This document shows, one piece after another, positions 1-64,000 of a stretch of DNA of 64,000 bases. The first letter of the stretch is position 1. The number at the start of each line of letters is the position of its first letter. Under the pieces are notes generated by a model. The model had not been told where the DNA came from and searched no databases. It saw nothing but the letters and a program-made list of their open reading frames with translations. A program made the position numbers and the translations under genes. The stretch is taken from assembly GCA_964592255.1 (NCBI GenBank), contig CAZQCI010000001.1, positions 15,885 through 79,884 of the forward strand. The letters are read 5' to 3'. This DNA comes from an uncultured Nitrospiraceae bacterium (GTDB lineage Bacteria; UBA10199; SBBF01).

Positions 1-279
1 TTGCTCATTTCTCGCCCGGCTAAAAGAAGCAAAAACTTTCTATTGTTCATGGGGTTCTGGTTTTTAGTGGCTCAATATGTTGATGTCTACTGGATGGTGA
101 TACCTGCTTTTTTCAAAGCTCCGATATTTGGTTGGAATGAAGTTGTTATGTTTATCGGATTTGGCGCCCTTTACTTCTTAAGCGTGGGACGTTTTCTGGA
201 AAAAGTATCTCCTGTGGCCATCAACGATCCTTGGCTACCGGCCGCTTTACATCACCATAATACGCCTAATGGTTATTAG
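1..279 (+). CDS. C-terminal fragment of a polytopic membrane protein; the gene continues upstream of the window. From context it may be a membrane subunit of a quinol:cytochrome c oxidoreductase (alternative complex III (ACIII)/NrfD-like).
   Basis: The frame is open to base 1, and the leading TTG is not a real start. Hydrophobic helices are present (FLLFMGFWFLVAQYV, VVMFIGFGALYFLSV). It lies directly upstream of the SCO-cytochrome c-cox cluster. Confidence 0.3.
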   Translation: MLISRPAKRSKNFLLFMGFWFLVAQYVDVYWMVIPAFFKAPIFGWNEVVMFIGFGALYFLSVGRFLEKVSPVAINDPWLPAALHHHNTPNGY

Positions 280-314
280 CCAAGAGCCAGTAACCACAAG
301 GTTATGTGGGTGAT

Positions 315-1085
315 ATGAAACCTTTACGATTTTTCTTTTTTGTTTTTTTAGCTGTATCGATCTTTTACAAATTGGACGCTATGGCTCAACTATCCTTAAA
401 TCCTAAGGATATTGGTATTACAGGTCAGGTCGGCCAACAAATAGGGCTAAAAGAAGTTTTTCACAATGAATCGGGAAATGATGTTGAGCTAAGCCATTTC
501 TTCAACCAAGGGCGCCCGGTCATTTTATCTTTGGTTTATTATGAATGCCCTAGCTTTTGTACCACCATGCTCAACAACTTAGTTGAGGGGCTTAATGGTC
601 TTAACTGGGAAGCGGGTCGACAGTTTAACGTTCTTGTGGTCAGCATCGACCCTCATGAAACAGCAAGCTTGGCGAAAGAAAAAAAAGCCGCGATTCTTTC
701 CATATCGCGTAGCAAGAACGAAGCCGGATGGAATTTTTTAACCGGATCTACAGATAGCCTAAACCAGTTGGCCAAGGATATTGGGTTTGGTTATATTTTT
801 GATGAAGCGACGAAACAATATTTACATGCTCCGGGGATTTTTGTTCTTAGTCCTCAAGGAAAAATTAAACGGATTTTGTACGGAAGCACTTATTCTCCCC
901 AAGATTTAAAAATGGCTTTAGGAGAAGCAGGAGTACCAACAAATTTTTTTGAAAAAATTAAAAGCATGTTGTTCGAGTATGATGTTTTGGAGCGGAAATA
1001 TAAGGTAAATAAAGTTTATTTATTAAGTATATCAAGTGTTCTTTTGCTTGTATTGATTTTTTGCAGAAAACTGTCACTCCGGTAG
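315..1085 (+). CDS. SCO1/SenC family copper chaperone (thioredoxin fold) for cytochrome oxidase CuA assembly
   Basis: CxxxC motif in YYECPSFCTTM. Downstream conserved His context HAPGIFVLSPQGKI. N-terminal TM/signal MKPLRFFFFVFLAVSIF. The ORF track starts at GTG 306; ATG 315 is more plausible. It is adjacent to the cox genes. Confidence 0.75.
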   Translation: MKPLRFFFFVFLAVSIFYKLDAMAQLSLNPKDIGITGQVGQQIGLKEVFHNESGNDVELSHFFNQGRPVILSLVYYECPSFCTTMLNNLVEGLNGLNWEAGRQFNVLVVSIDPHETASLAKEKKAAILSISRSKNEAGWNFLTGSTDSLNQLAKDIGFGYIFDEATKQYLHAPGIFVLSPQGKIKRILYGSTYSPQDLKMALGEAGVPTNFFEKIKSMLFEYDVLERKYKVNKVYLLSISSVLLLVLIFCRKLSLR

Positions 1086-1176
1086 GTTAAATTCTTAAAA
1101 GCCGGAGTAAAGTGGATCCCGGCTCAAAACTGCCGAGGTGATGATTGTGTTATTATTGATGATGAGGAATAAATGA

Positions 1177-2352
1177 ATGCCAAAGTTTAGATACAATTTA
1201 GCAACTCTTTTAGTGTGCTCTTTCATCTTGGCTTTGAACCCTCTTGCCCATGCGGATGACTTGAACGAAATTTCACAACACATCAAGTCAACACCGGACG
1301 AAATTGCCAAAGGTAAAACGGTTTTCATGACCAATTGTATGAGTTGTCATGGCTCCGAAGGAAAAGGCGATGGACCTGCTTCAGCGGCTTTTAACCCAAA
1401 ACCACGTAATTTTACAGCAGAGCCCTTCAAACAAGGTGGAAGCCCATCGGCTGTGTTTTATACCATTACCCATGGCTTAAATAGTATGCCTGGTTTTGCC
1501 TCACTCTCCGTGGCTGACCGCTTGGCCGTTGTTCACTTTCTTCTTTCTCTTTCTCCGAGTAAAGCCAACGATACTCCCGAAAGCTTAGCTAAAATCGGTT
1601 TAGGTCCCGATTTTAAACCATTAGCAGGATTTAAAGGTGACAATAAAACAGAGCTACCACTGGACTTTATCATCGAAAGAATGGCGCAAGATGGAGACGT
1701 AAATAAATTAGATTACAAAAAAATTGTTGCCGATATGAAAGCGCAAAAGGAACAAGAAGCTAAACCTCAACAAGTTACAACAACAACCACACCCAATCTT
1801 GAAAAAGGAAAAGCATTATTTGAATCTTGCAAAACTTGTCATGGGAACGCTGGGGAAGGTAGTTTTTTGGCCAAGGCCCCTCCTTTAGCGGGACAAAGTA
1901 CAGACTATCTCATTACCCAGTTACATCATTTTCAAAAAGGCATTCGTGGAGCCCACCCTAACGATGTCGATGGTCTGAGAATGCGCCCGATGTCTCGCGT
2001 GTTGCGTGATGAACAAGATGTCATTAATGTCGTCAACTACATTCATTCTCTCAAACCCACAGCCCCCATCAACACAATGCCTGCAGGCAATCCACAAAAA
2101 GGGCAAGCTGCCTTCTCAACATGTCTTGCTTGCCATGGACCAGATGCTAAAGGTGTCGCGGCTATGAAGGCTCCCTCACTTCGCTACTTGCCCGACTGGT
2201 ATATAGCTCAACAAATAAATAATTTTAAACAAGGTTATCGCGGCGTGGATACAAGAGATACCATGGGTGGTCAAATGCGGGGCATGTCTATGAGTGTCCC
2301 TAACCAACAGGCGGTTCAAGATATTGTTTCCTATATTCAAACTCTTAAATAG
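1177..2352 (+). CDS. Periplasmic triheme c-type cytochrome (three class-I cytochrome c domains)
   Basis: Signal peptide MPKFRYNLATLLVCSFILALNPLAHA. Three CxxCH motifs (CMSCHGSEGKGDG, CKTCHGNAGEG, CLACHGPDAKG), each followed by a distal Met region. It sits immediately upstream of coxB. Confidence 0.8.
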   Translation: MPKFRYNLATLLVCSFILALNPLAHADDLNEISQHIKSTPDEIAKGKTVFMTNCMSCHGSEGKGDGPASAAFNPKPRNFTAEPFKQGGSPSAVFYTITHGLNSMPGFASLSVADRLAVVHFLLSLSPSKANDTPESLAKIGLGPDFKPLAGFKGDNKTELPLDFIIERMAQDGDVNKLDYKKIVADMKAQKEQEAKPQQVTTTTTPNLEKGKALFESCKTCHGNAGEGSFLAKAPPLAGQSTDYLITQLHHFQKGIRGAHPNDVDGLRMRPMSRVLRDEQDVINVVNYIHSLKPTAPINTMPAGNPQKGQAAFSTCLACHGPDAKGVAAMKAPSLRYLPDWYIAQQINNFKQGYRGVDTRDTMGGQMRGMSMSVPNQQAVQDIVSYIQTLK

Positions 2353-2367
2353 GAGAAGTGGAGGAAT

Positions 2368-2478
2368 ATGCAACATTCTGAAGAAAACCATATTGAGTCT
2401 TTAACCAAAAATATCTTTCTCTTAACTTTAGGGAGCCTTGCCGCTTACGTTGCGGCGGTGATCTTGTTCGTCTTATAA
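2368..2478 (+). CDS. Unannotated small ORF encoding a 36-aa single-TM peptide (MQHSEENHIESLTKNIFLLTLGSLAAYVAAVILFVL). It may be a small oxidase-associated subunit.
   Basis: It is not in the supplied ORF track. ATG at 2368 is preceded by AGGAGAAGTGGAGG, the strongest SD in this region. It has one clear hydrophobic helix. It occupies the 140-nt gap between the cytochrome c gene and coxB. Confidence 0.35.
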   Translation: MQHSEENHIESLTKNIFLLTLGSLAAYVAAVILFVL

Positions 2479-2493
2479 AGGAAGTCTATTTTT

Positions 2494-3189
2494 ATGATAC
2501 AAGCCTTCGTCCCCAGCGCCTCCAGTTACAGCCAACAGATGGACAATCTGTTTACGCTTATTTTTGTCATTATGACCTTCTGGTTTTTTGCAGGCCAATT
2601 CGTCATCATCTACTTTCTCATCAAATTTAAACGCAAAGAAGGCGTCCCTTCACTTTATCTCACCGGTGAAAATAAGGCTCACAAAAAGTGGATTAGCTGG
2701 CCTCATAATTTATTGCTCATTTGTGATGTTGTGATGGTGATTTTTTCGATTATGGCTTGGTACCATATTAAACAATATCTTCCTCCGGCTGAATCCACCA
2801 TCAAAGTAATCGGTCAGCAATGGGCCTGGACTTTTGTTGATCCAGGCAAAGATGGCAAACTCGACACCTCCGATGATATTGTCACCATTGACGAACTCCA
2901 TGTGCAAGTCGATAAAACTTACCACTACCTGCTCACCACCAAAGATGTTTTACACAGTTTTTTTGTTCCCGTTTTCCGCTTAAAACAAGATGCCATCCCA
3001 GGCAGAGAAATTGTCGGCTGGTTTAAGCCGACTAAAACAGGGAATTATGACATTTCTTGTGCAGAAATCTGCGGCATTGGACATGGATTGATGGGAGCCC
3101 GGATCATTATAGAAACTCCGGAAGAACACCAAAAATGGGTCGCCTCTCATACTCCGGCAACTCCGATTAAATTGGGGGAAAATAACTAA
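2494..3189 (+). CDS. coxB: Cytochrome c oxidase subunit II
   Basis: Two N-terminal TM helices. CuA ligand motif H..CAEICGIGHGLM (…DISCAEICGIGHGLMGARI…). It is followed 1 nt later by subunit I. Confidence 0.9.
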   Translation: MIQAFVPSASSYSQQMDNLFTLIFVIMTFWFFAGQFVIIYFLIKFKRKEGVPSLYLTGENKAHKKWISWPHNLLLICDVVMVIFSIMAWYHIKQYLPPAESTIKVIGQQWAWTFVDPGKDGKLDTSDDIVTIDELHVQVDKTYHYLLTTKDVLHSFFVPVFRLKQDAIPGREIVGWFKPTKTGNYDISCAEICGIGHGLMGARIIIETPEEHQKWVASHTPATPIKLGENN

Positions 3190-3190
3190 T

Positions 3191-4861
3191 ATGTCAGACC
3201 ACGGTACACATCACGAAAGTTTTTTTAAAAAATATTTTTTCTCAACCGATCATAAAATCATCGGGATGCAATATTTATTTACCGGGATGTTTATGGGATT
3301 AGCCGGCGGCTTTATGGCTTATGTGTTCCGCATGCAGTTGGCTTTTCCTGGAATCAATGTTCCTGGCTTTGGCCCTGTTTCTCCTGCAGCTTATAACTCC
3401 CTCATTACAAACCATGGATCTATCATGATCTTTTGGTTTGCAATGCCAGTTTTAATTGCGGCCTTCGGCAACTATCTCATTCCTCTTATGATCGGATGCG
3501 ATGATATGGTTTTCCCGCGCCTCAACCGACTTTCTTATCAAATTTTTCTTGTTAGTGTCATCGTTCTGTTTGCTTCCTTCTTTGTTCAAAATGGAGGGTT
3601 TGGAGGGGCCTGGACAGCCTACCCTCCTTTATCTTCTAAAGCAGAATATAGTCTTACTCCCATGGGGGCACCTATATGGTTGTTAGCGGTGGCCCTAGAG
3701 TTTGTAGCCTTCTTGTTAGGGGGAATTAATTTCATCACTACACTCATGAATTCGCGGGCTAAAGGGATGAAGATGTATGACATCCCGATGGTCATTTGGA
3801 TGATTGTCATCGCTAGTATTTTATTCATGGCCTCGGTAGGGCCGTTAGTGGCAGGTGCGGTCATGCTGCTCTTCGATCAACTGTTAGGAACCTCATTCTA
3901 CGATGCGGCCAAAGGTGGAGATCCGTTGTTATGGCAACATTTATTTTGGTTTTTCGGTCATCCTGAAGTGTATGTTGTGTTGTTGCCTCCTATTGGAATG
4001 GTTGTGGAAGTGATCACTACTTTTTCACGCAAAAAATTGTTTGGTTATAAGTCGTTGCTTTACAGTGTTTTTGTAACTGGAGTTTTAAGCTTCTTAGTTT
4101 GGGCCCACCATCAATTTGTAGCCGGAATCGATCCACGCATGGCCAATATCTTTACGATAACCACCCTGCTCATTTCCGTACCCATTGCCGAAATTTGCTT
4201 TTTAATGATGGCGACACTTTATGGAGGATCGATTGAATTCAAAACTCCTATGTTGTTCGCATTAGCTTTTTTAATGGAGTTTATTTTAGGAGGTGTCACC
4301 GGAATTTTCTTAGGGGCCTCAGGCTTGGATATTTATTTTCACGACACTTACTTTGTTGTCGCCCACTTCCATTACACCTTTGTACCGATTGCCGTTATTG
4401 GTTTATTTACTGGAATCTATTACTGGTATCCTAAAATGTTTGGTCGGATGATGTGTGAAAAATTGGGCAAAATTCACTTTTGGGGCACTATCATCCCTTT
4501 CAACGCTATCTTCATCCCTCTATTCATTTTAGGAATGCACGCTCATCACCGCCGTATTTATGATTATCGTAACTTTCCAGAATTAGCCACAACAGGGCAA
4601 TTTCATTTAATGCAAATTGCCACAGTGGCTTTAATTGCAATGATCTTGTTTCAAGGTGTGTTCTTTTACAATTTCTTTAGAAGCTTGTTTAAAGGTGAAA
4701 AAGCTGGCTCCAATCCTTGGAAGGCCAACACTTTGGAATGGGTGGCTCCTTCCCCTCCTCCTCATGGCAACTTTAAAGAAATGCCCGAAGTTTATCGTGG
4801 GCCTTATGAATACTCTGTGCCAGGAAGAAAGTCGGACTACTGGCCGCAGAATGAACCTTAA
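3191..4861 (+). CDS. ctaD: Cytochrome c oxidase subunit I (heme-copper oxidase catalytic subunit)
   Basis: 556 aa with 12 TM helices. Canonical motifs WFFGHPEVYVVLLPPIGM and HHQFVAG…HFHYTF, plus the HAHH region. Confidence 0.95.
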   Translation: MSDHGTHHESFFKKYFFSTDHKIIGMQYLFTGMFMGLAGGFMAYVFRMQLAFPGINVPGFGPVSPAAYNSLITNHGSIMIFWFAMPVLIAAFGNYLIPLMIGCDDMVFPRLNRLSYQIFLVSVIVLFASFFVQNGGFGGAWTAYPPLSSKAEYSLTPMGAPIWLLAVALEFVAFLLGGINFITTLMNSRAKGMKMYDIPMVIWMIVIASILFMASVGPLVAGAVMLLFDQLLGTSFYDAAKGGDPLLWQHLFWFFGHPEVYVVLLPPIGMVVEVITTFSRKKLFGYKSLLYSVFVTGVLSFLVWAHHQFVAGIDPRMANIFTITTLLISVPIAEICFLMMATLYGGSIEFKTPMLFALAFLMEFILGGVTGIFLGASGLDIYFHDTYFVVAHFHYTFVPIAVIGLFTGIYYWYPKMFGRMMCEKLGKIHFWGTIIPFNAIFIPLFILGMHAHHRRIYDYRNFPELATTGQFHLMQIATVALIAMILFQGVFFYNFFRSLFKGEKAGSNPWKANTLEWVAPSPPPHGNFKEMPEVYRGPYEYSVPGRKSDYWPQNEP

Positions 4862-4897
4862 TTATTAGAGGACCCGCCGCTGCCCAAGGGCTAAGGC

Positions 4898-5488
4898 GTG
4901 GCAAGAATTATGTCACAGGGAGTTCCCATCGCTACCACTCGTTCAGCCACAGGTATTCGCACGGCTAAGCTCGCCACATGGTGGGTTATTGGTTCTGAAA
5001 TTGTTATTTTCGGCGGTTTGTTAGTCGCCTATTTATTACTCAGAATCCGTAATGAAAGCTGGTCTCATGATGCCTCTCACACCATTACCATGGCTGGCGC
5101 TTTTAATACCCTTGTCCTTTTAACCTCTAGCTATTTTGTTGTGCTGGCTCACAAAGCGGCTGAAGAAGGAAATGGGGTCAAAGCTAACCGCTTTTTATGG
5201 TATACCATCTTAGGTGGACTCATTTTCATGATGGTGAAAGCTTATGAATACACCACAGATATTTCTGAGGGCTTTACTTTATTTACAGGAGTTTTCTGGT
5301 CCTTTTATTACACCGCCACAGGATTACACGGCTGCCACGTACTAGCAGGTATGGTCATTATGGCTATTGTCGGCAATGATGCCAAAAAAGGTAAAAATCT
5401 ACATCGAGTAGAATGCATTGGCATTTACTGGCACTTTGTCGATCTTGTATGGATTTTTCTTTTTCCTTTGCTTTATATTGCGAAGTGA
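4898..5488 (+). CDS. coxC: Cytochrome c oxidase subunit III
   Basis: GTG start. 196 aa, polytopic. The C-terminal motif resembles subunit III (…HFVDLVWIFLFPLLYI). It directly follows subunit I. Confidence 0.8.
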   Translation: MARIMSQGVPIATTRSATGIRTAKLATWWVIGSEIVIFGGLLVAYLLLRIRNESWSHDASHTITMAGAFNTLVLLTSSYFVVLAHKAAEEGNGVKANRFLWYTILGGLIFMMVKAYEYTTDISEGFTLFTGVFWSFYYTATGLHGCHVLAGMVIMAIVGNDAKKGKNLHRVECIGIYWHFVDLVWIFLFPLLYIAK

Positions 5489-5565
5489 TGTCATCGCGAG
5501 GCCTATAGGGCCGTGGCGATCCAGTCATGGGTTGCTTCGTCGCTTGAAGTTCCTCGCAATGACAT
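5488..5565. other. Long imperfect hairpin (about 78 nt) immediately after the coxC stop codon
   Basis: Arms ATGTCATCGCGAGG (5488-5501) and CCTCGCAATGACAT (5552-5565) form a 14-bp stem with one C/A mismatch. The interior contains the sub-palindrome GCCTATAGGGC. It is not followed by a T-tract. Confidence 0.45.
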
Positions 5566-5573
5566 AATAACTT

Positions 5574-5879
5574 ATGTCAAACGAACAGGCACATTCTCAC
5601 ACGAACTATTTTAAAATCTGGGCTACACTAGTTGTCCTTTTAGTCATCAGCGTTTTGGGACCTATGCTCGGCATCAAGGCCATTACCCTCATTACCGCTT
5701 TTGGTATTGCCATTGTTAAAGCTTTTATGGTGGCCTCCTACTTCATGCACTTAAATGTAGAAAAAAAATATATTTGGTACATGCTGCTCACCATGCTGGC
5801 ATTGATGATTTTTTTCTTTTTCGCCATTGCTCCCGATATCATGAATACTTCAGGAACGAATTGGCGTAGCATCCCATGA
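5574..5879 (+). CDS. Cytochrome c oxidase subunit IV (prokaryotic caa3-type small subunit, CtaF-like)
   Basis: 101 aa with three TM helices. The N-terminal His-rich stretch EQAHSHTNYFKIW is typical of the bacterial COX4 family. It overlaps the next gene by ATGA. Confidence 0.6.
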   Translation: MSNEQAHSHTNYFKIWATLVVLLVISVLGPMLGIKAITLITAFGIAIVKAFMVASYFMHLNVEKKYIWYMLLTMLALMIFFFFAIAPDIMNTSGTNWRSIP

Positions 5880-6439
5880 CATCGCCGTCAAAAAAAACAG
5901 CTATCTCCAATCCCGTTTTGGGCATGCTGTTTTTTATCTTTACAGAACTGATGGTGTTCTCCGCCTTTATCAGTGCCTATAGCATCGTCCGCTCTAGTGC
6001 TATTAACTGGCCTCCACTGGACCAGCCCAGACTTCCTGTTTTAGCTACAGCCTTTAATTCCGCAGCCCTTCTCCTAAGCGGCTTTTTACTTTATGGAGGC
6101 TATCGATTCTTTCTAAAAGAAGGCTCTTCGAAACGGGTCAAACACTTCTTTTTTGCATCCTTAGTTTTAGGTTTATTTTTTGTCTGCTTTCAAGGGTGGG
6201 AATGGGTCAAACTTATTCGGTTTGGCTTAACCATGACCTCCAGTGTGTACGGTAGTTTCTTCTATCTCATTATTGGTTTTCATGGTCTGCATGTTTTGGC
6301 TGCGTCCTTCACTTTAAGCTACGCCTACCATCGTTTATCAAAGAGTTTGCTCCGGCGTGAAGTTTTTGCAGCCTGTTTGTGTTTCTGGATTTTTGTAGTT
6401 GGAGTATGGCCTTGTATTTATTATTGGGTATATTTCTAA
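5876..6439 (+). CDS. Second heme-copper oxidase subunit III-family membrane protein
   Basis: 187 aa, polytopic. Region FFYLIIGFHGLHVLAASFTL resembles the subunit III helix VI/VII His region. It has 4-nt overlaps with both neighbours. Confidence 0.55.
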   Translation: MTSPSKKTAISNPVLGMLFFIFTELMVFSAFISAYSIVRSSAINWPPLDQPRLPVLATAFNSAALLLSGFLLYGGYRFFLKEGSSKRVKHFFFASLVLGLFFVCFQGWEWVKLIRFGLTMTSSVYGSFFYLIIGFHGLHVLAASFTLSYAYHRLSKSLLRREVFAACLCFWIFVVGVWPCIYYWVYF

Positions 6440-6636
6440 TGAAAACATTAAATATATTCATTTTAATCGCCCTGATTTTTATCCCTACCCTATCGATGGC
6501 CTGTGATATGTGCGTTTCTGGAACGGGAGGAAGCGTGGGGGCTTTCCGTTGGTCCTCTCTATTTCTTAGTGTGATGCCATTTGGATTTTTTGGCTCCCTT
6601 TTTTTCTATCTACGTCATAAGATGAAAAACTTGTAA
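6439..6636 (+). CDS. Small two-TM membrane protein with a CDMC (CxxC) motif between helices
   Basis: The preferred start is ATG 6439, which overlaps the upstream TAA (taATG). The track start 6379 would overlap the previous gene by 60 nt. Sequence: MKTLNIFILIALIFIPTLSMACDMCVSGTGG…MPFGFFGSLFFYL. Confidence 0.35.
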   Translation: MKTLNIFILIALIFIPTLSMACDMCVSGTGGSVGAFRWSSLFLSVMPFGFFGSLFFYLRHKMKNL

Positions 6637-6637
6637 C

Positions 6638-7045
6638 ATGCCTTCTTTATTATTACCAAAACTGATTGCATCTCTTAATGCCATTAGCCTTTTTTTGCTT
6701 CTTTCTGCTTTCATAGCAGTCAAACAGAAAAAATTTGACCTACATAAAAAACTGATCCTAGCAGCTTTAGTTTCTTCCACCCTTTTTCTGACTTGCTATC
6801 TGATCCATCATTACCAAGTAGGTTCGATCCCTTATCCTCGTCACGATTGGACGCGCACGGTTTATTTTTTAATTTTAATTCCTCATGTCATTTTAGCAGT
6901 CGGTATGTTGCCTTTTTTAGTGATGGCCCTGCGTTATGCTTTTCAAGATCAGCGAGAAAAACACAAAAAAATAGTCCGTTGGGTTTTTCCAATTTGGGTC
7001 TATGTTTCTTTTACAGGCATTGTTGTTTACTTCATGTTGTATTAG
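6638..7045 (+). CDS. DUF420-family membrane protein; this family is commonly encoded beside the SCO/cox/ctaA genes
   Basis: 135 aa with four TM helices. His-containing helices YLIHHYQ and LILIPHVILAVG. Context with cox and ctaA. Confidence 0.55.
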   Translation: MPSLLLPKLIASLNAISLFLLLSAFIAVKQKKFDLHKKLILAALVSSTLFLTCYLIHHYQVGSIPYPRHDWTRTVYFLILIPHVILAVGMLPFLVMALRYAFQDQREKHKKIVRWVFPIWVYVSFTGIVVYFMLY

Positions 7046-7058
7046 GTAGCCTTTAATT

Positions 7059-8015
7059 ATGCGGCTTCTTATTCTTTCAACTACTTTTCTAGCCTTTATT
7101 GTCATCATTTTTGGAGCTTTTGTTCGTTTATCTGATGCCGGGCTTGGTTGCCCAGATTGGCCTGGTTGTTATGGACATCTTTCCGTATCCGCAGCTCAAG
7201 AGGCAGGACAAACTCTAGAAGCCCCTAAAGCTTGGAAAGAAATGATTCATCGTTATGCGGCAGGAACATTGGCTTTGATGATTCTGGCCATTTTTGTTTT
7301 TTCATTAGTTCAGCGCCGCCGACATCCTTCCACTCCGCTTCTTCTTCCAACGCTGTTGATGGTCATGGTTTTATTTCAAGCTCTTCTTGGAATGTGGACA
7401 GTCACTTTAAAACTCAATCCACTCGTCGTTTTAGGACACTTGCTCGGTGGCTTTGCTACTTTGAGTTTATTGTGGGTGTTATTCATACAATGGCATAACC
7501 GTGGGATGACTCTTACAAGAACCCCCTCACGCTTAACCACACTCGCACTCTTCCTTCTCATTCTCCAAATTATTTTGGGAGGCTGGACTTCCTCTAATTA
7601 TGCCGCCTTCGTCTGCCCTGACTTTCCCACTTGTCTCGGGCATTGGTGGCCTACCATGAGTTTGAAAGAGGCCTTCACATTCTGGCAGCAAATAGGCCCT
7701 AATTACGAAGGGGGTGTCATGGGCTTAGAGGCACGAGTCACCATTCAAATGATGCATCGGTTGGGCGCCTTATTAGTTTTTGTAGTCTTTGTTGTGCTAG
7801 GCATTCAAAATTTATGCTTAAACGAAAAACGTTTTAAAAGAATAGGGTTTCTCATCACTCTTCTGCTTCTTATTCAAATTGCCTTAGGCATCGGCAATGT
7901 TTTGCTGGCTCGTCCCTTAGGAATTGCCGTAGCCCACAATGGTGTGGCCGCTTTACTTCTTTTAACTACCCTCACTTTAATCTACTCATCAAACCCAAAA
8001 GGAGTTAAACTTTAA
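7059..8015 (+). CDS. ctaA: Heme A synthase (COX15/CtaA)
   Basis: CPDWPGC motif in the first periplasmic loop. Second Cys pair FVCPDFPTC. Eight TM helices with conserved His (GHLLGG, MMHRLGA). Confidence 0.8.
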   Translation: MRLLILSTTFLAFIVIIFGAFVRLSDAGLGCPDWPGCYGHLSVSAAQEAGQTLEAPKAWKEMIHRYAAGTLALMILAIFVFSLVQRRRHPSTPLLLPTLLMVMVLFQALLGMWTVTLKLNPLVVLGHLLGGFATLSLLWVLFIQWHNRGMTLTRTPSRLTTLALFLLILQIILGGWTSSNYAAFVCPDFPTCLGHWWPTMSLKEAFTFWQQIGPNYEGGVMGLEARVTIQMMHRLGALLVFVVFVVLGIQNLCLNEKRFKRIGFLITLLLLIQIALGIGNVLLARPLGIAVAHNGVAALLLLTTLTLIYSSNPKGVKL

Positions 8016-8028
8016 TAAAGGAGAATGT

Positions 8029-8517
8029 ATGCTTCCCCTAAAATGGCAACTCATAGCAATTCCTGTCACATTACTTTATGCCAATATTTTTGAATGGCTT
8101 TTTCACAAATATATTTTGCATGGTTTAGGAAGAAAAAAGAATAGTTTTTGGAGTTTCCATTGGCAGGAACATCATGTGGAAGCCAGAAAAAATGGTTTTT
8201 TAGACCCACACTATAAACGTTCTCTCTGGAGTTGGAATTCAAAATCCAAAGAAGCTTTGGCTTTAACTGTCCATGTAGTCATACTCTTTCCCATCGTTTT
8301 TTATGCTCCGATTATTTATCTCACGGTCATTTATGCCTCGCTTCGTTATTATTTCACTCACAAAAAATCCCATTTAGATCCAGAATGGGCCAAAAGGAAG
8401 CTCCCTTGGCATTACGACCATCATATGGGTAAAAATCAGCACGCCAACTGGGGTGTAACCCGTCCTTGGTTTGATTGGGTCATGGGAACAAGAGAAAAAA
8501 TGGAAAACCGTCCTTAA
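8029..8517 (+). CDS. Fatty acid hydroxylase/sterol desaturase superfamily membrane protein (di-iron His-box enzyme)
   Basis: Histidine boxes HKYILHG, HWQEHHVEARK and HYDHHMGKNQH. 162 aa. It is inserted between ctaA and ctaB. Confidence 0.5.
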   Translation: MLPLKWQLIAIPVTLLYANIFEWLFHKYILHGLGRKKNSFWSFHWQEHHVEARKNGFLDPHYKRSLWSWNSKSKEALALTVHVVILFPIVFYAPIIYLTVIYASLRYYFTHKKSHLDPEWAKRKLPWHYDHHMGKNQHANWGVTRPWFDWVMGTREKMENRP

Positions 8518-8619
8518 TCGCTTTTAAGTTTATTTTAAATTATAAAAAGTGTTCATCCAGCTCCCCCTTCCGAAAAGAGTTGAGGTTTTAAAACCTTCCG
8601 TGATAAGAAACCCCTTCCC

Positions 8620-9480
8620 ATGTTTGCCTACTTAAATCTGACAAAGCCACGTATCAGTTTGCTTTTTGCCATCACGGGTTTAACCGCCTTGATCATGGAA
8701 GGAAGTCTTTCTTATCAATCGACTCGTTTGTGGATTTTAGTAGCCGCTATCTTCATGACAGGAGGGGCCGCGAACGCCCTCAACCAATATTTTGAACGGG
8801 ACGTGGATAAACAAATGGCCCGCACTGCTAAAAAACGTCCTTTGCCATTAGGGAAAATGACACCCATGGCTGCATTAATTTTTAGCATCGGCATGGGAGC
8901 CTTAGGCACTTATCTTTTATGGCATTACGGCACTCCTTTAGCCGCCTTTCTTGGTTTAGCTACAATCGCTTTCTACAGTTTTTACTATACGTTATGGCTT
9001 AAACCCCGCACTCCTTATAACATTGTCATTGGAGGAGCCGCTGGAGCGACAGGGCCTCTCATTGGTTGGGCAGCAGCAACAGGAACCCTTTCTTGGGCAT
9101 CGTTTGTGATGTTTCTTATCATTTTCTTTTGGACTCCACCTCATTTTTGGGCGCTCGCTCTATGTTGCAAAGAAGATTACAAAACCGTTTCTTACCCTAT
9201 GTTTCCACTGGTTAAAGGAGACGCCGCTACACGCTCACAAATTTTGTGGTATTCCTTAAGCTTGCTTCCTCTTTCAGCCAGCTTGTACTTTCTTAAAAGT
9301 TCCGGACTTTTTTTCTTCTTTACCTCTTTAGCGCTCAATTTAATTTTTATCTGGCAAGCCTGGCGAGCCTATCAACAAAAAACCATTAAAGTTTATTGGC
9401 AGCTATTTGCGTATTCGATTGTATATTTATTGGTTTTGTTTGTTGTAATGATGATTGATTTGAATTTTAAAAAACCATGA
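8620..9480 (+). CDS. ctaB: Protoheme IX farnesyltransferase (heme O synthase, UbiA family)
   Basis: UbiA-type Asp-rich motifs NQYFERDVDKQMARTAKRPLP and FFWTPPHFWALAL. 286 aa, polytopic. Confidence 0.9.
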   Translation: MFAYLNLTKPRISLLFAITGLTALIMEGSLSYQSTRLWILVAAIFMTGGAANALNQYFERDVDKQMARTAKKRPLPLGKMTPMAALIFSIGMGALGTYLLWHYGTPLAAFLGLATIAFYSFYYTLWLKPRTPYNIVIGGAAGATGPLIGWAAATGTLSWASFVMFLIIFFWTPPHFWALALCCKEDYKTVSYPMFPLVKGDAATRSQILWYSLSLLPLSASLYFLKSSGLFFFFTSLALNLIFIWQAWRAYQQKTIKVYWQLFAYSIVYLLVLFVVMMIDLNFKKP

Positions 9481-10643
9481 AAAATAAACCTCTCTTAGCC
9501 ATATTTCTGGTGGTTTTCATCGATCTCATCGGCTTCGGTATGGTGGTACCGATTCTACCCTACTACGCCAAGCAGTTAGGAGCATCTCCTTCCACTTTAG
9601 GTTGGCTCATGATGTGCTATTCCGGAATGCAGTTTTTATTTTCTCCTTTTTGGGGAAAACTCTCAGACCGAATCGGACGTCGTCCAGTATTACTGACATG
9701 TATCTTGGGATTAGCAACTTCCATGATCTTTTTAGGAATGGCCAAATCTCTTGCAGGCCTTTTTGCAGCACGCCTCTTAACGGGCTTTTTTGGAGCCAAT
9801 ATTTCCACAGCGGCCGCCTACATTGCAGACATCACAAAACCGGAAGAACGTTCCAAAGGCATGGGCATGATCGGGGCTGCGTTTGGCCTTGGTTTTTTAT
9901 TCGGACCCGCCTTTGGAGGGCTTTTGTCAAAATGGGGATACGGGACATCTGGTTTTGTCGCAGGAACCTTATCCGCACTCAATTTCTTTTTTGCTTTAGC
10001 CGTTATTAAAGAGCCAAACTTATCTGAAGAAGAACGTGAAGAACACCGTCATCGCCCATCAGGCAATGCTATCTTAGCAACCCTCAAAGAACCACGGACA
10101 GGCTTACTCGTCATTGTTTTTTTCATTGTAACCCTTGGCATGGCTCAATTAGAAACCACCTTTGGATTATTTTTACTCGACCGTTTTAATTTGGATGCCA
10201 AACATGCCGGATTTATCTTAGCCTTCATTGCTTTAATGATGGCGTTTGTTCAAGGTGGGGGCATTGGAAAATTAGTAGCAAAATATGGCGAGGTTAAACT
10301 GATCATGCTTGGAACTATAGCGATGACTATGGCCATGATTGGCTCCGGATTGAGTGGGGCTATTTGGATATTTATTATTTTCTGTTCTTTGCAAGGCTTA
10401 GGTTATGGAATCACAAACCCTACTTTACAAGGATTAATGTCCAAAATGTCTTCTAAAAAAACACAAGGAGCCACGATGGGGGTCTATCAATCTGCAGGAA
10501 GTTTAGGCCGTGTTATAGGTCCTATCTCAGCTGGCTATTTATTTGAACATGCGGGTCCCGCATTTCCCTTCTATGTCGCTTCTATTTTATTTGGGATTTC
10601 GTTTGTAATTATCACCATTAAAAACAGTGTGTGGTTTGAATAA
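9477..10643 (+). CDS. MFS transporter
   Basis: 12 predicted TM helices. MFS loop 2-3 motif GKLSDRIGRRPVLL. ATGA overlap with ctaB. Confidence 0.8.
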   Translation: MKNKPLLAIFLVVFIDLIGFGMVVPILPYYAKQLGASPSTLGWLMMCYSGMQFLFSPFWGKLSDRIGRRPVLLTCILGLATSMIFLGMAKSLAGLFAARLLTGFFGANISTAAAYIADITKPEERSKGMGMIGAAFGLGFLFGPAFGGLLSKWGYGTSGFVAGTLSALNFFFALAVIKEPNLSEEEREEHRHRPSGNAILATLKEPRTGLLVIVFFIVTLGMAQLETTFGLFLLDRFNLDAKHAGFILAFIALMMAFVQGGGIGKLVAKYGEVKLIMLGTIAMTMAMIGSGLSGAIWIFIIFCSLQGLGYGITNPTLQGLMSKMSSKKTQGATMGVYQSAGSLGRVIGPISAGYLFEHAGPAFPFYVASILFGISFVIITIKNSVWFE

Positions 10644-10652
10644 GGAGGCCCA

Positions 10653-10913
10653 ATGCCTGTCTACGAATATCAATGCACTCAATGCAAAAAAACTTTTGAT
10701 TATCTCCAAAAAATAACGGATGCCCCTAAGAAAAAATGCGAAAAATGTGGCGGTAAACTTGAAAAATTATTGTCCACGGGTGGTTTTCAATTAAAAGGAA
10801 GTGGTTGGTATAAGACAGACTATGCCTCTAAACCAGCCAATGACTCAGGGGTTTCACCTTCTTCAGGTTCGAATACAAAACCCAAAACTGATAGTACCAA
10901 AAAAAGTGATTAG
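10653..10913 (+). CDS. FmdB-family zinc-ribbon protein
   Basis: MPVYEYQCTQCKKTF…CEKCGG: two CxxC pairs at the N-terminus, then a low-complexity S/T/K tail. GGAGG RBS. Confidence 0.6.
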   Translation: MPVYEYQCTQCKKTFDYLQKITDAPKKKCEKCGGKLEKLLSTGGFQLKGSGWYKTDYASKPANDSGVSPSSGSNTKPKTDSTKKSD

Positions 10914-10924
10914 AACCTTGAAGA

Positions 10925-12487
10925 TTAATGTCTAAAATGGCGCATGTTGGTTAGCACCATAGCAAGACCGTGTTCATCAGCGGCAGCTACCACCTCAGCA
11001 TCCTTGACGGAGCCTCCAGGCTGAACAATGGCGGTAATTTTATTCTTTGCAGCTTCGTCCACACCATCACGAAAAGGGAAAAAAGCATCGGAAGCCAAAA
11101 CAGCACCACTTAAAGGATGTTGAGCTTTTTGTCCGGCAATTTTAACGGAATCAACCCGGCTCATCTGCCCTGCCCCAGCTCCCAACAATTGACGGTTTTT
11201 TGTGTAGACAATGGCGTTGGATTTGACGTGCTTCACTAACTTCCAGGCAAAATCAAGCTCAGCATATTCTGCCTCAGTGGGTTTTCGTTTTGTGGGAACA
11301 GAACAGGCACGAATATCCACCTGACCACAGTCAGCATCTTGCACCAAAAGCCCCCCACTCACACGACGATATTGAGGAGATTGTATTTTTACTTCCGGCA
11401 TGGATTTAAGCGATAGCAGACGGAGGTTTTTCTTGGATTTAAGAATAGTCAAAGCCTCTTCTTCAAAACCGGGAGCAATAATACATTCAAAAAAAGTCTC
11501 ACCAATGGCTAAGGCCGTTTCTTTGTCGAGCGGACGATTCACAGCAATAATGCCACCAAAACTGGAAACAGGGTCCCCTTCTTTAGCACGTGTAAAAGCT
11601 TCTTTAAGATTACGCCCTAAAGCCGCGCCACAAGGGTTAGTATGCTTGATGATGACACACGCCGGATCCGAAAACTCAGCCACACACTGGAGCGCGGCAT
11701 CGCTGTCGAGAATATTATTGTAAGACAATTCTTTACCGTGCAACTGAAGGGCCGATGTCAACGCTCCAGGAAGAAATGGAGGCTCGGCATAATAAGCCGC
11801 TTTTTGATGAGGGTTTTCTCCATAACGTAATTCTTGTAATTTTTTAAAACTCAAATTCAATGTAGGCGGAAATACCGGACGGCCTTCTTTTACTGGAAGC
11901 CGTTGATACAAAGCATTAGCGATAAGAGAATCGTATCGAGCTGTTGATTCAAATACTTTTACAGCCAGTTCAAAATTAGTTTCTACACTCACAGTTCCTT
12001 GATGATCCTGCATTTCTTTAAGAACACGGGAATAATCAGCCGGATCGATAATAACAGTCACGTCCTGATAATTTTTAGAAGCCGCCCGCAACATGGTCGG
12101 TCCTCCAATATCAACCTGTTCAATCAACTCATGAAGTGGTAAATCCTTTTTAGCGGATGCCTTTTCAAATTCATAAAGATTCACAACCACCAGATCGATA
12201 GGAAGAATTCCCAAATCGTTCATGTCTTTGACATGAGAAGCATTGGTGCGAATCCCTAAAATGCCTCCTTCAATTTTGGGATGTAATGTCTTCAGGCGGC
12301 CATCCATTACTTCTGGAGAGCCCGTATAATCAGAAACTTCTTGGACTGAGATATTGTTCTCTCTTAAAATCTTGGCTGTACCTCCGGTAGAAAGAATGTG
12401 CACCCCCAGAGACTGAAGTCCTTTACAAAAATCCACCACTCCAGTTTTGTCGGTAACGCTTACAATAGCTCTTTGTATTTTAGGCAT
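10925..12487 (-). CDS. purH: Bifunctional AICAR transformylase/IMP cyclohydrolase
   Basis: 520 aa. N-terminal MGS-like domain MPKIQRAIVSVTDKTGVVDF…LSTGGTAK. The C-terminal AICARFT domain is conserved throughout. Confidence 0.95.
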   Translation of the reverse strand: MPKIQRAIVSVTDKTGVVDFCKGLQSLGVHILSTGGTAKILRENNISVQEVSDYTGSPEVMDGRLKTLHPKIEGGILGIRTNASHVKDMNDLGILPIDLVVVNLYEFEKASAKKDLPLHELIEQVDIGGPTMLRAASKNYQDVTVIIDPADYSRVLKEMQDHQGTVSVETNFELAVKVFESTARYDSLIANALYQRLPVKEGRPVFPPTLNLSFKKLQELRYGENPHQKAAYYAEPPFLPGALTSALQLHGKELSYNNILDSDAALQCVAEFSDPACVIIKHTNPCGAALGRNLKEAFTRAKEGDPVSSFGGIIAVNRPLDKETALAIGETFFECIIAPGFEEEALTILKSKKNLRLLSLKSMPEVKIQSPQYRRVSGGLLVQDADCGQVDIRACSVPTKRKPTEAEYAELDFAWKLVKHVKSNAIVYTKNRQLLGAGAGQMSRVDSVKIAGQKAQHPLSGAVLASDAFFPFRDGVDEAAKNKITAIVQPGGSVKDAEVVAAADEHGLAMVLTNMRHFRH

Positions 12488-12492
12488 AAATT

Positions 12493-13851
12493 TTAAGGTT
12501 TAAGATTCATCACTCCCAAGATTGACTTAATGTCATCATCGGTCATTTGAAGTCCGGCTCCCATAAACCAATCCGGATCATGTTGCTTACTGATAAAGTC
12601 ATCAAGACCTGCCATCAAGTAAAAACTTTTGGTCATATTAAGCTGGGCATAAGCTTTTAGATGAGGGGCTTGGTTTTCTTCAGTTTTAAAATTAAATGCT
12701 GAAAACTTAAGGCCCACCGGACCATAATCATAATCAATACCAAAACCGCCGGAGGATTCGATCAATCCACCACGGAAAGTAAAACCATAATATTTTTTAG
12801 CTAACTCAGCAGAAAAGCGGAATTTATCTTTACTGGTTGTTTCAATCTCTTCGCGCACATTGCTCGTAACTCCCCCGGCAGTGACCTTAGTATTTTTAAT
12901 CATCGTACTAGAAGGAGGAGAAGGATCATTAACTAATTCAAACAAAAAATATTTATCAGGACGTGGTTTAACCGCGAGCGACACATAGTGCTTAATATCA
13001 CCACTAACTCCCAAGTACTCACCATGGTAGCCCACATCTAACTGCATGCGTTTGGCCCCGCCCAAAAGATCATTTAAACTATCGATGGAGCTATTTAATT
13101 TTTCAACAGTGCTATCGTCGTTCACTAAGCGACCGATGGTACCTTGCCCATTTTTAATTTTGTCTGTAATAACAGAAATATTATCTAAAGTAGCGTTCAC
13201 TTGAGGCGTATTTCGGGCCACAAGAGTATTCATATTCACGGCTACTTCTCTTAAGTTGGCAATAAGAGCATTAAGATTAGCCTCATTATTAACCGAAACA
13301 TTTTTAAGTGACTCGGTAATTTGTTCTATATTCCTTAAGCTACGAGCAAAAGCAGAATCTTCCCCCGCCATCATTAAGCGCATAGTAGCCGTAATTTGTT
13401 TTACATCGACGGCAATTTCACTCAATTGATTGGTGAGCGAACTGATATCCCCACCCATCGAGGAGGCAACAATTGTATTTCCTTTGGCCAATGGCTCTGC
13501 GATCGGACCCGGCTGATATAATTCGATATAAGTATCACCCAAAAAACCAGTCGCCTTGATACGCGCTTGAACATCGGAGGAGAGTTTAACGGCCTTCTGA
13601 ATACTCAATTCAAGTTTCGCTTTATTGTTATCCACTAAACTGATGCCGGTTACGCTACCAATTTGTATACCGGCAATCTGAACAGGAGTTTTATCAGTGA
13701 TCCCGCTGGCCGATTCGACCATTAAATAAATGGGATAGGTGCTTCCTGGAAAAAGAGATGTTTTGCTAATTTTAAGTGTGGCATAAGCCAAAATAAAAAG
13801 AACAATAACGACAAAAACCCCCGTCTTCATTTGTGCGTTCTTAAAGTTCAT
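12493..13851 (-). CDS. mlaD: MlaD/MCE-domain protein with a long C-terminal helical extension
   Basis: N-terminal TM, then MCE domain (PVQIAGIQIGSVTGISL). About 300 aa of extended helical and beta region follow. Operon with mlaF and mlaE. 11-nt overlap with mlaF. Confidence 0.75.
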   Translation of the reverse strand: MNFKNAQMKTGVFVVIVLFILAYATLKISKTSLFPGSTYPIYLMVESASGITDKTPVQIAGIQIGSVTGISLVDNNKAKLELSIQKAVKLSSDVQARIKATGFLGDTYIELYQPGPIAEPLAKGNTIVASSMGGDISSLTNQLSEIAVDVKQITATMRLMMAGEDSAFARSLRNIEQITESLKNVSVNNEANLNALIANLREVAVNMNTLVARNTPQVNATLDNISVITDKIKNGQGTIGRLVNDDSTVEKLNSSIDSLNDLLGGAKRMQLDVGYHGEYLGVSGDIKHYVSLAVKPRPDKYFLFELVNDPSPPSSTMIKNTKVTAGGVTSNVREEIETTSKDKFRFSAELAKKYYGFTFRGGLIESSGGFGIDYDYGPVGLKFSAFNFKTEENQAPHLKAYAQLNMTKSFYLMAGLDDFISKQHDPDWFMGAGLQMTDDDIKSILGVMNLKP

Positions 13852-14581
13852 ATCCAGAGGAGCGACCTTCTAAAAATTGTTTCACAAAAGGATGAGAAGA
13901 CCTTTTAAAAACAGAGGGGTCTCCTTCCAACAATATTTTTCCTTCATAAAGCATGGCCACTTTATCTGCAATCTTAAAGGTGGCCTCAATATCATGGCTA
14001 ATGACGACGGATGTAATCCCCAATTGTCTTTGCGTATTTAAGATCAATTGGTCGATGGCATCGGTCATAATAGGATCAAGTCCGGTGGTGGGTTCGTCAT
14101 ACAATAAAATTTGAGGAAGCAGCGCAATAGCACGAGCCAACCCTACTCTTTTACGCATTCCACCGGAAAGTTGAGATGGAAATTTTGAATCGATATCTTT
14201 CAACCCCACCAAACCTAACACTTCATGCACGCGTTTTTTTATTTGAGCATCGGTATAATCTGTATGCTCAACAAGAGGAAAGGCTACATTTTCAAAAACC
14301 GTCATCGAATCAAAAAGAGCCGCGTTTTGAAATAGCATTCCAAAATGTTTTCGAAAATCTTTAATTTGTCGGTCATCCAGACTACCAACGGACGTACCAT
14401 TAACAATCACCTCTCCCTCATCGGGACGGACAAGTCCCATTAAGTGTTTTAACAAAACACTTTTCCCTTCACCACTTCGTCCAATAATAACCGTGATTTT
14501 TCCTTTGGGAATTTCGAGATCAACACCACGCAATACGGGTTGTGTTCCAAATTTTTTTTGAAGGTTTTTAAGTAAAATCAT
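13841..14581 (-). CDS. mlaF: ABC transporter ATP-binding protein MlaF
   Basis: Walker A GRSGEGKS. Signature LSGGMRKRVGLARA. Walker B LLYDEPTTGLD. The start is trimmed to ATG at 14581 (MILLKNL…), which abuts the mlaE stop. The longer track ORF has no RBS support. Confidence 0.85.
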   Translation of the reverse strand: MILLKNLQKKFGTQPVLRGVDLEIPKGKITVIIGRSGEGKSVLLKHLMGLVRPDEGEVIVNGTSVGSLDDRQIKDFRKHFGMLFQNAALFDSMTVFENVAFPLVEHTDYTDAQIKKRVHEVLGLVGLKDIDSKFPSQLSGGMRKRVGLARAIALLPQILLYDEPTTGLDPIMTDAIDQLILNTQRQLGITSVVISHDIEATFKIADKVAMLYEGKILLEGDPSVFKRSSHPFVKQFLEGRSSGYEL

Positions 14582-15363
14582 TTCGTTCCAATAATTTCCA
14601 AAATCCACTGAGTCAAAAAATAATCTACTACCAAAATAGTAACTGAAGCCATCACCACAGCACGCGTTGTAGCTTTGCCGACACCAGCAGCCCCTCCACT
14701 GGTTTTGTAACCCTGATAACAACTAATCGCTGAAAGTAAAAAGCCAAAAATGGCCGCCTTAAAAAGACCTGCATACAAATCATCTCCATCAACGTAATGC
14801 CTCATGCGCGCCATGAAAGGCCCTGCAGGAATTTCTAGTAAAACGACCCCCACTAAATAGGCTCCCAAAAAACCTACAAAATTAAAAAGAGTCGTCAATA
14901 AAGGAAGAACAAAAGTGGAGGCCAACAGGCGCGGCACCAATAGATAATGAATCGGGCTCACCGCCATACTTTCCAAAGCATCAATCTGCTCGGTCACACG
15001 CATGGTTCCAATTTCAGCGGCCATACTGGATCCCGCTCGTGCGGTGACCATAAGAGCTGCAAACACAGGAGCAATTTCACGAGTTAAACTTAAGCCAACA
15101 GTTGCCCCTACTAATGTTTCCGCATTAAATAGGCGAAAAGCATAACCTGTTTGCAAAGCAAAAACCGCTCCCGTAAATAAACTGACCAGCAAGATAATAG
15201 GGGTTGAATCAACTCCTATTCTATTAATCTGTTGAATCATGTGATTCCAACGAAAGGGTTTTTCAAAAAGCCAACGAAAAAATTGTCCACAAAATTGGAC
15301 AAAGGCCCCTAAATCTTCAAGGAGAGTCACAAGAAAAAGACGTAAAGATAAAAACACTGTCAT
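14578..15363 (-). CDS. mlaE: ABC transporter permease MlaE
   Basis: Start ATG 15363 is preceded by AAGGAGG (MTVFLSLRLFL…). 262 aa with five TM helices, typical of MlaE. The track's longer ORF start lacks an RBS. Confidence 0.85.
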   Translation of the reverse strand: MTVFLSLRLFLVTLLEDLGAFVQFCGQFFRWLFEKPFRWNHMIQQINRIGVDSTPIILLVSLFTGAVFALQTGYAFRLFNAETLVGATVGLSLTREIAPVFAALMVTARAGSSMAAEIGTMRVTEQIDALESMAVSPIHYLLVPRLLASTFVLPLLTTLFNFVGFLGAYLVGVVLLEIPAGPFMARMRHYVDGDDLYAGLFKAAIFGFLLSAISCYQGYKTSGGAAGVGKATTRAVVMASVTILVVDYFLTQWILEIIGTK

Positions 15364-15428
15364 GATTCCTCCTTTACTTGGAGGAGTTGAAGAGGAGTGA
15401 AGCGTTGTGGAACTCATAAGAGATCTCT

Positions 15429-16577
15429 TTAAAGACCGGTATAAATTCGGGGAACCCGAGATGAAATACCGCACAAAATTTCATAAGAAATGGTATCGGC
15501 CCAATTGGCCACGTCTTCGGCCGAAATTTTTTCTTCCCCTTGCGCGCCGATGAGTACCACTTCGTCACCAGTTTTAGCTTCAGGAATCTCCGTTAAATCA
15601 ACCAAAGTAAGATCCATGGAAATACGGCCAACAACCGGAGCTTTTTTACCACCGACTAACACATACCCTTTGTTGGACAGCAAACGAGGATATCCATCGG
15701 CATAACCTAAAGGCAAAACACCAATCAAACTATCACGCTGAGTAACAAAAGTACCTCCATAACCTAAAGCCGTTTGTGGGGATACTTTTCTCACCTCTGC
15801 CAAGCTACTTTTAAGAGCCATCACAGGACGCAGTTCTATTTTAGACCTATGTCTCGGGTGAGGATAAGCTCCATAAAGCATAATTCCCGGACGCACAAAA
15901 CTTTGCCCTTCTAGCGCTCTGTCAATAATCGCTGCCGAATTGGCAAAATGAATAGGAGCTTTAACTCCTTTTTCTTCCAAAATTTTTAAAATTCTTTCAA
16001 AAAGAACACATTGTCTATCGGTTGGGGCGGCATCTTCTTCATCCGCACGAGCAAGATGAGTCATAAGACCAGCCAAATTGATTTCGGCATACTTTTTAAG
16101 GACCGCAACCACGTCATCAATGTGTGACGGCAAAAACCCCAAGCGCCCCATTCCTGTATCAAATTTTAAATGGACGGCCTGTTCCCGTCCCACTTCACGA
16201 AGATATTCCCCTATTTTCTGTAAATCTTCTAAATTGGAAATAACAGGACGTAACCGATGCTCCACAAAAATTTTAGGAGCCCCAGAGAGCAAACCATCAA
16301 ATACCAAAACTTCACCGCGGATTCCCACATTACGCAATTCAATACCTTCTTCAAGAGTGGCCACACCAAAATGGCGTATTCCACATTCTTCCAGCGCTCG
16401 ACTACACCGCAACGCTCCATGTCCGTAAGCATTGGCTTTAACCACAGCTAAGGGTTGGGTTCCTTGAGGTAGACGCGCCTTAACGGCCTTAATATTAAAA
16501 CGTAAGGCATCAAGACTGACTTCAGCATAAGTGGGACGATAGTGAATAGTCATGTTTCGCTTGCGTTTATAAGTCAC
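15429..16577 (-). CDS. alr: Alanine racemase
   Basis: PLP-Lys motif AVVKANAYGHG. The N-terminus parallels known Alr proteins (RPTYAEVSLDALRFNIKAVKA). The start is ambiguous: GTG 16577, or ATG 16553 (MTIHY…). Confidence 0.9.
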   Translation of the reverse strand: MTYKRKRNMTIHYRPTYAEVSLDALRFNIKAVKARLPQGTQPLAVVKANAYGHGALRCSRALEECGIRHFGVATLEEGIELRNVGIRGEVLVFDGLLSGAPKIFVEHRLRPVISNLEDLQKIGEYLREVGREQAVHLKFDTGMGRLGFLPSHIDDVVAVLKKYAEINLAGLMTHLARADEEDAAPTDRQCVLFERILKILEEKGVKAPIHFANSAAIIDRALEGQSFVRPGIMLYGAYPHPRHRSKIELRPVMALKSSLAEVRKVSPQTALGYGGTFVTQRDSLIGVLPLGYADGYPRLLSNKGYVLVGGKKAPVVGRISMDLTLVDLTEIPEAKTGDEVVLIGAQGEEKISAEDVANWADTISYEILCGISSRVPRIYTGL

Positions 16578-16585
16578 TTCCCTCT

Positions 16586-17407
16586 ATGTTACAAGCCTTT
16601 AGTATGAGCGAAAATAAAGTTCATTTTGTAGGGCACTCCACCGTTTGGGTCACAATAGACGGGCTTCATTTTATTATCGATACTAATTTTTCTAATCGTG
16701 TCTGGCTTCTAAAAAGGAAGGCTCCTTTAGGAATTGATGTAGAAAAATTACCAAACGTTTCTGCCTTACTAGTCACCCATGCCCATTACGATCATTTAGA
16801 TTTATTTTCCTACAAATACTTTGATCAAAAAAAAGAAGTACTCTGCCCCCCTACCCTTGGATCTTTAATTTCACGATTCATTAATAACCCGGTTACGGAA
16901 TTAGCCCCATGGGAAACAAAAAACTATGGCAGCGTCACCGTTACGGCCGTTCCTACTCGCCATTACGGATTTCGTCTTTCGGGTCTGCGCTACACTCAAT
17001 GTACCGGTTATATCATTCAAGGGAAAAACTTGACCGTCTACCATCCCGGCGACACTGCCTACGGACCTCACTTTAAAGAAATTGGAGAAAAATTTAAGAT
17101 TGATGTGGCCTGTCTTCCCATAGGAGCGTTTCGTCCCCGCTGGTTTATGCAAAGCCGGCATATGAGTCCAATAGATGCCCTTCAAGCTTTTGATGATTTA
17201 AAAGCAAAAACTTTAGTCCCCATTCATTGGGGCAGCTTCAGGCTGGCACAAGATTCGCTATCGGAAGCCATTGAGATACTGCAAACGGAACTTCAATCAC
17301 GAAGTAACACCGCTTTCTTAAAAATATTGCAACCGGGAGAAAATATTCACTGGCCTGCGGAAATAGGAAGCACTTCATCTTTAGTTTCAACCACACAACT
17401 ACCATAA
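16586..17407 (+). CDS. MBL-fold metallo-hydrolase
   Basis: HxHxDH motif LLVTHAHYDHLD. Downstream His/Asp ligands (YHPGDTAY, PIHWGSF). Its 3' end overlaps the next minus-strand gene. Confidence 0.7.
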   Translation: MLQAFSMSENKVHFVGHSTVWVTIDGLHFIIDTNFSNRVWLLKRKAPLGIDVEKLPNVSALLVTHAHYDHLDLFSYKYFDQKKEVLCPPTLGSLISRFINNPVTELAPWETKNYGSVTVTAVPTRHYGFRLSGLRYTQCTGYIIQGKNLTVYHPGDTAYGPHFKEIGEKFKIDVACLPIGAFRPRWFMQSRHMSPIDALQAFDDLKAKTLVPIHWGSFRLAQDSLSEAIEILQTELQSRSNTAFLKILQPGENIHWPAEIGSTSSLVSTTQLP

Positions 17408-17799
17408 GCGATATCCGCATTAGCCGGTTTCACAGCCACCACTTTTTCTTTTGAAATAGTCACAAAGACATCCCCCACTTCACAAGAGCGGGTTACAGTT
17501 TTTCGATGAAGCATGAGCCACTGGGTAGCCGTATCACGCTCTTGATTTTCATTCACTGTCTTTTGAGTCTTTTTCTTGGTATAAAGCCAAACTTGGTCCC
17601 CGGAGCTATGCGAAAAATTTTCTGTCTGGTAAAAAGGCTGGCCACGTTGAGAAATAAGCTCCGAAACTGTCATGCCTGGCTTGATAATCTGTAGGGAGTT
17701 GTCCGGTTGCGAAGTTTCAGTCGTTGTAGCCAAAGCTAAAAAATCGACACAGAAAACAAGAAGGAAAAGAAAAAAAAGGGAGGGAAATATTCTTTTCAT
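17347..17799 (-). CDS. Hypothetical secreted protein
   Basis: Signal peptide MKRIFPSLFFLFLLVFCVDFLALA. No recognisable motif. The annotated C-terminus overlaps the 3' end of the preceding MBL-fold gene by about 60 nt. Confidence 0.4.
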   Translation of the reverse strand: MKRIFPSLFFLFLLVFCVDFLALATTTETSQPDNSLQIIKPGMTVSELISQRGQPFYQTENFSHSSGDQVWLYTKKKTQKTVNENQERDTATQWLMLHRKTVTRSCEVGDVFVTISKEKVVAVKPANADIAYGSCVVETKDEVLPISAGQ

Positions 17800-17840
17800 T
17801 CCTAAGAAATGTCACAAAGGAAAAAAAATGTAAACGAAGT

Positions 17841-19763
17841 TTAATAGGGTAACTCCAGCATTCTATTTTCTAGCGGAGATAAACTAGTATCACGGCAATC
17901 TAAGTCTTCTGTACTGCAATAAAGGGAATAGGAAATTCCTTCTTCTAAGGAAATAATGTGAGCCTCCTGGTCGTCGTAAAGCCAAATGGGGCGTGACAAC
18001 CCTTCAAAGCTTACGTCCCTAAGAGATATTTGGATAGAACCCAGGTTCATCGCACTTGCGTAGATCATATAATCCAAATCAGTTGATAAAAAATCAGCAT
18101 CCGTCAGATGTAATTGAGTATCTATTCCATTAGCAACTAAATGGATGTCACTGTCTTCAAAATCAACATCGTCAATCCTCGTTACTCCACCCGTTATATC
18201 AGCGGCCTGTCCCTCCATACTCCAACCGTGAATTTCAATCTCACTGTCAGAAAGAGACACGGCACCTACTTGATCCCGAGAATCGTTATTACCATAAGCT
18301 TCCAACTCTTCTATGCTACCCTGGGACGCCACCATAGTTAAAGCAGTATTAAAGTCTCCGGAATAATTATCAATCAAAGTCAAACCGGAAATATCGACCA
18401 CACTGCCAGTGACGTAAAGTGCCCCGACAAAACTTGAGTTATTTCCCGAAAAAACCACATCATTCATCGTCAGATAAGAAGAGGATACCCTTAAGGCTCC
18501 AGAAGCCATACTCTTATTATCCTTCAAAATGACGTTATCCAAAGTAACCCGACTAGACATAGCCGAAAGTGCAGACCCACTATGACCAGACCTATCAAAG
18601 CCGCCAGTCATAGTTAAATTAGAGAGATGAACTTCGCCCCCTGAGACTTCGAGAATAGAACCTACATTGCCTCCCGAAATCACTGTTTGAGAAGGATCTT
18701 CACTTAAACCAAGAATAGAAAAGGATCTTTCAGAAACCGCATAATTTACAAGCGTGTAGGTACCTGGTTCCACGGAAATTGTACCGCCATCTTGAAGCCT
18801 GTCGAAGGCATCATCTAGCGTGGTCACATCAGCCCGAAATGAAGGCCCTACACGCACATTTTCTCTGAAAAAATTTTCATCTTCCGGATCATTCGATAGG
18901 GCTGGCAATAAAAGGTTATCGGAGTGACCAAAGCAAGAAATAACAGCCAACTGTTCATCGACAAAACCAGGATTGCAAGAATCGGGCGATATATAATCCA
19001 TGATATTGGGTTCCGGATGGAACACATTACCTTCGGCATCAACAACATCCTCATCACAAGTAATCACGCATTCATCATCAATGTCACAATAAGCCGCACC
19101 CGGATCCGCTTCGGTACCGCACAAATAATCTCCAGTATAATAACATTCCTCATCGGTTGAACACTCGTCGTCACTACGGGAAACCAGTTCATCCGTAAAA
19201 GGCAAAGATTCTTCTTCCAATTTATCATGTCGATCGGAGGATTGCTCCCCAAAGGTATGTTCTAATCCGAACTTATGGCCTAGTTCGTGGGACCAAGCCT
19301 TTTCACCGCTGCTTGTCGAAAGGAAAATAGCCAAAGAATTACTTAAAGACTGCCCTCCCCATTTGGTTATTTCGTCATTACGATTAACATCTCTGATTTT
19401 ATCGGTTAAAAAGATGTTAATGACGTCCGAATCACTATACTGCTTATCAATTTCTTTATTATTCTGTTTGTCTCCACCGATCCAGACAGTATCGGCCCAC
19501 GAGTTATTTTTGATCGAATCGATGTCAGTAACAATAAATTGTATGCCTGATTTGGCAAAGTCTTCGTTAACCTTTTGAATATATGCATAAATTTCTTCAG
19601 GGTCCAACCCTCCAACCCCTTGCTCATTGACAAGATTATGAATAGCTACACGATAGGTTGTGACTTCAGTAGGAGATTCAAAAGATTGAAGATAAGAAGG
19701 ATCCCAACATTCTTGGGTATCTTGATTGGAACAACCAGCAGTTAACAACAATAAGGGCAACAT
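17841..19763 (-). CDS. Lipoprotein with an N-terminal metzincin zinc-metalloprotease domain (M43/pappalysin-like) fused to a C-terminal right-handed parallel beta-helix (pectin-lyase-fold) region
   Basis: Lipobox LLLTAGCSN. Zinc motif HELGHKFGLEHTF (HExxHxxGxxH). Cys/Asp-rich linker. Repeated beta-helix turns (GGNVGSILEVSGGEVHLSNLTMTGG; SSFVGALYVTGSVVDISGLTLIDN). Confidence 0.6.
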   Translation of the reverse strand: MLPLLLLTAGCSNQDTQECWDPSYLQSFESPTEVTTYRVAIHNLVNEQGVGGLDPEEIYAYIQKVNEDFAKSGIQFIVTDIDSIKNNSWADTVWIGGDKQNNKEIDKQYSDSDVINIFLTDKIRDVNRNDEITKWGGQSLSNSLAIFLSTSSGEKAWSHELGHKFGLEHTFGEQSSDRHDKLEEESLPFTDELVSRSDDECSTDEECYYTGDYLCGTEADPGAAYCDIDDECVITCDEDVVDAEGNVFHPEPNIMDYISPDSCNPGFVDEQLAVISCFGHSDNLLLPALSNDPEDENFFRENVRVGPSFRADVTTLDDAFDRLQDGGTISVEPGTYTLVNYAVSERSFSILGLSEDPSQTVISGGNVGSILEVSGGEVHLSNLTMTGGFDRSGHSGSALSAMSSRVTLDNVILKDNKSMASGALRVSSSYLTMNDVVFSGNNSSFVGALYVTGSVVDISGLTLIDNYSGDFNTALTMVASQGSIEELEAYGNNDSRDQVGAVSLSDSEIEIHGWSMEGQAADITGGVTRIDDVDFEDSDIHLVANGIDTQLHLTDADFLSTDLDYMIYASAMNLGSIQISLRDVSFEGLSRPIWLYDDQEAHIISLEEGISYSLYCSTEDLDCRDTSLSPLENRMLELPY

Positions 19764-19977
19764 ATCGGTAAAAAATCAATACTTTCCGATAATTAGACCG
19801 ATTATGAGTAAGATTTGGGCCTAATCTCATCCTTATTATCGTCAAAATTATGAATTAAGTGCTTGTATAGACAAAAAAATGTTCACAGTTGTGAATGGCT
19901 TTATGAAAAGAAAAAACTCTGAATAGCAGAAGCAAATAGGACCTTGTAATGATAAGAAATGTCTTATAAAGAATTAG

Positions 19978-21132
19978 TTGATGAGCATAGCTAAAATTAT
20001 TGAAGTTAAAGGAAATTATTTTGAAATGGGACAATCTCAAGGCGCCCAGTTTCAAGGCATCTTCCCCGATATTATCCAGTCGTTAAAACAACTTGCTTTT
20101 CTTCCCTACAATTTCCAAAAAGCCATTCCCACTTTTTTGTACAAAATTTTCTTTCAAGAACAAGGAAAGATTTTCTCGCGACGACACCACACTTTACTCA
20201 CGGGGCCCCAACAAAAACTACAAGAGCGCTGGCAAGGTATTGCCCAAGGAATGAAAGAGCCCCCCTCTCTTGTTTATGGATTAGCTTGCTTAGAAATACT
20301 CACTTCCGAAATGCCCCATATTCCTCCATTAGCATGTACCTCCCTAGCTCTGTCTCCCAACATGACTCAAAATGGAGAACCTCTTCTGGCTTATAATCAT
20401 GATTTTCCAGAGTCATTTGGAAAACATCTATTATTACGCAAAAATTTTCCTCAAAATGGCTATACCTCCATCTCAATCACTTACCCTATTATGTTTGGTG
20501 CCATTGGAGGCATTAACGAAAAAGGATTAGCCATTACCATCAACCATGCTTTTGAAAAAAAGATTATTAAAGATAAAGCAGGTTTATTGGTTACCAGCTT
20601 ATTGCAAGACTGCCTCGACACATGCGCAACAACACGGGAAGCCGTGGAAAAAATCTGCAACACCCCTGTCACTAACGGATCGATGCTTACGGTGATGGAT
20701 GCTAGTGGCCATCATGAGGTTGTGGAAGTTTCCAGCCAAAAAAATATTTTGAGAGAAAATAAGAAAAACCACTCGATCACTTTCAATAAATACAGAATTC
20801 CAGAAATGGAATCTTTGGAACTCCCCTTAGACACAGCCGGCGCTGGGGTTTTGAAAGGAAGACTCGTTCATGAAGCGACTATAGAAAGAGAAAAACGATT
20901 TGAAGAAATGTTTAATGAGCACAAAAATCTTTCAATGGAGGACATAACCAAAATTTTTTCAGACCACAAAGGAGGGTCTGGAGACTTAGGGACTCTTTGT
21001 CGACATCACCCTAAAACTTCCAGCACTTTGGGCTCTGCCCTCTTCTTTCCTCAACAAAGAAAAATGAAAATGATTTTTGGAAAAACCTGTAGCCAAAACT
21101 ACCAAGAATTCTCTCTTACCACCCCAACTTAA
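19978..21132 (+). CDS. Peptidase C45 family protein (acyl-CoA:6-aminopenicillanic-acid acyltransferase-like, Ntn-hydrolase fold)
   Basis: The N-terminus (IIEVKGNYFEMGQSQGAQF) resembles the C45 start. The candidate nucleophile Cys is in PLACTSLALSP, followed by NHDF. 384 aa. Confidence 0.5.
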   Translation: MMSIAKIIEVKGNYFEMGQSQGAQFQGIFPDIIQSLKQLAFLPYNFQKAIPTFLYKIFFQEQGKIFSRRHHTLLTGPQQKLQERWQGIAQGMKEPPSLVYGLACLEILTSEMPHIPPLACTSLALSPNMTQNGEPLLAYNHDFPESFGKHLLLRKNFPQNGYTSISITYPIMFGAIGGINEKGLAITINHAFEKKIIKDKAGLLVTSLLQDCLDTCATTREAVEKICNTPVTNGSMLTVMDASGHHEVVEVSSQKNILRENKKNHSITFNKYRIPEMESLELPLDTAGAGVLKGRLVHEATIEREKRFEEMFNEHKNLSMEDITKIFSDHKGGSGDLGTLCRHHPKTSSTLGSALFFPQQRKMKMIFGKTCSQNYQEFSLTTPT

Positions 21133-21874
21133 TGTGGCGCTTCCGTTCACTAAAGAGAGACATCCAAGCCTTAAAAACCTGTTCGCCATGACTCATCAAA
21201 CCAGAAATAAACTGAGGCGTTTGGTCGCGTATGACTTGTGGATTAATTTTATCCTTTAAAAACTCTAACTCTTCCTGATTATTTTCAATGGTCAGCCAAC
21301 GATAAATCATGGCTTCATCCACTTCCAAGTGAAACTGGAGAGCATACGCTTTATCTCCATATTTAAAGGCTTGATTGCGGCACAAGGGAGAGCTGGCTAA
21401 AGCAGTAGCTCCCTTCGGGATATCAAAAGTATCTCCATGCCATTGAAAAACAGGAAACAAAGAAGAGTGTTGAGGCGCTAAATATTGAAGTAAAGAGTCC
21501 GTGCGCCCTTGATCGTTAAGCTCCAAAGGGTACCAACCAATTTCTTTTTCAGGATTAGCCGTCACCGATGCACCTAAAGCCCGTGCCATCAATTGGGCCC
21601 CCAAGCAAATACCTAAAACCGGTTTATTTTGATCGATGGCTTTGCGGATCAGTTCCACTTCGTAAGCTAAGTTGGGATATTTCTCCACCTCATCACAATT
21701 CATCGGGCCACCCAGCACAACCAAACCATCATAGTCTTCCATCAAAGGCCTGGCATGGGGATGACGACCAAAATTAACATAACGAATGCGAAACCCATTG
21801 CGCTTTAAAAGAGGGTTTAACGTTCCTAAAAGCTCGTAGGCCACATGCTGACAAATGAGTATTTTACGAGACAT
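21116..21874 (-). CDS. Class I glutamine amidotransferase-like protein (GATase1, GMP-synthase-like domain)
   Basis: Catalytic Cys motif GICLGAQLMA. His/Glu triad region (FQWHGDTF…QFHLEVD). 252 aa. Confidence 0.8.
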   Translation of the reverse strand: MSRKILICQHVAYELLGTLNPLLKRNGFRIRYVNFGRHPHARPLMEDYDGLVVLGGPMNCDEVEKYPNLAYEVELIRKAIDQNKPVLGICLGAQLMARALGASVTANPEKEIGWYPLELNDQGRTDSLLQYLAPQHSSLFPVFQWHGDTFDIPKGATALASSPLCRNQAFKYGDKAYALQFHLEVDEAMIYRWLTIENNQEELEFLKDKINPQVIRDQTPQFISGLMSHGEQVFKAWMSLFSERKRHIKLGW

Positions 21875-21958
21875 GTTTGTAAATTTTTAACACTCACTAG
21901 AACCCACCACAACTTCTTTTATTGCCCCTGGTACCAAGAGACGTTATAGTTTTACACA

Positions 21959-23077
21959 ATGAAAAAATCGATTGTCCAAGCAATAGGCCTCGGGATTTTT
22001 TTAACGGTGCTCGTCATCATGATGCTGTATTATGTTGAAACAGCTCCAAACTATGCCGACACTCTCAAACAAGCCCCTCATTTAACTGAAGGAAAAAAAC
22101 CTCAAGCCGGCTTTACTGGCCCCCTAGCCATACGTGGCCACTTAACAACAGACAAACCTGCATTTGACCCTGATTATCTTCCGTTTCCAAACACAGAACA
22201 CAAACAATACGCCATACTTAAGCGCTCTGCCGAAATGTATGTATGGCATCAATCCAGCCAAAACTCTGCCCGCACAACTCCACAACATGTAGAAGATTAT
22301 CATTATCAAGCTGGATGGGATCGTTACATTCCTGTTTCTTCTTCTTTTTTCGTTCGTGAAGGACATACAAACCCCGAAAAATGGCCCACCCCTCCCTTAG
22401 CCATCTTTGTTGCCGAAGGCCTTAAAATTTCAGGGATCCCCATCTCAATGGGGCAAAACCAAAAAAATGCCCTTAGCCCATCGCAATGGCAGCCATTAAC
22501 ATTATCTTCCAAGATGCTCCCAGAAAAGGAAGGAAATGAAGATCCTCTTCTCACTGTGAGCCCCGATTCTAAAACTCTTTATTACACCCAAAAACAATGG
22601 GATGGGACAGACAGCTCGCTCACTATTGGAGATATGCGCTTCAGCTATGAAGGGCTGGAAATAAAAAACTCTCTAGTGGTTCTAGGTAATTGGGATGGAG
22701 CAACACTTTCCCCTATTTGCAAATCAAAATTTTATCCTTGTTTTTTAGGTATTTATGAAGGAGATTTTCAAGCATTTTCTAATCAACTTAATCAAAACTA
22801 TCATGCCCTTCGTTATGCAGCCCGTATCTTTAGCGCCCTCGTCTTATGGCTAGCTTTTTATCTGATACTCAAACCTTTTTTCCATATCTTGCAGGTCATC
22901 CCCTTTTTCGGCAGTTTTTTACGCATTGGCCTAGGCATACTATGCTTAGCCGCCTCCATCATCAGCGTGGCCATGATGTCCCTTTTCTTTAATTTCTTTT
23001 GGGTGATTTTAGTTGTGGTCTTAAGCGCTACGCTAATTCCTTTTTTCAGAAAAAAAGAACCTACTTCCAATTTTTAA
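21959..23077 (+). CDS. Hypothetical membrane protein (N-terminal TM anchor, large extracytoplasmic domain, C-terminal TM hairpins)
   Basis: TM MKKSIVQAIGLGIFLTVLVIMMLYYV. C-terminal hydrophobic block LAFYLILKPFF…ISVAMMSLFFNFFWVILVVVLSATLIPFF. No catalytic motif recognised. Confidence 0.45.
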   Translation: MKKSIVQAIGLGIFLTVLVIMMLYYVETAPNYADTLKQAPHLTEGKKPQAGFTGPLAIRGHLTTDKPAFDPDYLPFPNTEHKQYAILKRSAEMYVWHQSSQNSARTTPQHVEDYHYQAGWDRYIPVSSSFFVREGHTNPEKWPTPPLAIFVAEGLKISGIPISMGQNQKNALSPSQWQPLTLSSKMLPEKEGNEDPLLTVSPDSKTLYYTQKQWDGTDSSLTIGDMRFSYEGLEIKNSLVVLGNWDGATLSPICKSKFYPCFLGIYEGDFQAFSNQLNQNYHALRYAARIFSALVLWLAFYLILKPFFHILQVIPFFGSFLRIGLGILCLAASIISVAMMSLFFNFFWVILVVVLSATLIPFFRKKEPTSNF

Positions 23078-24293
23078 GCAACATCTCTTGGACCACGTAT
23101 TGAGAGCCTTTAGTATCCACACCAACATTAACGCTATCGGAATGATTATCTTTATTCACGTAAGCTTGGTAGATAGTAGCCGTTTTAGCATCAGCTTTGA
23201 CAATCACATTCAATCGCAAAACAGAGGTGTCATTATTATACCAGCCCACTTGAGCCGAACTCCAACGCCAGATACTATCACGCACCCAAGTTTTATTAGG
23301 AAAACGCACTCCTAAAACATCGTCTTTGGGATATTTCTTTTTCCAAGCTTTAAGAACAGCATCAGCAATTTCAGCTTTGTCTTTCTCGGCATAAACATCT
23401 TTAGGCGCCTCTGTGCCCGCCAATAATTCTTCCTTAAGTCCTTTTTTGACAGTGTCTAATTCTTTACGAGCTGCCACGAGCGAGGATTGCAATGACTTTG
23501 CAGCTTCCTTAGCCGTTCCATAATCCATAGTTGTCAAATGATCGATATAACTTTGTACTTGCTCCAAATTATTTTCAGACTGCCTAAACATCGCCACTTG
23601 TTTTTTAGCTAATGCTTGCTGAGCACGAGTAGAAGCTTCTTTTACAAGTGTTGGACCTTTGGACTGAGCCTCTTTAATCAACTCTTCTCTCTTGGCTAAA
23701 TAGCCTTGCATGGCCTTAACAGCAGCAGCATGGGCCTTTTGAATCTTAGCGCCTTCTGCAGAGCCCATTTTTATAAGAACCGCATAAGTCTTGAGCACTT
23801 CGTTGACAAAGGCTGCATTGGTTTTTAAATCATCTTCCAACATTTTCATGCTGGAGACATTCAGGTTAACCAAGTTACCGTTCACAACATACGCTTTTGC
23901 AAAACCTTCAATCTTTTGCAAATCGGCATTATAATTTTTATAACTGGAAACATCCGCCTGTTTTTCAGCGGAAGCTTTTTTATCAGAAAACTGTTTCTTC
24001 AAATCTTCAAGGCGCTTAACAAAACTAGCATGACGCTTATACCAATCCGAGACAGTCGCCTCTGTTTTAGGGCAACCATTTTTTTCAATATCAGAAGCAT
24101 ACGCGGCTAATTGTTTTAAAAATTCATCGGCTTTAGCTATAAATGCTGTCAATTGTACAGGAGCTAAAACCGCTTGTTTAATTTTTGCAGCATCAATACC
24201 CTTGTATTCGGTTTCAAAAACCTTCTTTTCAAAGCTATCTAAATTACTATTCTGACGTTTAAGGGCTTGTTGTTGAGTAGGAGTAAGAGCCAT
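23061..24293 (-). CDS. Hypothetical protein, Lys/Ala-rich and alpha-helical (coiled-coil-like), with a C-terminal beta-rich module
   Basis: 410 aa with no signal peptide. Heptad-like KxxAxK-rich sequence for about 300 aa. C-terminal WVRDSIWRWSSAQVGWYNNDTSVLRLNVIV… block. Its 3' end overlaps the upstream gene by 17 nt. Confidence 0.45.
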   Translation of the reverse strand: MALTPTQQQALKRQNSNLDSFEKKVFETEYKGIDAAKIKQAVLAPVQLTAFIAKADEFLKQLAAYASDIEKNGCPKTEATVSDWYKRHASFVKRLEDLKKQFSDKKASAEKQADVSSYKNYNADLQKIEGFAKAYVVNGNLVNLNVSSMKMLEDDLKTNAAFVNEVLKTYAVLIKMGSAEGAKIQKAHAAAVKAMQGYLAKREELIKEAQSKGPTLVKEASTRAQQALAKKQVAMFRQSENNLEQVQSYIDHLTTMDYGTAKEAAKSLQSSLVAARKELDTVKKGLKEELLAGTEAPKDVYAEKDKAEIADAVLKAWKKKYPKDDVLGVRFPNKTWVRDSIWRWSSAQVGWYNNDTSVLRLNVIVKADAKTATIYQAYVNKDNHSDSVNVGVDTKGSQYVVQEMLLKNWK

Positions 24294-24338
24294 GACTATC
24301 CTTTACAGTTTATAAAGATTTGTTTAATATCTTACCTT

Positions 24339-24842
24339 ATGAAACTACACGACCTGCTTCAACTTTTATACAAATTTATCCCCAAAGGCAAGATACAAAC
24401 TTTTTTTTACAGGTTTGTTAGAAAACAAATTAATATTTTGCTCGTTCCACCCGAAGCGGCTGGAGTGGAATTGATCAATCAATTATTTTCTACCTTACAA
24501 ATGAGTGACCCCCAGCAACGGGAAGCCGCCCTACTTCAACTGGTACATGCCAGTCTCATTTATCAAGATAAAACAGGACCCACCCTTGATAGAAGTATTA
24601 AAGAATTTTCTTACAAGCGCGCTTTAAAAAGTTACGGAGTCTACCAGCTTCCTATTAAAGTAACTGAAGTACATCGTGGTCAACGGATGGCTGTTGGCTT
24701 TCAAAAAACGGGGCAATCTGGCCGCATCGACAAATACTTCATCGCCAAAAAATTTGGCATAAAAGGCCCTCCAGCTCCCATTGATATTTTCTTTCCGGAT
24801 AATGGAGAACCCCCACGGCTGATTAATTTTGGTAGCCTGTAA
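24339..24842 (+). CDS. Hypothetical protein
   Basis: ORF track 24267..24842. Start trimmed to ATG 24339 (MKLHDLLQL…) to avoid a 27-nt overlap with the divergent gene. No motifs recognised. Confidence 0.3.
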   Translation: MKLHDLLQLLYKFIPKGKIQTFFYRFVRKQINILLVPPEAAGVELINQLFSTLQMSDPQQREAALLQLVHASLIYQDKTGPTLDRSIKEFSYKRALKSYGVYQLPIKVTEVHRGQRMAVGFQKTGQSGRIDKYFIAKKFGIKGPPAPIDIFFPDNGEPPRLINFGSL

Positions 24843-24932
24843 CTACCCTAAAAATAAAAAAATCGTACATTAAATTGTAATTACAGAAAAACTCCCCCTA
24901 ACCCGAAAAATAGGAGGCAACTTTCCCTCAAC

Positions 24933-26531
24933 TTGGCCGATAAATACTATATGATTGTTAAAGTGGTCCAGTCGCCAATACCGACAACTGAAAAAAATAC
25001 CATTGCTTTTCTCGAATTCCTCAAAAAAAACCATATCGGTAATAATGGTGACGACATTTTCACCGCACAAGAAATTCGGGATGTTTTTGTGGTTGAAGGC
25101 ATTCCCGAAGCCTCTTTCGAAACGTGGGCTTATCTGTTTAAAGAAGGGGTCTTGGCCTTTCATGCCGTGGATGAACACAAAATTATAAGACAAGCTCGTT
25201 CGGCTTACAATTATATCCAAAAAAACCACGCCGTCCTTTTACAAAGAGCACCAACAACACCGGAACATACGGTAACAGCCCATACAAAAGTCACAACTCG
25301 AGAAGGGAGTACACTTTATCTCTACCAGCCTTTAGCAGCAGGTTCATTTTTCTACGCTTTAGACTCAGAAGGAAAAATTATTAAGGAAATTGTTAAAGTA
25401 CCCCCAGGTTCACAGCGCCATAGTTATAGCGGATACACACCCAGTAGCGCAGTTATGGCCGAAGAGGAAATGGCAACGCGTTCTTTCCATCTATCTCTAG
25501 ATACGCTTGCCCCCTTAGCGTCTAAAATACTATTTTTTTCCGGAATGGAAGAAGACGACCATCACGGCAACCTATGCAATTACCTGCTTTTATCTTTTGA
25601 TTCTCCAATGGAACATCTTAGTGATAGTTGGCAAACCGGTTTACTCCTAGACAGTGAGGAGGTTGGCGCAAGCCTCGATCCTCATTGCAATTACCAGGAT
25701 TATGTAATACCTTCTTCAACAGCAGGCATAGACGCTGATTCCATCGGAGAAGGATCCCACCAAGTAACCCTAAAGTTTCAAAATGAATTGGGAGGAACAA
25801 CAACGGCAACAGGAATACTGAATGTCAAACGAGCAATGATAGCCATAGACAATGCCAGCACCCCTCTTTTTATTTATAATAATAGGCCCGACACTACTCA
25901 GGATGAAGCTGCCATCCAGATGACGGAAAGGCTTCTTCGAGAATCCCTTCAGTGTGGCATTCGCATCAAAGGATTTAGCCTTTTCCTGAACTTAGGGAGC
26001 CCTCTACAAAGTATCGTAGATTCCAATACCGGCATGGTCAACATGCCCGTCACAACCGAAACAGAAAATTGGGAGCAAAATTTCAAAGATATTTATTATC
26101 ATGAAGTGGAAGGACATTCTGCCTTCGATACCATTCCCAACGATGTTTTTATCAAATTCAACACTCTGTATAAGCAACTTGTTACCTTAGATAAAAAAGG
26201 CTCCTCTTTTAGTCCAATACCCGAATTAGCAACCTACAACACACCAGACAGCCATGAGTACACGGGACTCAAAAGCCATATGACCCATTCGTTTGATGTC
26301 TCTTACGATATAGACAATTGTGCTCTTGCTGTTTTTCAAGACGAGATCTATACAGGAATACCCAATGCCGGACACCCTTGGGACAGCAACCATGAACTTT
26401 TTGCCAGCACCCGCGCCATCATCCGACGAGGAGACAAAGATAAGCTGATTGCTAACATCAACAAAGAATTATCTGGATCAGCTCAAGAATTAGCTCTTCA
26501 GGTCATCGACACTGTCGAACAAACAATGTAG
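24933..26531 (+). CDS. Hypothetical cytoplasmic protein (532 aa, no recognisable domain)
   Basis: Long ORF with coding-like composition and no signal peptide. It contains HEVEGH, which is HExxxH and not a canonical zincin motif. Confidence 0.45.
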   Translation: MADKYYMIVKVVQSPIPTTEKNTIAFLEFLKKNHIGNNGDDIFTAQEIRDVFVVEGIPEASFETWAYLFKEGVLAFHAVDEHKIIRQARSAYNYIQKNHAVLLQRAPTTPEHTVTAHTKVTTREGSTLYLYQPLAAGSFFYALDSEGKIIKEIVKVPPGSQRHSYSGYTPSSAVMAEEEMATRSFHLSLDTLAPLASKILFFSGMEEDDHHGNLCNYLLLSFDSPMEHLSDSWQTGLLLDSEEVGASLDPHCNYQDYVIPSSTAGIDADSIGEGSHQVTLKFQNELGGTTTATGILNVKRAMIAIDNASTPLFIYNNRPDTTQDEAAIQMTERLLRESLQCGIRIKGFSLFLNLGSPLQSIVDSNTGMVNMPVTTETENWEQNFKDIYYHEVEGHSAFDTIPNDVFIKFNTLYKQLVTLDKKGSSFSPIPELATYNTPDSHEYTGLKSHMTHSFDVSYDIDNCALAVFQDEIYTGIPNAGHPWDSNHELFASTRAIIRRGDKDKLIANINKELSGSAQELALQVIDTVEQTM

Positions 26532-26598
26532 AATTTTTAGTCTTCCCTTCATTAAAAAATTCAATTAAAAATATATCACACAACCGAAAGGAAAAACT

Positions 26599-27207
26599 AT
26601 GCTTAAACTTTATTTTGCCCCTGGTGCTTGTTCGCTGGCTCCCCACATTATTTTGGAAGAAGTCAAAGTACCTTACGAATTAATACGAGTTGATTTAAAA
26701 AATAAGACATATGGATCGGAGAACTATCTTAAGGTTAATCCCAAAGGCAGCGTCCCTGCCCTGCAACTTAAAGATGGAAAAGTTCTCACCGAAACAGTGG
26801 CCATCCTTCAATTTTTAGCCGATCAAAAACCGGAAGCTCGATTAGTGCCTACTGCTGGAAGTTGGGAGAAATACCAAGAGTTAGAATGGCTCAACTTCAT
26901 TTCCACCGAAGTACACAAAGGTTTTAGCCCTCTTTGGAAGGCCGATAACTCGGAAGAAATAAAAGCAAAAGCCAAAAAAGTTTTAGATCAAAAGCTTAAT
27001 CTCCTGGAAGCTCATTTGCAGAAACATGATTTTCTGATGGGGAAAAACTTCAGCGTTGCGGATGCCTACTTATTCACGGTTCTCAATTGGTCCACTTTCT
27101 TAAAAATAGACATGTCCGGATGGGCGGCCTTAGTTAAATATATGGACCGCATCAAAACAAGGCCCGCCACACTAGCTGCCCTTCAAGCTGAAGGGTTACT
27201 TAAATAA
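26599..27207 (+). CDS. Glutathione S-transferase (beta/GstA-like class)
   Basis: N-terminal thioredoxin-like GST motif MLKLYFAPGACSLAPHIILEE. The SVPAL region is conserved in GST N-domains. C-terminal helical domain. 202 aa. Confidence 0.85.
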   Translation: MLKLYFAPGACSLAPHIILEEVKVPYELIRVDLKNKTYGSENYLKVNPKGSVPALQLKDGKVLTETVAILQFLADQKPEARLVPTAGSWEKYQELEWLNFISTEVHKGFSPLWKADNSEEIKAKAKKVLDQKLNLLEAHLQKHDFLMGKNFSVADAYLFTVLNWSTFLKIDMSGWAALVKYMDRIKTRPATLAALQAEGLLK

Positions 27208-27262
27208 ATGAAGAACTCCGTCACAAGTGGTGGGGAATAAAACCCCCTCTGGGGATTCAAAA

Positions 27263-27751
27263 CTATTTAGGAATCTCCAACTCTAGAATAACGGCGTCTT
27301 TTAACTTCTTAAGAGCCTGTGCGACTTCAACCATTTGCTGATAAGAATAAAAGGATCCATCTAACCTTGTAAGCTCTTCGTTTTTATTATCGTAAAAAGC
27401 CAATGCGGAAATAGTTCTTCTACGAATAAAAACAGTACGGTATTGCACTCTGTGCAGGTCTAACAAAGAAAACTTTTTTACAACAAAGGGATGATGTACC
27501 TCAGCGGTCATATTTGAAAACACAACAATCTTCATTTTCGCAAATCGTTTTTTTAAAAAAATCAAAAGCGCCGCAGGAAAAGCACAACCGATATAGAACA
27601 ACCATAAAATCGGATACTCTCCAACATTTTTAATAGTTGTGGCAAACAACATAAAATCGATAAAACCAAAAACAGAGACCACAGCCCAATACAAGCAGCC
27701 TGGAAAAGGATATTGACGAATAGGCTTTACTTCTAAAACAACATTTTGCAT
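27263..27751 (-). CDS. Hypothetical membrane protein (two TM helices plus a C-terminal soluble domain; YcxB/bacterial PH-like arrangement)
   Basis: Two hydrophobic helices (YWAVVSVFGFIDFMLFATTI; ILWLFYIGCAFPAALLIFL), then a charged C-terminal domain. Confidence 0.4.
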   Translation of the reverse strand: MQNVVLEVKPIRQYPFPGCLYWAVVSVFGFIDFMLFATTIKNVGEYPILWLFYIGCAFPAALLIFLKKRFAKMKIVVFSNMTAEVHHPFVVKKFSLLDLHRVQYRTVFIRRRTISALAFYDNKNEELTRLDGSFYSYQQMVEVAQALKKLKDAVILELEIPK

Positions 27752-27817
27752 TTTTATCTCCTTAAAAATAAAAACAATCTAGACAATGTAACTTTTTTTT
27801 TATAAAAACTGCATACT

Positions 27818-28255
27818 ATGAAAAATAAAATATTAACTCTAACCTCATTAATGGCTTTGTTTGCTTGTGCACCAGCGCCTAAGCAAGGCACCCCTATTTC
27901 ATTCAACCAAATATGTCAAATGGGAGGAAAAACCGTAGAAGTACAAGGCTACATGCGCCTGCCTCCCCGAATGGAATGCCGCTCTTCCAGCTGTCAAGCC
28001 AACCTCTACCCTACCAATATTATTGGACCTCAAGATCCGTTCAGCATCATTTCTTTTGACGTAGGCAAAGGAAAAAATAAAATGGAACTACCTCCGCAAA
28101 ATTATACTTACGAGAGTTTAAAAATTCACGATAGAAACGGAAAGATCATTGGGCATAATCAGCATGCTAAAATCATCGGCCTCGTTGCCAGAACGTATCC
28201 TGGGCAAGCCAATGCCTGCCAGATTTACCTCGATTCGATTGAAGCGATACCTTAA
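27818..28255 (+). CDS. Hypothetical lipoprotein
   Basis: Signal MKNKILTLTSLMALFACAP with lipobox LFAC. Four further Cys residues. 145 aa. Confidence 0.45.
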   Translation: MKNKILTLTSLMALFACAPAPKQGTPISFNQICQMGGKTVEVQGYMRLPPRMECRSSSCQANLYPTNIIGPQDPFSIISFDVGKGKNKMELPPQNYTYESLKIHDRNGKIIGHNQHAKIIGLVARTYPGQANACQIYLDSIEAIP

Positions 28256-28269
28256 GGTATCCGCAATGT

Positions 28270-28986
28270 ATGAAAAAAAAATTTCTACTGCCAGCCATTG
28301 CCTTGATGGTCATACCGGGTTTGTCTTACTCACAAGCTTATTCAGGAACAGCCTGCACCAATGGGGGTAATCCCCTTCTTAAAACACAGCTCAAAGAAGG
28401 AAAAATGGCCGCTATTGAAGGGATTGGTTATGGATATTACCAAAATTGGGCCAGCTCTTACTTAGCCGCCTCAGGTAGCAAGCCTACCAACACAAACTCA
28501 TCTGCCGTAGAAGACCAAGAAAATAATGCCGAAGCCCAAGATAAATGGAGTTGCATGTACGCTCCTTACAATTTGATCGACGGAGACAACAAAACGGCAT
28601 GGTGTGAGGGGAGCAAAACTGAAGGGGTTGGAGAAATCGCGATGGCACGTATCGATTTGGATAAACCCGTTGAAATTGCCGTTGGGTATCAAAAATCTCC
28701 AACAACTTATCAAGCCAATAACCGCCCCAGCAAAATAAAAATTTATGTTCTTGAAGGAGACCAGTGGATGGATGGCCTTACAACAAGTGAAGGGAATAAA
28801 GTTGAAAATCTCACCCTCTTGGCCCAACAAGAAGTAGAATTAAAAGACACAAATGCGTATCAACCCCTTTCAATCCCTTCATTTAAATCGAATGGCAAAA
28901 AAACATTCTTAGCCCTTGAACTTGTTTCTGTGACCAAAGGAACACAATTCAACGACACCTGCATTTCAGAAATTAGAAATAAATAG
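28270..28986 (+). CDS. Hypothetical secreted protein
   Basis: Signal peptide MKKKFLLPAIALMVIPGLSYSQA. 238 aa. No motif recognised. Confidence 0.45.
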   Translation: MKKKFLLPAIALMVIPGLSYSQAYSGTACTNGGNPLLKTQLKEGKMAAIEGIGYGYYQNWASSYLAASGSKPTNTNSSAVEDQENNAEAQDKWSCMYAPYNLIDGDNKTAWCEGSKTEGVGEIAMARIDLDKPVEIAVGYQKSPTTYQANNRPSKIKIYVLEGDQWMDGLTTSEGNKVENLTLLAQQEVELKDTNAYQPLSIPSFKSNGKKTFLALELVSVTKGTQFNDTCISEIRNK

Positions 28987-29011
28987 AATGGATAAGACCC
29001 CTAACAACGTC

Positions 29012-29031
29012 ACCCCGGTGAAAACCGGGGT
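29012..29031. terminator. GC-rich hairpin between convergent genes (candidate bidirectional terminator)
   Basis: ACCCCGG-TGAAAA-CCGGGGT: a 7-bp stem with a 6-nt loop. It lies 25 nt after the plus-strand gene and 85 nt after the murJ stop. Flanking T-tracts are weak. Confidence 0.4.
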
Positions 29032-29115
29032 CCAAGTTAAAGACAAATGAAGTCCGGCTTACGTCCCTACAGAATTTTGCCGGGATAACAACATATGGCG
29101 TTCGCGTAAAATGAA

Positions 29116-30756
29116 TCATCTCAATATCTTTTTCTTAAGTGCTAAGGCTTCCGGAAATTTAAAAAAAGAAGTAAGAGCAAGGTATAGAAAAGTAAACGGA
29201 ATCAAAACAAACATCGCCGTCAGCCACGGATGAAGTTGCGGCATCGGAAACAAGAAGGCCCCTATTTCTCCTCCGGCTAAATCAGTTCCATAAAAAAATG
29301 TTAACATCATTTTGATTCCTAAACTGAGTGCTCCTGCACAAACAGCAGATCCCCATAAGCGAGACAAAAAAGACAAAGAAAGCCCCGTTTTGCCAATACG
29401 CACTGAAAGACGACGACGCAGAAGAAGAAACTCAATCCACGCGGCAAAGCCGGTTGTGGCGGTAATCCCTACCCCTCCCATTTCACGACTTACACCCAAC
29501 ACGCCCGGCAATTTAACCGCTGACCAATAAGCCAGCGCCGCAGTTAAAATCACACGGAGTGCGGCAAAATAAAGAGGTGTTTTTGTGTCTCGCAGAGCAT
29601 AAAACGCCGAAGCATAAAGTCTCCCCATCGTGCTGGCTACAAGGCCACACGTGGAACCCATTAAAAGATACCACAGATAGCGCGTGTCAGAGCTATTGAA
29701 TTTACCAGTTTGAAACAAAGCCCCGCCCACAATATCCCCCAAACAAAACAGACAAACCGTTGAAGGAATGACAAAAAAAGCAATGCGTCTTAAACCATTG
29801 TTAATACGTGCTGCAATTTTTGAAGCAACTTCTTCAGAACTTCCTTGCGAACGCGACATTTCCGGAAGCTCCGCAGCCGATACCGCCATCCCAAAAAGAC
29901 TGATCGGAATTAAATAAAGAGCTTGAGCATACGCAAGCGCTGACAACGCACGTTCCGAAATAAGAGAAGCATACGCCGTATCGATATAAGCACTCACCTG
30001 CACCACGCCACGCCCTAAAACTACAGGCCCAAAACTTTTAAGCACCTGACGAATATGGCGATTTCCCGCTTTTAAATTAGGTTTAAATTGTCCCAACAAA
30101 GAAGAAACAGCAGGCCATTGAATAGCAAATTGCAGTAAGCAACCTACCGCCACGCCATAAGCAGCGCATAGAGCAAGACGTTCTTGAGAAACATGTTTAA
30201 CAAATCCAAAAATAAGCACCGAAAAAATAATTGCCGCATTCCACAACACCGGCGCCATATAAGCGATAAAAAATCGGCGATGACTATTTAAAATACCCAA
30301 GCACCAAGCAGAAAGAACCAGTAGCCCCACTCCCGGAAAAATAATACGAACTAAATTAATCGTCAGAGCTCTGGTTTCACCACTAAAACCGGGAGCTACT
30401 AAATCAATCAGAAGAGGAGTAAAAAAAACTCCCAAACTCACCAAAATTGCCGTTACTAAACTAAGCAAACCAAAAACAGCGTTAGCAACAATATTAGCTT
30501 CCTTCTGATCATCTTTTCCCAGTAGAGAAGCATAGACGGGAATAAAAGAAGCAGACAAAACCCCTTCACCAAAAAGATTTTGAAGAAAATTAGGAATGCG
30601 TAATGCCGCTTTAAAAGCGGCTGAAGCCATTGAGTTGCCCAGATAGTGCGCTAAAACCCGTTCGCGCAATAAACCCATAATGCGTGAAAGAAAAATTCCC
30701 GCACCGACAAAAAAAGCCCCTCGAGAGGAGCTAGAAGATTCTGTAGATTGAGCCAC
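29116..30756 (-). CDS. murJ: Lipid II flippase MurJ (MviN)
   Basis: 546 aa, about 14 TM helices. N-terminus FFVGAGIFLSRIMGLLRERVLAHYLG is typical of MurJ/MOP superfamily flippases. Confidence 0.9.
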   Translation of the reverse strand: MAQSTESSSSSRGAFFVGAGIFLSRIMGLLRERVLAHYLGNSMASAAFKAALRIPNFLQNLFGEGVLSASFIPVYASLLGKDDQKEANIVANAVFGLLSLVTAILVSLGVFFTPLLIDLVAPGFSGETRALTINLVRIIFPGVGLLVLSAWCLGILNSHRRFFIAYMAPVLWNAAIIFSVLIFGFVKHVSQERLALCAAYGVAVGCLLQFAIQWPAVSSLLGQFKPNLKAGNRHIRQVLKSFGPVVLGRGVVQVSAYIDTAYASLISERALSALAYAQALYLIPISLFGMAVSAAELPEMSRSQGSSEEVASKIAARINNGLRRIAFFVIPSTVCLFCLGDIVGGALFQTGKFNSSDTRYLWYLLMGSTCGLVASTMGRLYASAFYALRDTKTPLYFAALRVILTAALAYWSAVKLPGVLGVSREMGGVGITATTGFAAWIEFLLLRRRLSVRIGKTGLSLSFLSRLWGSAVCAGALSLGIKMMLTFFYGTDLAGGEIGAFLFPMPQLHPWLTAMFVLIPFTFLYLALTSFFKFPEALALKKKILR

Positions 30757-30968
30757 AAAAAATCTCTAATGAATTTCAATTATTTTGTCCATGCAAACTA
30801 AGAACAAACTCCTCGTCTCAATAGTGTGACAAAATAAAAAAACTGCCATTTGTTTGACATAAACTTGTTGCGACAATGTGGTTGTACTTTTCTTCACACC
30901 CCTGGTTAAAGCGGACCCATCTTAAATACTGACTTTTTGATTTTAACTTTAACCCTTTAATAGGAGAA

Positions 30969-32219
30969 ATGATGAACCCATTATTATTACCCTTGTTACT
31001 TGTTGCCTGCGGAGGCAAAGACGAAAATCCACATACCGACGATACCGGTTCTGCTGGTAACGACACAGGCTCTATTGATTCACAACCCAATGATAGCGAC
31101 AGCGTGGGAGGAACTGATAGTGATACAGGAACCCCCTCTGTTGATGATAGCAGCGATACTGGAGACAGTGGCGACACCGGAGAAGTCTATACTCCATCCT
31201 GCTTTATCGATGCCTTCACCATGGACACTACCACCGTCACCATCAGCGGTCTTCAACCTCAAGTCAGTAGCTCCGTATGGGACCCTATTTACAACTCCCT
31301 CATCGTCGGTACCGATGAAGACGACACCCTTGGTTCCCAATATGGCTATATTTCTGCCGAAGATCTTGATGCTGGCACGTCAACGGTTCTATTAAGCGAT
31401 GACGAAGCCGCCTTAACATATAATATGAAAGGTCTCGCGACCTATCATACAGACAGCGCTGATGTACTCTTTGCTGTCGAAGGTTCGGAAGGCCATGGCG
31501 CTAGAATCCACACCATTGATATGCAAACCGGCGACTCTTATCTTCAAGAAGATAAAGACGGTGAGATGGATGACAGAAACAATTTGGACAGTGAAACCGC
31601 TGATTTTAAAGAAATAGAAAAAGAAGATTTAGAAAATGATCCCGACTACAAAGCGGGAGCAATGATGCTCGTCGTCTCTCCTGATAAAGATAAGGCTAAC
31701 TTTTATGTGGCGGATACGGCAGAAGATGGATACCAACTGATTGGAAAATATGAAACAACGGTCTTTGATGATAATGGCATCCCCAATGCCCAGCAACTTG
31801 AACTAGTCAAAGAATTCAATCCTGTTGATGACTTTCCTGAATTAACAGAGCAACTCTATGGCCGAAAAATTAGAGGCTTAACTCTTAACGCGGATGGTAC
31901 CCGGTCTGTTTTCTATGGCACCGAAGGGCTCCATAGCGTTTTCGGCACTGAAGAAGGAGATACCGATCACGTTTTTGAAGGATCCCTTGTTCTCCTCTAT
32001 GATAATGATTGGAATCGATTGGATCCACTGGGTGATGCCGATGGCGTCCACTATGATTGGGCAGAAAATGATTCCCAAAATCCGGGAGACTTTGCAACAC
32101 GCATGGTCACTACAGACGAAGATTCGGATGCCAAAGAGGATTATTGTGTCGTTTACACTCCTCTGGATAACACCACAGCAGGAATGGTGGAAATCAGAAG
32201 CACAAAAGTCGATCGTTAG
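30969..32219 (+). CDS. Acidic lipoprotein with a D/T/G/S-rich linker and a beta-rich C-terminal domain
   Basis: Lipobox LLVACGG. Low-complexity stretch DDTGSAGNDTGSIDSQPNDSDSVGGTDSDTGTPSVDDSSDTGDSGDTGE. No catalytic motif recognised. Confidence 0.5.
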   Translation: MMNPLLLPLLLVACGGKDENPHTDDTGSAGNDTGSIDSQPNDSDSVGGTDSDTGTPSVDDSSDTGDSGDTGEVYTPSCFIDAFTMDTTTVTISGLQPQVSSSVWDPIYNSLIVGTDEDDTLGSQYGYISAEDLDAGTSTVLLSDDEAALTYNMKGLATYHTDSADVLFAVEGSEGHGARIHTIDMQTGDSYLQEDKDGEMDDRNNLDSETADFKEIEKEDLENDPDYKAGAMMLVVSPDKDKANFYVADTAEDGYQLIGKYETTVFDDNGIPNAQQLELVKEFNPVDDFPELTEQLYGRKIRGLTLNADGTRSVFYGTEGLHSVFGTEEGDTDHVFEGSLVLLYDNDWNRLDPLGDADGVHYDWAENDSQNPGDFATRMVTTDEDSDAKEDYCVVYTPLDNTTAGMVEIRSTKVDR

Positions 32220-32231
32220 AATGAAATAAGA

Positions 32232-32268
32232 AATCCCCCTTCCTAAAACAGGAAGGGGGATTTTTATT
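32232..32268 (+). terminator. Rho-independent terminator
   Basis: AATCCCCCTTCC-TAAAACA-GGAAGGGGGATT, a 12-bp perfect stem, followed by TTTTATT. It lies 13 nt after the stop of the 30969..32219 gene. Confidence 0.7.
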
Positions 32269-32362
32269 AAACAGTAACCCCACATACCCATTTTCGTCTT
32301 TTCTTGCCTTATTCGTTTTAAACAATTAAGATGTTTGGTTCAACTTTAACCAAAAGGAACCC

Positions 32363-32767
32363 ATGGAAAACAAATTAGCCGTCGGCAAGGAAGTGTTATC
32401 TTATTGTGGTAAATGCAAACTACCCTTAATTCACGTCATCGTAGCCTTGAAAAACCCAACCACTATTGCCACATGCGAATGCAAAACATGCAAAGCGGTT
32501 CATCTGTATCGCGACCCTGTCACAGTGGGAGCCAAGAAAAAAACAACCAAAACTTCAACAAAAAAAGCTCCCGAAAAAGTATGGAGCCCTACCCTTTTTG
32601 AAGGAGGGATTAAACCCAAAACTTATTCCATGAGTGGCTCCTTTAAAGAAGGGGATCTCATTGCCCACCCCACTTTTGGCAAGGGCGTTGTCGAAAAGAT
32701 TCTTCCTCCTAACAAAATGGAAACCCTCTTTGAGCAGGGAATGAAAATCTTGATCTTTGCAGCGTAA
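32363..32767 (+). CDS. Hypothetical zinc-ribbon protein
   Basis: CxxC…CxCxxC cluster (YCGKCKLP…CECKTCKAV), a Lys/Thr-rich linker, and a conserved-looking C-terminal module (GDLIAHPTFGKGVV). Confidence 0.4.
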   Translation: MENKLAVGKEVLSYCGKCKLPLIHVIVALKNPTTIATCECKTCKAVHLYRDPVTVGAKKKTTKTSTKKAPEKVWSPTLFEGGIKPKTYSMSGSFKEGDLIAHPTFGKGVVEKILPPNKMETLFEQGMKILIFAA

Positions 32768-32843
32768 AGACACTTCACGCTTGCCATCATAATGTCACGA
32801 AGTGGTCAATAATTTGACAAGGTTTTAGATTATTGAAGATGGG

Positions 32844-34697
32844 ATGAAAACTTCCCCTATCTTCTTGGCTCTATTTTCACTAGCCCTTTACGGTTGCAGC
32901 GGAAAATCTTCAGACACTCACGACAACGCCATCACCATTGCTCCCTTGGAAAGAACACAAAACCCCAATGGAGGCACAGTGAAAGGGTCATCATCTAACA
33001 CCCCAAATACATCTTCTAATCCAAGCCCTAGTGGAAGCACCTCTGGAAGAGGCGGAAGCACAGGCTCCGAAAGAGATACAGACCCAAGTGGCGGCACAAG
33101 TTCAACCACACCCGAAGAGGAAACCGACACAACACCTCACGTCTCTTCTATTTCGATGGAACGCATCGGACGTTTTTCAACTGGCCTTTTTAATGAAGAT
33201 GCTCAAACGATTTTAGATTACGACTCCATCAATGAACGGGCTTTTGTCATTAATTCCAGCAGCGCTCACCCTTCTGTGTCTGTGCTGGACATGAGTGACC
33301 CGTTAAACATTGTCGAATATAGCGCCCATTCAGCCATCGAGCCGTATTATCCCGGTACAACCCCATTGGGTATTTCAATTTTTAAAACATACATTGCGAT
33401 TTCATACCAAGCTAATCCTAAAACCGATAATGGTTACGTAGTTTTTTACGACTCTAACACTTTTGCCGTATTGGCCAAAGTTACCGTAGGAGCAAATCCA
33501 GACATGATTACTTTTACGCCGGATGGTACTAAAGTTATTGTCGCCAATGAGGGCGAGCCGAGTGACGATTACACGACAGATCCCGTAGGTTCTGTGGGCA
33601 TTATTGAGCTTCCTGATGACATCACCGATTTGAGAAATAGCGATGTAAAAACAGCCAGCTTTACAAGTTTTAATGCTCAAAAAATAATTTTAAAAAACAG
33701 AGGCGTTCATTTTTCAACAACAGGGGCTAGTGTTGCCAAGGATTTAGAACCAGAATACGTTACGGTTTCGGACGATGGAGCCACCGCCTGGGTTGTCTTA
33801 CAAGAAAACAATGCTTTAGCCGTTGTCGATATTAACAGTGCCACCGTTACCAAAATACTTCCCTTGGGTGTAAAAGATTTTAATGACTCTTCTTTAAGCC
33901 ATGGACTTGATCCAAGTGATAAAGATGGCGGGGCCAACATTAACAATTGGCCTGTGTATGGCATGTACCAACCGGATGGTATTGCCAGTTATACCGTAGA
34001 TGGGAACACCTACCTCGTCACCGCTAACGAAGGAGACGGTCGGGATTATACTGGGTTTAGTGAAGAAGCTCGTGTGGAAGACTTAACTCTAGACTCTACG
34101 GCCTTTGCTGCTTATCCCGATCTAGATGATGAAGAAAATTTAGGCCGACTGAAAGTCACCTCTTCCAAAGGAGATACGGATGGAGATGGCGATTATGATG
34201 CTTTGTATTGTTTTGGAACACGCTCCTTTTCTATTTGGTCCAGTGTTGGAGAATTAGTTTATGACAGCGGCGCCGATTTTGAAGAAAAAATTCTAGAAAC
34301 TGCTGGAGAAGATTATTTCAACACAGACTATAATTCTAACGAAGGAGACTCCCGTAGTGATAATAATGGTCCTGAACCGGAACCCCTAACTGTCGGCACC
34401 ATTTATGATAAAACTTATGCTTTCATCGGTATGGATAGAGAAGGAGGAATTATGATCTATGATATCACCACTCCCTCCTCTCCTACTTTTGTGGATTATG
34501 TCCTTAACCGCAATTTCACCGCTGTCCCCTCCGACCGTTTGATCACCAGCGATGATGGAACCAGTGACTTATCTCCAGAAGGGATCCGCTTTATCTCTGC
34601 GGAAGACAGCCCCACCCAAGCTCCGCTTCTTCTTGTCGGTAATTCAGTAAGCGGCTCTACTACGGCCTATGAAATCGACGTGACACTCACGGAATAA
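32844..34697 (+). CDS. Lipoprotein with an S/T/G/P-rich linker and a large beta-propeller-like domain (choice-of-anchor-I/phytase-like repeats)
   Basis: Lipobox LALYGCSG. Linker …SSSNTPNTSSNPSPSGSTSGRGGSTGSERDTDPSGGTSSTTPEEETDTT. Repeated motifs of type LVTANEGDGRDY, VIVANEGEPSDDY and YCFGTRSFSIW. Confidence 0.5.
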   Translation: MKTSPIFLALFSLALYGCSGKSSDTHDNAITIAPLERTQNPNGGTVKGSSSNTPNTSSNPSPSGSTSGRGGSTGSERDTDPSGGTSSTTPEEETDTTPHVSSISMERIGRFSTGLFNEDAQTILDYDSINERAFVINSSSAHPSVSVLDMSDPLNIVEYSAHSAIEPYYPGTTPLGISIFKTYIAISYQANPKTDNGYVVFYDSNTFAVLAKVTVGANPDMITFTPDGTKVIVANEGEPSDDYTTDPVGSVGIIELPDDITDLRNSDVKTASFTSFNAQKIILKNRGVHFSTTGASVAKDLEPEYVTVSDDGATAWVVLQENNALAVVDINSATVTKILPLGVKDFNDSSLSHGLDPSDKDGGANINNWPVYGMYQPDGIASYTVDGNTYLVTANEGDGRDYTGFSEEARVEDLTLDSTAFAAYPDLDDEENLGRLKVTSSKGDTDGDGDYDALYCFGTRSFSIWSSVGELVYDSGADFEEKILETAGEDYFNTDYNSNEGDSRSDNNGPEPEPLTVGTIYDKTYAFIGMDREGGIMIYDITTPSSPTFVDYVLNRNFTAVPSDRLITSDDGTSDLSPEGIRFISAEDSPTQAPLLLVGNSVSGSTTAYEIDVTLTE

Positions 34698-34739
34698 ATT
34701 GAAGAGTCAACGACTAATATAATTGCCAAAATGTAAAAT

Positions 34740-35258
34740 TTGGATTCTAATTCAGGTATGAATAAAATCATCCCTGTACTCATTATATTTTTCCACCTTC
34801 TTTTTAGTTCTATCTCTATGGCAGAGGGCCTATGCACGCCAGAAGAACACACTTATTTTTCTTGTCCCATCAAAAGTGGTAAAACCCTTTCCGTCTGCGG
34901 TCAAAAAACGGCGGACAGCCTTAGCTGGCTGCAATACCGTTTTGGAACAAAACAAAAAATAGAACTAAGCTACCCAACAGATGCAAAAAACATTAAACCG
35001 GGGGAAGTCTTTTCCTTTTCTCATTATATGCGGGGTTCTCCTTTTACTCAAAACGATAATTTAAGTTTTACCAACGGTAGCACAACCTACAATGTCACCG
35101 TAGATTTAGAAGACGCTTCCGTAACCGATGATGGAAAAGAGCTTGTCAAATATGGTGTAGAAATCACCACGACTGAAAAACCAGACAACCCTATTTTTAT
35201 CTCGTGTACCAAACCCGTCACCAATCATTTGGACGAACTACAAGGGCTAATTCCTTAA
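34740..35258 (+). CDS. Hypothetical secreted protein (172 aa) immediately upstream of the Pel-like operon
   Basis: Signal-like N-terminus …MNKIIPVLIIFFHLLFSSISMAEG-LC. The lipobox is atypical. Cys-containing mature N-terminus (CTPEEHTYFSC). Possibly starts at the internal ATG (MNKIIP). Confidence 0.4.
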   Translation: MDSNSGMNKIIPVLIIFFHLLFSSISMAEGLCTPEEHTYFSCPIKSGKTLSVCGQKTADSLSWLQYRFGTKQKIELSYPTDAKNIKPGEVFSFSHYMRGSPFTQNDNLSFTNGSTTYNVTVDLEDASVTDDGKELVKYGVEITTTEKPDNPIFISCTKPVTNHLDELQGLIP

Positions 35259-35268
35259 GGAGAGTACC

Positions 35269-35637
35269 ATGGCGGATGCTAAAACCATTCTTGTTGTAGA
35301 AGATGAATATTTTTTGGCCGAATCTATCAAAGATCGTTTGGAATACTTAGGCTACCAAGTTTTACTGGCAGAACATGGTGAAGCCGCTCTTGAATTATTA
35401 AAAGAAAAAAAATGCAATTTGATTCTCTTAGACATCATCATGCCCGTTTTAGATGGCTGGGATACCCTCAAAGCCATTCGACAAAATTCTCAACTCAAAA
35501 ACTTGCCTGTCATTATGGTTTCAGCCAGAGCTACGGATCAAGACAAAGAAAAATCTCTGGCCTACGGAGCCAATGATCACCTGAACAAACCTTTCTCTTG
35601 GGATGATATGGCAGCCCTCATTAAAAAACACCTATGA
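35269..35637 (+). CDS. Stand-alone response-regulator receiver domain (CheY-like), first gene of the Pel-like operon
   Basis: Acidic pocket VVEDE. Phospho-acceptor D in LILLDIIMP. Conserved S (MVSA) and K (NKPF). 122 aa with no output domain. GGAG RBS. ATGA overlap with the next gene. Confidence 0.8.
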   Translation: MADAKTILVVEDEYFLAESIKDRLEYLGYQVLLAEHGEAALELLKEKKCNLILLDIIMPVLDGWDTLKAIRQNSQLKNLPVIMVSARATDQDKEKSLAYGANDHLNKPFSWDDMAALIKKHL

Positions 35638-36449
35638 GACAATGGCTTCTTGTTTTATGCCTGCTTTTCCTCACATCGTGTTCTTCACGTCTGCATTGGG
35701 TTATTTATTATGGATCCACACCGCCTAGTACACCGCTCAAAAAAGTCGATTGGGCTATTTTAGAACCAGACAATCTCCAGCCTTCTTCACTTAAAAATCC
35801 GAAAATTAAAACGTTAGGTTACATCAGCTTGGGTGAAATTAATAGCTCCCGTTCTTATTGGCCCAAAATTCAAAACTCTTCTTTTATTGTAGAAGAAAAC
35901 CCCAACTGGCCTGGAGCTTACCGTGTAGATATTCGCTCGACGGACTGGCAAGACTTATTGATCCAACAAATTCTTCCTTCCATATTAAATCAAGGATTTG
36001 ATGGTTTTTTCTTAGACACAGTAGATACAGCACTGTATCTGCAAGAAAAAGATCCCGTAAAATATTCACATTCTCAAGAAGCCATGGTGAATTTTATTAA
36101 GAAAATACGTGCTTCTTTTCCCAAAGCCCTCATTGTTCCCAATAATGGTCTCGAAATGCTGCCGGAAATCGGAAAAAATATCGACGCCATATTGGTAGAA
36201 GACCTTTATACCCGTTATGACTTCAACAACAAAACTGTCATCGCCACTCCAACTGAAGTAAGTCTAACCAAGGAAAAAATGTTGGATAAATTTACACACG
36301 ATTTCCACAAGCCCGTATTGGCTTTACTCTATGAAAATTCCACTAATACCCCTCTCACAAAACATGCTATAAGTAAGTGTAAAGAAAAGGATTATAGCTG
36401 GGCTGTCACAACAGTGGATCTGATGCACTGGAACGTGCCTACCCATTAG
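35634..36449 (+). CDS. Lipoprotein TIM-barrel glycoside hydrolase of the GH114/GH166 type (PelA hydrolase-domain-like)
   Basis: Lipobox FLTSCSS. Motif GFDGFFLDTVD is typical of the GH114/TM1410-like endo-alpha-1,4-hexosaminidase fold. 271 aa. 6-nt gap to the next gene. Confidence 0.55.
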   Translation: MRQWLLVLCLLFLTSCSSRLHWVIYYGSTPPSTPLKKVDWAILEPDNLQPSSLKNPKIKTLGYISLGEINSSRSYWPKIQNSSFIVEENPNWPGAYRVDIRSTDWQDLLIQQILPSILNQGFDGFFLDTVDTALYLQEKDPVKYSHSQEAMVNFIKKIRASFPKALIVPNNGLEMLPEIGKNIDAILVEDLYTRYDFNNKTVIATPTEVSLTKEKMLDKFTHDFHKPVLALLYENSTNTPLTKHAISKCKEKDYSWAVTTVDLMHWNVPTH

Positions 36450-36455
36450 CCATTT

Positions 36456-38525
36456 TTGAAAAATTTTATTCAACAATTGATTATTGTATTTTCTCTGTTG
36501 CTCCCTGCTCTTTCGGGTTTAGCAGCCTCTCAAGAGCCTCTTTCACGGAAAGTATTAGCGCTTTATGAATCCAGCGTTTATTCAGATCCAGCCTCTACAC
36601 TCATTCATCGGACGGCAGAACTCACATTAAACTATTTGGGCCTACAAGTGGAATACCGCCCCGTGGAAAGCCCCCTTCCTTCTGATGATGACATGCAGCC
36701 TTACATAGGCTTCATCACTTGGTTTACCAATGAAAATGCCGTCCCCCATCCGGATCTTTACTGTCAATGGATGCGCCATCAGATTCAAACAGGAAAAAAA
36801 ATAGTTCTCTTAGAAAACTGGGGATTGTTTCAAGACAAAAAACGTCATCTCAGCCCCATATGTGAAGACACTTTTAAAAAATTGGGAATAGAATACAAAG
36901 GGGAATACGCCGACAACCCCTACTTTTTAGAAGTAGCGGAACAAAAAACAGAATGGGTAGAATTTGAACGAAAAATTAATTTTACCGAAAACCTCACTTA
37001 CAGTTGGTTTAAAGCCATTGATCCCCAAAGTACCGTCTACCTTAAAGTTCGTAGAACGGACATGGTGAATAGTGAATCAGACATGGTTGTCACCACCCCT
37101 CAAGGTGGCTTTGTAGCACCAACCTGGCTCATCTATAACGACACAGAAACGAATCATATTCAATGGCGTGTTAATCCTTTTTTATTTTTTGAAAAAGCGT
37201 TTGACGTACCAGACTGGCCGCGCCCCGATACAACAACTTTAAATGGAAACCGAATTTTTTATAGCCACATTGATGGTGATGGCATTTTTAATATTTCTAA
37301 AATTGATCAAAAATCATTTTCTGGAGAAGTGATCTTAAATGAAATTTTAAAGCAATACCCCTCACTCCCTATCACACTCGGCCTCATCACAGGCTACATG
37401 GACTTGAAGGAATTCAACAATCCACGCACTCAAAAGCTGTACCGCGAGATGATAGAATTGCCGCAAGTAGAAATTGCCTCGCATGGCTATGCCCATCCTT
37501 TGGTTTGGAAAACAGGAGAACTGTCTTTAAAAATTCCAGATTACAACATGAATGCCGAAAAAGAAATCAACGGATCTATTCAGCAACTCAACCAAATGAT
37601 TGAGTCTTTAGGAATCACGTATAAAAAAACCTCTCTCTTTCAATGGACAGGAGACTGCACCCCTTCCGCCATACAAATTAAAATGGCAGAACAAACGGGG
37701 TTACCTAATCTTAATGGAGGTGGTGGGCGCCAAGATGACAATTTCTATGGTTTAGCGGCCCTCTACCCCATCGGCATTACAAAAGAAGGCGCCCATCAAA
37801 TTTATGCCGGGGCTTTTAACGAAAATAATTTCACCAATCTGTGGAGCGGCCCTTATTATGGGTTTGCCCACTTACTCTCCACATTGGACAAAACCGAAAA
37901 CCCTCTACGCCTTAAAGCCGTAGATGTTTATTATCATTTTTACAGTGGGGAACGTTGGGCTTCACTAAAAGCTGTGAAAAAAATTTATGATTCCTTTTTA
38001 AACAAAAATATCTTCCCCATTCATGCCAGCCAATACGCCAGAATTGCTGAAGGATTTTACACAACTGAAATTAAGCGCATTGCCAGTGGTCATTTTGTCG
38101 TTAGTAAAAATGGAGTCTTACAAACCATTCGTTTTGACCATGAAAAAAGAAATCTAGACCTCTCTCAATCGACAGGTGTTCTAGGTTTTATTCACGATAA
38201 AAATGCCCTGTATGTTTCATTAGATGAATCGGAAAACCACGTCATTCAACTATCAGAGGCTCAGCCCTCTTCTCCTTACTTAATTCAATCTACTTTTCAG
38301 GTTTCGCAACTAACAAAAAAAGTGGAGGGCTTTTCGTTTCAAAAACAAGGATGGTTAAAAAGTCATTGCCTTTGGGGAGGGCTAAGACCCAACCACAGTT
38401 ACCGAGTCATAACACAAGATGAAACTCAACGATTAACAACTTCTTCAACAGGGGAATTGAAAATAGACTTTCAAAAAAGTGAAAATGGATTAACCCCCGT
38501 CTTAGTAAGGGTTGAAGCAGAATAA
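36456..38525 (+). CDS. Periplasmic polysaccharide deacetylase (CE4/NodB-homology) multidomain protein, equivalent to the C-terminal two-thirds of PelA
   Basis: Signal peptide MKNFIQQLIIVFSLLLPALSGLAA. CE4 motifs FYSHIDGDG (MT1-like) and EIASHGYAHP (HxxxHP, MT2). 689 aa. Overlaps the PelB-like gene. Confidence 0.6.
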   Translation: MKNFIQQLIIVFSLLLPALSGLAASQEPLSRKVLALYESSVYSDPASTLIHRTAELTLNYLGLQVEYRPVESPLPSDDDMQPYIGFITWFTNENAVPHPDLYCQWMRHQIQTGKKIVLLENWGLFQDKKRHLSPICEDTFKKLGIEYKGEYADNPYFLEVAEQKTEWVEFERKINFTENLTYSWFKAIDPQSTVYLKVRRTDMVNSESDMVVTTPQGGFVAPTWLIYNDTETNHIQWRVNPFLFFEKAFDVPDWPRPDTTTLNGNRIFYSHIDGDGIFNISKIDQKSFSGEVILNEILKQYPSLPITLGLITGYMDLKEFNNPRTQKLYREMIELPQVEIASHGYAHPLVWKTGELSLKIPDYNMNAEKEINGSIQQLNQMIESLGITYKKTSLFQWTGDCTPSAIQIKMAEQTGLPNLNGGGGRQDDNFYGLAALYPIGITKEGAHQIYAGAFNENNFTNLWSGPYYGFAHLLSTLDKTENPLRLKAVDVYYHFYSGERWASLKAVKKIYDSFLNKNIFPIHASQYARIAEGFYTTEIKRIASGHFVVSKNGVLQTIRFDHEKRNLDLSQSTGVLGFIHDKNALYVSLDESENHVIQLSEAQPSSPYLIQSTFQVSQLTKKVEGFSFQKQGWLKSHCLWGGLRPNHSYRVITQDETQRLTTSSTGELKIDFQKSENGLTPVLVRVEAE

Positions 38526-41499
38526 AATGAATTACTCACGGACTCAAATTATTATCTTCTTTATCGCCATTGTGGTTCTAGGATGGCTTTTATACCCGCG
38601 TACGCTTTTTCTTGGATTTATTTATGAAGGCTCAGCTTCATTAGAAAAATCAGAAAATTATTATCAACAGTATTTGGCTAAAAAACCTTTCAACCGCTTT
38701 GCCACATTACGTTTGGTCGATATCTACGAACGTATGGGGGAACCTGAAAAAGCCACTCCTCTCTATACCAATCTCTATTCCCATCGCCTTCACGATTGGG
38801 ATTTGGCTCAAAAATATTTAAAGCATTTAGAAAACAAAGGCGACTTTGAAGCCGCCTATAAACTAAGACAAGAAATAGCCCATAACTTTTTTGACGAAAA
38901 AAATATCCCACGAGAAAAAATTCAAGATCTGCTGACGCAAGCATTTAAATATGCTCAATGGAAACAAAAAACGGAAGAGGCTTATCAGCTCTTACAAAAA
39001 ATAGCGGATATTTCAAAAAATCCAGACGCCACTCTTCAAACCCTACATTGGCTCGATTTAGGCCTGAAACATACCGATAAAATCATCGCACGGCTCAAAA
39101 AACAATTGGCTGAAAACCCACATGATAAAAATAGTCGCCGTGAACTTATTTCTGTCCAAATGGCATCTAAAAACTTTGAAGAAGCTTACCAAACTATTGA
39201 CGAGGGATTAACGCAAGATCCGCGTGACACGACTTTACTCAAACAACGTATTCAACTTGATGCAATAACTGGAAAATCGGAAATAGAAATCAAAGATACG
39301 CTCAAAATACTCAATCTGGCGACATTATCTTCAGAGGAGACAATCTATTTCAAGCTACACTTAGTATTTTTGTATCAAAAAATAGGACGTCTGGAAGAAG
39401 CGCTCCCTCTTTTTGAAGAACTCACAAAGACCAACCCTAAAAATAAGGACATTTGGAAAAACTGGGCTTTTGTCTTAACACAGGATCAAAAAATAGATGC
39501 GGCTCTCAAGGTATTGGAAAAAAGTCGGTTTTATTTTCCTGATGATCTGGACTTAGAAGAACAACAAGTCTCTCTTCTTCTCTACCAGAAAAAAGACACC
39601 TCTTCCGTTGCTTTGTATGACGATTTTCTAAAGAAAAAACCCAAACCTTCTTTTGCCTTAGACGTGGCCTATCTTCTACTGGATCAAAAAGAAAAAAACA
39701 AAGCCCAAAACTGGTTAAACCGTGCATTAAAACTATTCCCCGAAAATGATAAACTCATCTTTTTGCTAGCGGATGTGAATGTTGAATTAGGTTTGCTTGA
39801 AGATGCTGATTTTTTGCTCACTTCTTATCTAAAAAAACACCCAAACAATTCTACAGCTCATTTAAAAACCGCTCATTTAGCAGCTATACGCTTTCAATTT
39901 GCCGCGTTAGAGCAACATTTACAGCAATACTTAAGCCTTGAAAAAAATAAGTTCCAATCTCTCATCGCAGCCGGACAAGAATATTTGTTCGCAGGCCTTA
40001 ATTCACAAGCGCAAAACTATTTCCAAAAAGCCCGTGACCAAAACCCGAAAGACCCGACTCCCTGGTTTTGGCTATCTGCAGCTTATTGGAGTCAAAACTC
40101 AAAAAAGTCCTCACAACAATCAGCCCATCAGGCAAGTCTCCTTTTCTCTAAAAAGAAAAGTAATACTACTTGGGAACGATTAAGCCTTAAAGCTCAAGCA
40201 ATGGCTCGTTTTGATGAAGACATACGCCAAAAATATAAAAAAGCCTTGGAGCGCCATCCAAAAGATTTTGATTTTTACGCTGACTTTGCGGACGTGCTTC
40301 TTATGGAACAAGAAAACACCTTGGCTGCCGAAATTATTAAAACAATCGAGCAAAAATTTTCACAAAGACCAGAGGATGTCATTTCTCTTAAAGTGCGTTT
40401 AGCTCAACAGCAACACGATTGGAAAGAAGTGATTGATTTACTTAATAATCACCCAAAACCTTATTTAAGAGACACAAAAACTTTGGCGGAAGCTTACGCC
40501 GCCAATGGGCAATGGAAAAAAGCCATGGACTATTATCAGCAATTATCCTCATCCTCCGATGAGGAAGCTCAGAAAAAACTAGGTTTAACCGAGGAAGCAG
40601 CCAAACTCCATGCCGAATATGATCATCGCATTGGTCAAAACTTTCATTATCTGGATTTAGGAAACGATACCATCATTGAAGAGGGAATTTTCACTAAACA
40701 TTACTTAAATGAATCACTCAAGATAACGGGTGAATTTGTCTGGGGGCACTATCAATCCCCCGGAATTGATTTTGAGGGAAACGCAGAATATGGTAGGATC
40801 CTTCTTTCAAAACAATGGGGGCCCCAATGGCAACTTGAAGGAGGTCTGGGGTTTGGGGTGAGTGAGCAACATGAAACAGTGTCACCTTTATTAGGAATAC
40901 GCTACAAACCTTGGGAGAAACTTTTATTGGAAATGCAAGGAAGTCTTCGGGAATTAAGAACGGATCTTCCCCAATCGGTAGCCCGGGGCGCACTAAAAAG
41001 CCAAGTGTCTTTTCAGTGGAATTGGCAAGCTACTTCCCGTTTTAATTTTTCCGGCACTTATCGTCTGGGAAAAAATAGCTTAAGCGGAGGAGAAAAAGCT
41101 TGGGAACAAAGTTTTGAACCGTCGCTTTCGTTTCTATTGCTGCGCCAACCCGATGTATTTATAGGCTACCAGTTCAGCCTGGTTCATGTAGATGACAATG
41201 ACGGTTTTTTAAGAAAACTCCCCTTGCTACCCGATGTGAGGGCGCATTATTTAACAGCTGGGTTTAATCATCCCATCACCCCAACCTTTAAGGTGGCAAG
41301 TGGCTTTTTTCTGGGTGAAGACACGGCAAGAAACCTTCATTTTTTTGAAGGCGATTTATGGGGGGCCAATGCCTCCTTTGTGTGGAACCTCACCTCATGG
41401 TTAGATATGACAGGTTTTTATAGTTACGGCAGAGAAACTCTCACTGAAAGCGCCGGTCAGAGCCATAATCTCAACTTCGGCTTTTCAGGACATTGGTAA
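38512..41499 (+). CDS. pelB: PelB-like outer-membrane export protein: N-terminal TM anchor, long TPR array, C-terminal beta-barrel porin
   Basis: TM IIIFFIAIVVLGWLLYP. About 700 aa of TPR-like helical repeats. C-terminal region of alternating amphipathic beta strands ending …NLNFGFSGHW (aromatic terminus typical of OM barrels). Alternative start ATG 38527. Confidence 0.7.
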   Translation: MKQNKMNYSRTQIIIFFIAIVVLGWLLYPRTLFLGFIYEGSASLEKSENYYQQYLAKKPFNRFATLRLVDIYERMGEPEKATPLYTNLYSHRLHDWDLAQKYLKHLENKGDFEAAYKLRQEIAHNFFDEKNIPREKIQDLLTQAFKYAQWKQKTEEAYQLLQKIADISKNPDATLQTLHWLDLGLKHTDKIIARLKKQLAENPHDKNSRRELISVQMASKNFEEAYQTIDEGLTQDPRDTTLLKQRIQLDAITGKSEIEIKDTLKILNLATLSSEETIYFKLHLVFLYQKIGRLEEALPLFEELTKTNPKNKDIWKNWAFVLTQDQKIDAALKVLEKSRFYFPDDLDLEEQQVSLLLYQKKDTSSVALYDDFLKKKPKPSFALDVAYLLLDQKEKNKAQNWLNRALKLFPENDKLIFLLADVNVELGLLEDADFLLTSYLKKHPNNSTAHLKTAHLAAIRFQFAALEQHLQQYLSLEKNKFQSLIAAGQEYLFAGLNSQAQNYFQKARDQNPKDPTPWFWLSAAYWSQNSKKSSQQSAHQASLLFSKKKSNTTWERLSLKAQAMARFDEDIRQKYKKALERHPKDFDFYADFADVLLMEQENTLAAEIIKTIEQKFSQRPEDVISLKVRLAQQQHDWKEVIDLLNNHPKPYLRDTKTLAEAYAANGQWKKAMDYYQQLSSSSDEEAQKKLGLTEEAAKLHAEYDHRIGQNFHYLDLGNDTIIEEGIFTKHYLNESLKITGEFVWGHYQSPGIDFEGNAEYGRILLSKQWGPQWQLEGGLGFGVSEQHETVSPLLGIRYKPWEKLLLEMQGSLRELRTDLPQSVARGALKSQVSFQWNWQATSRFNFSGTYRLGKNSLSGGEKAWEQSFEPSLSFLLLRQPDVFIGYQFSLVHVDDNDGFLRKLPLLPDVRAHYLTAGFNHPITPTFKVASGFFLGEDTARNLHFFEGDLWGANASFVWNLTSWLDMTGFYSYGRETLTESAGQSHNLNFGFSGHW

Positions 41500-41503
41500 A
41501 GAT

Positions 41504-41869
41504 ATGGGAAAAAAAATATTGTTAATCGACGATGAAGTAGATTTTACTGAAGTGGTGGGCACCTTGCTGCGTTTTCATGATTTCGACGTAGACACTATCA
41601 ATGAGCCTCTTCTAGCTCCTGAAGCTATTAATAAAAATAATTATGATCTCATTGTTAGCGATTTGATGATGCCCGATATCAACGGCTTTGAATTGGTCGA
41701 GAAGATTAGGACCATGCCGCGCTACAAAGACACCCCAATCATTACCTTGTCGGCAAAACTCCTTAACGATGAAGAAAGAAAACAATTGCTCCATCATGGT
41801 GTTCATTGTTTATCTAAACCATTCGAGCCCAGTGGATTGGTAGATCAAATTTGTCAATTACTTGGCTAA
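41504..41869 (+). CDS. Second stand-alone CheY-like receiver domain, between the pelB- and pelD-like genes
   Basis: LLIDDE acidic pocket. D in DLIVSDLMMP. S in ITLSAK. K in LSKPF. 121 aa, no output domain. The start lies 4 nt after the pelB stop. Confidence 0.8.
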   Translation: MGKKILLIDDEVDFTEVVGTLLRFHDFDVDTINEPLLAPEAINKNNYDLIVSDLMMPDINGFELVEKIRTMPRYKDTPIITLSAKLLNDEERKQLLHHGVHCLSKPFEPSGLVDQICQLLG

Positions 41870-41905
41870 AGACCGTCTCTTCTTTTGTCATAAAAAGACA
41901 AAAGA

Positions 41906-43294
41906 ATGAGTAGGGAGAAAATTTCGGATTTGAAACGATACTCTTATTTGTACGAAATTCCTCTTTTTTACTTGGTTTTATGTGGAATCAATTTCTACCT
42001 GGTGCCGGAATATCCTTCTTTTTTTGGCATTGATCCCCATCCTTATTGGTTAGGCATTGTATTATTTGCCTTCCGGTATGGATTAGTCCCCTCACTCATC
42101 TCAGGCGTGTTATCAGCCCTATTATTTTTATTCGGAATATTCTTATTTGGAGAACGCTATCTTTTTGAAGACGCCGTTTTCTTCCTTCTACCCTCTTTCT
42201 TCATCATTGTTTCAACTTGCCTAGGTTTCTTAACACGCCAAACACATAAAAAAATAATCCAATTCCAAGACGCCGAAATAAGCGCCAGTCAAAAGGAAAA
42301 ACATTTAAACGAAGAAATAAAAACCCTAACCGAAATTAATAATAACCTTGAAAAAAGAATAGTCACTCGTATGTCAACCTTGGTGACTTTATATGAAGGA
42401 GCCAGGAGGCTTGAAACTCACGATATCGAAGAGCTTTACAAATCAGGCTTGGACTTTATCACTAAAACATTAGGAGCCGATGAAGCAGCCATTTATCTTA
42501 AACAAAACAATGAATGGCATTTAAAAGAAAGCATTGGCTGGAAAGAGTACGAAAAGCATCCAAAAATATTAAAATGGTCCGAGGGCCTAACCGGACTTGC
42601 AGGATCTACGAATAAGATTGTCAGCATTCGTGATTTTATGGGTCACAGCCCTAAAGAACTCCCTAATATATTTAGCGACGCACTAGTAGCCGCTCCTTTA
42701 CGCTTAGGGGAGCATGGCAAAGTCATCGGTGTAATTGCCATTCAACGAATGCCTTTTTTAAGTTTCACTAGCTCTTCAGTCAACCTCTTCTCTTTTCTCA
42801 TGAACTGGATTTCACGTTCCGTAGGAGAAGCTTCGTATATTCAAGAGTTAAAAGAACAAGAAATTATCGATCCAGAACTTCAGGTATATTCTCATTCTTA
42901 TTTTTTATCTCGTGCACGGCAAGAATTCTTACGATCAAAAAACTATTATTTACCTCTTGGGCTTGGAGTTGTCTCCTTCGATCAAACCACTCCTTTATCT
43001 GCCAAAGAAAATAAACGCCTTCTCTTAGCCATAGCCCAGCTCCTTAAACAAAACATACGTGAAATGGATGTGGTTGCACGCTTTCCTTCTTCAGAACACC
43101 CTTTTTCTATTCTCTTCATCACAGCTAGCCCTAAACAAACCGAAGAGATGACTGAAAAAATAACGCATGCTTACCAGGAATTAAAATTAGTCGATGCTAA
43201 AGGTAAGCCCCTGCCTCTTATTAAAATTAAATTGTCTCATTTTTCCCCACAAGTGGCCGATATCGATCAAATGCTTCGAGAGGCTCTCATATGA
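41906..43294 (+). CDS. pelD: PelD-like inner-membrane c-di-GMP receptor (4 TM + GAF + degenerate GGDEF)
   Basis: Four N-terminal TM helices. GAF-like region (LGADEAAIYLKQNNEWHL…VIGVIAIQRMPF). C-terminal degenerate cyclase-like domain. An RxxD (REMD) lies five residues upstream of where a degenerate GG(D/E)EF would sit (ARFPS…). ATGA overlap with the next gene. Confidence 0.6.
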   Translation: MSREKISDLKRYSYLYEIPLFYLVLCGINFYLVPEYPSFFGIDPHPYWLGIVLFAFRYGLVPSLISGVLSALLFLFGIFLFGERYLFEDAVFFLLPSFFIIVSTCLGFLTRQTHKKIIQFQDAEISASQKEKHLNEEIKTLTEINNNLEKRIVTRMSTLVTLYEGARRLETHDIEELYKSGLDFITKTLGADEAAIYLKQNNEWHLKESIGWKEYEKHPKILKWSEGLTGLAGSTNKIVSIRDFMGHSPKELPNIFSDALVAAPLRLGEHGKVIGVIAIQRMPFLSFTSSSVNLFSFLMNWISRSVGEASYIQELKEQEIIDPELQVYSHSYFLSRARQEFLRSKNYYLPLGLGVVSFDQTTPLSAKENKRLLLAIAQLLKQNIREMDVVARFPSSEHPFSILFITASPKQTEEMTEKITHAYQELKLVDAKGKPLPLIKIKLSHFSPQVADIDQMLREALI

Positions 43295-44328
43295 TGCATG
43301 CACGATTCATGTTTTTTTGGGGTTTAAGTGGTCTCTGTGAGTTTCCGTTTCTCCAAACTCTATTAGGTTTTCCTTATTTTTTTAAAGGGCACACTCCCTT
43401 TGTGGTCTTACTGCATGTGACGGGATCCGTATTGCTCTTTTTTTGTGTCCCCAAAGGAGAAGGCTGGTTTCATCCGGCACGCATGGGCGCAAAAACCTTT
43501 TTCTACATGGGGCTTTTTTTGCCGTTTGTAGGATGGATCATTTCCGGAATCTTATACATTCATTTCATCAAAGAAAAAGACAAACCCTATACTATAAACC
43601 AGGAAGATGATGATAATTTTTTCATGGACTCATTTCCTTCTTTATCCCTTTCTATTCAGCTTCCACGGCGAAATCGTCTTCAAAAACAATTGGATTTTAT
43701 TCCTTTAGTAGACATCATCCGAGGACCGGAAGAGATAGAGCTTAAACGTGGAGCTATCGAAAAACTTGCTCAAATTAATACCCCAGAAACAATCGACCTA
43801 CTTTTCTCTCTACGTAGCGATCCAGTCATGGAAGTGCGTTTCTATGCTACGTCTGCTTTGGGAAAAATCAAAAAAGAATTTGATGAACGTCTTGATGCTG
43901 CCAAAGAAGAAATAAAAAAAACAAGCCCCAGCAGTAAGGCACGACTCAACTTAGCTCAGGCTTACTTAGAATATGCCCAATCTCATCTTTTGGATAAAGT
44001 AACAACTTCCGCCTACGAAACAGAAGCTCTGTTTCACTTGCAGGAAGAGCTCAACAACCCCTTCCCTTCCCTACAAGCCTTTTGGATGCTCATTGATTTA
44101 TACAAAAATCATCGTCGATGGGAGCAAGCATTAGATTTACTAGAAAAATTGGAGCACCACCCGGAAACAGAAATTATTTTAGTTTTAAAAAGTAAAATTG
44201 AAATTATTTATTTGATGCAACGCTATCAAGAAATACCGGTTTTATTAGAAAAACTGACTCAAAAAAATAAATTACCAGACGAATGGACCGCTCTAGCACA
44301 ATGGTGGGGGGCCCATGTTGAACATTAA
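43291..44328 (+). CDS. pelE: PelE-like inner-membrane protein (N-terminal TM helices plus HEAT/TPR-like helical repeats)
   Basis: Hydrophobic N-terminal 100 aa. Helical repeats follow (PETIDLLFSLRSDPVMEVRFYATSALGKI; LNLAQAYLEYAQSH). Position between pelD and pelF. 345 aa. Confidence 0.5.
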   Translation: MMHARFMFFWGLSGLCEFPFLQTLLGFPYFFKGHTPFVVLLHVTGSVLLFFCVPKGEGWFHPARMGAKTFFYMGLFLPFVGWIISGILYIHFIKEKDKPYTINQEDDDNFFMDSFPSLSLSIQLPRRNRLQKQLDFIPLVDIIRGPEEIELKRGAIEKLAQINTPETIDLLFSLRSDPVMEVRFYATSALGKIKKEFDERLDAAKEEIKKTSPSSKARLNLAQAYLEYAQSHLLDKVTTSAYETEALFHLQEELNNPFPSLQAFWMLIDLYKNHRRWEQALDLLEKLEHHPETEIILVLKSKIEIIYLMQRYQEIPVLLEKLTQKNKLPDEWTALAQWWGAHVEH

Positions 44329-46279
44329 AAAAATTAAAGAACTCATTCATGGACCCAGTGAAGACGGTCGATTTGAAGCCTTTTTAGAGCTCTTTGAATC
44401 GGAAGATCCCAAAGCTTTGGAGGAAATACATCATATACTCACATCTCCCGACCCAGTGATTAAAATTAAATTCTTGCGCTTCTTATCACACGCAGAATCA
44501 GAAAAATCTTTGCCATTAATTGTTACATGCTTAAAAGATAAAAATCCCATCGTCATCAACGTGGCTCGAAAGGTTTTTGAAAAAAATACTTTTCCTTTAA
44601 AGTTTCGAAGCCTTCTTCCATTTCTCAACGCCCCTCACGATGATTTATTTACTTATGCGGTAAAAGCGTTAGCTCAGGCGGGTATCACCGAAATTATTGA
44701 ACCTTTATTTGAACAGCTAAAAAGAGTGGGGGAAGAAAGGCAGCTGATTATTTTATCGGTTTTACGTTGGCTTCCCGAAGAAAGAATGATTCCTGTTCTC
44801 CTGTCTTATCTTAAATCAAAAAATGACAATATCCGCTATAAAACTTTAATGGTCTTTGGAAGTCTATTGAGTGCAGGCCATAGTTCGGCACGCAAACATC
44901 TACTTCCCTCTCTCAAGGATAACAATGCCTCAATTCGGCAAGCTGTTTTATGGTGTTTAAAAAGAGCCCCTTCAAAAAAAGATTATTCAATTTTTTTAAA
45001 TTACTCACAAAAAGATCCAGATCCTTTAGTCAGACAAGAAGCTCTAATAGGGCTGAGTACTTTTCCCCCACGAAAAATTATTTTGCCTATTCTTTCTCTC
45101 ATGGCGACTGAAAAATCACGCATGGTTTTATTGAAAGGAGAAGGACTTCTTTTGGGAATAAACATTCAAGATCTGGAATCCGAGTTAAGTAAAGCGCTTC
45201 AATCCAAAAATACCAAAATTAGAGAAAGAGCCCAACTGTTAATGTCGGAATTAGGACGCAATTCGGAAAGTTTTTGTAAAAAATTACTCGAAAAAGCCAT
45301 GCGGATCAAATCACCTAAAGAAAGACTCACTTTAATTGAAGCACTAGGCAATACACAAAGTCACAATGCCATTGCCTGGCTGGAAACCCTGCTCAACACA
45401 GATCCCTTAACATCCTATGCAGCTATTTCGGCCTTGTTAAAAATTTGGGGCGAAAACCCACAACAACCCATTCTTAAATATTTACAACATCAAAAATCAG
45501 CCATTACCCGCCAAAACGTACTCAAGCATCTGGTTAAAAAAAATATCCCTTTGAAAAGCAATACTGATTTAGAAAAATATCTGATGGGTCTTTTAGAAGA
45601 CGCCAATTTAAATATTCGATATCTAGCAACTCAAGCCTTGCTCAAGATCAACAGCTCAATGCTGCTACACCCCTTAATGAAAACATTACTTAACGAGTCT
45701 GACCCCACAACTTTTCAACTTTTGCGACAAAGTATTTTATCTTTACTAGCAAAAAACCCCCAATTAATCGGTCCAATGTTAAAATTGTATTATCAAGACA
45801 GTAAGGCTCTTCATACTTTAATCAACCTGATGAGTGAAATCGACTTGGAAGGATCTCATTCTTTAGAACTATTAATCATTCTCTTATCCCCACCTTTCAT
45901 GCTGGATAACTCGCCTTTGCTTCAAGAAGCGGTCCGTTTCATCCTCATCCAATATCTTCAAGATAAAATTCGCTTAGAAGATGTGGTTGAAAGCGTATCT
46001 ACTATTCCACAACGGGATTTGATTTTTGATTGTTTATATACTCAACTAGAAAATCAATCTAGCTCTATGCGCCCTATTTTTTCTAAATCTAAAATTGAAA
46101 CCTGGCTTCATAACGACTGCCTGCTCTCCCCTTCCTTATTACGGCTACTCGCTTTAAGTCAGGATGAAAAATTAATCGCTGTATTAGTTCAATTCACATC
46201 ACAAAAACCTTTAGCACCATACAAAGCAGAATTGATCCATACTCTTAATCGGATGATTTGGCAGGAGGCCTGCTCATGA
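44315..46279 (+). CDS. Large HEAT-repeat (PBS-lyase-type HEAT-like) protein embedded in the Pel-like operon
   Basis: 654 aa. More than 10 repeats of about 30 aa with the pattern D/NPxVRxxAxxALxxIG (e.g. DPVIKIKFLRFLS, NASIRQAVLWCLKRAP, DPLVRQEALIGLS, NLNIRYLATQALLKI). No TM or signal. Overlaps both neighbours (14 and 22 nt). Confidence 0.6.
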   Translation: MLNIKKIKELIHGPSEDGRFEAFLELFESEDPKALEEIHHILTSPDPVIKIKFLRFLSHAESEKSLPLIVTCLKDKNPIVINVARKVFEKNTFPLKFRSLLPFLNAPHDDLFTYAVKALAQAGITEIIEPLFEQLKRVGEERQLIILSVLRWLPEERMIPVLLSYLKSKNDNIRYKTLMVFGSLLSAGHSSARKHLLPSLKDNNASIRQAVLWCLKRAPSKKDYSIFLNYSQKDPDPLVRQEALIGLSTFPPRKIILPILSLMATEKSRMVLLKGEGLLLGINIQDLESELSKALQSKNTKIRERAQLLMSELGRNSESFCKKLLEKAMRIKSPKERLTLIEALGNTQSHNAIAWLETLLNTDPLTSYAAISALLKIWGENPQQPILKYLQHQKSAITRQNVLKHLVKKNIPLKSNTDLEKYLMGLLEDANLNIRYLATQALLKINSSMLLHPLMKTLLNESDPTTFQLLRQSILSLLAKNPQLIGPMLKLYYQDSKALHTLINLMSEIDLEGSHSLELLIILLSPPFMLDNSPLLQEAVRFILIQYLQDKIRLEDVVESVSTIPQRDLIFDCLYTQLENQSSSMRPIFSKSKIETWLHNDCLLSPSLLRLLALSQDEKLIAVLVQFTSQKPLAPYKAELIHTLNRMIWQEACS

Positions 46280-47736
46280 TCGACGTATGCCTCCTCTTAG
46301 AAGGAACCTATCCTTATGTCGCTGGAGGAGTATCCACGTGGGTTCATCAACTTATTTCTTCCATCAAAGATTTACGCTTTGGTATTTTATTCATTGCACC
46401 TTATTCAGACCCTACACGCACTCTAAAATATGAAGTACCCAACCATGTGCTCTATCTGAAAGAAATTTATTTACACGACTACAACTTAGAATTACGACCC
46501 AAAAGAAAACCAACCTCACAAGACTATGAACTGATTAAAAAATTTTATGAAAATGTTCAAAAAGAGGATTTCAAGTTATTTGCTAACTTTGTTCGCCTCT
46601 TCCAAGGAGAAAACTCATGTTTCGGCATCCAAAATCTTTTTAATTCGGAGCAAACCTGGGATTTGCTTACTTATTTTTACGAACGATATGCGGGTGATAT
46701 TTCTTTCATTGATTATTTTTGGACTTGGCGAGGTACCCATTTACCCTTGATGCAAATGCTCACTGCAGAAATTCCACGAGCTAAAATTTACCATGCCGTC
46801 TCAACCGGTTATGCAGGTCTTATTGGAGCCATTGCTAAACAATTCAATCAAGGAAAGTTTTTTTTAACAGAACACGGGCTCTATACTCACGAGCGCATGC
46901 TAGAAATCTCACAAGCCTCTTGGATTTATGAACAGAAAAAAAGAGATTTCAAAGCCGAAAAAGGATTTTCTTTTTTTAAGCAATGGTGGATTACCATTTT
47001 TGATACTCTCAGTCGTTTAGCCTACGATTCAGCCGACAATATTTATACTCTATTTGAAGGCAACAAAAGACGGCAAATTTTACAAGGCGCACAAGCCGAT
47101 AAAATCACAGTCATCCCTAACGGCATTGATGTTATCGCCTTTGAAAAAATTGAGCGGAGTAAAAAAACACACCCACAAATAGGTCTTATTGGACGAGTTG
47201 TCACAATTAAAGATATCAAAACATATATTCAAGCAGCCCGTATTGTTCTTCAAAAGTTACCGACAGCCTCTTTTTACATCATTGGCCCTACGGATGAAGA
47301 GCAAGAATATTTTGAAGAATGTAAAATGATGGTGGAAGCCCTGCACATGGAAAATAATATTATCTTCACGGGGCGAGTAGACCCAAAAACCTATTATGCG
47401 TTTCTGGACTTAGTAGTCCTTACCAGTATTTCAGAAGCCCAACCTTATGTCATTTTAGAAGCCAATGCCGTAGGCATACCGGTAGTAGCCAGCGATGTGG
47501 GGGCTTGCCGAGAAATGCTGGAAGGAAGCAGTTCTTTGGATCGGACCTTAGGAGTGAGTGGTAAAATCACAGAAGTATCCAACCCTGACGATACAGCTAA
47601 AGCCATTGTAGAGATTATGACCAACGAAACCCTGTATCGGCATATGAGCCAAACGGGAAAACAAAGAGTGAAACAATATTATGACGATCGTGATTTGATC
47701 AGCAAATACATAAATATTTACGAAAAAAACTTATAA
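46258..47736 (+). CDS. pelF: PelF-like cytoplasmic GT4 glycosyltransferase with an N-terminal DUF3492-type domain
   Basis: N-terminus MIDVCLLLEGTYPYVAGGVSTWVHQLI matches the PelF/DUF3492 start. C-terminal GT4 region (EAQPYVILEANAVGIPVVASDVGACREML). Confidence 0.8.
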   Translation: MAGGLLMIDVCLLLEGTYPYVAGGVSTWVHQLISSIKDLRFGILFIAPYSDPTRTLKYEVPNHVLYLKEIYLHDYNLELRPKRKPTSQDYELIKKFYENVQKEDFKLFANFVRLFQGENSCFGIQNLFNSEQTWDLLTYFYERYAGDISFIDYFWTWRGTHLPLMQMLTAEIPRAKIYHAVSTGYAGLIGAIAKQFNQGKFFLTEHGLYTHERMLEISQASWIYEQKKRDFKAEKGFSFFKQWWITIFDTLSRLAYDSADNIYTLFEGNKRRQILQGAQADKITVIPNGIDVIAFEKIERSKKTHPQIGLIGRVVTIKDIKTYIQAARIVLQKLPTASFYIIGPTDEEQEYFEECKMMVEALHMENNIIFTGRVDPKTYYAFLDLVVLTSISEAQPYVILEANAVGIPVVASDVGACREMLEGSSSLDRTLGVSGKITEVSNPDDTAKAIVEIMTNETLYRHMSQTGKQRVKQYYDDRDLISKYINIYEKNL

Positions 47737-47745
47737 CTTATTCTT

Positions 47746-49152
47746 ATGGCTGGCATTGGCTTCAGATTACAAAAACTTCTTGCGGGTGAGTCCTACACTG
47801 ACTTGATACGGGCTTACTTATACTCTTCTGTTATCACTTCAGGACCTATGATCATCGTCATGATCACTTTAATGCTGACTAACTCTCTCATTAGTCATAA
47901 CCTAGATTTAGAAGCAGCTAAAAATATACTCCCACTCATCATTTACGTTTATGCTTTTTCCATGGTTGGCGTAGGGCCTTTTGTCTATGTCGTCACCAGA
48001 AATATTGCAGATAAATATTATTTGAAAGAAATAGAATCTTTCACTCCCATTTACTTTGCAACATTGGAAATTGTATTTATATCTCAAACTTTACTCGCCT
48101 TGCCTTTTCTTGTCTTTTCTTCTTTTGATTTCACCACTAAATGGGTCGTACTTTGTCTCTATCTTCTAGTAAGCGGAATTTGGGTAGCCATGCTTTTTCT
48201 TTCTGCCGCCAGAAGTTACTTGTGGATTGTAGGAGGCTTTATTTTTGGAGGCCTAGCCGGGCTAGCCTTTTCCTGGTTTTTAAGTCGGATAGAGGGGCCT
48301 CTTGGTTTTATTAAGGGCTATACGCTAGGCCAAGGAGTCACTTTTTTAATTTTATGCCTGCGTATTTTTAAAGAGTTCGGTTATCGCTTTAACCATGATT
48401 ATGGTTTTCTACTTTATTTCAAACGTTACAATTCTTTGGCCTGGGTTGGTTTTTTTTATTATGCCGGTATCTGGGTCGATAAATTTATATTTTGGTTTTT
48501 TGGACCCGAAAGCAACATGGTTCATGGTTTAAAAATTTATAATAATTATGACACCCCTCTTTTCTTATCATTCATCAGTGTCATTCCTTCCATGGCTTTT
48601 TTTCTCATTCAAATGGAAACCAACTTTGTACGGCATTACCATTCTTACTACAAAGCCATACGCGAGCGTGGTTCCCTGCTTCTCATCAGAGAAAAAAAGA
48701 AAAAAATCATCGAAACTCTCAGCCAGCATTTTCAAAAATTTGCCATTCTACAGGGGCTTTTTACAGCCGTAATCATCCTATTTATTGTTCCATTATCTGA
48801 AGCCCTTGGGCTTAACCCTTATCAAGTAGGCATTCTACGGATCAGCCTGTTAGGATCTTACTTACTCATGGGTTATGTGATGGTACTTAATATTTTATTT
48901 TATTTTGAACTACAAAAAGAAGCGTTTTGGATTTCTGCCATTTTCTTTTTCGGAAATGCCCTCTTTACTTTTGCCACTTTAAAAATTGGATTTGCCTCTT
49001 ACGGTTTTGGATATACTTTAGCCTCTTTTGTAAGTGTCATGGTAGGCTTTATCGTATTAAATCGTCGGTTAGAAAAACTGAACTGCTTAACCTTTATGAA
49101 TCAACCTATTTTAGTCCCTCAGTTTAAATTAGAAAATGAAGAGCAAAACTAA
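47746..49152 (+). CDS. pelG: PelG-like polysaccharide exporter (MATE/MOP-like, 12 TM)
   Basis: N-terminus MAGIGFRLQKLLAGESYTDLIRAYLYSSVITSGPMI resembles the conserved PelG start. 468 aa, polytopic. Confidence 0.7.
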   Translation: MAGIGFRLQKLLAGESYTDLIRAYLYSSVITSGPMIIVMITLMLTNSLISHNLDLEAAKNILPLIIYVYAFSMVGVGPFVYVVTRNIADKYYLKEIESFTPIYFATLEIVFISQTLLALPFLVFSSFDFTTKWVVLCLYLLVSGIWVAMLFLSAARSYLWIVGGFIFGGLAGLAFSWFLSRIEGPLGFIKGYTLGQGVTFLILCLRIFKEFGYRFNHDYGFLLYFKRYNSLAWVGFFYYAGIWVDKFIFWFFGPESNMVHGLKIYNNYDTPLFLSFISVIPSMAFFLIQMETNFVRHYHSYYKAIRERGSLLLIREKKKKIIETLSQHFQKFAILQGLFTAVIILFIVPLSEALGLNPYQVGILRISLLGSYLLMGYVMVLNILFYFELQKEAFWISAIFFFGNALFTFATLKIGFASYGFGYTLASFVSVMVGFIVLNRRLEKLNCLTFMNQPILVPQFKLENEEQN

Positions 49153-50249
49153 AACATAAAACGTCTCATACTAATATTAAGTGCAAGGGCCAAGGCAATC
49201 CAGTTAGCAAGCAGAGCCGAGCCACCATAACTAAAAAAAGGTAAAGGAACTCCTGTTAAGGGCATCAAGCCTAACACACCCCCCAAGTTAATAACCATGT
49301 GCCAAAACACTAAACTAGCCAAACCAACACATAAAAAGAAACAAAAACGCTCATGAGAATGAAATGCAATATTCAATTCCAACAACAAAAAAGCCAAATA
49401 GAGTAGTAAGATAAAAGAACAACCTAAAAAACCCCATTCTTCTGCCAAAACGCTAAAAATAAAATCGGTATGCCGTTCAGGAACAAATTTTAACTTATGG
49501 GTTTGTCCTTTCAGATACCCTTTACCTACCCATCCTCCGGATCCTACAGCAATACGTGACTGGATGACGTGATAACCAGCACCTTTACGATCCATTTCTG
49601 GATTCATAAAGGTTGTAATACGATCTTTTTGGTACGGAGATAAAAATGAATAAGCCACCACACACAAAATAATACCTCCAGAAGCTAAGCTCGCTATCAC
49701 TTTCCAACGGATGCCTTGAAGAAGAGCTAAGGTTAAATAAATTAAACCAAAAAATAAACTGGAACCTAAATCCCCTTGTTTTAACACCAAAAGAGCAGGA
49801 AGAAGAAAAAGTATAAATGAAGGAATTAAATCAAGAAAACCCGCAACCCTTGAAGAGGGTTGATCAGAAAAATATTTAGCCAATCCAAAAATCAATCCTA
49901 ATTTTGCCAACTCACTGGGCTGAAGACTAATCCCCCCAAACTGCAACCAGCTTTGATGGCCTGCAATTTTTCTACCCACCACAAGAACCAGTATCAATAA
50001 AAGCAAACTCATACCGTAAAAAAAGTAACTAGCATGGGATAAATGGCGATAATGGATGCTCACAATGACAATCATCAACCCGAAACCAATGCCACTCCAC
50101 ATTAATTGGGCTCGAAACAAAGCACCAATGCTATGGACATCAAAACTGGAAGTGGCACTACGCAAGTTCAATAAACCCATTCCAGCCAACAAAAAAGCCA
50201 CAATTAACAAAGGCCAATTAAAATGAGTTAAGAGTCGTCTATCAAACAT
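49149..50249 (-). CDS. rodA: Peptidoglycan glycosyltransferase RodA (SEDS family)
   Basis: 366 aa, 10 TM. SEDS motifs (…VPERHTDFIFSVLAEEWGFLG…; GVLGLMPLTGVPLPFFSYGGSAL). The stop overlaps the pelG stop by 4 nt (convergent). Confidence 0.9.
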   Translation of the reverse strand: MFDRRLLTHFNWPLLIVAFLLAGMGLLNLRSATSSFDVHSIGALFRAQLMWSGIGFGLMIVIVSIHYRHLSHASYFFYGMSLLLLILVLVVGRKIAGHQSWLQFGGISLQPSELAKLGLIFGLAKYFSDQPSSRVAGFLDLIPSFILFLLPALLVLKQGDLGSSLFFGLIYLTLALLQGIRWKVIASLASGGIILCVVAYSFLSPYQKDRITTFMNPEMDRKGAGYHVIQSRIAVGSGGWVGKGYLKGQTHKLKFVPERHTDFIFSVLAEEWGFLGCSFILLLYLAFLLLELNIAFHSHERFCFFLCVGLASLVFWHMVINLGGVLGLMPLTGVPLPFFSYGGSALLANWIALALALNISMRRFMF

Positions 50250-50260
50250 AATGGATTCTC

Positions 50261-52153
50261 TTATAAAGAAGGGCCAGGGTTTTGCTTTCCTAGATAAGCC
50301 TCAATGACTGCCAACGCTACAGGGGCAGCGGCAGCGCCGCCATGTCCTCCGTTTTCAACAACAACAGCCATAGCAATTTGTGGATGATCATAGGGGGCGT
50401 AACAAACAAACCAAGCATGGTCATTCGTGTCCTGACTCCGTGCCCGTTTTGATTCATAACCAATCACCTGAGCGGTCCCCGTTTTTCCAGCAATCTTATA
50501 AGGGCTAGCCCTCAACCGTCCGGCGGTCCCCCCTGCTCCATGAACCACATCAATGAGACCTTTTTGAATCCATTGCAACTCCTCGGGGGGCACCACGGCA
50601 GATGGAGCCCCTGTAGTAGAGGGAGAAACTGGAAAACTTAATTCACGAACTACTTGCTTCTGAGCATCTAAAATATTTTTACCTGCATGAGGATGAAGAG
50701 GATACCCTCCGTTAGCAATCATTGCAATCATCCGGGCATTTTGTAATGGAGTCACCAAATCATAGCCTTGTCCGATGGAAATGGAGAGCGTTTCACTTTC
50801 AATCCAGGGTTGCTTAAAACGTTTGAGTTTCCATTCCGAACTGGGAATAAGACCAGATTGCTCGAAAGGAAGATCCACTCCTGTTTTCTCCCCTAATCCA
50901 AGAAGATGAGCATAGTGATGCAAGCCATCTACACCTACTTTCAAGCCAACGTTATAGAAAAACACATCACATGATTGAGCAATCGCTCGCACTAATTCCG
51001 TCGAACCATGCCCCCCTTTGTTCCAGCATTGAAAAAAACGGTTTCCAAACTGCATACCCCCACCGCAACTAAAATGACTATCCGGAGTAATTGCATGAGA
51101 ATGCAAACCGGCAAAAGAACCAACAATTTTATAGGTGGAACCGGGTGGATAAGTGGCCTGAATAGCCCGGTTATAAAGGTATTTAGCAGGGTCCAAATTA
51201 ATTTTCTGCCAATAAGCATGGTCAATATTGCCCATGACTCGGTTACCATCATAACCGGGGCTGCTATAAAGTACCAAGACTTCCCCAGAAGAAGGGTCCA
51301 AAGCAACAACCGAGCCTTTTCGATCCCCTAAGGCTTGAGCGGCTGCTTGCTGCGCATCAAAATCAAGAGTCGTCAATAAATGATGACCATCAATGGCCGC
51401 CTCACTCTCACGCTCTTGAATTAAAGAGATGTCAGCATGTCCTTTGACTTGACGACCACGAGCATCCACCACACGGGCCTTCATACCATCTTGCCCCTTT
51501 AAGTCTTTGTCGTAGGTTGCTTCAACACCAGCAGCACCCATAAAGTCACCAGAAGAATAAATTTCTGGGTGTTCCAGCTGCATTTTTTCCAAAGTTGTTT
51601 TATCGATTTCTTTCAAGTACCCCAAGACATGTGAAAATAATTCGGGATAACGATACACACGAAGATGAGAAGAACGCACCTCTATCCCTTTGAGCGGTGA
51701 AGAACCCTCATCGGCATCATCAGGAGCTTGATATTCACGAATACGGGCCACCCAATCATAAGGAGCATCCTCACGCAGCACAACAGGCATAAACGAAGGC
51801 TGGCCGGCGGCTTTCTTAAGCCGGGCATCCATCTCTGTTCGTGTTAGTGGGATAAGACGAGCTAAAAAATCCAAACTCTTTTCCTTGTCGTGCAAATCCT
51901 GAGGGATAACAACAATTTCAAAATAAGGCCGATTATCGGCTAATACTTTACCGTTGCGGTCGAGAATTAATCCTCGCCTAGCTCTCACTTCTTCAGAACG
52001 AATGGAGATTTGTTCAGAAATTTGCTTATAAGTATCTCCTCGGAGAATTTGAAGATAAAATAATCGAGAAAGAACTATCAGAATAAAAATAAAAACCGAT
52101 AAAAATAAAAAAGCCATTTTAACCTGTAGGGCTTGTGGTTCATCGGAGTTCAT
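50261..52153 (-). CDS. mrdA: Penicillin-binding protein 2 (elongasome transpeptidase)
   Basis: N-terminal TM. SxxK STYK. SxN SCD. KTG KTGTA. 630 aa. Confidence 0.9.
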   Translation of the reverse strand: MNSDEPQALQVKMAFLFLSVFIFILIVLSRLFYLQILRGDTYKQISEQISIRSEEVRARRGLILDRNGKVLADNRPYFEIVVIPQDLHDKEKSLDFLARLIPLTRTEMDARLKKAAGQPSFMPVVLREDAPYDWVARIREYQAPDDADEGSSPLKGIEVRSSHLRVYRYPELFSHVLGYLKEIDKTTLEKMQLEHPEIYSSGDFMGAAGVEATYDKDLKGQDGMKARVVDARGRQVKGHADISLIQERESEAAIDGHHLLTTLDFDAQQAAAQALGDRKGSVVALDPSSGEVLVLYSSPGYDGNRVMGNIDHAYWQKINLDPAKYLYNRAIQATYPPGSTYKIVGSFAGLHSHAITPDSHFSCGGGMQFGNRFFQCWNKGGHGSTELVRAIAQSCDVFFYNVGLKVGVDGLHHYAHLLGLGEKTGVDLPFEQSGLIPSSEWKLKRFKQPWIESETLSISIGQGYDLVTPLQNARMIAMIANGGYPLHPHAGKNILDAQKQVVRELSFPVSPSTTGAPSAVVPPEELQWIQKGLIDVVHGAGGTAGRLRASPYKIAGKTGTAQVIGYESKRARSQDTNDHAWFVCYAPYDHPQIAMAVVVENGGHGGAAAAPVALAVIEAYLGKQNPGPSL

Positions 52154-52707
52154 TTCAAATATTTCCTCTGATTGCTTTTGACCTGATAAAAATCAGCTGC
52201 GGTAATTTGAGCCTTCTGCTTTGAAAACAAGCCCAACCAAGGACGCACCGTTACATCAAGTAGAATGAATAGTGGCAAGCTCGCCAACGCGGTTAAAATG
52301 GAACTACTCAACATCACTCCTAAAGCAGAAGGAGCACGATCCAAAACAGAAAACCCTCCAAAAAGCCAAAGGTTTAAAAATTGATTCCCCAAATAAAAGA
52401 GAAACACCCAAATCATTTTTGTCAAATAAGCTTCGGTCAGTATTTGATCCACAACAAGCTGGAGCACAGAAAAAATAATTAAATGGGTGAGTACTAAAAA
52501 ACCAGGAGGAACATAACTAAAAGTTTCTGCCATTAGGGAAAGTCCTACAACGGCTACCATGCCTCGTCCCAAAGATAGAGTAAACCCAGTATAGATCACT
52601 AATAAGGTGATACAACCCAGTTCCCCTCCAAAAAAAGGAACCCGAATCAACATTTGAGGTACCAATAACAAGGCCCCCCATAACCATATGAAAAAAATTT
52701 CCAACAT
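52150..52707 (-). CDS. mreD: Rod shape-determining protein MreD
   Basis: 185 aa, polytopic and hydrophobic. Position between mreC and mrdA. ATGA overlap. Confidence 0.7.
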   Translation of the reverse strand: MLEIFFIWLWGALLLVPQMLIRVPFFGGELGCITLLVIYTGFTLSLGRGMVAVVGLSLMAETFSYVPPGFLVLTHLIIFSVLQLVVDQILTEAYLTKMIWVFLFYLGNQFLNLWLFGGFSVLDRAPSALGVMLSSSILTALASLPLFILLDVTVRPWLGLFSKQKAQITAADFYQVKSNQRKYLK

Positions 52708-52724
52708 AAGAGAAGTGTTTAGTT

Positions 52725-53555
52725 TTACTGGGGTGTTTTCAGCACCCTCACCTGTTCCAGCTTACCCATATCTACTTTAGGAAGTACTAAAGCGGTTTGA
52801 AAAAGGTCATTGTCTCCCTTTTTAATATCCATAACCGTACCAACAGGAATCCCTTTAGGGTAAATCGGGCTTAATCCAGAGGTCATCAATAAATCTCCTG
52901 GATGAATTTCATCCCCTAAGTTGAGGTATTCCATTTGGCTTAAAAATGGGTAGCGTTTAAGCTCCACTGTATCTCCCAAACCAGACACCAAGGCTTTAAC
53001 CCGAGTATTTTCATCCAGCACATCAACAGAAAAACGGGAGTCAATCAGCAACAAAACTTGAGCTGTTTGAGGAAAAACTTTAACGACCCGCCCCACCAAA
53101 CCTAAAGAAGCAACCACCGGCTGATTTACTTTAACTCCTTTGTCATAACCAGCAGAAATCCAAATAGTTTTTGATAAGGCCAGAGGATCAAAAGAAATAA
53201 CATCAGCTGCAATAAAATCTCCCAAAGAAGACGTAAGCCGGTCTGTATCTTGAGACTGGTGAATTCGTTTTAATTCTTCATTAAGAAAAAGAATTTTTTG
53301 GTCTAAAGCGGCCAACTGCTCTTTAAGAAGGCTATTTTCCTTACTAACACCCACTAGAAAAAAGTATCCAGACACCCCTTTTTTAAAGAAAGAACTTACA
53401 GAAGACAGGCCCGATGCCACGGGTTGGTAGACCCGGACCAAGAAGCGATCGATATAACCAGCTACCGGCCAAGAGTCTTTCCAGGAAGAATGAAGCAGGA
53501 AAAGGAAGCTTCCCAGTAAAAACAAGAGAAGAAGAAGACGGCGTTTAAAAAACAT
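52725..53555 (-). CDS. mreC: Rod shape-determining protein MreC
   Basis: N-terminal TM. Coiled-coil segment (LKEQLAALDQKILFLNEELKRI). Beta-domain motif SGLGLVGRVV. 276 aa. Confidence 0.85.
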   Translation of the reverse strand: MFFKRRLLLLLFLLGSFLFLLHSSWKDSWPVAGYIDRFLVRVYQPVASGLSSVSSFFKKGVSGYFFLVGVSKENSLLKEQLAALDQKILFLNEELKRIHQSQDTDRLTSSLGDFIAADVISFDPLALSKTIWISAGYDKGVKVNQPVVASLGLVGRVVKVFPQTAQVLLLIDSRFSVDVLDENTRVKALVSGLGDTVELKRYPFLSQMEYLNLGDEIHPGDLLMTSGLSPIYPKGIPVGTVMDIKKGDNDLFQTALVLPKVDMGKLEQVRVLKTPQ

Positions 53556-53603
53556 ACAGGAAGAATATTTCTTCTCCTTTGATAAGGAGAGATGAAGGAG
53601 AGA

Positions 53604-54668
<1,065 letters not shown>

Positions 54669-54788
54669 TCACAGGCAAGAATTTTGTAGAAAATTTGATA
54701 CAACATCCAACTCATAAGCCCAGCAGACAAACTCAAAATACCAAAAACAACAACATACAAATGAATCATCTATTGACAAAATTTATTA

Positions 54789-54812
54789 ATTGAATAATTA
54801 ATTAATTATTCA
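54789..54812. promoter_or_regulatory. Perfect 24-bp AT-rich palindrome (candidate operator) in the promoter region of the Cys-rich protein gene
   Basis: TTGAATAATTAATTAATTATTCAA equals its reverse complement. An extra TTGAA half-site follows immediately. It ends 13 nt before the AGGAGGG RBS of the 54838 gene. Confidence 0.45.
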
Positions 54813-54837
54813 ATTGAACAATTAAAAAGGAGGGAAT

Positions 54838-55974
54838 ATGGAAGCTTCAGCAATCAGCCTGGCTATTCTCATGATAGGTTGTGAGAGCAGTGACAAGAGC
54901 GAGACAGATTCATCTAGCAGTGAAGCTACTCTTTGTGACGAAGGCCCCTCTAATGATGAGGCCTGGGAATCCAATAACAGCTTAAGTGAAGCAACCCCCG
55001 TTGAGTGCGGACAAGAAATTGATGCGACTATTGCAGGTAGTACTAATCGATTTAACTCAGATACTGACTGGTATGTCCTAGAGCTTGATCGTAAAACAGC
55101 ACTCAGCGTGGATGTGTATAAATATAATTATTGCAGGCAAGTAGATCTTTACCTTTACGATAGTGATCGTAACCCATTAAATACGGATGAGTTTGTTGAT
55201 GGCACTGTCTATATTGAAGCAAACGCTGCATCTGAAGACGACCCCGATCCCGAATATTATCATCTCACAATATCATGCGAGCAATGTCCAGACACCCCTG
55301 CCACAACCGAATGTTATGAGGGAGATTTATGGTCTTATACCGAATGTGGAGATCTGATTGAACAAGTGCAAGATTGTGGAAACGAGGAGACTGATTGCAA
55401 TGAGGGTGCATGCTGTGACCCGGAAGCCAGAGGTAGCAGTGAATGTTATGACGGTGATGCCTGGTATAATAACGAGTGTGGGGACTTGCTTGAAAAGAAA
55501 AGAGAGTGCGGTAGCGATGATTGCAATGAAGGGAAATGCTGTGACCCGGAAGAACCCAACGGCAATCTTGTTTGCAACGGTGATGATTTATGGACTTCCA
55601 GCGAATGTGACACACCACTGGAGTTTGAAGAAGACTGTGGTAGCTGCGGCTGTAATAGCGCTTTTGATAAATGCGAAAAAGATGTAAATTATTACTATTG
55701 TAACATTTATGCTGAGGATGAGGCCGATATCTATTACCTCAATTTCTGCACTACGGATGGAAATATAGAGTATTATGACACATGCCCTGAAGGAACATAT
55801 TGTCATGTCAATTGGCCAGACCAAACTTCAGTGAGCTGTGTAGATTACTATGAGATGACCTCTACCCAACCACCTTTCGAACCATCAGGATGGGAAGGAG
55901 TCCAAACTTTTTCAGGCATGAACAGCGTGCTTGATGAATGCACCCTAGTCCCTTCTGAGACTACAGCGGAATAA
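54838..55974 (+). CDS. Secreted Cys-rich protein: PPC (pre-peptidase C-terminal)-like domain followed by three tandem Cys-rich modules
   Basis: Short N-terminal hydrophobic segment with a possible lipobox (LMIGCESS). PPC-like DTDWYVLELDRKTALSVDVY. Three repeats of about 42 aa: ECYEGDLWSYTECGDLIEQVQDCGNEETDCNEGACCDPEA, ECYDGDAWYNNECGDLLEKKRECGSDDCNEGKCCDPEE, CNGDDLWTSSECDTPLEFEEDCGSCGCN. Confidence 0.5.
   Translation: MEASAISLAILMIGCESSDKSETDSSSSEATLCDEGPSNDEAWESNNSLSEATPVECGQEIDATIAGSTNRFNSDTDWYVLELDRKTALSVDVYKYNYCRQVDLYLYDSDRNPLNTDEFVDGTVYIEANAASEDDPDPEYYHLTISCEQCPDTPATTECYEGDLWSYTECGDLIEQVQDCGNEETDCNEGACCDPEARGSSECYDGDAWYNNECGDLLEKKRECGSDDCNEGKCCDPEEPNGNLVCNGDDLWTSSECDTPLEFEEDCGSCGCNSAFDKCEKDVNYYYCNIYAEDEADIYYLNFCTTDGNIEYYDTCPEGTYCHVNWPDQTSVSCVDYYEMTSTQPPFEPSGWEGVQTFSGMNSVLDECTLVPSETTAE
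55309..55680 (+). repeat. Three imperfect tandem coding repeats (about 126 nt each) encoding the Cys-rich module
   Basis: Protein-level triple repeat as above. It is in-frame and diverged at the nucleotide level. Confidence 0.5.
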
Positions 55975-56015
55975 AATCCTTTGCATCTTTTTGAACCCCT
56001 TTATAATAAAGGGAA

Positions 56016-56621
56016 ATGGCTAACAAAAAAGATCCCGAGCTGGAAGTTCAGCGTAAAACGCGTATTATGCTGGCTACTTTTAAGCTCATGTCCCAAAAAT
56101 CCGTAGAAGAAATGACGATGGCGGATGTCGCCAAAGAAAGTTCGATTAGCCCGGGACTGGTTTCCTATTACTTCCAAAATAAAGAAAACCTGATTGTAGA
56201 AACCGCCCACTTCATCCTCAACATTCGTAAAGAAGGCCTTTTCACCTTGGCTAAAATGAAAACATCCGCAAAAAATCGGATTAAAAAATTTGCGGAATTA
56301 GCACTTCCTTCTCAAGATGAAGTGGAAATCATCGCTAAATTCTTCATTCACCTATGGATGTATAGCCAAAAAAGCCCCCGCGTTTCTGAAGTTTTTATGG
56401 GCCTTGTTCACGAACAGCAAGATTTTGTGGAAAAAATAGCCCAACAATTAAGACAAGAAGGGGTTGTCAAAAAAGGCAATATGAAAGCCAAGGCTTTTCT
56501 CATCAATGCCGTTTTAGACGGATTAGGAATCCATATGACCTTAAAGCCCGAATGGACCAAAAAACAAATACACAAAATGTTTCACACCATGATTAATCAA
56601 ATCATTCAAAGCGATATCTAA
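56016..56621 (+). CDS. TetR/AcrR family transcriptional regulator
   Basis: N-terminal HTH TMADVAKESSISPGLVSYYFQNKENL. 201 aa. Confidence 0.8.
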   Translation: MANKKDPELEVQRKTRIMLATFKLMSQKSVEEMTMADVAKESSISPGLVSYYFQNKENLIVETAHFILNIRKEGLFTLAKMKTSAKNRIKKFAELALPSQDEVEIIAKFFIHLWMYSQKSPRVSEVFMGLVHEQQDFVEKIAQQLRQEGVVKKGNMKAKAFLINAVLDGLGIHMTLKPEWTKKQIHKMFHTMINQIIQSDI

Positions 56622-56682
56622 AGGGAGTACCATAAGAGAAAACGGTTGCATTTGAGTATCAAGAGACGTTAAAAATACAGTC

Positions 56683-57846
56683 ATGCTCGATATTTTACGT
56701 AAAAACGCTTCGTCTTGGATCACTAAACTCATTCTCGGTATTATTGCCGTAAGTTTTGCCCTATTTTACGGGTGGAACTCTCTGCATAAAGTGCCAGGAG
56801 CCCCCGAAACAGAAGTGGCCGAAGTTAATGGAGAACCTATTCTCTTTCAAGAATTCTCCCAACGTTATCAAAATCAGCTCAATACTTACGAACAAATTTA
56901 CAAAAGCAAACTGCCCGATCCTCTTCGTAACCAGTTACAACAAATGGCGCTTAACTCATTGATTCAGGAACGTATTATCCGTCAAGCTGCAGAAAAAATA
57001 GGTCTTAAAGTTACCGATGCCGAAGTTCGCGACACCATCGTCAATAACCCCAACTTGCAAGTCAATGGCAAGTTCGATCCCAATCAATATAAAAATGTTT
57101 TTCGCCCTTGGTTTTTAAATCATAATGGTATTGATTATGAAGACGCTCTACGCAGCGACAAACTAAAAGAAAAATTCATCAAACAATTTGAAGGCACCCT
57201 CTTCGTTTCCGACCTCTCTCTGCGCCAGCAATTCACCGTGGAAAATACGAAAATGGCCCTGAAAATGGTATCCCTTTCCCCCGATGATCTTGCAAAAGAT
57301 TATAAAGAAGACCCCCAAGCCTTGCAGAAAAAAATGGATAGCCTCAAACAACAAGGCACAAGTAACGAAGAAGATTTAAAGCAACAAGCAAGTGAGGCCT
57401 TAAAAGCAGAATATGGCCTAAGCAAAGCCAATAAATTAGCTGATGAGCTTTGGCCCTTATGGTCTGCGGGTAAGCCAACTGAAACATTGATTAAACAGAT
57501 GGGTTTAAAAGTAACCGATATTCCGGCGACTCCTTTATCTCAGACAAATACCTTTTTTAAAGGGGAAGACGACCCGCAAGCCGTCAGCACTCTCTTCTCA
57601 CTTACCAAAAACAAACCTTATACAGACAAACCCTTACGCGTAGGAGACTCCATCTACCTTATCCAATTAACATCGCGCACTGATCCCGACCCCAATGACT
57701 TTGAAAAGAATAAAAGCAGTCTGAAATCCCAAGCCCAGCGTGAAATTTCACGCCAGTATTTTCAAGCCTGGTACCAACAAGCTCTCACTCAGGCTAAAGT
57801 GAAAATTCTGAAAACGGGCCTTGGAAACGATACAGGCACTTCATGA
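56683..57846 (+). CDS. Membrane-anchored periplasmic chaperone-like protein with a SurA-N-terminal-type domain and no PPIase domain evident
   Basis: N-terminal TM WITKLILGIIAVSFALFY. N-domain pattern like PpiD/SurA (NGEPILFQEFSQRYQNQL). 387 aa. Overlaps cca by 4 nt. Confidence 0.5.
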   Translation: MLDILRKNASSWITKLILGIIAVSFALFYGWNSLHKVPGAPETEVAEVNGEPILFQEFSQRYQNQLNTYEQIYKSKLPDPLRNQLQQMALNSLIQERIIRQAAEKIGLKVTDAEVRDTIVNNPNLQVNGKFDPNQYKNVFRPWFLNHNGIDYEDALRSDKLKEKFIKQFEGTLFVSDLSLRQQFTVENTKMALKMVSLSPDDLAKDYKEDPQALQKKMDSLKQQGTSNEEDLKQQASEALKAEYGLSKANKLADELWPLWSAGKPTETLIKQMGLKVTDIPATPLSQTNTFFKGEDDPQAVSTLFSLTKNKPYTDKPLRVGDSIYLIQLTSRTDPDPNDFEKNKSSLKSQAQREISRQYFQAWYQQALTQAKVKILKTGLGNDTGTS

Positions 57847-59237
57847 ATCCCCTTAAATTTCCCCGTTTCAATTTCATAACACGCCTCTTAAGCGTACAAG
57901 GAGAAGTTTATCTTGTAGGAGGTACGGTAAGAGACATCCTTATGGGATTACCCCATAAAGATTATGACCTTCTGGTTAGAGGCCTTCCCCCCGAAGAATT
58001 AGTAAAAACTTTAAAGCCGTTGGGATATATCAAAGAAGTAGGTAAATCTTTTGGTGTCTTCAAATTCCGTCCCAACGAATTTTCAGAATTTGAATTCGAC
58101 ATTGCCCTACCTCGCGTAGAAAAATCAACAGGTGTAGGCCATCGCGATTTTCAAGTAGATTTTAATCATCTTTTAACCGCAGAAGAAGATTTAGGCCGAC
58201 GGGATTTCACCCTTAACGCCATGGCCTACAATCTGCAAACAGAAACACTGGTAGACCCTTTTGACGGAAAAAAAGATTTAGAACAAAAAATTTTGAGACA
58301 AGTTTTTCCCAAAGCGTTTGAAGAAGACCCTCTTCGCCTACTGCGAGCAGTCCAGTTTGCAGCGCGTTTTTCGCTCACCATAGAACCTAACACCTTAAAC
58401 GCCATGAAAGAGCACGCTGAAAAAATAAAAACAGTCTCACGCGAAAGAATTATTATTGAAGTACAAAAATTGATGACTGCTCCAAAACCCTCACACGGCT
58501 TTGACATTATGCGGAATACAGGCATTTTGGAGCACATCTTTCCGTTTGTCAAAAAAATGATCGGCGTTCTGCAACCCATGAAACAAAATGAAGACGTTTA
58601 TCTTCATACAATGAAAGTCTTGGACGCTGCAAGAAACAGCTCCGAAATGGAGCATCCTGGCGAAATGGAAATGATGTTTTCTGCCCTTCTTCACGATGCC
58701 GGTAAACCCCAAACCCATCGTATTGATCCTAAAACTGGTAAAACCACGTTTTACGCACATCAGATCGTTTCTAAAAAAATTGCCCGACGTTGGCTGGAGG
58801 AATACAAAGCCTCCACCATCGGTTTAAACGTTGATCAAGTTTTAAGTCTAGTAGAACACCACATGTTCGAAACTAAATCCTTCTATAGTGAAAAAGCCAT
58901 TCGCCGTTTTGTTTCAAAAATAGGGCAAGACTCTATTTTCAAGCTCATCGATCTACGTATTGCGGACAAAAAAGGTGGACGATACCCAGATAGCATGAAA
59001 GGCATTCTTAAACTCAGGGACGTGATTCGTGCCGAAATCAATAAAAAGCCACCCTTCGGACCCAAAGACTTAGCCATCAACGGTCATGAGATTATGACTT
59101 TAGGCTTTAAACCTGGCCCCATCATTGGTAAGATACAGGCGTTTCTCATGGAAAAAGTACTGGATGAACCTGGGTTGAATGAGAAAGAAAAACTAATTCA
59201 ATTGATTAAGGAGAATTTTAGCGTCATTCCCGCGTAG
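57843..59237 (+). CDS. cca: CCA tRNA nucleotidyltransferase (PolyA-polymerase head domain plus HD domain)
   Basis: Nucleotidyltransferase motif LVGGTVRDILMG…DYDL. Head domain RRDFTLNAMAY. HD motif LHDAGK. 464 aa. Confidence 0.85.
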   Translation: MNPLKFPRFNFITRLLSVQGEVYLVGGTVRDILMGLPHKDYDLLVRGLPPEELVKTLKPLGYIKEVGKSFGVFKFRPNEFSEFEFDIALPRVEKSTGVGHRDFQVDFNHLLTAEEDLGRRDFTLNAMAYNLQTETLVDPFDGKKDLEQKILRQVFPKAFEEDPLRLLRAVQFAARFSLTIEPNTLNAMKEHAEKIKTVSRERIIIEVQKLMTAPKPSHGFDIMRNTGILEHIFPFVKKMIGVLQPMKQNEDVYLHTMKVLDAARNSSEMEHPGEMEMMFSALLHDAGKPQTHRIDPKTGKTTFYAHQIVSKKIARRWLEEYKASTIGLNVDQVLSLVEHHMFETKSFYSEKAIRRFVSKIGQDSIFKLIDLRIADKKGGRYPDSMKGILKLRDVIRAEINKKPPFGPKDLAINGHEIMTLGFKPGPIIGKIQAFLMEKVLDEPGLNEKEKLIQLIKENFSVIPA

Positions 59238-59320
59238 GCGGGAATCCAGATAACCCTTCGACAAGCCACAATGTGGCAAGCTCAGGGTGTCCATAATTTA
59301 CAGGACATGGTGAGCTTGTC
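59226..59320. other. Two consecutive stem-loops at the end of cca and in the cca-downstream intergenic region
   Basis: (1) ATTCCCGC-GTAG-GCGGGAAT: a perfect 8-bp stem that includes the cca TAG stop. (2) 59279-59320 CAAGCTCAGGGTGTCC…GGACATGGTGAGCTTG: about 16 bp paired with 2 mismatches. No T-tract. Confidence 0.4.
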
Positions 59321-59331
59321 TAACCATAAAT

Positions 59332-59754
59332 ATGAAATCCAAATTCCAATCCCACGTTGACAAAGGCGACAAACACGCTTCTAAAAACAAATTTGATAAA
59401 GCGCTTAAAGAATATAAAAAAGCCAAAGATTTAGATCCTGAAAATAAAGAAATTTATTCCAAACTGGTCGATACCCATAAAAAAGCCACAATAGAATGGA
59501 ATGAAACCGATTTTACCGAAAGCTTGGAGTGGACCATGAAACTACAAGAACTGGAAAATCCCAAAATGAAGCGTCTACACGCTCAAATGACCCCAGAATG
59601 GAAACGCATCAATGGTTTAATTAGGCTTCTGCTCGAAACGAAAGAAGAAGCAGAAGAAACCGATTTTGTGGAAAAAATTTCGGCTTATGGCAAAGAAGCT
59701 GTCTATCCTCTGGTAGAATTTATTCTTCAATTCAAACGTCTAAACAAAGCATGA
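59332..59754 (+). CDS. Hypothetical Lys/Glu-rich protein with a TPR-like helix pair
   Basis: KALKEYKKAKDLDPENKEIYSKL is TPR-like. 140 aa. ATGA overlap with coaE. Confidence 0.4.
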   Translation: MKSKFQSHVDKGDKHASKNKFDKALKEYKKAKDLDPENKEIYSKLVDTHKKATIEWNETDFTESLEWTMKLQELENPKMKRLHAQMTPEWKRINGLIRLLLETKEEAEETDFVEKISAYGKEAVYPLVEFILQFKRLNKA

Positions 59755-60377
59755 AAATCATTGGCCTCACAGGCTCCATCGGCTCCGGCAAATCCACCGT
59801 TTCGGGCATAATTCGGAAAATGGGTATCCCTGTCATTTGTGCGGACCACATTGCCAAGCAAGTTGTCGAAACAGGTCAACCCGCTTACAGAAAAATCATC
59901 AAAAATTTTGGACAAAAAATTCTCAACCCTGACAAAAGCCTTAACCGCACACTCTTAGGACAGCTCGTTTTTGGCTCCGCTACAAAAAGAAAACAGCTCA
60001 ATCGAATTGTTCATCCTTACGTCATCAAACATATTCGCCAACAACTAGCATCTCACAAAAAGAAAAAAACACCGTTGATTGTTTTAGACATCCCCCTGCT
60101 CTACGAGGAAAAATTAGATTCTTTGTGCAATGAAGTCATTGTCGTCTATGCTCCTGCGAAAAAAATGTTGGAGCGAGTACGGAGACGAGATTTGCTACCT
60201 GTGAAAGAAATTAAAAACAGAATTGCCTCACAAGTTTCAATTGAAAAAAAGAAGAAAAAAGCCGACTGGATTATTGATAATTCTAAAAGAGTTGAATCTA
60301 CGAAAAGACAGGTGAAAAACTTATTTAATTCACTTGGTGTTGCTCATAATTCCAGAATTGTTTCGGTTTCAGAATAG
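59751..60377 (+). CDS. coaE: Dephospho-CoA kinase
   Basis: P-loop MKIIGLTGSIGSGKST. Conserved LDIPLLYE. 208 aa. Confidence 0.9.
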   Translation: MKIIGLTGSIGSGKSTVSGIIRKMGIPVICADHIAKQVVETGQPAYRKIIKNFGQKILNPDKSLNRTLLGQLVFGSATKRKQLNRIVHPYVIKHIRQQLASHKKKKTPLIVLDIPLLYEEKLDSLCNEVIVVYAPAKKMLERVRRRDLLPVKEIKNRIASQVSIEKKKKKADWIIDNSKRVESTKRQVKNLFNSLGVAHNSRIVSVSE

Positions 60378-60732
60378 AAATTCCTTGATATCCTTTCAAA
60401 ACGAGCAAATCTTTGTCTCCCGTAATAATGCATTGGCATTGCCCAGTAATGGCCGTGGCCAAAATGATATCGTCGTCCGGGTCTCGGCTTATGGAGACAG
60501 CAAACTTTTCCGGCTTGACTATCAAAAACTTTGAAAGAAGCAGATGGGTCATCTGGCTAATTTCAGTAGCACTGCAATCAAACTTTTTTTTCAGATTTTT
60601 TTGGAATTTCTGGATAATAAAATGGGAACTAATTAAGGAATGATTTACAATACAGTGCTCAAATAATTCGGTACACACCCCTCTGGAAATAAAGGCAGAG
60701 ATGAGGACATTAGTGTCAAAAACAATTCTCAT
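60325..60732 (-). CDS. PIN-domain toxin (VapC-like)
   Basis: MRIVFDTNVLISAF N-terminal PIN motif with acidic residues (D6, …ITGDKDL). 135 aa. Its 3' end overlaps the coaE 3' end by 53 nt on the opposite strand. Confidence 0.7.
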   Translation of the reverse strand: MRIVFDTNVLISAFISRGVCTELFEHCIVNHSLISSHFIIQKFQKNLKKKFDCSATEISQMTHLLLSKFLIVKPEKFAVSISRDPDDDIILATAITGQCQCIITGDKDLLVLKGYQGISILKPKQFWNYEQHQVN

Positions 60733-60941
60733 GAAACCTTTTCAAATACTTCCTCATCAGTCACGACTTGTTTTCTTTTCGATAAGATATTTTTTCTGAT
60801 TTTTCTGAATTGACGTAAAAAGAGATAATCACGAAGAGACTCGCGAATAAGGTCACTTTTACCAACACCCTCCTCCCGACACGCTTTGTCGAGATCTTTC
60901 TTGATTTGGGATGGCAAACTGATTGTAAGAGTTTGTCTCAT
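60729..60941 (-). CDS. Ribbon-helix-helix (CopG-like) antitoxin
   Basis: 70 aa. N-terminal beta-strand then helices (QTLTISLPSQIKKDLDKACREEGVGKSDLIRESLRDYL). 4-nt overlap with the PIN gene. Confidence 0.6.
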   Translation of the reverse strand: MRQTLTISLPSQIKKDLDKACREEGVGKSDLIRESLRDYLFLRQFRKIRKNILSKRKQVVTDEEVFEKVS

Positions 60942-60996
60942 TACTGTATTAATTTGTAATACAACTTAATATAAGAATCAAGGAGGAAAAATTGGA

Positions 60997-61848
60997 TCAC
61001 AACGACAAAATCTTGCGTGCCTCTGCGGGGCTAGCCACTTCCCGGCCACATTCCCGGACCATCTTAGCGGCGTCCTCTACGACACACGCATTCGATTTGG
61101 CCATAGTTCCATCTACACGATAAAAATTATCTTCTAAACCAACCCGAATATTACCACCTAACTCAAGCGCTGCACGGATCATAGGCCATTGGTCTCGGCT
61201 AATACCAATCACCTCCCATGTGTGAGGACCATACTGTTTGGCTTGCGAGGCCTGAAAAGCCAGCGCTTCTTTTGTCGCTGCAATACCACCCAGAACTCCC
61301 ATGATAAACGAGTATTGAATAGGAGTTTTGAGAAGACCCATATCGATGAAAGGATAGACGTTGCTCACATGGCCCGCGTCAAAACATTCCAGCTCGGGCT
61401 TAACCCCAGCATTCACCATGTGTCGTAGAAAAAATTCGATGGTTTCAAATTTATTTTCAAAACAATGATCGAAGATAAACGATTTTCTTTTTTCAGAATA
61501 AATGGCGTAATTCATCGAACCCATATTCAGCGCCGCCAACTCTGGCTTAAGCCTCGTAATGTGATCGATGCGTTCTTCTTTAGGAATCCCTACTGTACCT
61601 GTTGAAAAGTTGATGACAATATCACACTTGGCTTGAACTTTCTTTTGAATCGCCTCGTAAACTTCCACACGCTGGGTAGGTCGTCCATCATCTTCACGGG
61701 CATGAATATGGACAACAGAAGCCCCTGCTTGCCAGGCACGATAAGTATCCTCTGCTATTTCATCGGGTGTATAAGGTATAGCGGGGCATTGCTGACGATT
61801 GGCTGCCAAGCCAGTGATGGCTACAGTAATAATAACTTTATTCGTCAT
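60997..61848 (-). CDS. kce: 3-keto-5-aminohexanoate cleavage enzyme family protein (BKACE/DUF849 TIM barrel)
   Basis: N-terminus MTNKVIITVAITG. Zn-ligand His/Glu pattern (VHIHARE…HxH). 283 aa. Overlaps the upstream carboxyltransferase gene by 4 nt. Confidence 0.75.
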   Translation of the reverse strand: MTNKVIITVAITGLAANRQQCPAIPYTPDEIAEDTYRAWQAGASVVHIHAREDDGRPTQRVEVYEAIQKKVQAKCDIVINFSTGTVGIPKEERIDHITRLKPELAALNMGSMNYAIYSEKRKSFIFDHCFENKFETIEFFLRHMVNAGVKPELECFDAGHVSNVYPFIDMGLLKTPIQYSFIMGVLGGIAATKEALAFQASQAKQYGPHTWEVIGISRDQWPMIRAALELGGNIRVGLEDNFYRVDGTMAKSNACVVEDAAKMVRECGREVASPAEARKILSL

Positions 61849-63452
61849 ACAGGCACCACTCCATTTCTTCTTTCAGGAATAATCACTTTTTTATTCGCGG
61901 TCATTTTCAAAGTATCCAAAATAACTCGCCGCGTATCACGTGGGTCGATCACATCGTCGATATAAGCCCCACCTGCCGCCATTTGTAAACTGATACGATC
62001 ACGAAACTGGCTTACTAATTCGTTACGACGTGATTTTGGGTCTTGAGAGGATTCAATGTCTTTACGAAACAAAATATTCACCGCACCTTCCGCTCCCATC
62101 AAACTGATTTCTGCGCTCGGCCAAGCGACAATTAAGTCAGGACCATAAGCCTTACCACACATCACATAATAACCCGCGCCATAGGCTTTGCGAATAATAA
62201 TAGTCATTTTAGGCACTGTCGCATGGCTCACCGCCCACAACATTTTCGCACCGTGCCGGATAATCCCCTGCTTTTCCACTTTAGAACCCACCATAAATCC
62301 AGGACAGTCTTCAAGAAAAACTAAAGGGATCGTGTAAGCATTACATAAATTAATAAACTTGGCGGCTTTATCAGCTTCATCAACTTGAATCACCCCACCC
62401 ATAAAAGAAGGTTGATTCGCCACAATACCGACGGAGTTCCCTCCAATACGTGCCAAACCCGTGATCAATCCTTGTCCAAACTTGGGTTTAATTTCAAAAA
62501 AATCGCCACCATCGACAATTTTTTCGATAATTTTTTTCATATCGTAGAGTTTTTTAGAATCTTCCGGCAAGCAATCAAGAATATCATCATCTAAACGCTC
62601 TTCACTTTGAGAGGAACCCGTGAGAAGACGACTTAAACGATCACTTTGATCCCGAGTCGATGCAGATTTTTGAAGAGTCGGTGGTTTTTCCCCACAATGG
62701 CTGGGTAAAAAACTTAAATATTTTTTCACCGCTTCAATACAGGCTTTATCATCTACAACTTCCAAATCACCCACACCACTGACTTCACAATGAACCTTGC
62801 TTCCACCTAAATCTTCAGTAGAAATTTTTTCACCAATAGCCGCTTCTACCAAGGGAGGGCCTGCCAAGGCCATAGAGGAAGTCCCCTTCACCATCGGAAC
62901 AAAATCCGCCAGCCCTGCAATGTAGGCAGTGCCAGCCGCACAGGGCCCCATCATCGCTGCCACCTGAGGCACCACACCCGACATCATCACTTGATCGAAA
63001 AACATTTTGCCCGTAATAGCAAATTTACTGCTGGCAATTTCCTGAACCCGGGCACCGGCAGAATCAAGCAGCCAGACAAGAGGCATTCTTTCTTGAAGAG
63101 CGATTTCTCGCATACGTTCCGCTTTTCTCTCCCCTACTTCACCAATCGTTCCTGCAATAACAGTAAAGTCATAGGCAATAACCGCTATACGTCGTCCATC
63201 CACTAACCCATGCCCCGTAACAACACCATCGGCAGGAGCCGGTTTTCCTTTAAGCAAGGGATCGTTAGGATCAGGCTCTGCTAGTTGAGATAATTCGCAA
63301 AACGATCCAGAATCAAAGAGCAAATCCAGCCGTTCCCGTACGGTCAACTTGCCTTGTGCATGTTGTTTTTCAATGGCTTCCTTCCCACCCAAAGTAAGTG
63401 TTTCTTGTTTTTGTTGAATATAATTTTGAGTGAGTTCTTTAAGAGTAGTCAT
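61845..63452 (-). CDS. Acyl-CoA carboxylase carboxyltransferase (beta) subunit (methylcrotonyl-/propionyl-CoA carboxylase beta-like)
   Basis: 535 aa. Two carboxyltransferase half-domains (GGARVQE…; GGAYIDDVIDPRDTR). Divergent from an acyl-CoA dehydrogenase. Confidence 0.85.
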   Translation of the reverse strand: MTTLKELTQNYIQQKQETLTLGGKEAIEKQHAQGKLTVRERLDLLFDSGSFCELSQLAEPDPNDPLLKGKPAPADGVVTGHGLVDGRRIAVIAYDFTVIAGTIGEVGERKAERMREIALQERMPLVWLLDSAGARVQEIASSKFAITGKMFFDQVMMSGVVPQVAAMMGPCAAGTAYIAGLADFVPMVKGTSSMALAGPPLVEAAIGEKISTEDLGGSKVHCEVSGVGDLEVVDDKACIEAVKKYLSFLPSHCGEKPPTLQKSASTRDQSDRLSRLLTGSSQSEERLDDDILDCLPEDSKKLYDMKKIIEKIVDGGDFFEIKPKFGQGLITGLARIGGNSVGIVANQPSFMGGVIQVDEADKAAKFINLCNAYTIPLVFLEDCPGFMVGSKVEKQGIIRHGAKMLWAVSHATVPKMTIIIRKAYGAGYYVMCGKAYGPDLIVAWPSAEISLMGAEGAVNILFRKDIESSQDPKSRRNELVSQFRDRISLQMAAGGAYIDDVIDPRDTRRVILDTLKMTANKKVIIPERRNGVVPV

Positions 63453-63551
63453 ATCGTCCTATAGTGAGGGAGTACCTCAAAAAATCAAGAAATTTTTGGA
63501 AATAAAACATTAAAATTGACGAATGAATCATGGCTGTGTCAGCATCGCGCC

Positions 63552-64000
63552 ATGACTAGTCAATTTTTTACTGAAGATCATCATATCTTTCGCAAAACAG
63601 TTCGTTCTTTTGTCGAAAAAGAACTACTTCCTCATCAACAAAAATGGGAAAAAGAAAAATTCGTTCCTAAAGATATTTTTAAAAAGTTAGGCCACCAAGG
63701 TTTTTTGGGAATTAATTATCCGGAAAACCTAGGTGGGAGTGGTTGTGATTACTGGTATAAAGTCGTTTTTGCAGAAGAAATGGTACGTTGCCGCATGAAC
63801 GGATTTGTCATGGACGTGCTCGTTCATACCGACATGACAACACCGGTCATCAATAAAATAGGTAATGAAGAACAACGGAAGATGGTTTTAGTCCCTGCCA
63901 TCACAGGTGAAAAAATATGTGCTCTCGGAGTCACCGAACCAGGCGGCGGATCGGATGTCGCCCATATTCGTACAACAGCTAGAAAAGATGGTGATTATTA
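63552..64000 (+). CDS. Acyl-CoA dehydrogenase, N-terminal part; continues beyond the window
   Basis: MTSQFFTEDHHIFRKTVRSFVEKELLPHQQKWEKEKFVPKDIFKKLG is a typical ACAD N-terminal domain. Open to the window end. Confidence 0.8.
   Translation, partial: MTSQFFTEDHHIFRKTVRSFVEKELLPHQQKWEKEKFVPKDIFKKLGHQGFLGINYPENLGGSGCDYWYKVVFAEEMVRCRMNGFVMDVLVHTDMTTPVINKIGNEEQRKMVLVPAITGEKICALGVTEPGGGSDVAHIRTTARKDGDY

What the first reader, a model, noticed from the sequence alone, without database searches (positions are those of the whole stretch)
35269..35637. Receiver-only response regulator as the first gene of the Pel-like operon
A complete CheY-like receiver with all phospho-chemistry residues (EDE pocket, D in LLDIIMP, S, K) and no output domain. 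It is translationally coupled (ATGA) to the GH lipoprotein gene.
No histidine kinase is encoded anywhere in the 64-kb window. Its partner and its role are therefore open. One possibility is gating EPS production or modification by phosphorylation, alongside or instead of c-di-GMP.
Basis: partly seen in the sequence, partly recalled or inferred. Interest (0 to 1): 0.6.

Follow-up and report, generated by a model that had tools for sequence, protein, structure and literature searches.

The report
Orphan response regulator heading Pel operon
A small phosphorylation-switch protein sits directly in front of a biofilm-sugar (Pel) gene cluster; related uncultured bacteria keep the same pairing, usually with its sensor kinase next door, so this Pel type is probably controlled by phosphorylation as well as by c-di-GMP.

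Summary
ORF 35269-35637 (+) encodes a 122-aa stand-alone receiver (Pfam Response_reg 1.2e-28; AF2 pLDDT 92.6; TM 0.93-0.95 to RR468). Its catalytic residues are intact: E11/D12/E13, D55, S85, K107-P108. Its stop overlaps the ATG of the PelA-hydrolase (GH114) lipoprotein gene (ATGA). The window holds no histidine kinase or Hpt.

New here:
- RR1 belongs to a distinct orthogroup of about 40 cluster representatives. In 13 of 14 loci examined it sits immediately before a PelA gene.
- In 9 of those 14 loci a related HisKA kinase lies just upstream. Five of these kinases carry a degenerate GGDEF domain that keeps an RxxD I-site. The partner is therefore inferable, and the window's genome has unlinked or lost it.
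- The window has a second receiver-only gene (RR2, 41504-41869) before PelD. RR2 is present in 15/15 related loci. A HEAT-repeat protein is present in 10/10.
- PelD keeps its RxxD I-site, so phosphorylation acts alongside c-di-GMP, not instead of it.
- "First gene" is doubtful, because a real 172-aa gene ends 10 nt upstream.

The RR itself is ordinary. The Pel variant with an embedded two-component module was not found in the literature searched. RR1's target is inferred, not shown.

The parts
34740..35258 (+). 172-aa secreted protein of unknown function. It is the immediate upstream neighbour and is not part of the conserved Pel module.
   Evidence: Its TAA stop lies 10 nt before the RR1 ATG. 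The family has 1001 representatives at E<=1e-3 and no Pfam hit. It is absent from related Pel loci. It bears on whether RR1 is the first gene.
35269..35637 (+). RR1: stand-alone receiver (single-domain response regulator), the finding itself.
   Evidence: Pfam PF00072 at 1.2e-28. Residues E11/D12/E13, D55, S85, K107-P108. AF2 pLDDT 92.6 and TM 0.95 to RR468. Orthogroup defined by reciprocal best hits and a profile score gap.
35634..35637 (+). ATGA overlap: RR1 stop and GH114 start codon.
   Evidence: Read directly from the sequence. Overlaps or gaps of 50 nt or less also occur in 13 orthologous loci.
35634..36449 (+). PelA hydrolase part (GH114 lipoprotein).
   Evidence: Pfam GH114 at 1.6e-21. 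Matches PelA 9cgy_A residues 7-178 and 5tcb. Lipobox LTSC.
36456..38525 (+). PelA C-terminal part (deacetylase region), 689 aa.
   Evidence: Matches PelA 9cgy_A residues 241-830 at E=1.3e-68. Fused to GH114 in L005, L012 and others.
38512..41499 (+). PelB-like TPR protein with a C-terminal porin region.
   Evidence: Multiple TPR Pfam families. Syntenic PelB hits down to about 1e-180 in related loci.
41504..41869 (+). RR2: second stand-alone receiver, directly before PelD.
   Evidence: Pfam PF00072 at 1.8e-20. Residues D9/D10, D53, S83, K105. 27% identical to RR1. Forms its own orthogroup, present in 15/15 loci that cover the PelB-PelD junction.
41906..43294 (+). PelD-like protein: membrane region, GAF, and degenerate GGDEF with the I-site retained.
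   Evidence: GAF at 2e-9 and GGDEF at 1e-4. 'REMD' aligns with the I-site RxxD of a true GGDEF, and 'PSSEH' replaces GGEEF. RxxD is present in all 11 subclade PelDs.
43291..44328 (+). PelE-like protein with HEAT/TPR region.
   Evidence: Pfam HEAT_2 and TPR_14. Syntenic PelE hits.
44315..46279 (+). 654-aa cytoplasmic HEAT-repeat (PBS-lyase/NblB-like) protein, specific to this Pel subclade.
   Evidence: HEAT_2 at 1.8e-36. AlphaRep-like PDB hits. Present in 10/10 subclade loci that reach past PelE and absent from more distant Pel loci.
46258..47736 (+). PelF glycosyltransferase.
   Evidence: NCBIfam PelF equivalog at 497 bits against a cut-off of 100. DUF3492 plus GT1.
47746..49152 (+). PelG.
   Evidence: Pfam PelG at 1.2e-120.

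Best explanation
**What RR1 is.** RR1 is a working, phosphorylatable single-domain response regulator. It belongs to an orthogroup found almost only at the head of one subclass of Pel exopolysaccharide operons.

**The subclass layout.** [kinase, 0-2 further receivers, RR1] - PelA (often split) - PelB - RR2 - PelD - PelE - HEAT-repeat protein - PelF - PelG.

**Likely kinase.** By orthology, RR1's kinase is a cytoplasmic PAS- or REC-input HisKA/HATPase kinase. It often carries a C-terminal degenerate GGDEF domain that keeps the RxxD c-di-GMP I-site. In this genome that kinase gene is not next to the operon, so it is either elsewhere or lost. RR1 is an orphan here by gene rearrangement, not by design.

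**Proposed mechanism.**
- RR1 is translated together with the pel genes (shown by gene overlap and conserved synteny).
- It is phosphorylated on D55 (inferred from the intact chemistry).
- Having no output domain, it acts by protein-protein contact on the cytoplasmic side of the Pel synthase complex (PelD/PelE/HEAT protein/PelF), together with or through RR2. In this way it tunes Pel production after translation. This step is inferred, by analogy with EpsW~P activating EpsZ in Myxococcus.
- c-di-GMP control through the PelD I-site is retained, so the two signals act together.
For: **Identity and chemistry**
-.

**Co-expression with pel**
- ATGA overlap.
- An RR1 orthologue lies immediately before GH114/PelA in 11 loci, and before the PelA C-terminal part in 2 more, out of 14 with context.

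**Orthogroup**
- Pel-linked RR1s are each other's best hits, ahead of more than 100 database receivers.
- The profile search gives about 40 representatives at 150 bits or more, then a plateau at 145 or less.
- Receivers outside the orthogroup are not in Pel loci: one sampled on the plateau of the profile search (P0201), and three that were among the closest single-sequence hits at 41-47% identity (P0003, P0009, P0012).

**Kinase**
- HisKA+HATPase_c genes lie directly upstream on the same strand in L002, L006, L008, L166, L167, L168, L169, L170 and L171.
- The eight upstream kinases compared (all but L170 and L171) are 36-51% identical to one another.
- Five have a degenerate GGDEF with RKKD/RRGD/RKGD/RRED/RATD aligned to REMD of PelD.
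- In L003 a receiver is fused to the C-terminus of the kinase at the RR1 position.

**c-di-GMP retained**
-.

**Subclade-specific cytoplasmic partners**
- RR2 in 15/15 loci and the HEAT protein in 10/10.

**Precedents**
- EpsW~P binds and activates the EPS-initiating enzyme after translation (PMC12802240).
- The kinase SgmT senses c-di-GMP through the I-site of a degenerate GGDEF and controls matrix composition (PMC3509222).
Against: - No direct evidence for phosphorylation, for any binding partner, or for an effect on Pel.
- RR1 is dispensable for this operon type. L004, L007, L082 and L010 have the subclade architecture without RR1 or a kinase.
- One orthologue (L168) sits with kinases but not next to pel genes.
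- RR1 is not an EpsW equivalog: 74 bits against a cut-off of 200.
- The window's RR1 is unique among 41 orthologues at three near-invariant positions (N36H, M61L, Y104H, the last being the aromatic switch position). This could mean retargeting or relaxed constraint in the absence of the adjacent kinase.
- The gene RR1 overlaps encodes a periplasmic enzyme, so the coupling says nothing about a physical partner.
- Only 64 kb of an 83-kb contig was visible, and the organism is unidentified.
Confidence: 0.55

Rival explanations
1. RR1 is a phosphate sink or phospho-shuttle. The real output regulator is RR2, which is translationally coupled to PelD. RR1 and the extra receivers seen in relatives only shape how much phosphate from the kinase reaches RR2, as CheY1 does for CheY2 in Sinorhizobium or Spo0F does in a relay.
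For: - RR2 is universal (15/15), whereas RR1 is present in only about two thirds of subclade loci and travels with the kinase.
- Relatives carry 2-3 tandem receiver-only genes after one kinase (L001, L002, L006, L166, L171), as is typical of branched or sink systems.
- In L003 and L170 the kinase itself carries a C-terminal receiver, as in phosphorelays.
- RR2 has a strongly conserved alpha4 motif (LSAKxLxDEERKxLL, KPFEP), consistent with a fixed partner.
Against: - No Hpt domain was found in the window or the operon, so a His-Asp-His-Asp relay lacks a component.
- RR1's own sequence is highly conserved beyond the active site (mean column identity 57-61%), more than a mere sink would need.
- Subclade loci without RR1 or a kinase still keep RR2.
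Confidence: 0.25
2. RR1's target lies outside the Pel machinery. It is co-expressed with pel genes so that another process, such as motility or its own kinase (DivK-like allosteric feedback), switches when matrix is made. This would be comparable to the EpsE flagellar clutch encoded in the Bacillus subtilis eps operon (recalled from knowledge, not checked here).
For: - Receiver-only proteins commonly act on motors or kinases.
- The L168 orthologue is linked to kinases but not to pel genes.
- RR1 is absent from some loci of the same Pel type.
Against: - In 13 of 14 loci the orthologue directly precedes a PelA gene, mostly with overlapping or nearly abutting reading frames (gap 50 nt or less).
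- No motility or chemotaxis genes occur in the window.
- The structural and sequence neighbours are RR468/OmpR-type receivers rather than CheY.
Confidence: 0.12
3. In this genome RR1 is a decaying or phosphorylation-independent remnant. The kinase was lost, and the receiver persists only because of its position in the operon.
For: - There is no kinase in 64 kb.
- The window has unique substitutions at three near-invariant positions, including the switch residue Y104H.
Against: - The ORF is intact with a good Shine-Dalgarno sequence.
- All catalytic residues are kept (D12, D55, S85, K107).
- Identity to orthologues is 43-50%, in line with the rest of the operon (GH114 40-53%).
- His at the switch position is compatible with function in Spo0F (from knowledge).
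- Orphan receivers with distant kinases are common.
Confidence: 0.08

Closest known systems
RR468 of Thermotoga maritima (HK853-RR468 pair), a stand-alone receiver
   Same: Single receiver domain of about 120 aa with no output domain. It is the best sequence and fold match (E about 5e-21; TM 0.93-0.95, 36-37% identity). It has the same catalytic residues and is encoded next to a HisKA kinase, as RR1 orthologues are.
   Different: RR468 has no link to a polysaccharide operon. RR1 has E at the first acidic position and H at the switch position.
EpsW of Myxococcus xanthus (single-domain RR that activates EPS synthesis after translation; PMC12802240, PMC4671073)
   Same: A receiver-only protein that controls exopolysaccharide output by protein-protein contact when phosphorylated. 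In the window RR1 is an orphan relative to its kinase, as EpsW is.
   Different: EpsW acts on a phosphoglycosyl transferase of a Wzx/Wzy pathway and is fed by a CheA-type kinase (DifE). RR1 sits in a synthase-dependent Pel operon, and its orthologues sit beside HisKA kinases. RR1 fails the NCBIfam EpsW equivalog model (74 against 200 bits).
Canonical Pseudomonas aeruginosa pelABCDEFG with PelD as c-di-GMP receptor
   Same: PelA (split here), PelB, PelD (GAF plus degenerate GGDEF with RxxD), PelE, PelF and PelG are all present in the same order.
   Different: This locus has no PelC. It has two receiver-only genes and a 654-aa HEAT-repeat protein inserted, and relatives add a histidine kinase. 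None of these extras is mentioned in the Pel operon survey PMC7112194.
SgmT/DigR of Myxococcus xanthus (histidine kinase with a degenerate GGDEF that binds c-di-GMP at the I-site; PMC3509222)
   Same: Kinases next to RR1 orthologues in L002, L008, L166, L167 and L169 have HisKA-HATPase followed by a GGDEF domain that lacks GG[DE]EF but keeps RxxD. SgmT also relates to extracellular matrix control.
   Different: SgmT's partner is a DNA-binding regulator, whereas here the adjacent partner is receiver-only. c-di-GMP binding by these kinases is untested. No such kinase is in the window.

Membership tests
CheY-like receiver domain (Pfam PF00072), stand-alone class | Significant match to the receiver profile over its full length, with no other domain. 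| tested here: met
   100 bits against a cut-off of 30.2, profile positions 1-110 of 111, protein of 122 aa.
CheY-like receiver domain (Pfam PF00072), stand-alone class | Acidic pair, phospho-acceptor Asp at the end of beta3, Thr/Ser at the end of beta4, and Lys followed by cis-Pro at the end of beta5. | tested here: met
   E11/D12, D55, S85 and K107-P108 align to RR468 D9/D10, D53, T83 and K105. They are invariant or conservatively varied in 41 orthologues.
CheY-like receiver domain (Pfam PF00072), stand-alone class | (beta-alpha)5 fold. | tested here: met
   The AF2 model has pLDDT 92.6 with five strands alternating with five helices, and TM 0.93-0.95 to RR468.
CheY-like receiver domain (Pfam PF00072), stand-alone class | Actual phosphorylation by a kinase or a small-molecule donor. 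| not testable with these tools
   Requires biochemistry.
Two-component pair with an adjacent cognate histidine kinase | A HisKA/HATPase_c gene in the same locus. | tested here: not met
   None in the 64-kb window. The feature is met in 9 of 14 orthologous loci.
EpsW (NCBIfam NF041866 equivalog) | Score at or above the curated cut-off of the equivalog model. | tested here: not met
   74.3 bits against a cut-off of 200.
Chemotaxis CheY | Genomic association with cheA/cheW/MCP or flagellar switch genes. | tested here: not met
   No che or flagellar genes in the window or beside the orthologues. The rest of the genome was not visible.
Phosphorelay intermediate (Spo0F-like) | Presence of an Hpt/Spo0B-type phosphotransferase to pass the phosphate on. 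| tested here: not met
   No Hpt domain in any window ORF scanned. The rest of the genome was not visible.
Pel exopolysaccharide biosynthesis operon | PelF (GT4 with DUF3492) and PelG present together. | tested here: met
   PelF NCBIfam equivalog at 497 bits against 100. Pfam PelG at 1.2e-120.
Pel exopolysaccharide biosynthesis operon | PelA hydrolase/deacetylase, PelB TPR-porin, PelD GAF plus degenerate GGDEF with I-site, and PelE. | tested here: met
   PelA is split: residues 7-178 and 241-830 of 9cgy_A. PelB TPR. PelD RxxD. PelE by synteny and HEAT/TPR.
Pel exopolysaccharide biosynthesis operon | PelC lipoprotein ring (part of the P. aeruginosa type). | tested here: not met
   No gene lies between PelB and PelD other than RR2. 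The 172-aa upstream ORF has no lipobox and no Pfam hit. Many non-proteobacterial Pel loci also lack a gene in that slot.

The most novel reading that the evidence does not exclude
The kinase, RR1 (and extra receivers), RR2 and the HEAT-repeat protein form a dedicated phosphorylation-gated activation module of the Pel synthase. A histidine kinase senses c-di-GMP through a degenerate-GGDEF I-site and converts it into receiver phosphorylation. RR1~P and/or RR2~P then dock on PelD or the HEAT scaffold to license polymerisation. This would be a second-messenger-to-phosphorylation route into a synthase-dependent exopolysaccharide machine, which has not been described for Pel.
Probability: 0.2. Interest if true: 0.7.

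Novelty: new variant of a known kind. Interest (0 to 1): 0.45.

Why it matters
- Pel is one of the most widespread biofilm polysaccharides, and its only established post-translational control is c-di-GMP binding to PelD.
- A conserved Pel subclass carries two stand-alone receivers, a HEAT scaffold protein and (in most relatives) a kinase with a c-di-GMP-type I-site. It occurs in uncultured lineages labelled Deltaproteobacteria, Nitrospira, Elusimicrobia and Pseudomonadota.
- This suggests that some bacteria gate Pel synthesis by phosphorylation as well.
- It gives a concrete, testable set of partners: the kinase family, RR1, RR2, PelD and the HEAT protein.
- It would extend the recent EpsW-EpsZ idea (single-domain regulators acting directly on polysaccharide enzymes) from Wzx/Wzy pathways to synthase-dependent ones.
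- The receiver taken on its own is an ordinary member of a very large family.

Tried and rejected
- **Promoter and terminator scan, 32.2-49.6 kb.** It found 28 promoter-like sites against 36.7 expected and 21 terminator-like sites against 17.3 expected. It is uninformative, so operon boundaries could not be set.
- **Rfam scan of the whole window.** No hit, so no c-di-GMP riboswitch or other known leader.
- **Retrieving the source contig and organism.** The organism stays unidentified, and the remaining 19 kb or so of the 83-kb contig could not be searched for the kinase.
- **Top single-sequence hits as orthologues.** P0003, P0009 and P0012 (41-47% identity) turned out not to be in Pel contexts. 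Percent identity alone does not define the orthogroup, so reciprocal best hits and a profile score gap were used instead.
- **Metagenome scan with GH114.** It returned mostly short contigs and added only four informative loci: L082 (a full subclade locus with RR2 and the HEAT protein but no RR1), L084, L085 and L100.
- **Receivers next to GH114 in L085, L100 and L003.** They are not RR1 orthologues and were counted separately as independent recruitments.
- **The 172-aa upstream ORF as a PelC substitute.** Rejected: it has no lipobox and no Pfam hit, and is absent from related loci.
- **EpsW membership.** Rejected.
- **Multimer modelling.** The tools cannot do it.
- **GC content.** The pel region is only mildly lower than its flanks (0.37-0.41 against 0.40-0.46). 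This is not convincing evidence of an island.

Full report
**1. The observation**

- ORF 35269-35637 on the + strand (ATG to TGA, 122 aa) is present as described. An AAGGAG ribosome-binding site lies 8 nt upstream.
- It matches the Pfam receiver model over its whole length: residues 7-118, E = 1.2e-28, 100 bits against a cut-off of 30.2. There is no room for another domain.
- The best solved relatives are stand-alone or N-terminal receivers, led by Thermotoga RR468.
- An AlphaFold2 model built on 41 orthologues has mean pLDDT 92.6 and a clean (beta-alpha)5 topology. It superposes on RR468 with TM 0.93-0.95.
- The phospho-chemistry residues are E11-D12-E13, D55 (in LLDIIMP), S85 and K107-P108. 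D12, D55, K107 and P108 are invariant in 41 orthologues. Position 85 is T in 33 and S in 8.
- The RR1 TGA overlaps the ATG of the next gene (ATGA). That gene is a lipoprotein (lipobox LTSC) of family GH114 and aligns to residues 7-178 of PelA.

**2. No kinase in the window**

- Pfam scans of the distinct (non-shadow) ORFs of 100 aa or more show no HisKA, HATPase_c or Hpt.
- An HMM built from kinases found in related loci, run without filters against all ORFs of 40 aa or more, gave nothing better than E = 2.1.
- tblastn gave nothing better than E = 0.15.
- The receiver HMM finds exactly two receiver ORFs in the window: RR1 and a second one at 41504-41869.

**3. The surrounding operon**

Downstream, all on the + strand with overlaps or small gaps (at most 36 nt, between RR2 and PelD), lie:

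| Coordinates | Gene | Evidence |
|---|---|---|
| 35634-36449 | PelA hydrolase part | |
| 36456-38525 | PelA C-terminal part | PelA residues 241-830, E = 1.3e-68, |
| 38512-41499 | PelB-like TPR/porin | |
| 41504-41869 | RR2, second receiver-only protein | D9/D10, D53, S83, K105; 27% identical to RR1; |
| 41906-43294 | PelD, GAF plus degenerate GGDEF | |
| 43291-44328 | PelE | |
| 44315-46279 | 654-aa HEAT-repeat protein | |
| 46258-47736 | PelF | NCBIfam equivalog, 497 bits against 100; |
| 47746-49152 | PelG | Pfam 1e-120; |

- There is no PelC.
- In PelD, 'REMD' aligns with the RxxD I-site of a true diguanylate cyclase, and 'PSSEH' replaces GGEEF. RxxD is present in all 11 PelDs of the subclade. 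c-di-GMP sensing by PelD is therefore most likely kept.
- Upstream, a 172-aa ORF (34740-35258) stops 10 nt before the RR1 start codon. It is a genuine gene of a large unnamed secreted-protein family (1001 representatives at E<=1e-3; no Pfam hit).
- No terminator lies between that ORF and RR1, and the consensus scans were no better than chance. Whether RR1 is the first gene of the transcript is therefore open.

**4. Related loci**

- The nearest database relative of RR1 is 49% identical. It lies on a groundwater contig as REC-REC-GH114-PelA C-terminal part.
- Using GH114 as an anchor, I fetched 79 genome loci and 80 metagenome loci. I mapped receivers, kinases and Pel proteins on them.
- The loci closest to the window share its architecture. 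They are MAGs labelled Deltaproteobacteria, Nitrospira, Elusimicrobia and Pseudomonadota, with GH114 at 40-49% identity.
- More distant Pel loci have neither receivers nor the HEAT protein.
- By reciprocal best hits, the receivers fall into clean groups:
  - an RR1 group, always the gene just before PelA;
  - an RR2 group, always just before PelD;
  - a third group of extra receivers that occurs in some loci between the kinase and RR1.
- A profile of eight RR1 orthologues recovers about 40 cluster representatives at 150-198 bits, followed by a generic plateau at 145 bits or less.
- I inspected six more members above the gap. Five are in the same Pel operon type (L166, L167, L169, L170, L171). 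One (L168) sits beside two kinases but not beside pel genes.
- One control on the plateau below the gap (P0201) is not in a Pel locus. Nor are P0003, P0009 and P0012, which were among the closest single-sequence hits at 41-47% identity.

Tallies:

| Feature | Count |
|---|---|
| RR1 orthologue immediately followed by GH114 or fused PelA | 11 of 14 loci |
| RR1 orthologue immediately followed by the PelA C-terminal part | 2 of 14 loci |
| RR2 present, among loci covering the PelB-PelD junction | 15 of 15 |
| HEAT protein present, among loci reaching past PelE | 10 of 10 |
| Subclade loci lacking RR1 | 4 (L004, L007, L082, L010) |

**5. The missing partner**

- In 9 of the 14 loci a HisKA/HATPase_c kinase lies directly upstream on the same strand, with zero to two receiver genes in between. 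These are L002, L006, L008, L166, L167, L168, L169, L170 and L171.
- The eight upstream kinases I compared (all but those of L170 and L171) are related to each other at 36-51% identity. The inputs of the nine are PAS or REC domains.
- Five of them end in a GGDEF domain that has lost GG[DE]EF but keeps an RxxD motif in register with the PelD I-site (Pfam GGDEF hits).
- In L003 a receiver is fused to the C-terminus of the kinase at the RR1 position.
- The kinase family that partners RR1 can therefore be named by orthology. The window's genome is one of a minority in which that gene is not adjacent.
- I could not look at the rest of the genome.

**6. Mechanism**

Shown:
- RR1 has an intact receiver.
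- It is tightly and conservatively coupled to pel genes.
- It usually travels with a specific kinase family.
- The operon keeps a c-di-GMP-competent PelD.

Inferred:
- RR1 is phosphorylated on D55.
- Lacking an output domain, it works by binding another protein.
- The most economical target is the cytoplasmic face of the Pel synthase complex, or the subclade-specific cytoplasmic extras (RR2, HEAT protein).
- The closest functional precedent is EpsW~P, which activates the EPS-initiating enzyme EpsZ after translation (PMC12802240). The kinase type recalls SgmT, a matrix-controlling kinase that binds c-di-GMP through a degenerate GGDEF I-site (PMC3509222).

Main rival:
- RR1 may be a sink or shuttle that modulates phosphate flow to RR2. 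RR2 is the universal and PelD-coupled receiver.
- The evidence does not separate these two models.
- A role outside Pel, or decay of an orphan, is less likely but not excluded.
- The window's RR1 is unique among 41 orthologues at N36H, M61L and the switch position Y104H.

**7. Comparison with the known, and novelty**

- As a protein, RR1 is a new member of the very large stand-alone receiver class. It reaches no curated NCBIfam equivalog, including EpsW (74 against 200 bits).
- As a system, the Pel operon with an embedded two-component module and a HEAT protein did not turn up in the literature I could search. The systematic Pel operon survey never mentions response regulators, receivers, kinases or HEAT proteins. 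Two further full-text searches found nothing relevant.
- I therefore rate it a new variant of a known kind.

**8. Verdict**

The 'first gene' claim is uncertain, 'partner open' is now narrowed, and 'alongside c-di-GMP' is favoured over 'instead of'.
- Interest is moderate (0.45). The receiver is ordinary, but the conserved module gives a testable hypothesis for phosphorylation control of Pel.

Noticed in passing
window 41504-41869 (+): A second receiver-only response regulator (RR2) lies between PelB and PelD. It has its own orthogroup, present in 15/15 related loci, with a conserved alpha4 motif LSAKxLxDEERKxLL and KPFEP. It often overlaps the PelD start codon in relatives.
   Followed up: partly
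window 44315-46279 (+): A 654-aa cytoplasmic HEAT-repeat (PBS-lyase/NblB-like) protein is inserted between PelE and PelF. It is found only in the Pel subclade that also has RR2 (10/10 loci). Its function is unknown, and it may be a scaffold.
   Followed up: partly
window 35634-38525 (+): PelA is split into a GH114 lipoprotein gene and a 689-aa gene, corresponding to PelA residues 7-178 and 241-830. The two are fused in L005 and in several distant loci. L166 and L167 lack the GH114 part altogether.
   Followed up: partly
window 41499-41906: There is no PelC gene. The slot between PelB and PelD is occupied by RR2. Many non-proteobacterial Pel loci (for example L017, L020, L038) also have PelB directly followed by PelD.
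   Followed up: partly
window 34740-35258 (+): A 172-aa secreted, Cys-containing protein belongs to a large unnamed family (1001 representatives at E<=1e-3, no Pfam model). The database copy is annotated from M27, but homologues align from residues 8-29, which favours the longer ORF with a signal peptide.
   Followed up: partly
L002:7782-9218, L008:7956-9545, L166:7926-9557, L167:8472-10004, L169:8529-9998: Histidine kinases next to RR1 orthologues carry a C-terminal degenerate GGDEF domain. It has no GG[DE]EF but conserves RxxD, and it aligns with the degenerate GGDEF of PelD. These are candidate c-di-GMP-sensing kinases.
   Followed up: partly
window 35269-35637, residues 36, 61, 104: The window's RR1 is the only one of 41 orthologues with H at position 36 (N in 38) and H at the aromatic switch position 104 (Y in 37, F in 3). 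It is one of only two with L at position 61 (M in 38).
   Followed up: no
L001:1428-1811, L002:9121-9564, L006:6261-6689, L171:7585-8001, L166:7462-7827(-): A third orthogroup of receiver-only proteins occurs between the kinase and RR1 in several related loci. It is absent from the window.
   Followed up: partly
L001:370-1419 and L169:7468-8532: In two related loci an AI-2E family transporter gene lies just upstream of the kinase/receiver block that heads the Pel operon.
   Followed up: no
window 32231-32263: A strong 15-bp-stem palindromic hairpin lies just after the 416-aa ORF (30969-32219). It is probably a terminator that marks the start of the transcription region containing the 134-aa ORF, the choice-of-anchor-I protein, the 172-aa ORF and RR1.
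   Followed up: no
window 32844-34697 (+): A 617-aa choice-of-anchor I lipoprotein with a long Ser/Thr/Gly/Pro-rich linker lies directly upstream of the 172-aa ORF. It is not conserved next to related Pel loci.
   Followed up: no
window 36000-50000: The pel region has slightly lower G+C (0.37-0.41) than its flanks (0.40-0.46). The difference is mild and not clearly an island.
   Followed up: no

What the first reader, a model, noticed from the sequence alone, without database searches (positions are those of the whole stretch)
35634..38525. PelA functions split into a GH114/166-like lipoprotein and a separate CE4 deacetylase protein
In the canonical system the hydrolase and deacetylase are domains of one periplasmic PelA. 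Here a 271-aa lipoprotein (motif GFDGFFLDTVD) is followed 6 nt later by a 689-aa secreted protein. The second protein carries the CE4 motifs (HIDGDG, SHGYAHP) and extra domains.
Lipid anchoring of the hydrolase alone could change where the polymer is trimmed.
Basis: partly seen in the sequence, partly recalled or inferred. Interest (0 to 1): 0.5.

Follow-up and report, generated by a model that had tools for sequence, protein, structure and literature searches.

The report
Two-gene PelA in a pel operon
In this biofilm-polysaccharide (pel) operon, the enzyme that is one bifunctional protein in Pseudomonas is encoded as two adjacent genes, a lipid-anchored sugar-chain cutter and a separately exported deacetylase; this is real, but it is a common and little-described arrangement rather than a rarity.

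Summary
ORF1 (35634-36449, 271 aa) is a lipoprotein and a PelA-hydrolase-type barrel that keeps both catalytic residues. ORF2 (36456-38525, 689 aa) starts 6 nt later, has its own signal peptide, and matches the remaining three domains of PelA (mixed alpha/beta, deacetylase, beta-rich). All seven deacetylase catalytic residues are conserved. That deacetylase family is now called CE21, not CE4.

The two ORFs are in the same frame, separated by one TAG, so there is no frameshift. The split is genuine. ORF2's signal peptide is conserved in homologues and is absent from the one fused relative (L001).

Among 80 species-level genomes with a related deacetylase gene, none is fused. In 41 a separate hydrolase gene lies directly upstream, and in 6 directly downstream. 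They come from many outer-membrane-bearing (diderm) phyla, including cultured Azospirillum and Desulfosarcina. Only about one in five stand-alone hydrolases has a lipobox.

A split PelA has been published for Gram-positives. Reviews still describe Gram-negative PelA as bifunctional.

This is a new variant of a known system, of modest interest.

The parts
35269..35637 (+). Receiver-only response regulator (122 aa). Its stop overlaps the ORF1 start (ATGA). First gene of the operon in this clade.
   Evidence: Pfam Response_reg 1.2e-28. The same gene precedes pelA in L001-L005 and L034.
35634..36449 (+). ORF1 = stand-alone PelA hydrolase (PelA_H), a 271-aa predicted lipoprotein and endo-alpha-1,4-N-acetylgalactosaminidase-type barrel.
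35670..35681 (+). Lipobox L-T-S-C (aa 13-16). Cys16 is the predicted acylation site. Only 5 residues separate it from the first barrel strand.
   Evidence: Sequence. In the AF2 model the signal helix is aa 2-14 and the first strand aa 22-25.
36015..36017 (+). ORF1 Asp128 = PaPelA Asp160 (catalytic nucleophile), within the FLDTVD motif.
   Evidence: Invariant in A2 and A3. Aligned to 5TCB. Role taken from PMC12054363.
36198..36200 (+). ORF1 Glu189 = PaPelA Glu218 (catalytic acid/base).
   Evidence: Invariant. It falls in the column that differs between 5TCB (E) and the E218A variant 5TSY (A).
36447..36455 (+). Junction: TAG stop of ORF1 plus 6 nt (CCATTT) before the TTG start of ORF2. Same frame, no terminator.
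36456..38525 (+). ORF2 = PelA lacking the hydrolase domain (PelA_DA, 689 aa). It has its own Sec signal peptide followed by the mixed alpha/beta, CE21 deacetylase and beta-rich domains.
   Evidence: phmmer to 9CGY residues 241-830, 1.3e-68. AF2 pLDDT 88.6. Foldseek to 9CGY: E 1.7e-48, TM 0.78 over 677 columns.
36456..36524 (+). ORF2 signal peptide (aa 1-23, MKNFIQQLIIVFSLLLPALSGLA|A).
   Evidence: Sequence. A hydrophobic N-terminal segment is conserved in 69 of 76 D homologues and absent at the junction of fused L001.
36543..37205 (+). ORF2 mixed alpha/beta domain (about aa 30-250), the part that contacts PelB in the P. aeruginosa model.
   Evidence: Secondary structure of the AF2 model. Aligned to 9CGY. 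PelB contact taken from PMC12022489.
37218..38063 (+). ORF2 CE21 deacetylase domain (about aa 255-536). Catalytic residues: H271, D273, D275, H343, H347, E456, H494.
   Evidence: All seven are invariant in A1. They align to PaPelA H526, D528, D530, H600, H604, E723, H761 through 9CGY (numbering from PMC12022489; positions).
38067..38522 (+). ORF2 C-terminal beta-rich domain (about aa 538-689).
   Evidence: All-beta in the AF2 model. Included in the 677-column superposition on 9CGY.
38512..41499 (+). PelB (995 aa): N-terminal membrane helix, TPR array, C-terminal barrel ending in ...GFSGHW. Marks the organism as diderm.
   Evidence: TPR families 1e-34 to 1e-12. Sequence. Conserved position in 80 loci.
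41906..49152 (+). Rest of the synthase operon: PelD (41906-43294), PelE (43291-44328), HEAT-repeat protein (44315-46279), PelF (46258-47736), PelG (47746-49152).
   Evidence: NCBIfam PelF equivalog 5.2e-149. Pfam PelG 1.2e-120, and GAF plus degenerate GGDEF in PelD.

Best explanation
This is a genuine two-gene version of pelA in a diderm pel operon with the order RR - pelA_H - pelA_DA - pelB - RR - pelD - pelE - HEAT - pelF - pelG.

Shown: ORF2 carries its own signal peptide, the three non-hydrolase PelA domains, and the full CE21 catalytic set.

Inferred from P. aeruginosa: ORF2 is exported as a soluble periplasmic protein. It docks on the PelB TPR array through its mixed alpha/beta and deacetylase domains. 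It partially de-N-acetylates the nascent alpha-1,4-GalNAc polymer. The proposed catalytic roles are Asp273 as base, Asp275/His343/His347 as metal ligands, and His494 as acid.

Shown: ORF1 has a lipobox, a PelA_H-type barrel, and the Asp128/Glu189 catalytic pair.

Inferred: ORF1 is exported on its own and acylated at Cys16. It sits on a periplasmic membrane face on a very short tether. Ser at +2 suggests the outer membrane under the E. coli sorting rule. There it acts as an endo-alpha-1,4-N-acetylgalactosaminidase that trims Pel, setting chain length and the released fraction.

In P. aeruginosa the isolated hydrolase domain does not bind PelB and reaches the outer-membrane complex only as part of the fused protein. 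My inference is that the lipid anchor in this organism replaces that covalent tether.

The 6-nt, terminator-free junction suggests the two genes are co-transcribed and translationally coupled.
For: - Operon identity: PelF equivalog 5.2e-149, PelG 1.2e-120, PelD GAF/GGDEF, PelB TPR.
- ORF1 homologue profile scores 136 bits against PaPelA_H, 80 bits against GH191 and 70 bits against the 9EP5 enzyme.
- ORF1 Asp128 and Glu189 are invariant and align to Asp160 and Glu218.
- ORF2: 1.3e-68 to PtPelA chain residues 241-830; AF2 pLDDT 88.6; Foldseek 1.7e-48, TM 0.78.
- All seven ORF2 catalytic residues are invariant.
- The split is real. Homologous D proteins begin with signal peptides, and 69 of 76 have a hydrophobic N-terminal segment.
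- The fused relative P0006/L001 lacks that segment and instead has a short polar linker.
- Junction geometry differs among close relatives, from 4-nt overlaps to 14-16-nt gaps.
- In 80 GTDB species loci, none is fused; 41 have H directly upstream of D and 6 have it directly downstream. All lie in pel operons with PelB.
- No terminator lies between the two ORFs.
- From PMC12022489: isolated PelA_H does not bind PelB, and outer-membrane localisation of PelA needs PelB TPRs 9-14.
- From PMC9894940: hydrolase activity generates the secreted form of Pel.
Against: - No enzymatic, lipidation or localisation data exist for this organism.
- Only about 10 of 53 stand-alone hydrolases have a lipobox. Anchoring is therefore not required for the split system to work, and the tether-replacement idea may be incidental.
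- Lipoprotein sorting rules in this uncultured lineage are unknown.
- ORF2 starts with TTG and has no obvious Shine-Dalgarno sequence.
- PelC, needed for export in P. aeruginosa, is absent. The export end of the machine may therefore work differently from the model I borrow.
Confidence: 0.8

Rival explanations
1. The two proteins reassemble in the periplasm into a stable non-covalent heterodimer that recreates the compact four-domain PelA. The split would then be functionally neutral, and the lipid anchor would tether the whole PelA-like complex rather than segregating the hydrolase.
For: - PtPelA is a compact four-domain body (PMC12022489).
- H and D genes are strictly adjacent in 47 or more of about 60 loci that have an H gene. 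They often overlap by 4 nt, which suggests coupled synthesis.
- A fused form is nested inside the split clade, so fusion and fission seem to be tolerated.
Against: - Twenty of 80 loci have no H gene within 10 kb, and about 9 have it elsewhere or on the other strand.
- H N-termini vary between lipoprotein, soluble and possibly membrane-anchored forms.
- No complex prediction could be run here.
Confidence: 0.3
2. The split is an artefact or a recent pseudogenising nonsense mutation in a fused pelA. The TAG at 36447-36449 would be a sequencing error or a fresh mutation.
For: - The two ORFs are in the same frame and separated by a single stop codon.
- A close relative (L001) has a 959-aa fused gene in the same operon layout.
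Against: - ORF2 begins with a canonical signal peptide that fused L001 lacks.
- ORF1 ends at the same alignment position as other stand-alone hydrolases.
- Relatives L002, L003, L004 and L007 are split, with different junctions and frames.
- None of 80 species loci is fused.
Confidence: 0.02
3. ORF1 is not a Pel-processing enzyme. It would be a GH191/GH114-type galactosaminidase with another substrate, such as foreign Pel or fungal galactosaminogalactan, that merely sits beside the operon.
For: - Structure searches rank GH191 enzymes level with PelA_H.
- Single-sequence phmmer ranks TM1410 first.
Against: - ORF1 is 45% identical over its full length to the hydrolase domain of the fused PelA of L001.
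- The homologue profile prefers PelA_H by 56 bits.
- The gene keeps a conserved position, with translational coupling, inside pel operons across phyla.
- A GH191 enzyme is itself reported active on Pel (PMC12054363).
Confidence: 0.05

Closest known systems
PelA of Pseudomonas aeruginosa / P. thermotolerans (PDB 9CGY, 5TCB; GH166 + mixed alpha/beta + CE21 + beta-rich)
   Same: - All four domains are present, with the same folds and the same catalytic residues.
- The genes sit in the same operon position, just upstream of pelB.
- The modules predicted to contact PelB (alpha/beta and CE21) are kept together in ORF2.
   Different: - One polypeptide there; two here, each with its own export signal.
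- The hydrolase here is a predicted lipoprotein.
- Sequence identity is only about 20-23%.
- The operon here lacks pelC and has two receiver-only regulators and a HEAT-repeat gene.
Bacillus cereus ATCC 10987 PelA_H (BCE_5582) plus PelA_DA (PMC7112168, PMC13254593)
   Same: - Hydrolase and deacetylase are separate proteins encoded in or next to the pel cluster.
- The deacetylase protein has a three-domain layout (alpha/beta, esterase, beta-sandwich).
- The hydrolase modulates biofilm mass rather than being needed for synthesis.
   Different: - B. cereus is a monoderm with no PelB.
- Its PelA_DA has a transmembrane anchor and founds CE26/CBM114. ORF2 is CE21-type with a cleavable signal peptide, and it gave no PDB sequence match other than PtPelA.
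- B. cereus pelA_H is divergently transcribed. Here the two genes lie 6 nt apart on the same strand.
E. coli PgaB (PNAG system)
   Same: An exopolysaccharide-modifying enzyme of a synthase-dependent system that works with a TPR-porin partner (PgaA). It combines deacetylase and hydrolase functions (PMC5933820, PMC9384988). That PgaB is an outer-membrane lipoprotein is from my own knowledge.
   Different: - In PgaB both activities are in one lipoprotein.
- The families (CE4 plus a different hydrolase family) and the substrate (beta-1,6-GlcNAc) differ.
- Here only the hydrolase carries the lipid anchor.
GH191 enzymes (T. maritima TM1410, Env-GH191; PMC12054363)
   Same: - Stand-alone proteins of about 280 aa with the same modified barrel.
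- The same Asp/Glu catalytic pair.
- Env-GH191 acts on Pel.
   Different: - A profile of ORF1 homologues scores 80 bits against TM1410 versus 136 bits against PelA_H.
- ORF1's orthologue in L001 is the N-terminal domain of a fused PelA.

Membership tests
pel exopolysaccharide operon | PelF glycosyltransferase, PelG, PelD (GAF + degenerate GGDEF), PelE, and PelB (TPR + porin) encoded together | tested here: met
   NCBIfam PelF equivalog 497 bits (cut-off 100). Pfam PelG 404 bits. PelD GAF/GGDEF. PelB TPR arrays with a C-terminal ...GFSGHW.
pel exopolysaccharide operon | PelC outer-membrane lipoprotein | tested here: not met
   jackhmmer seeded with PelC-like lipoproteins finds PelC in 16 related loci. 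It finds none in the 64-kb window or in clade L001-L008. A receiver-only regulator occupies that slot.
Canonical bifunctional PelA (single four-domain polypeptide) | Hydrolase and deacetylase in one chain | tested here: not met
   A TAG stop at 36447-36449 is followed by a new start and a signal peptide. The same split is conserved in relatives.
GH166 (PelA hydrolase type) | Modified (beta/alpha)8 barrel superposable on PelA_H | tested here: met
GH166 (PelA hydrolase type) | Catalytic Asp (Pa D160) and Glu (Pa E218) | tested here: met
   Asp128 and Glu189 are invariant in 20- and 27-sequence alignments. They align to the PaPelA residues; the E218A variant 5TSY marks the Glu column.
GH166 (PelA hydrolase type) | Closer to GH166 than to sister families GH191 and GH114 | tested here: inconclusive
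GH166 (PelA hydrolase type) | Endo-alpha-1,4-N-acetylgalactosaminidase activity | not testable with these tools
   Needs an enzyme assay.
CE21 (PelA deacetylase type) | (beta/alpha)7 esterase domain flanked by the mixed alpha/beta and beta-rich domains, as in PtPelA | tested here: met
   phmmer 1.3e-68 over chain residues 241-830. Foldseek 1.7e-48, TM 0.78, 677 columns.
CE21 (PelA deacetylase type) | Catalytic set H-x-D-x-D, H-x3-H, Glu, His (Pa H526/D528/D530/H600/H604/E723/H761) | tested here: met
   H271, D273, D275, H343, H347, E456 and H494 are all invariant in A1 and aligned through 9CGY (roles from PMC12022489).
CE21 (PelA deacetylase type) | Metal-dependent de-N-acetylation of alpha-1,4-GalNAc | not testable with these tools
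   Needs an enzyme assay.
Bacterial lipoprotein (signal peptidase II substrate) | Positively charged n-region, hydrophobic core, lipobox [LVI][ASTVI][GAS]C | tested here: met
   MRQWLLVLCLLFLTSC|SS: Arg2, a hydrophobic core, and L-T-S-C at aa 13-16. Acylation itself was not tested.
Sec-exported periplasmic protein (ORF2) | N-terminal signal peptide with an A-x-A-type cleavage site | tested here: met
   MKNFIQQLIIVFSLLLPALSGLA|A. The peak 11-residue hydropathy is 2.78. An equivalent segment is present in 69 of 76 homologues.

The most novel reading that the evidence does not exclude
Across diderm bacteria, the two-gene pelA (a stand-alone hydrolase plus a three-domain CE21 protein) is the prevailing arrangement. 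It may also be the older one. The fused PelA of Pseudomonas and Burkholderia, and sporadic cases such as L001, would then be lineage-specific fusions. Uncoupling the two lets each lineage set where the hydrolase sits (lipid anchor, soluble, membrane helix) independently of the PelB-bound deacetylase. Covalent linkage would therefore not be part of the general Pel modification mechanism.
Probability: 0.4. Interest if true: 0.45.

Novelty: new variant of a known kind. Interest (0 to 1): 0.3.

Why it matters
Current descriptions draw a simple line: PelA is bifunctional in Gram-negatives and monofunctional in Gram-positives (PMC7890745). The 2025 structural paper generalised from full-length homologues only, keeping 177 of 1000 BLAST hits (PMC12022489).

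This operon and its many relatives show that diderm pel systems with a PelB export protein commonly encode the hydrolase separately. That has three consequences:
- Covalent coupling is not needed for Pel modification.
- These are natural systems in which hydrolysis and deacetylation can be studied, or localised, apart from each other.
- There is an annotation gap. The three-domain deacetylase protein gets no NCBIfam hit. It passes Pfam's threshold only for an unrelated-function family (GH57). In RefSeq Azospirillum thermophilum it is called "hypothetical protein".

The finding does not overturn any mechanism, and domain fission and fusion are ordinary evolution, so the interest is modest.

Tried and rejected
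- The look-up of encoding contigs on ORF2 (P0001) returned nothing on record.
The closest relatives are MAGs labelled Deltaproteobacteria.
It was redone with A3.
- The afdb50 fold library was unavailable.
- The promoter and terminator scan gave counts no higher than shuffled controls. It was useful only in showing no + strand terminator between the ORFs.
- Literature searches for a described diderm split pelA found none. This is absence within the searched library only.
- I considered programmed TAG read-through producing a fused product. I rejected it because the product would carry an internal signal peptide that the natural fusion L001 lacks.
- I considered that the lipoprotein hydrolase might compensate for the missing PelC. 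I rejected it because L016, L018 and L045 have both a lipobox hydrolase and PelC.
- The Pfam GH57 hit on ORF2 (29.9 bits, aa 293-385) is best read as a resemblance between distantly related seven-stranded barrels around the His-x3-His motif, not as a glycosidase.
Full report
**What is there**

On the + strand, 35269-49152 is a tightly packed operon:
- a receiver-only response regulator (35269-35637);
- ORF1 (35634-36449, 271 aa);
- ORF2 (36456-38525, 689 aa);
- a 995-aa TPR protein ending in a barrel-like C-terminus, ...GFSGHW (PelB, 38512-41499);
- a second receiver-only regulator (41504-41869);
- PelD (GAF plus degenerate GGDEF);
- PelE;
- a 654-aa HEAT-repeat protein;
- PelF (NCBIfam equivalog, 5.2e-149);
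- PelG (Pfam, 1.2e-120).

One detail differs. The two ORFs are in the same frame, separated by TAG plus two codons. A sequencing-derived split would therefore be a nonsense error, not a frameshift.

**ORF1**

It begins MRQWLLVLCLLFLTSC|SS, which gives a positive n-region, a hydrophobic core and a canonical lipobox (L-T-S-C, aa 13-16). In the AF2 model (pLDDT 94.5) the first barrel strand starts at residue 22. The lipidated Cys is therefore only about 5 residues from the fold.

Sequence evidence:
- Pfam places it in Glyco_hydro_114 (1.6e-21).
[quoted passage not shown] TM1410 (GH191) scores 80 bits and 9EP5 scores 70 bits.
- In that alignment, ORF1 Glu189 falls in the column that distinguishes 5TCB from its E218A variant 5TSY. 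Asp128, in FLDTVD, aligns with Asp160.
- Both residues are invariant in two independent alignments.

Fold searches agree on the superfamily but do not separate GH166 from GH191:
- Foldseek gives TM 0.80/0.86 to 5TCB, with E-values tied with TM1410.

I therefore call ORF1 a PelA_H orthologue of GH166/GH191 type. The orthology rests mainly on 45% identity over its full length to the N-terminal domain of a fused PelA (P0006).

**ORF2**

It starts with a Sec-type signal peptide (MKNFIQQLIIVFSLLLPALSGLA|A). It then aligns to P. thermotolerans PelA (9CGY), chain residues 241-830, at 1.3e-68, which is everything after the hydrolase domain. The AF2 model (pLDDT 88.6) superposes on 9CGY over 677 columns (E 1.7e-48, TM 0.78).

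It therefore contains the mixed alpha/beta domain, the esterase barrel and the beta-rich domain, in the PelA arrangement. Counting through the 9CGY alignment gives these equivalences:

| ORF2 | PaPelA |
|---|---|
| H271 | H526 |
| D273 | D528 |
| D275 | D530 |
| H343 | H600 |
| H347 | H604 |
| E456 | E723 |
| H494 | H761 |

This is the full catalytic set defined by Van Loon et al. 2025 (PMC12022489). All seven are invariant in alignment A1. That paper makes PelA the founding member of CE21, so "CE4" is outdated.

Two annotation traps apply. NCBIfam gives no hit for ORF2. The only Pfam hit that passes threshold is GH57 (29.9 bits), which I read as a distant barrel resemblance.

**Is the split real?**

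Yes, for four reasons.
1. Close homologues of ORF2 are about 680-700 aa and begin with their own signal peptides. A hydrophobic N-terminal segment precedes the conserved R-x-I-L-A-L-Y-D motif in 69 of 76 homologues.
2. One close relative (L001, GCA_005240075.1) has the same operon layout but a 959-aa fused gene. At its junction the signal peptide is replaced by a short polar linker.
3. Relatives L002, L003, L004 and L007 are split with different junctions, including 4-nt overlaps in another frame and 14-16-nt gaps.
4. ORF1 ends where other stand-alone hydrolases end.

A nonsense artefact would not create a conserved export signal.

**How common is it?**

A scan of one genome per GTDB species returned at least 595 related stretches, of which I examined the best 80. 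The counts are:

| Arrangement | Loci |
|---|---|
| Fused | 0 |
| Hydrolase gene directly upstream | 41 |
| Hydrolase gene directly downstream (KSB1-type) | 6 |
| Hydrolase gene elsewhere in the locus | 12 |
| No hydrolase gene within 10 kb | 21 (one with too little upstream sequence to judge) |

Two of the 12 "elsewhere" loci are in fact adjacent upstream.

Almost all of these loci lie in pel operons with PelB. They span MAGs labelled Deltaproteobacteria, Elusimicrobia, Auribacterota, KSB1, Nitrospinaceae and Acidobacteria, plus many Alphaproteobacteria. Cultured members include Azospirillum oryzae, Desulfosarcina variabilis and Desulfacinum hydrothermale.

In RefSeq Azospirillum thermophilum the pair is annotated "endo alpha-1,4 polygalactosaminidase" plus "hypothetical protein". 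It is followed by two TPR proteins, a GNA1162-family protein (PelC) and a GAF protein.

The scan pattern came from split-type sequences, so as a control I searched 1.84 billion cluster representatives with the fused P0006. That ranking favours fused proteins. Even so, the top 150 held 87 deacetylase-only proteins, about 40 fused ones, about 13 with other long N-terminal extensions, and 10 fragments.

In a neighbour-joining tree of the deacetylase region, fused L001 nests inside the split clade that contains the window, far from PtPelA. Fusion or fission has therefore happened more than once.

**The lipid anchor**

Only about 10 of 53 stand-alone hydrolases have a lipobox. Most have ordinary signal peptides, and a few look like uncleaved anchors. 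Anchoring is a lineage-level choice, not a property of the split.

**Mechanism**

In P. aeruginosa the following is established:
- the isolated hydrolase domain does not bind PelB;
- PelA reaches the outer-membrane complex through PelB TPRs 9-14;
- hydrolase activity generates the secreted, low-molecular-weight Pel and lowers adherent biomass (PMC9894940).

Transferred to this operon as inference: ORF2 is the PelB-docked deacetylase, and ORF1 is a separately exported, membrane-tethered trimmer. In this organism its lipid anchor supplies the localisation that the fused protein gets for free.

The main live rival is that the two proteins reassemble non-covalently into a PelA-like body. I could not test that here.

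**Comparison and novelty**

Separate PelA_H and PelA_DA proteins are published for Bacillus cereus and other Gram-positives (PMC7112168). There the deacetylase is membrane-anchored, belongs to a different family (CE26/CBM114, PMC13254593), and works without a PelB.

A 2021 review states that Gram-negative PelA is bifunctional and treats this as the main architectural difference between the two groups (PMC7890745). The 2025 structural study analysed only full-length homologues (177 of 1000 BLAST hits). I found no paper describing the diderm split.

The window is therefore one member of a large, database-visible but apparently undescribed variant of a well-known system. It is worth a sentence in a comparative paper and useful as an experimental handle, but it is not surprising in kind.

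Noticed in passing
window 41504-41869 (and 38512-43294): The pel operon has no pelC. The slot between pelB and pelD holds a 121-aa receiver-only response regulator. A jackhmmer search seeded with PelC-like lipoproteins finds PelC in 16 related loci but none in the window or in clade L001-L008. Auribacterota loci L016 and L018 have pelB-pelC-RR-pelD.
   Followed up: partly
window 35269-35637: A second receiver-only response regulator (122 aa) is the first gene of the operon. Its stop overlaps the hydrolase start (ATGA). It is conserved in L001-L005 and L034.
   Followed up: no
window 44315-46279: A 654-aa HEAT-repeat protein sits between pelE and pelF. It is conserved in this clade and in the Elusimicrobia and Auribacterota loci, and absent from the alphaproteobacterial and KSB1-type operons.
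   Followed up: no
window 36456-38525 (aa 293-385): ORF2 passes Pfam's gathering score only for Glyco_hydro_57 (29.9 bits against 21.2) and has no NCBIfam hit. Some homologues carry PF09960 (DUF2194). The RefSeq orthologue in Azospirillum thermophilum is annotated 'hypothetical protein'. This is an annotation gap and a possible source of mislabelling.
   Followed up: partly
L001 2458-5337: A 959-aa fused PelA in a MAG whose operon layout is identical to the window's. It nests inside the otherwise split clade in the deacetylase-region tree, so it looks like a secondary fusion in which the internal signal peptide was lost.
   Followed up: partly
P0081, P0084, P0087, P0111, P0119, P0154, P0157, P0158: These proteins of 1190-1750 aa carry the PelA deacetylase region at the C-terminus, after a 500-1280-aa N-terminal extension that is not the hydrolase domain. 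The extension was not identified.
   Followed up: no
L078 4804-12160; also L069, L076, L080: Tandem paralogues of the three-domain deacetylase gene lie in one pel locus. There are up to four in the alphaproteobacterial MAG L078, with the hydrolase gene further upstream.
   Followed up: no
L023, L024, L031, L038, L044, L053 and others: In many loci PelB is encoded as two consecutive ORFs, a long TPR protein followed by a protein of about 500-600 aa. This matches the pelB fission noted by Bundalovic-Torma et al. 2020. In the window PelB is a single 995-aa protein.
   Followed up: no
window 32844-35258: Directly upstream of the operon lie two genes. One is a 617-aa lipoprotein-like 'choice-of-anchor I' protein (Pfam 1.2e-124) with a Ser/Thr/Gly-rich linker. 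The other is a 172-aa secreted protein with no family match. They are not conserved upstream of pel in L001.
   Followed up: no

What the first reader, a model, noticed from the sequence alone, without database searches (positions are those of the whole stretch)
41504..41869. Second stand-alone receiver domain inserted between the pelB-like and pelD-like genes
A second CheY-like receiver (D in VSDLMMP, S in TLSAK, K in SKPF), distinct in sequence from the first. It sits exactly where canonical operons carry pelC. Two single-domain RRs in one EPS operon suggest a phosphate sink/shuttle arrangement, or RR-PelD cross-talk with c-di-GMP sensing.
Basis: partly seen in the sequence, partly recalled or inferred. 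Interest (0 to 1): 0.6.

Follow-up and report, generated by a model that had tools for sequence, protein, structure and literature searches.

The report
Response-regulator gene built into Pel operon
A small phosphorylation-switch protein (a CheY-like receiver) is a fixed, strongly conserved gene between pelB and pelD in one lineage of Pel biofilm-polysaccharide operons from uncultured bacteria, which suggests that two-component signalling acts directly on the Pel synthesis machinery alongside c-di-GMP.

Summary
Window 41504-41869 (+) encodes a 121-aa stand-alone receiver domain. It scores Pfam Response_reg E 1.8e-20, has D9/D10/D53/S83/K105 intact, and gives an AF2 model of pLDDT 94. It is only 27% identical to the upstream receiver RR1 (35269-35637).

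It lies 4 nt after pelB and 36 nt before a PelD-like gene (TM, GAF, degenerate GGDEF, RxxD kept).

In 13 other lineages (45-63% identity), every family member with readable context sits between pelB and pelD. A clade-specific 650-aa HEAT-repeat gene lies between pelE and pelF wherever that stretch is covered. More distant pel loci have neither gene.

RR2 is about as conserved as the glycosyltransferase PelF (59-63% against 57-66% in most lineages) and more conserved than PelD, PelB or RR1. RR1 and the neighbouring histidine kinases come and go between lineages, so a two-receiver sink is not the core design.

RR2 does not replace PelC. It is cytoplasmic, and most related pel loci lack pelC anyway.

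Best reading (inferred, not shown): phospho-RR2 binds the cytoplasmic Pel complex (PelD and/or the HEAT protein) and gates synthesis, as EpsW~P does with EpsZ in Myxococcus. This is a new variant of a known kind, of moderate interest.

The parts
41504..41869 (+). RR2: 121-aa stand-alone CheY-like receiver, the subject of the finding
   Evidence: Pfam Response_reg E 1.8e-20. D9, D10, D53 and K105 are invariant and S/T83 is kept in 16 orthologues. AF2 pLDDT 94. The same slot is occupied in 13 other lineages.
38512..41499 (+). PelB-like TPR protein with a beta-rich C-terminal part; its stop is 4 nt before the RR2 start
   Evidence: Multiple TPR families. The orthologue in L129 carries PF24604 B-barrel_PelB_C.
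41906..43294 (+). PelD-like c-di-GMP receptor: 4 TM helices, long coiled coil, GAF, degenerate GGDEF with RxxD (R385, D388)
   Evidence: GAF and GGDEF hits. The RxxD aligns to the I-site of DgcR, and the GGEEF motif is lost. In the 32-sequence alignment D388 is invariant and R385 is conserved in at least 90%. AF2 pLDDT 88.9. P. aeruginosa PelD crystal structures are among the top Foldseek hits, E about 1e-11. JGI names some homologues PelD.
41873..41915 (+). RNA hairpin in the RR2-pelD spacer that pairs the pelD start codon
   Evidence: -17.5 kcal/mol, z -4.06, 0 of 200 shuffles fold as well. Not conserved in L127, L130 or L011.
35269..35637 (+). RR1: first stand-alone receiver, directly upstream of pelA
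   Evidence: Pfam E 1.2e-28. Orthologues occur in L002, L005 and L011-L014, with D12, D55 and K107 invariant. Absent in L129 and L130.
35634..36449 (+). PelA N-terminal part as a separate ORF (GH114 hydrolase)
   Evidence: Pfam Glyco_hydro_114 E 1.6e-21.
36456..38525 (+). PelA C-terminal part as a separate ORF (putative deacetylase region)
   Evidence: Only a weak Glyco_hydro_57 hit. It is conserved 41-50% in all relatives at this position. The assignment rests on position and on homology to PelA-like ORFs of other pel loci.
43291..44328 (+). PelE-like membrane protein with HEAT/TPR repeats
   Evidence: HEAT_2 E 4.4e-8 and a weak TPR_14 hit. Weak homology to the gene after pelD in distant pel loci.
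44315..46279 (+). 654-aa HEAT-repeat protein, clade-specific and co-occurring with RR2
   Evidence: HEAT_2 E 1.8e-36. Present wherever this region is covered in RR2-type loci and in none of L016-L046.
46258..47736 (+). PelF glycosyltransferase
   Evidence: DUF3492 E 3.3e-82 and Glycos_transf_1.
47746..49152 (+). PelG
   Evidence: Pfam PelG E 1.2e-120.

Best explanation
RR2 is a functional, phosphorylatable single-domain response regulator that has become a fixed component of one lineage of Pel loci: (RR1)-pelA(split)-pelB-RR2-pelD-pelE-HEAT-pelF-pelG. It has no output domain, so it must act through protein contacts. The most likely mechanism has three steps. First, a histidine kinase phosphorylates D53. 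In many relatives this kinase is encoded just upstream of the locus; in this genome it lies outside the 64-kb window. Second, phospho-RR2 uses its conserved alpha4-beta5-alpha5 face to bind the cytoplasmic side of the PelD-PelE-PelF-PelG complex. The best candidate partners are PelD, whose gene is translationally coupled to RR2, and the co-occurring HEAT-repeat scaffold. Third, Pel polymerisation then needs, or is tuned by, a two-component signal in addition to c-di-GMP bound at the intact PelD I-site. Shown here: gene identity, intact active site, fold, invariant synteny, strong purifying selection and clade-specific surface conservation. Inferred: phosphorylation, the identity of the partner, and the sign of the effect.
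For: The receiver is intact and confidently folded.

In 14 of 14 lineages with readable context, the RR2-family gene lies between pelB and pelD. This includes two members found by sequence alone (P0063/L127, P0141/L128) and three found through the most diverged PelDs (L129-L131).

RR2 is among the best-conserved genes of the locus, with one outlier lineage (L015) lower for every gene:
- RR2 59-63%
- PelF 57-66%
- PelD 42-53%
- RR1 35-51%
- PelB 29-39%
- HEAT 28-39%

RR2 stop and pelD start are -4 to +6 nt apart in most relatives, and about 40 nt apart in L127 and L130. In the window, a hairpin pairs the pelD AUG just downstream of the RR2 stop, which would couple pelD translation to RR2 translation.

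Positions conserved in the family but not in 78 generic receivers cluster on two faces. One is alpha1, the kinase-docking face (F14, T15, T20, F24, H25). The other is alpha4-beta5-alpha5, the usual output face (D89, E91, K93, H101, E108, P109, V113).

RR2 and the HEAT gene appear together and only in this clade.

Kinases of the type REC-(PAS)-HisKA-HATPase sit next to the locus in L002, L005, L012, L013, L014, L129 and L131.

There is a precedent. EpsW~P, a single-domain regulator encoded in an EPS locus, activates the initiating enzyme EpsZ post-translationally, with evidence for direct contact (PMC12802240).

PelD, PelE, PelF and PelG are proposed to form an inner-membrane synthase complex (review PMC8892547).
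Against: There is no direct evidence of any RR2 contact. None of 69 PelD clusters of this clade is fused to a receiver domain, so the Rosetta-stone test is negative. The residue at the aromatic switch position (K-3, C102 here) varies between C, F, L, V, Y, I and M. No kinase is present in the 64-kb window or within 10 kb in L130. The conserved alpha4-beta5-alpha5 face could serve homodimerisation rather than target binding. Conservation and synteny would also fit a role inside a phosphorelay.
Confidence: 0.5

Rival explanations
1. Phosphate sink or shuttle. RR2 has no target of its own. It competes with RR1 or other receivers for the same kinase, or relays phosphate, and so sets the phosphorylation level of the true output regulator.
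For: Several relatives encode 2-4 stand-alone receivers plus one or two kinases that themselves carry receiver domains, directly upstream of pelA. RR2 keeps a conserved alpha1 kinase-docking helix.
Against: RR2 is invariant, while RR1 is absent upstream of pelA in L129 and L130 and the kinases vary in number, type and place. A sink does not need a family-specific conserved alpha4-beta5-alpha5 face, nor tight coupling to pelD. RR2 is more conserved than RR1.
Confidence: 0.2
2. Indirect control through c-di-GMP. Phospho-RR2 activates or inhibits a diguanylate cyclase or phosphodiesterase encoded elsewhere, and PelD merely reads the resulting c-di-GMP level.
For: PelD keeps its RxxD I-site. The kinase of L014 shows a weak C-terminal GGDEF match. 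L131 has an HDOD-HD protein near the locus.
Against: No cyclase or phosphodiesterase is conserved in or next to the locus. RR2 has no conserved RxxD or C-terminal extension for c-di-GMP binding. This reading does not explain the fixed position next to pelD or the co-occurrence with the HEAT gene.
Confidence: 0.12
3. Co-expressed regulator of a different process. RR2 is made together with Pel but targets something else, such as motility or another matrix component, so that the other process switches when Pel is made.
For: Single-domain receivers often act on motors or other machines. L131 has CheD and another receiver downstream of pelG.
Against: Every family member with visible context is inside a pel locus, and no other conserved neighbour exists outside the pel genes.
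Confidence: 0.1
4. Functional replacement of PelC. The gene in the pelC slot takes over the role of PelC in export.
For: Only its position between pelB and pelD, and the absence of a detectable pelC in the window and in all RR2-type loci.
Against: RR2 has no signal peptide or lipobox and folds as a cytoplasmic receiver. PelC is a periplasmic lipoprotein of the GNA1162-like type. pelC is also missing from most distant pel loci that have no RR2.
Confidence: 0.01

Closest known systems
EpsW of Myxococcus xanthus (single-domain response regulator activating the phosphoglycosyl transferase EpsZ; PMC12802240, PMC4671073)
   Same: Both are stand-alone receivers encoded inside an exopolysaccharide locus. 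EpsW acts post-translationally on the biosynthetic machine when phosphorylated, and its kinase is encoded elsewhere. This is the mechanism I infer for RR2.
   Different: EpsW works in a Wzx/Wzy pathway on a monotopic phosphoglycosyl transferase, whereas this locus is synthase-dependent (Pel) and has no such enzyme. RR2 is not an EpsW family member: its best NCBIfam score is 62 bits, and even RR1 reaches only 74 bits against the EpsW cutoff of 200.
Canonical pelABCDEFG of Pseudomonas aeruginosa, with PelD as c-di-GMP receptor (PMC2170427; PMC8892547)
   Same: PelF, PelG, PelD (TM-GAF-degenerate GGDEF with RxxD), PelB, GH114-type PelA and a PelE-like gene are present in the same order.
   Different: There is no pelC. 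PelA is split into two ORFs. Three cytoplasmic genes have been added: RR1, RR2 and the HEAT protein. PelD is barely recognisable by sequence (E 0.6-0.8 to 4EUV). In P. aeruginosa, two-component input reaches Pel only indirectly, for example through WspR-made c-di-GMP (own knowledge).
BcsE of E. coli-type cellulose secretion (degenerate REC fused to degenerate GGDEF; PMC8892547)
   Same: A receiver-fold module is associated with a degenerate-GGDEF c-di-GMP sensor of a synthase-dependent EPS system.
   Different: In BcsE the receiver is degenerate, fused, and binds c-di-GMP through its own RxxD. RR2 is a separate protein with a complete phospho-acceptor pocket and no conserved RxxD.
RR468 of Thermotoga maritima (PDB 3DGE)
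   Same: It is the closest solved structure and sequence: a 122-aa stand-alone receiver with about 32% identity and TM 0.89.
   Different: Its genomic context is unrelated, being paired with HK853. It says nothing about the output.
Phosphate-sink CheY-like proteins such as DifD of M. xanthus or CheY1 of Sinorhizobium (own knowledge)
   Same: They are stand-alone receivers in systems with several receivers per kinase, some of which control EPS.
   Different: The sink role is defined by function. Here the second receiver and the kinase are not constant partners of RR2.

Membership tests
CheY-like receiver domain (Pfam PF00072) | Profile score above the curated cutoff over the whole domain | tested here: met
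   73.6 bits against 30.2, residues 5-116 of 121.
CheY-like receiver domain (Pfam PF00072) | Acidic pocket, phospho-acceptor Asp, Ser/Thr and Lys | tested here: met
   D9, D10, D53, S83 and K105 are present. D9, D10, D53 and K105 are invariant and S/T83 is kept in 16 orthologues.
CheY-like receiver domain (Pfam PF00072) | (beta-alpha)5 fold | tested here: met
   AF2 pLDDT 94.1 with five strands and five helices. TM 0.89 to RR468.
CheY-like receiver domain (Pfam PF00072) | Is actually phosphorylated on the conserved Asp | not testable with these tools
   Needs phosphotransfer or acetyl-phosphate assays.
Stand-alone (single-domain) response regulator | No output domain on the same polypeptide | tested here: met
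   The ORF is 121 aa and ends 5 residues after the receiver domain. All orthologues are 121-141 aa.
EpsW family (NCBIfam NF041866) | Score at or above the equivalog cutoff (200 bits) | tested here: not met
   EpsW is not among the best 25 hits of RR2, whose top score is 62 bits. RR1 reaches 74.3 bits.
EpsW family (NCBIfam NF041866) | Partner is a large monotopic phosphoglycosyl transferase of a Wzx/Wzy pathway | tested here: not met
   The locus is of Pel type (PelF GT4, PelG) and has no phosphoglycosyl transferase.
PelC | Lipoprotein signal peptide and GNA1162-like/PelC fold | tested here: not met
   RR2 starts MGKKILLIDDE and folds as a receiver. A PelC profile built from L018, L021 and L026 (validated against PDB 9H80 and 5T11) finds nothing in the window or in RR2-type loci.
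Pel biosynthetic locus | PelF (DUF3492 plus GT4) and PelG | tested here: met
   E 3.3e-82 and E 1.2e-120.
Pel biosynthetic locus | PelD: TM segment, GAF, degenerate GGDEF with I-site RxxD | tested here: met
   P. aeruginosa PelD structures are among the top fold matches.
Pel biosynthetic locus | PelB: TPR region plus C-terminal outer-membrane barrel | tested here: inconclusive
   The TPR region is clear in the window. The barrel domain PF24604 is on record only for the L129 orthologue and did not score in the window protein.
Pel biosynthetic locus | PelA: GH114 hydrolase plus deacetylase | tested here: inconclusive
   GH114 is clear. The second ORF has only a weak GH57 hit here and a faint DUF2194 hit in orthologues.
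Pel biosynthetic locus | PelC present | tested here: not met
c-di-GMP-binding receiver proteins (Cle type, or BcsE REC*) | Conserved RxxD, or an Arg-rich C-terminal extension | tested here: not met
   R23xxD26 and R73xxD76 of the window protein are not conserved in the family. There is no C-terminal extension.
Phosphate-sink receiver | Constant co-occurrence with a second receiver served by the same kinase | tested here: not met
   L129 and L130 have RR2 but no RR1 upstream of pelA. L130 has no kinase within 10 kb. The sink activity itself cannot be tested here.

The most novel reading that the evidence does not exclude
Phospho-RR2 is a true subunit or allosteric co-activator of the Pel synthase complex. 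It would dock on PelD or on the clade-specific HEAT scaffold, so that polymerisation needs both a two-component phosphorylation signal and c-di-GMP. That would be the first synthase-dependent exopolysaccharide machine with a phospho-receiver as a built-in control element.
Probability: 0.35. Interest if true: 0.65.

Novelty: new variant of a known kind. Interest (0 to 1): 0.45.

Why it matters
Post-translational control of synthase-dependent exopolysaccharides (cellulose, alginate, PNAG, Pel) is described as c-di-GMP control (review PMC8892547). A receiver protein that is fixed inside a pel operon, coupled to the c-di-GMP receptor gene and as conserved as the glycosyltransferase points to a second, direct input from two-component signalling.

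It would extend to synthase-dependent systems the principle just shown for EpsW-EpsZ in a Wzx/Wzy pathway (PMC12802240). It also gives a compact and testable system: three clade-specific cytoplasmic genes added to a known machine. The pel-operon surveys I could read do not mention it (PMC7112194 read directly; PMC7112168 and PMC7890745 show no term occurrences in the search tables).

The limits are clear. The hosts are uncultured, mostly 'Deltaproteobacteria'-labelled groundwater MAGs. The mechanism is inferred only. Receivers near EPS loci are not rare in themselves.

Tried and rejected
- An exact look-up of the RR2 protein found no record, although an identical cluster representative exists (P0001).
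- Rfam found nothing in the whole window, so there is no c-di-GMP riboswitch.
- The accepted run was dominated by multi-receiver proteins. Only four single-domain representatives carried the RR2 signature. Two of those sat on contigs of about 1 kb without DNA.
- A search for a histidine kinase in the window, by tblastn with kinases from relatives and by motif scan, found none.
- The 172-aa secreted ORF upstream of RR1 (34740-35258) was tested as a possible displaced PelC. It has no Pfam, NCBIfam or PDB similarity and no homologue in any related locus.
- The Rosetta-stone test for REC-PelD fusions was negative.
- The hairpin before pelD was checked in relatives with long spacers and is not conserved.
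- P0233, the weakest PelD hit, is a GAF-GGDEF protein next to secA and is not in a pel locus.
- The promoter and terminator scan gave no excess over shuffles and no signal separating RR2 from its neighbours.
- Complex modelling of RR2 with PelD or the HEAT protein was not possible with the single-chain predictor.

Full report
**1. The observation**

Window 41504-41869 (+) is an ATG-initiated ORF of 121 codons. Pfam assigns the whole protein (residues 5-116) to Response_reg at E 1.8e-20, 73.6 bits against a cutoff of 30.2. The acidic pair D9-D10 is also present.

AlphaFold2 with 11 homologues gives a confident (beta-alpha)5 model, pLDDT 94.1 and pTM 0.88. Its best PDB neighbour is the stand-alone regulator RR468 of Thermotoga maritima, TM 0.89 and 32% identity. 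The upstream receiver RR1 (35269-35637) is only 27% identical.

**2. The surroundings**

All genes here are on the + strand, with overlaps or gaps of a few bases:

| Coordinates | Gene |
|---|---|
| 35269-35637 | RR1 |
| 35634-36449 | GH114 hydrolase, the N-terminal half of PelA as its own ORF |
| 36456-38525 | 689-aa ORF in the place of the PelA deacetylase half |
| 38512-41499 | 995-aa TPR protein (PelB-like) |
| 41504-41869 | RR2 |
| 41906-43294 | TM-GAF-degenerate-GGDEF protein (PelD-like) |
| 43291-44328 | PelE-like membrane protein |
| 44315-46279 | 654-aa HEAT-repeat protein |
| 46258-47736 | PelF (DUF3492 plus GT4, E 3e-82) |
| 47746-49152 | PelG (E 1e-120) |

The PelD-like protein has almost no sequence similarity to P. 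aeruginosa PelD (E 0.6-0.8). It does have the defining architecture. Its GGDEF-like domain aligns to DgcR with the I-site RxxD kept (R385-E-M-D388) and the GGEEF motif lost. In 32 homologues D388 is invariant and R385 is nearly so. The AF2 model (pLDDT 88.9) shows four TM helices, a long coiled coil, GAF and GGDEF. P. aeruginosa PelD crystal structures are among the top fold matches. JGI names some homologues PelD.

The window is chromosomal, with cox genes and mreBCD-pbp2-rodA, and has 41% GC. It has no Rfam match.

**3. Is RR2 a passenger or a part?**

Homologues of RR2 at 56-63% identity exist in metagenomes. Their contigs all show PelB-RR2-PelD-PelE-HEAT-PelF-PelG.

A genome scan with a PelD profile returned 36 loci. 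I annotated them with the window proteins:
- The five closest (L011-L015, PelD at least 37% identical) have the RR2 orthologue between pelB and pelD and the HEAT gene between pelE and pelF.
- None of the 31 more distant loci (PelD at most 29% identical, mostly Rickettsiales- or Alphaproteobacteria-labelled MAGs) has either gene.

Two more family members found purely by sequence in 1.84 billion representatives (P0063, P0141) lie in the same context. So do the RR2-family genes (48-54% identity) next to the three most diverged PelDs of the clade (L129-L131). That makes 14 of 14 lineages.

The PelD clade is larger, with at least 69 clusters at 90% identity. Several are labelled 'Deltaproteobacteria bacterium' MAGs.

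Gene-by-gene identity to the window puts RR2 next to the glycosyltransferase. One outlier lineage (L015) is lower for every gene:

| Gene | Identity to window |
|---|---|
| RR2 | 59-63% |
| PelF | 57-66% |
| PelG | 49-56% |
| PelD | 42-53% |
| PelA-C | 41-50% |
| RR1 | 35-51% |
| PelE | 34-43% |
| PelB | 29-39% |
| HEAT | 28-39% |

In 16 orthologues D9, D10, E11, D13, D53-L-M-M-P57, G61, F62, P78, A84, K85, E91, R92, K105 and P106 are invariant, and position 83 is S or T.

RR2 is therefore a functional gene under strong constraint and a fixed component of this Pel-locus type. It is neither a recent duplicate nor a decaying copy.

**4. What varies**

RR1 orthologues sit directly before pelA in the window, L002, L005 and L011-L014, with active-site residues kept. 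L129 and L130 have no receiver upstream of pelA. In L131 the upstream receivers and kinase are separated from pelA by two unrelated genes.

Kinases of the type REC-(PAS)-HisKA-HATPase lie just upstream in L002/3, L005/6, L012, L013, L014 and L131, and just downstream on the other strand in L129. None is found in the 64-kb window or within 10 kb in L130.

So a two-component input is a recurrent neighbour. RR2 alone is constant.

**5. The pelC question**

Three distant loci (L018, L021, L026) carry a lipoprotein directly before pelD. It matches solved PelC structures (PDB 9H80, 5T11; E down to 1.6e-13) and the GNA1162-like family. So the slot is indeed the pelC slot.

A profile of these three finds no PelC in the window, in any RR2-type locus, or in the other 30 loci of the genome scan. 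In many of the distant loci a PelB of about 1,500 aa abuts pelD directly. RR2 has no signal peptide and is a cytoplasmic fold.

The position is therefore a coincidence of operon geometry, not a functional substitution. The caveat is that a three-sequence profile may miss very divergent PelC proteins, and only 10 kb on each side was examined.

**6. How it most likely works**

With no output domain, RR2 must act by contact. Compared with 78 generic receivers, positions conserved only in the RR2 family fall on two faces:
- alpha1 (F14, T15, T20, F24, H25), the helix that docks on kinases;
- alpha4-beta5-alpha5 (D89, E91, K93, L96, H101, E108, P109, V113), the face that receivers normally use for output or dimerisation.

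The background set shares the DLMMP and DDExDF motifs by construction, so these calls are conservative.

RR2 and pelD are -4 to +6 nt apart in most relatives and about 40 nt apart in L127 and L130. In the window the 36-nt spacer forms a stable hairpin (-17.5 kcal/mol, z -4.1). It pairs the pelD AUG and begins about 4 nt after the RR2 stop, so a ribosome terminating on RR2 would open it. This hairpin is not conserved elsewhere.

RR2 also co-occurs strictly with a cytoplasmic HEAT-repeat protein, a typical interaction scaffold.

PelD, PelE, PelF and PelG are proposed to form the inner-membrane synthase complex, and the mechanism of c-di-GMP activation through PelD is still open (PMC8892547).

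A close functional precedent now exists. In Myxococcus xanthus the phosphorylated single-domain regulator EpsW activates the initiating enzyme EpsZ post-translationally, with evidence for direct contact, probably by stabilising its dimer (PMC12802240).

I therefore rate as most likely (0.5) that RR2~P binds the cytoplasmic Pel complex, through PelD and/or the HEAT protein, and gates or tunes polymerisation together with c-di-GMP.

Rivals:
- a phosphate sink or shuttle (0.2), weakened because RR1 and the kinases are not constant partners and because the output face is conserved;
- indirect action through a cyclase or phosphodiesterase elsewhere (0.12);
- a co-expressed regulator of another process (0.1);
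- PelC replacement (refuted).

Against the favoured model:
- No contact has been shown.
- No REC-PelD fusion exists among 69 PelD clusters.
- The aromatic switch position is variable.
- The conserved alpha4-beta5-alpha5 face could be a homodimer interface.

**7. Comparison with what is known, and novelty**

RR2 is a member of the receiver superfamily and of the class of single-domain regulators; all testable features are met. It is not an EpsW family member by score or by pathway type. It is not PelC, and it is not a c-di-GMP-binding receiver of the Cle or BcsE type, since it has no conserved RxxD and no extension.

The locus is a Pel locus by PelF, PelG and PelD. It differs from pelABCDEFG in four ways: pelC is lost, pelA is split, and the two receivers and the HEAT gene have been added.

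The pel-operon survey I read directly (PMC7112194) does not mention a receiver gene inside pel operons. The search tables show no occurrences of the terms in PMC7112168 or PMC7890745. That library is incomplete, so this is absence of evidence.

I class it as a new variant of a known kind, with moderate interest (0.45). The synteny and conservation evidence is unusually clean, and the idea is directly testable. However, the mechanism is inferred, the hosts are uncultured, and receivers near EPS genes are common.

Noticed in passing
window 44315-46279 (+): A 654-aa cytoplasmic HEAT-repeat protein lies between pelE and pelF. It is absent from canonical pel operons. It is present in every RR2-type locus that covers this region and in none of the 31 more distant pel loci. 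It is poorly conserved (28-39%), unlike RR2.
   Followed up: partly
window 41873-41915 (+): A stable RNA hairpin (-17.5 kcal/mol, z -4.06) lies in the RR2-pelD spacer and pairs the pelD start codon. It could make pelD translation depend on translation of RR2. It is not conserved in relatives with long spacers (L127, L130).
   Followed up: partly
window 35634-36449 and 36456-38525 (+): PelA is split into a GH114 ORF and a separate 689-aa ORF that has no clear deacetylase-family match. In L011 a single ORF of about 960 aa covers the region, and L005 lacks the GH114 part.
   Followed up: partly
window 1-64000; L001-L046: No pelC is detectable in the window, in any RR2-type locus, or in 30 of the 33 other loci found with the PelD profile. 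Yet PelB-like proteins with TPR and beta-rich C-termini are present. Export without PelC seems to be the rule in this branch of Pel systems.
   Followed up: yes
window 32844-35258 (+): Where relatives carry a REC-PAS-HisKA-HATPase kinase and extra receivers upstream of RR1, this genome has other genes. One is a choice-of-anchor I family lipoprotein (32844-34697). The other is a 172-aa secreted ORF (34740-35258) with no family, no PDB match and no homologue in related loci. No histidine kinase was found in the 64-kb window by tblastn with relatives' kinases or by motif scan.
   Followed up: partly
L131 1921-3867 and 15996-17499: This relative's pel locus is interrupted by an AAA_14/DUF4143 ATPase, a PIN-domain gene and an oppositely oriented acid-phosphatase-like gene between pelF and pelG. 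It is followed by CheD, an HDOD-HD protein and another receiver.
   Followed up: no
L014 2607-4196: The kinase upstream of this relative's pel locus (REC-HisKA-HATPase) has a weak C-terminal GGDEF match (E 4.9e-4). This may be a kinase-cyclase hybrid next to a c-di-GMP-sensing Pel locus.
   Followed up: no
window 32363-32767 (+): A 134-aa ORF with paired CxxC motifs and a lysine-rich linker has no NCBIfam match.
   Followed up: no
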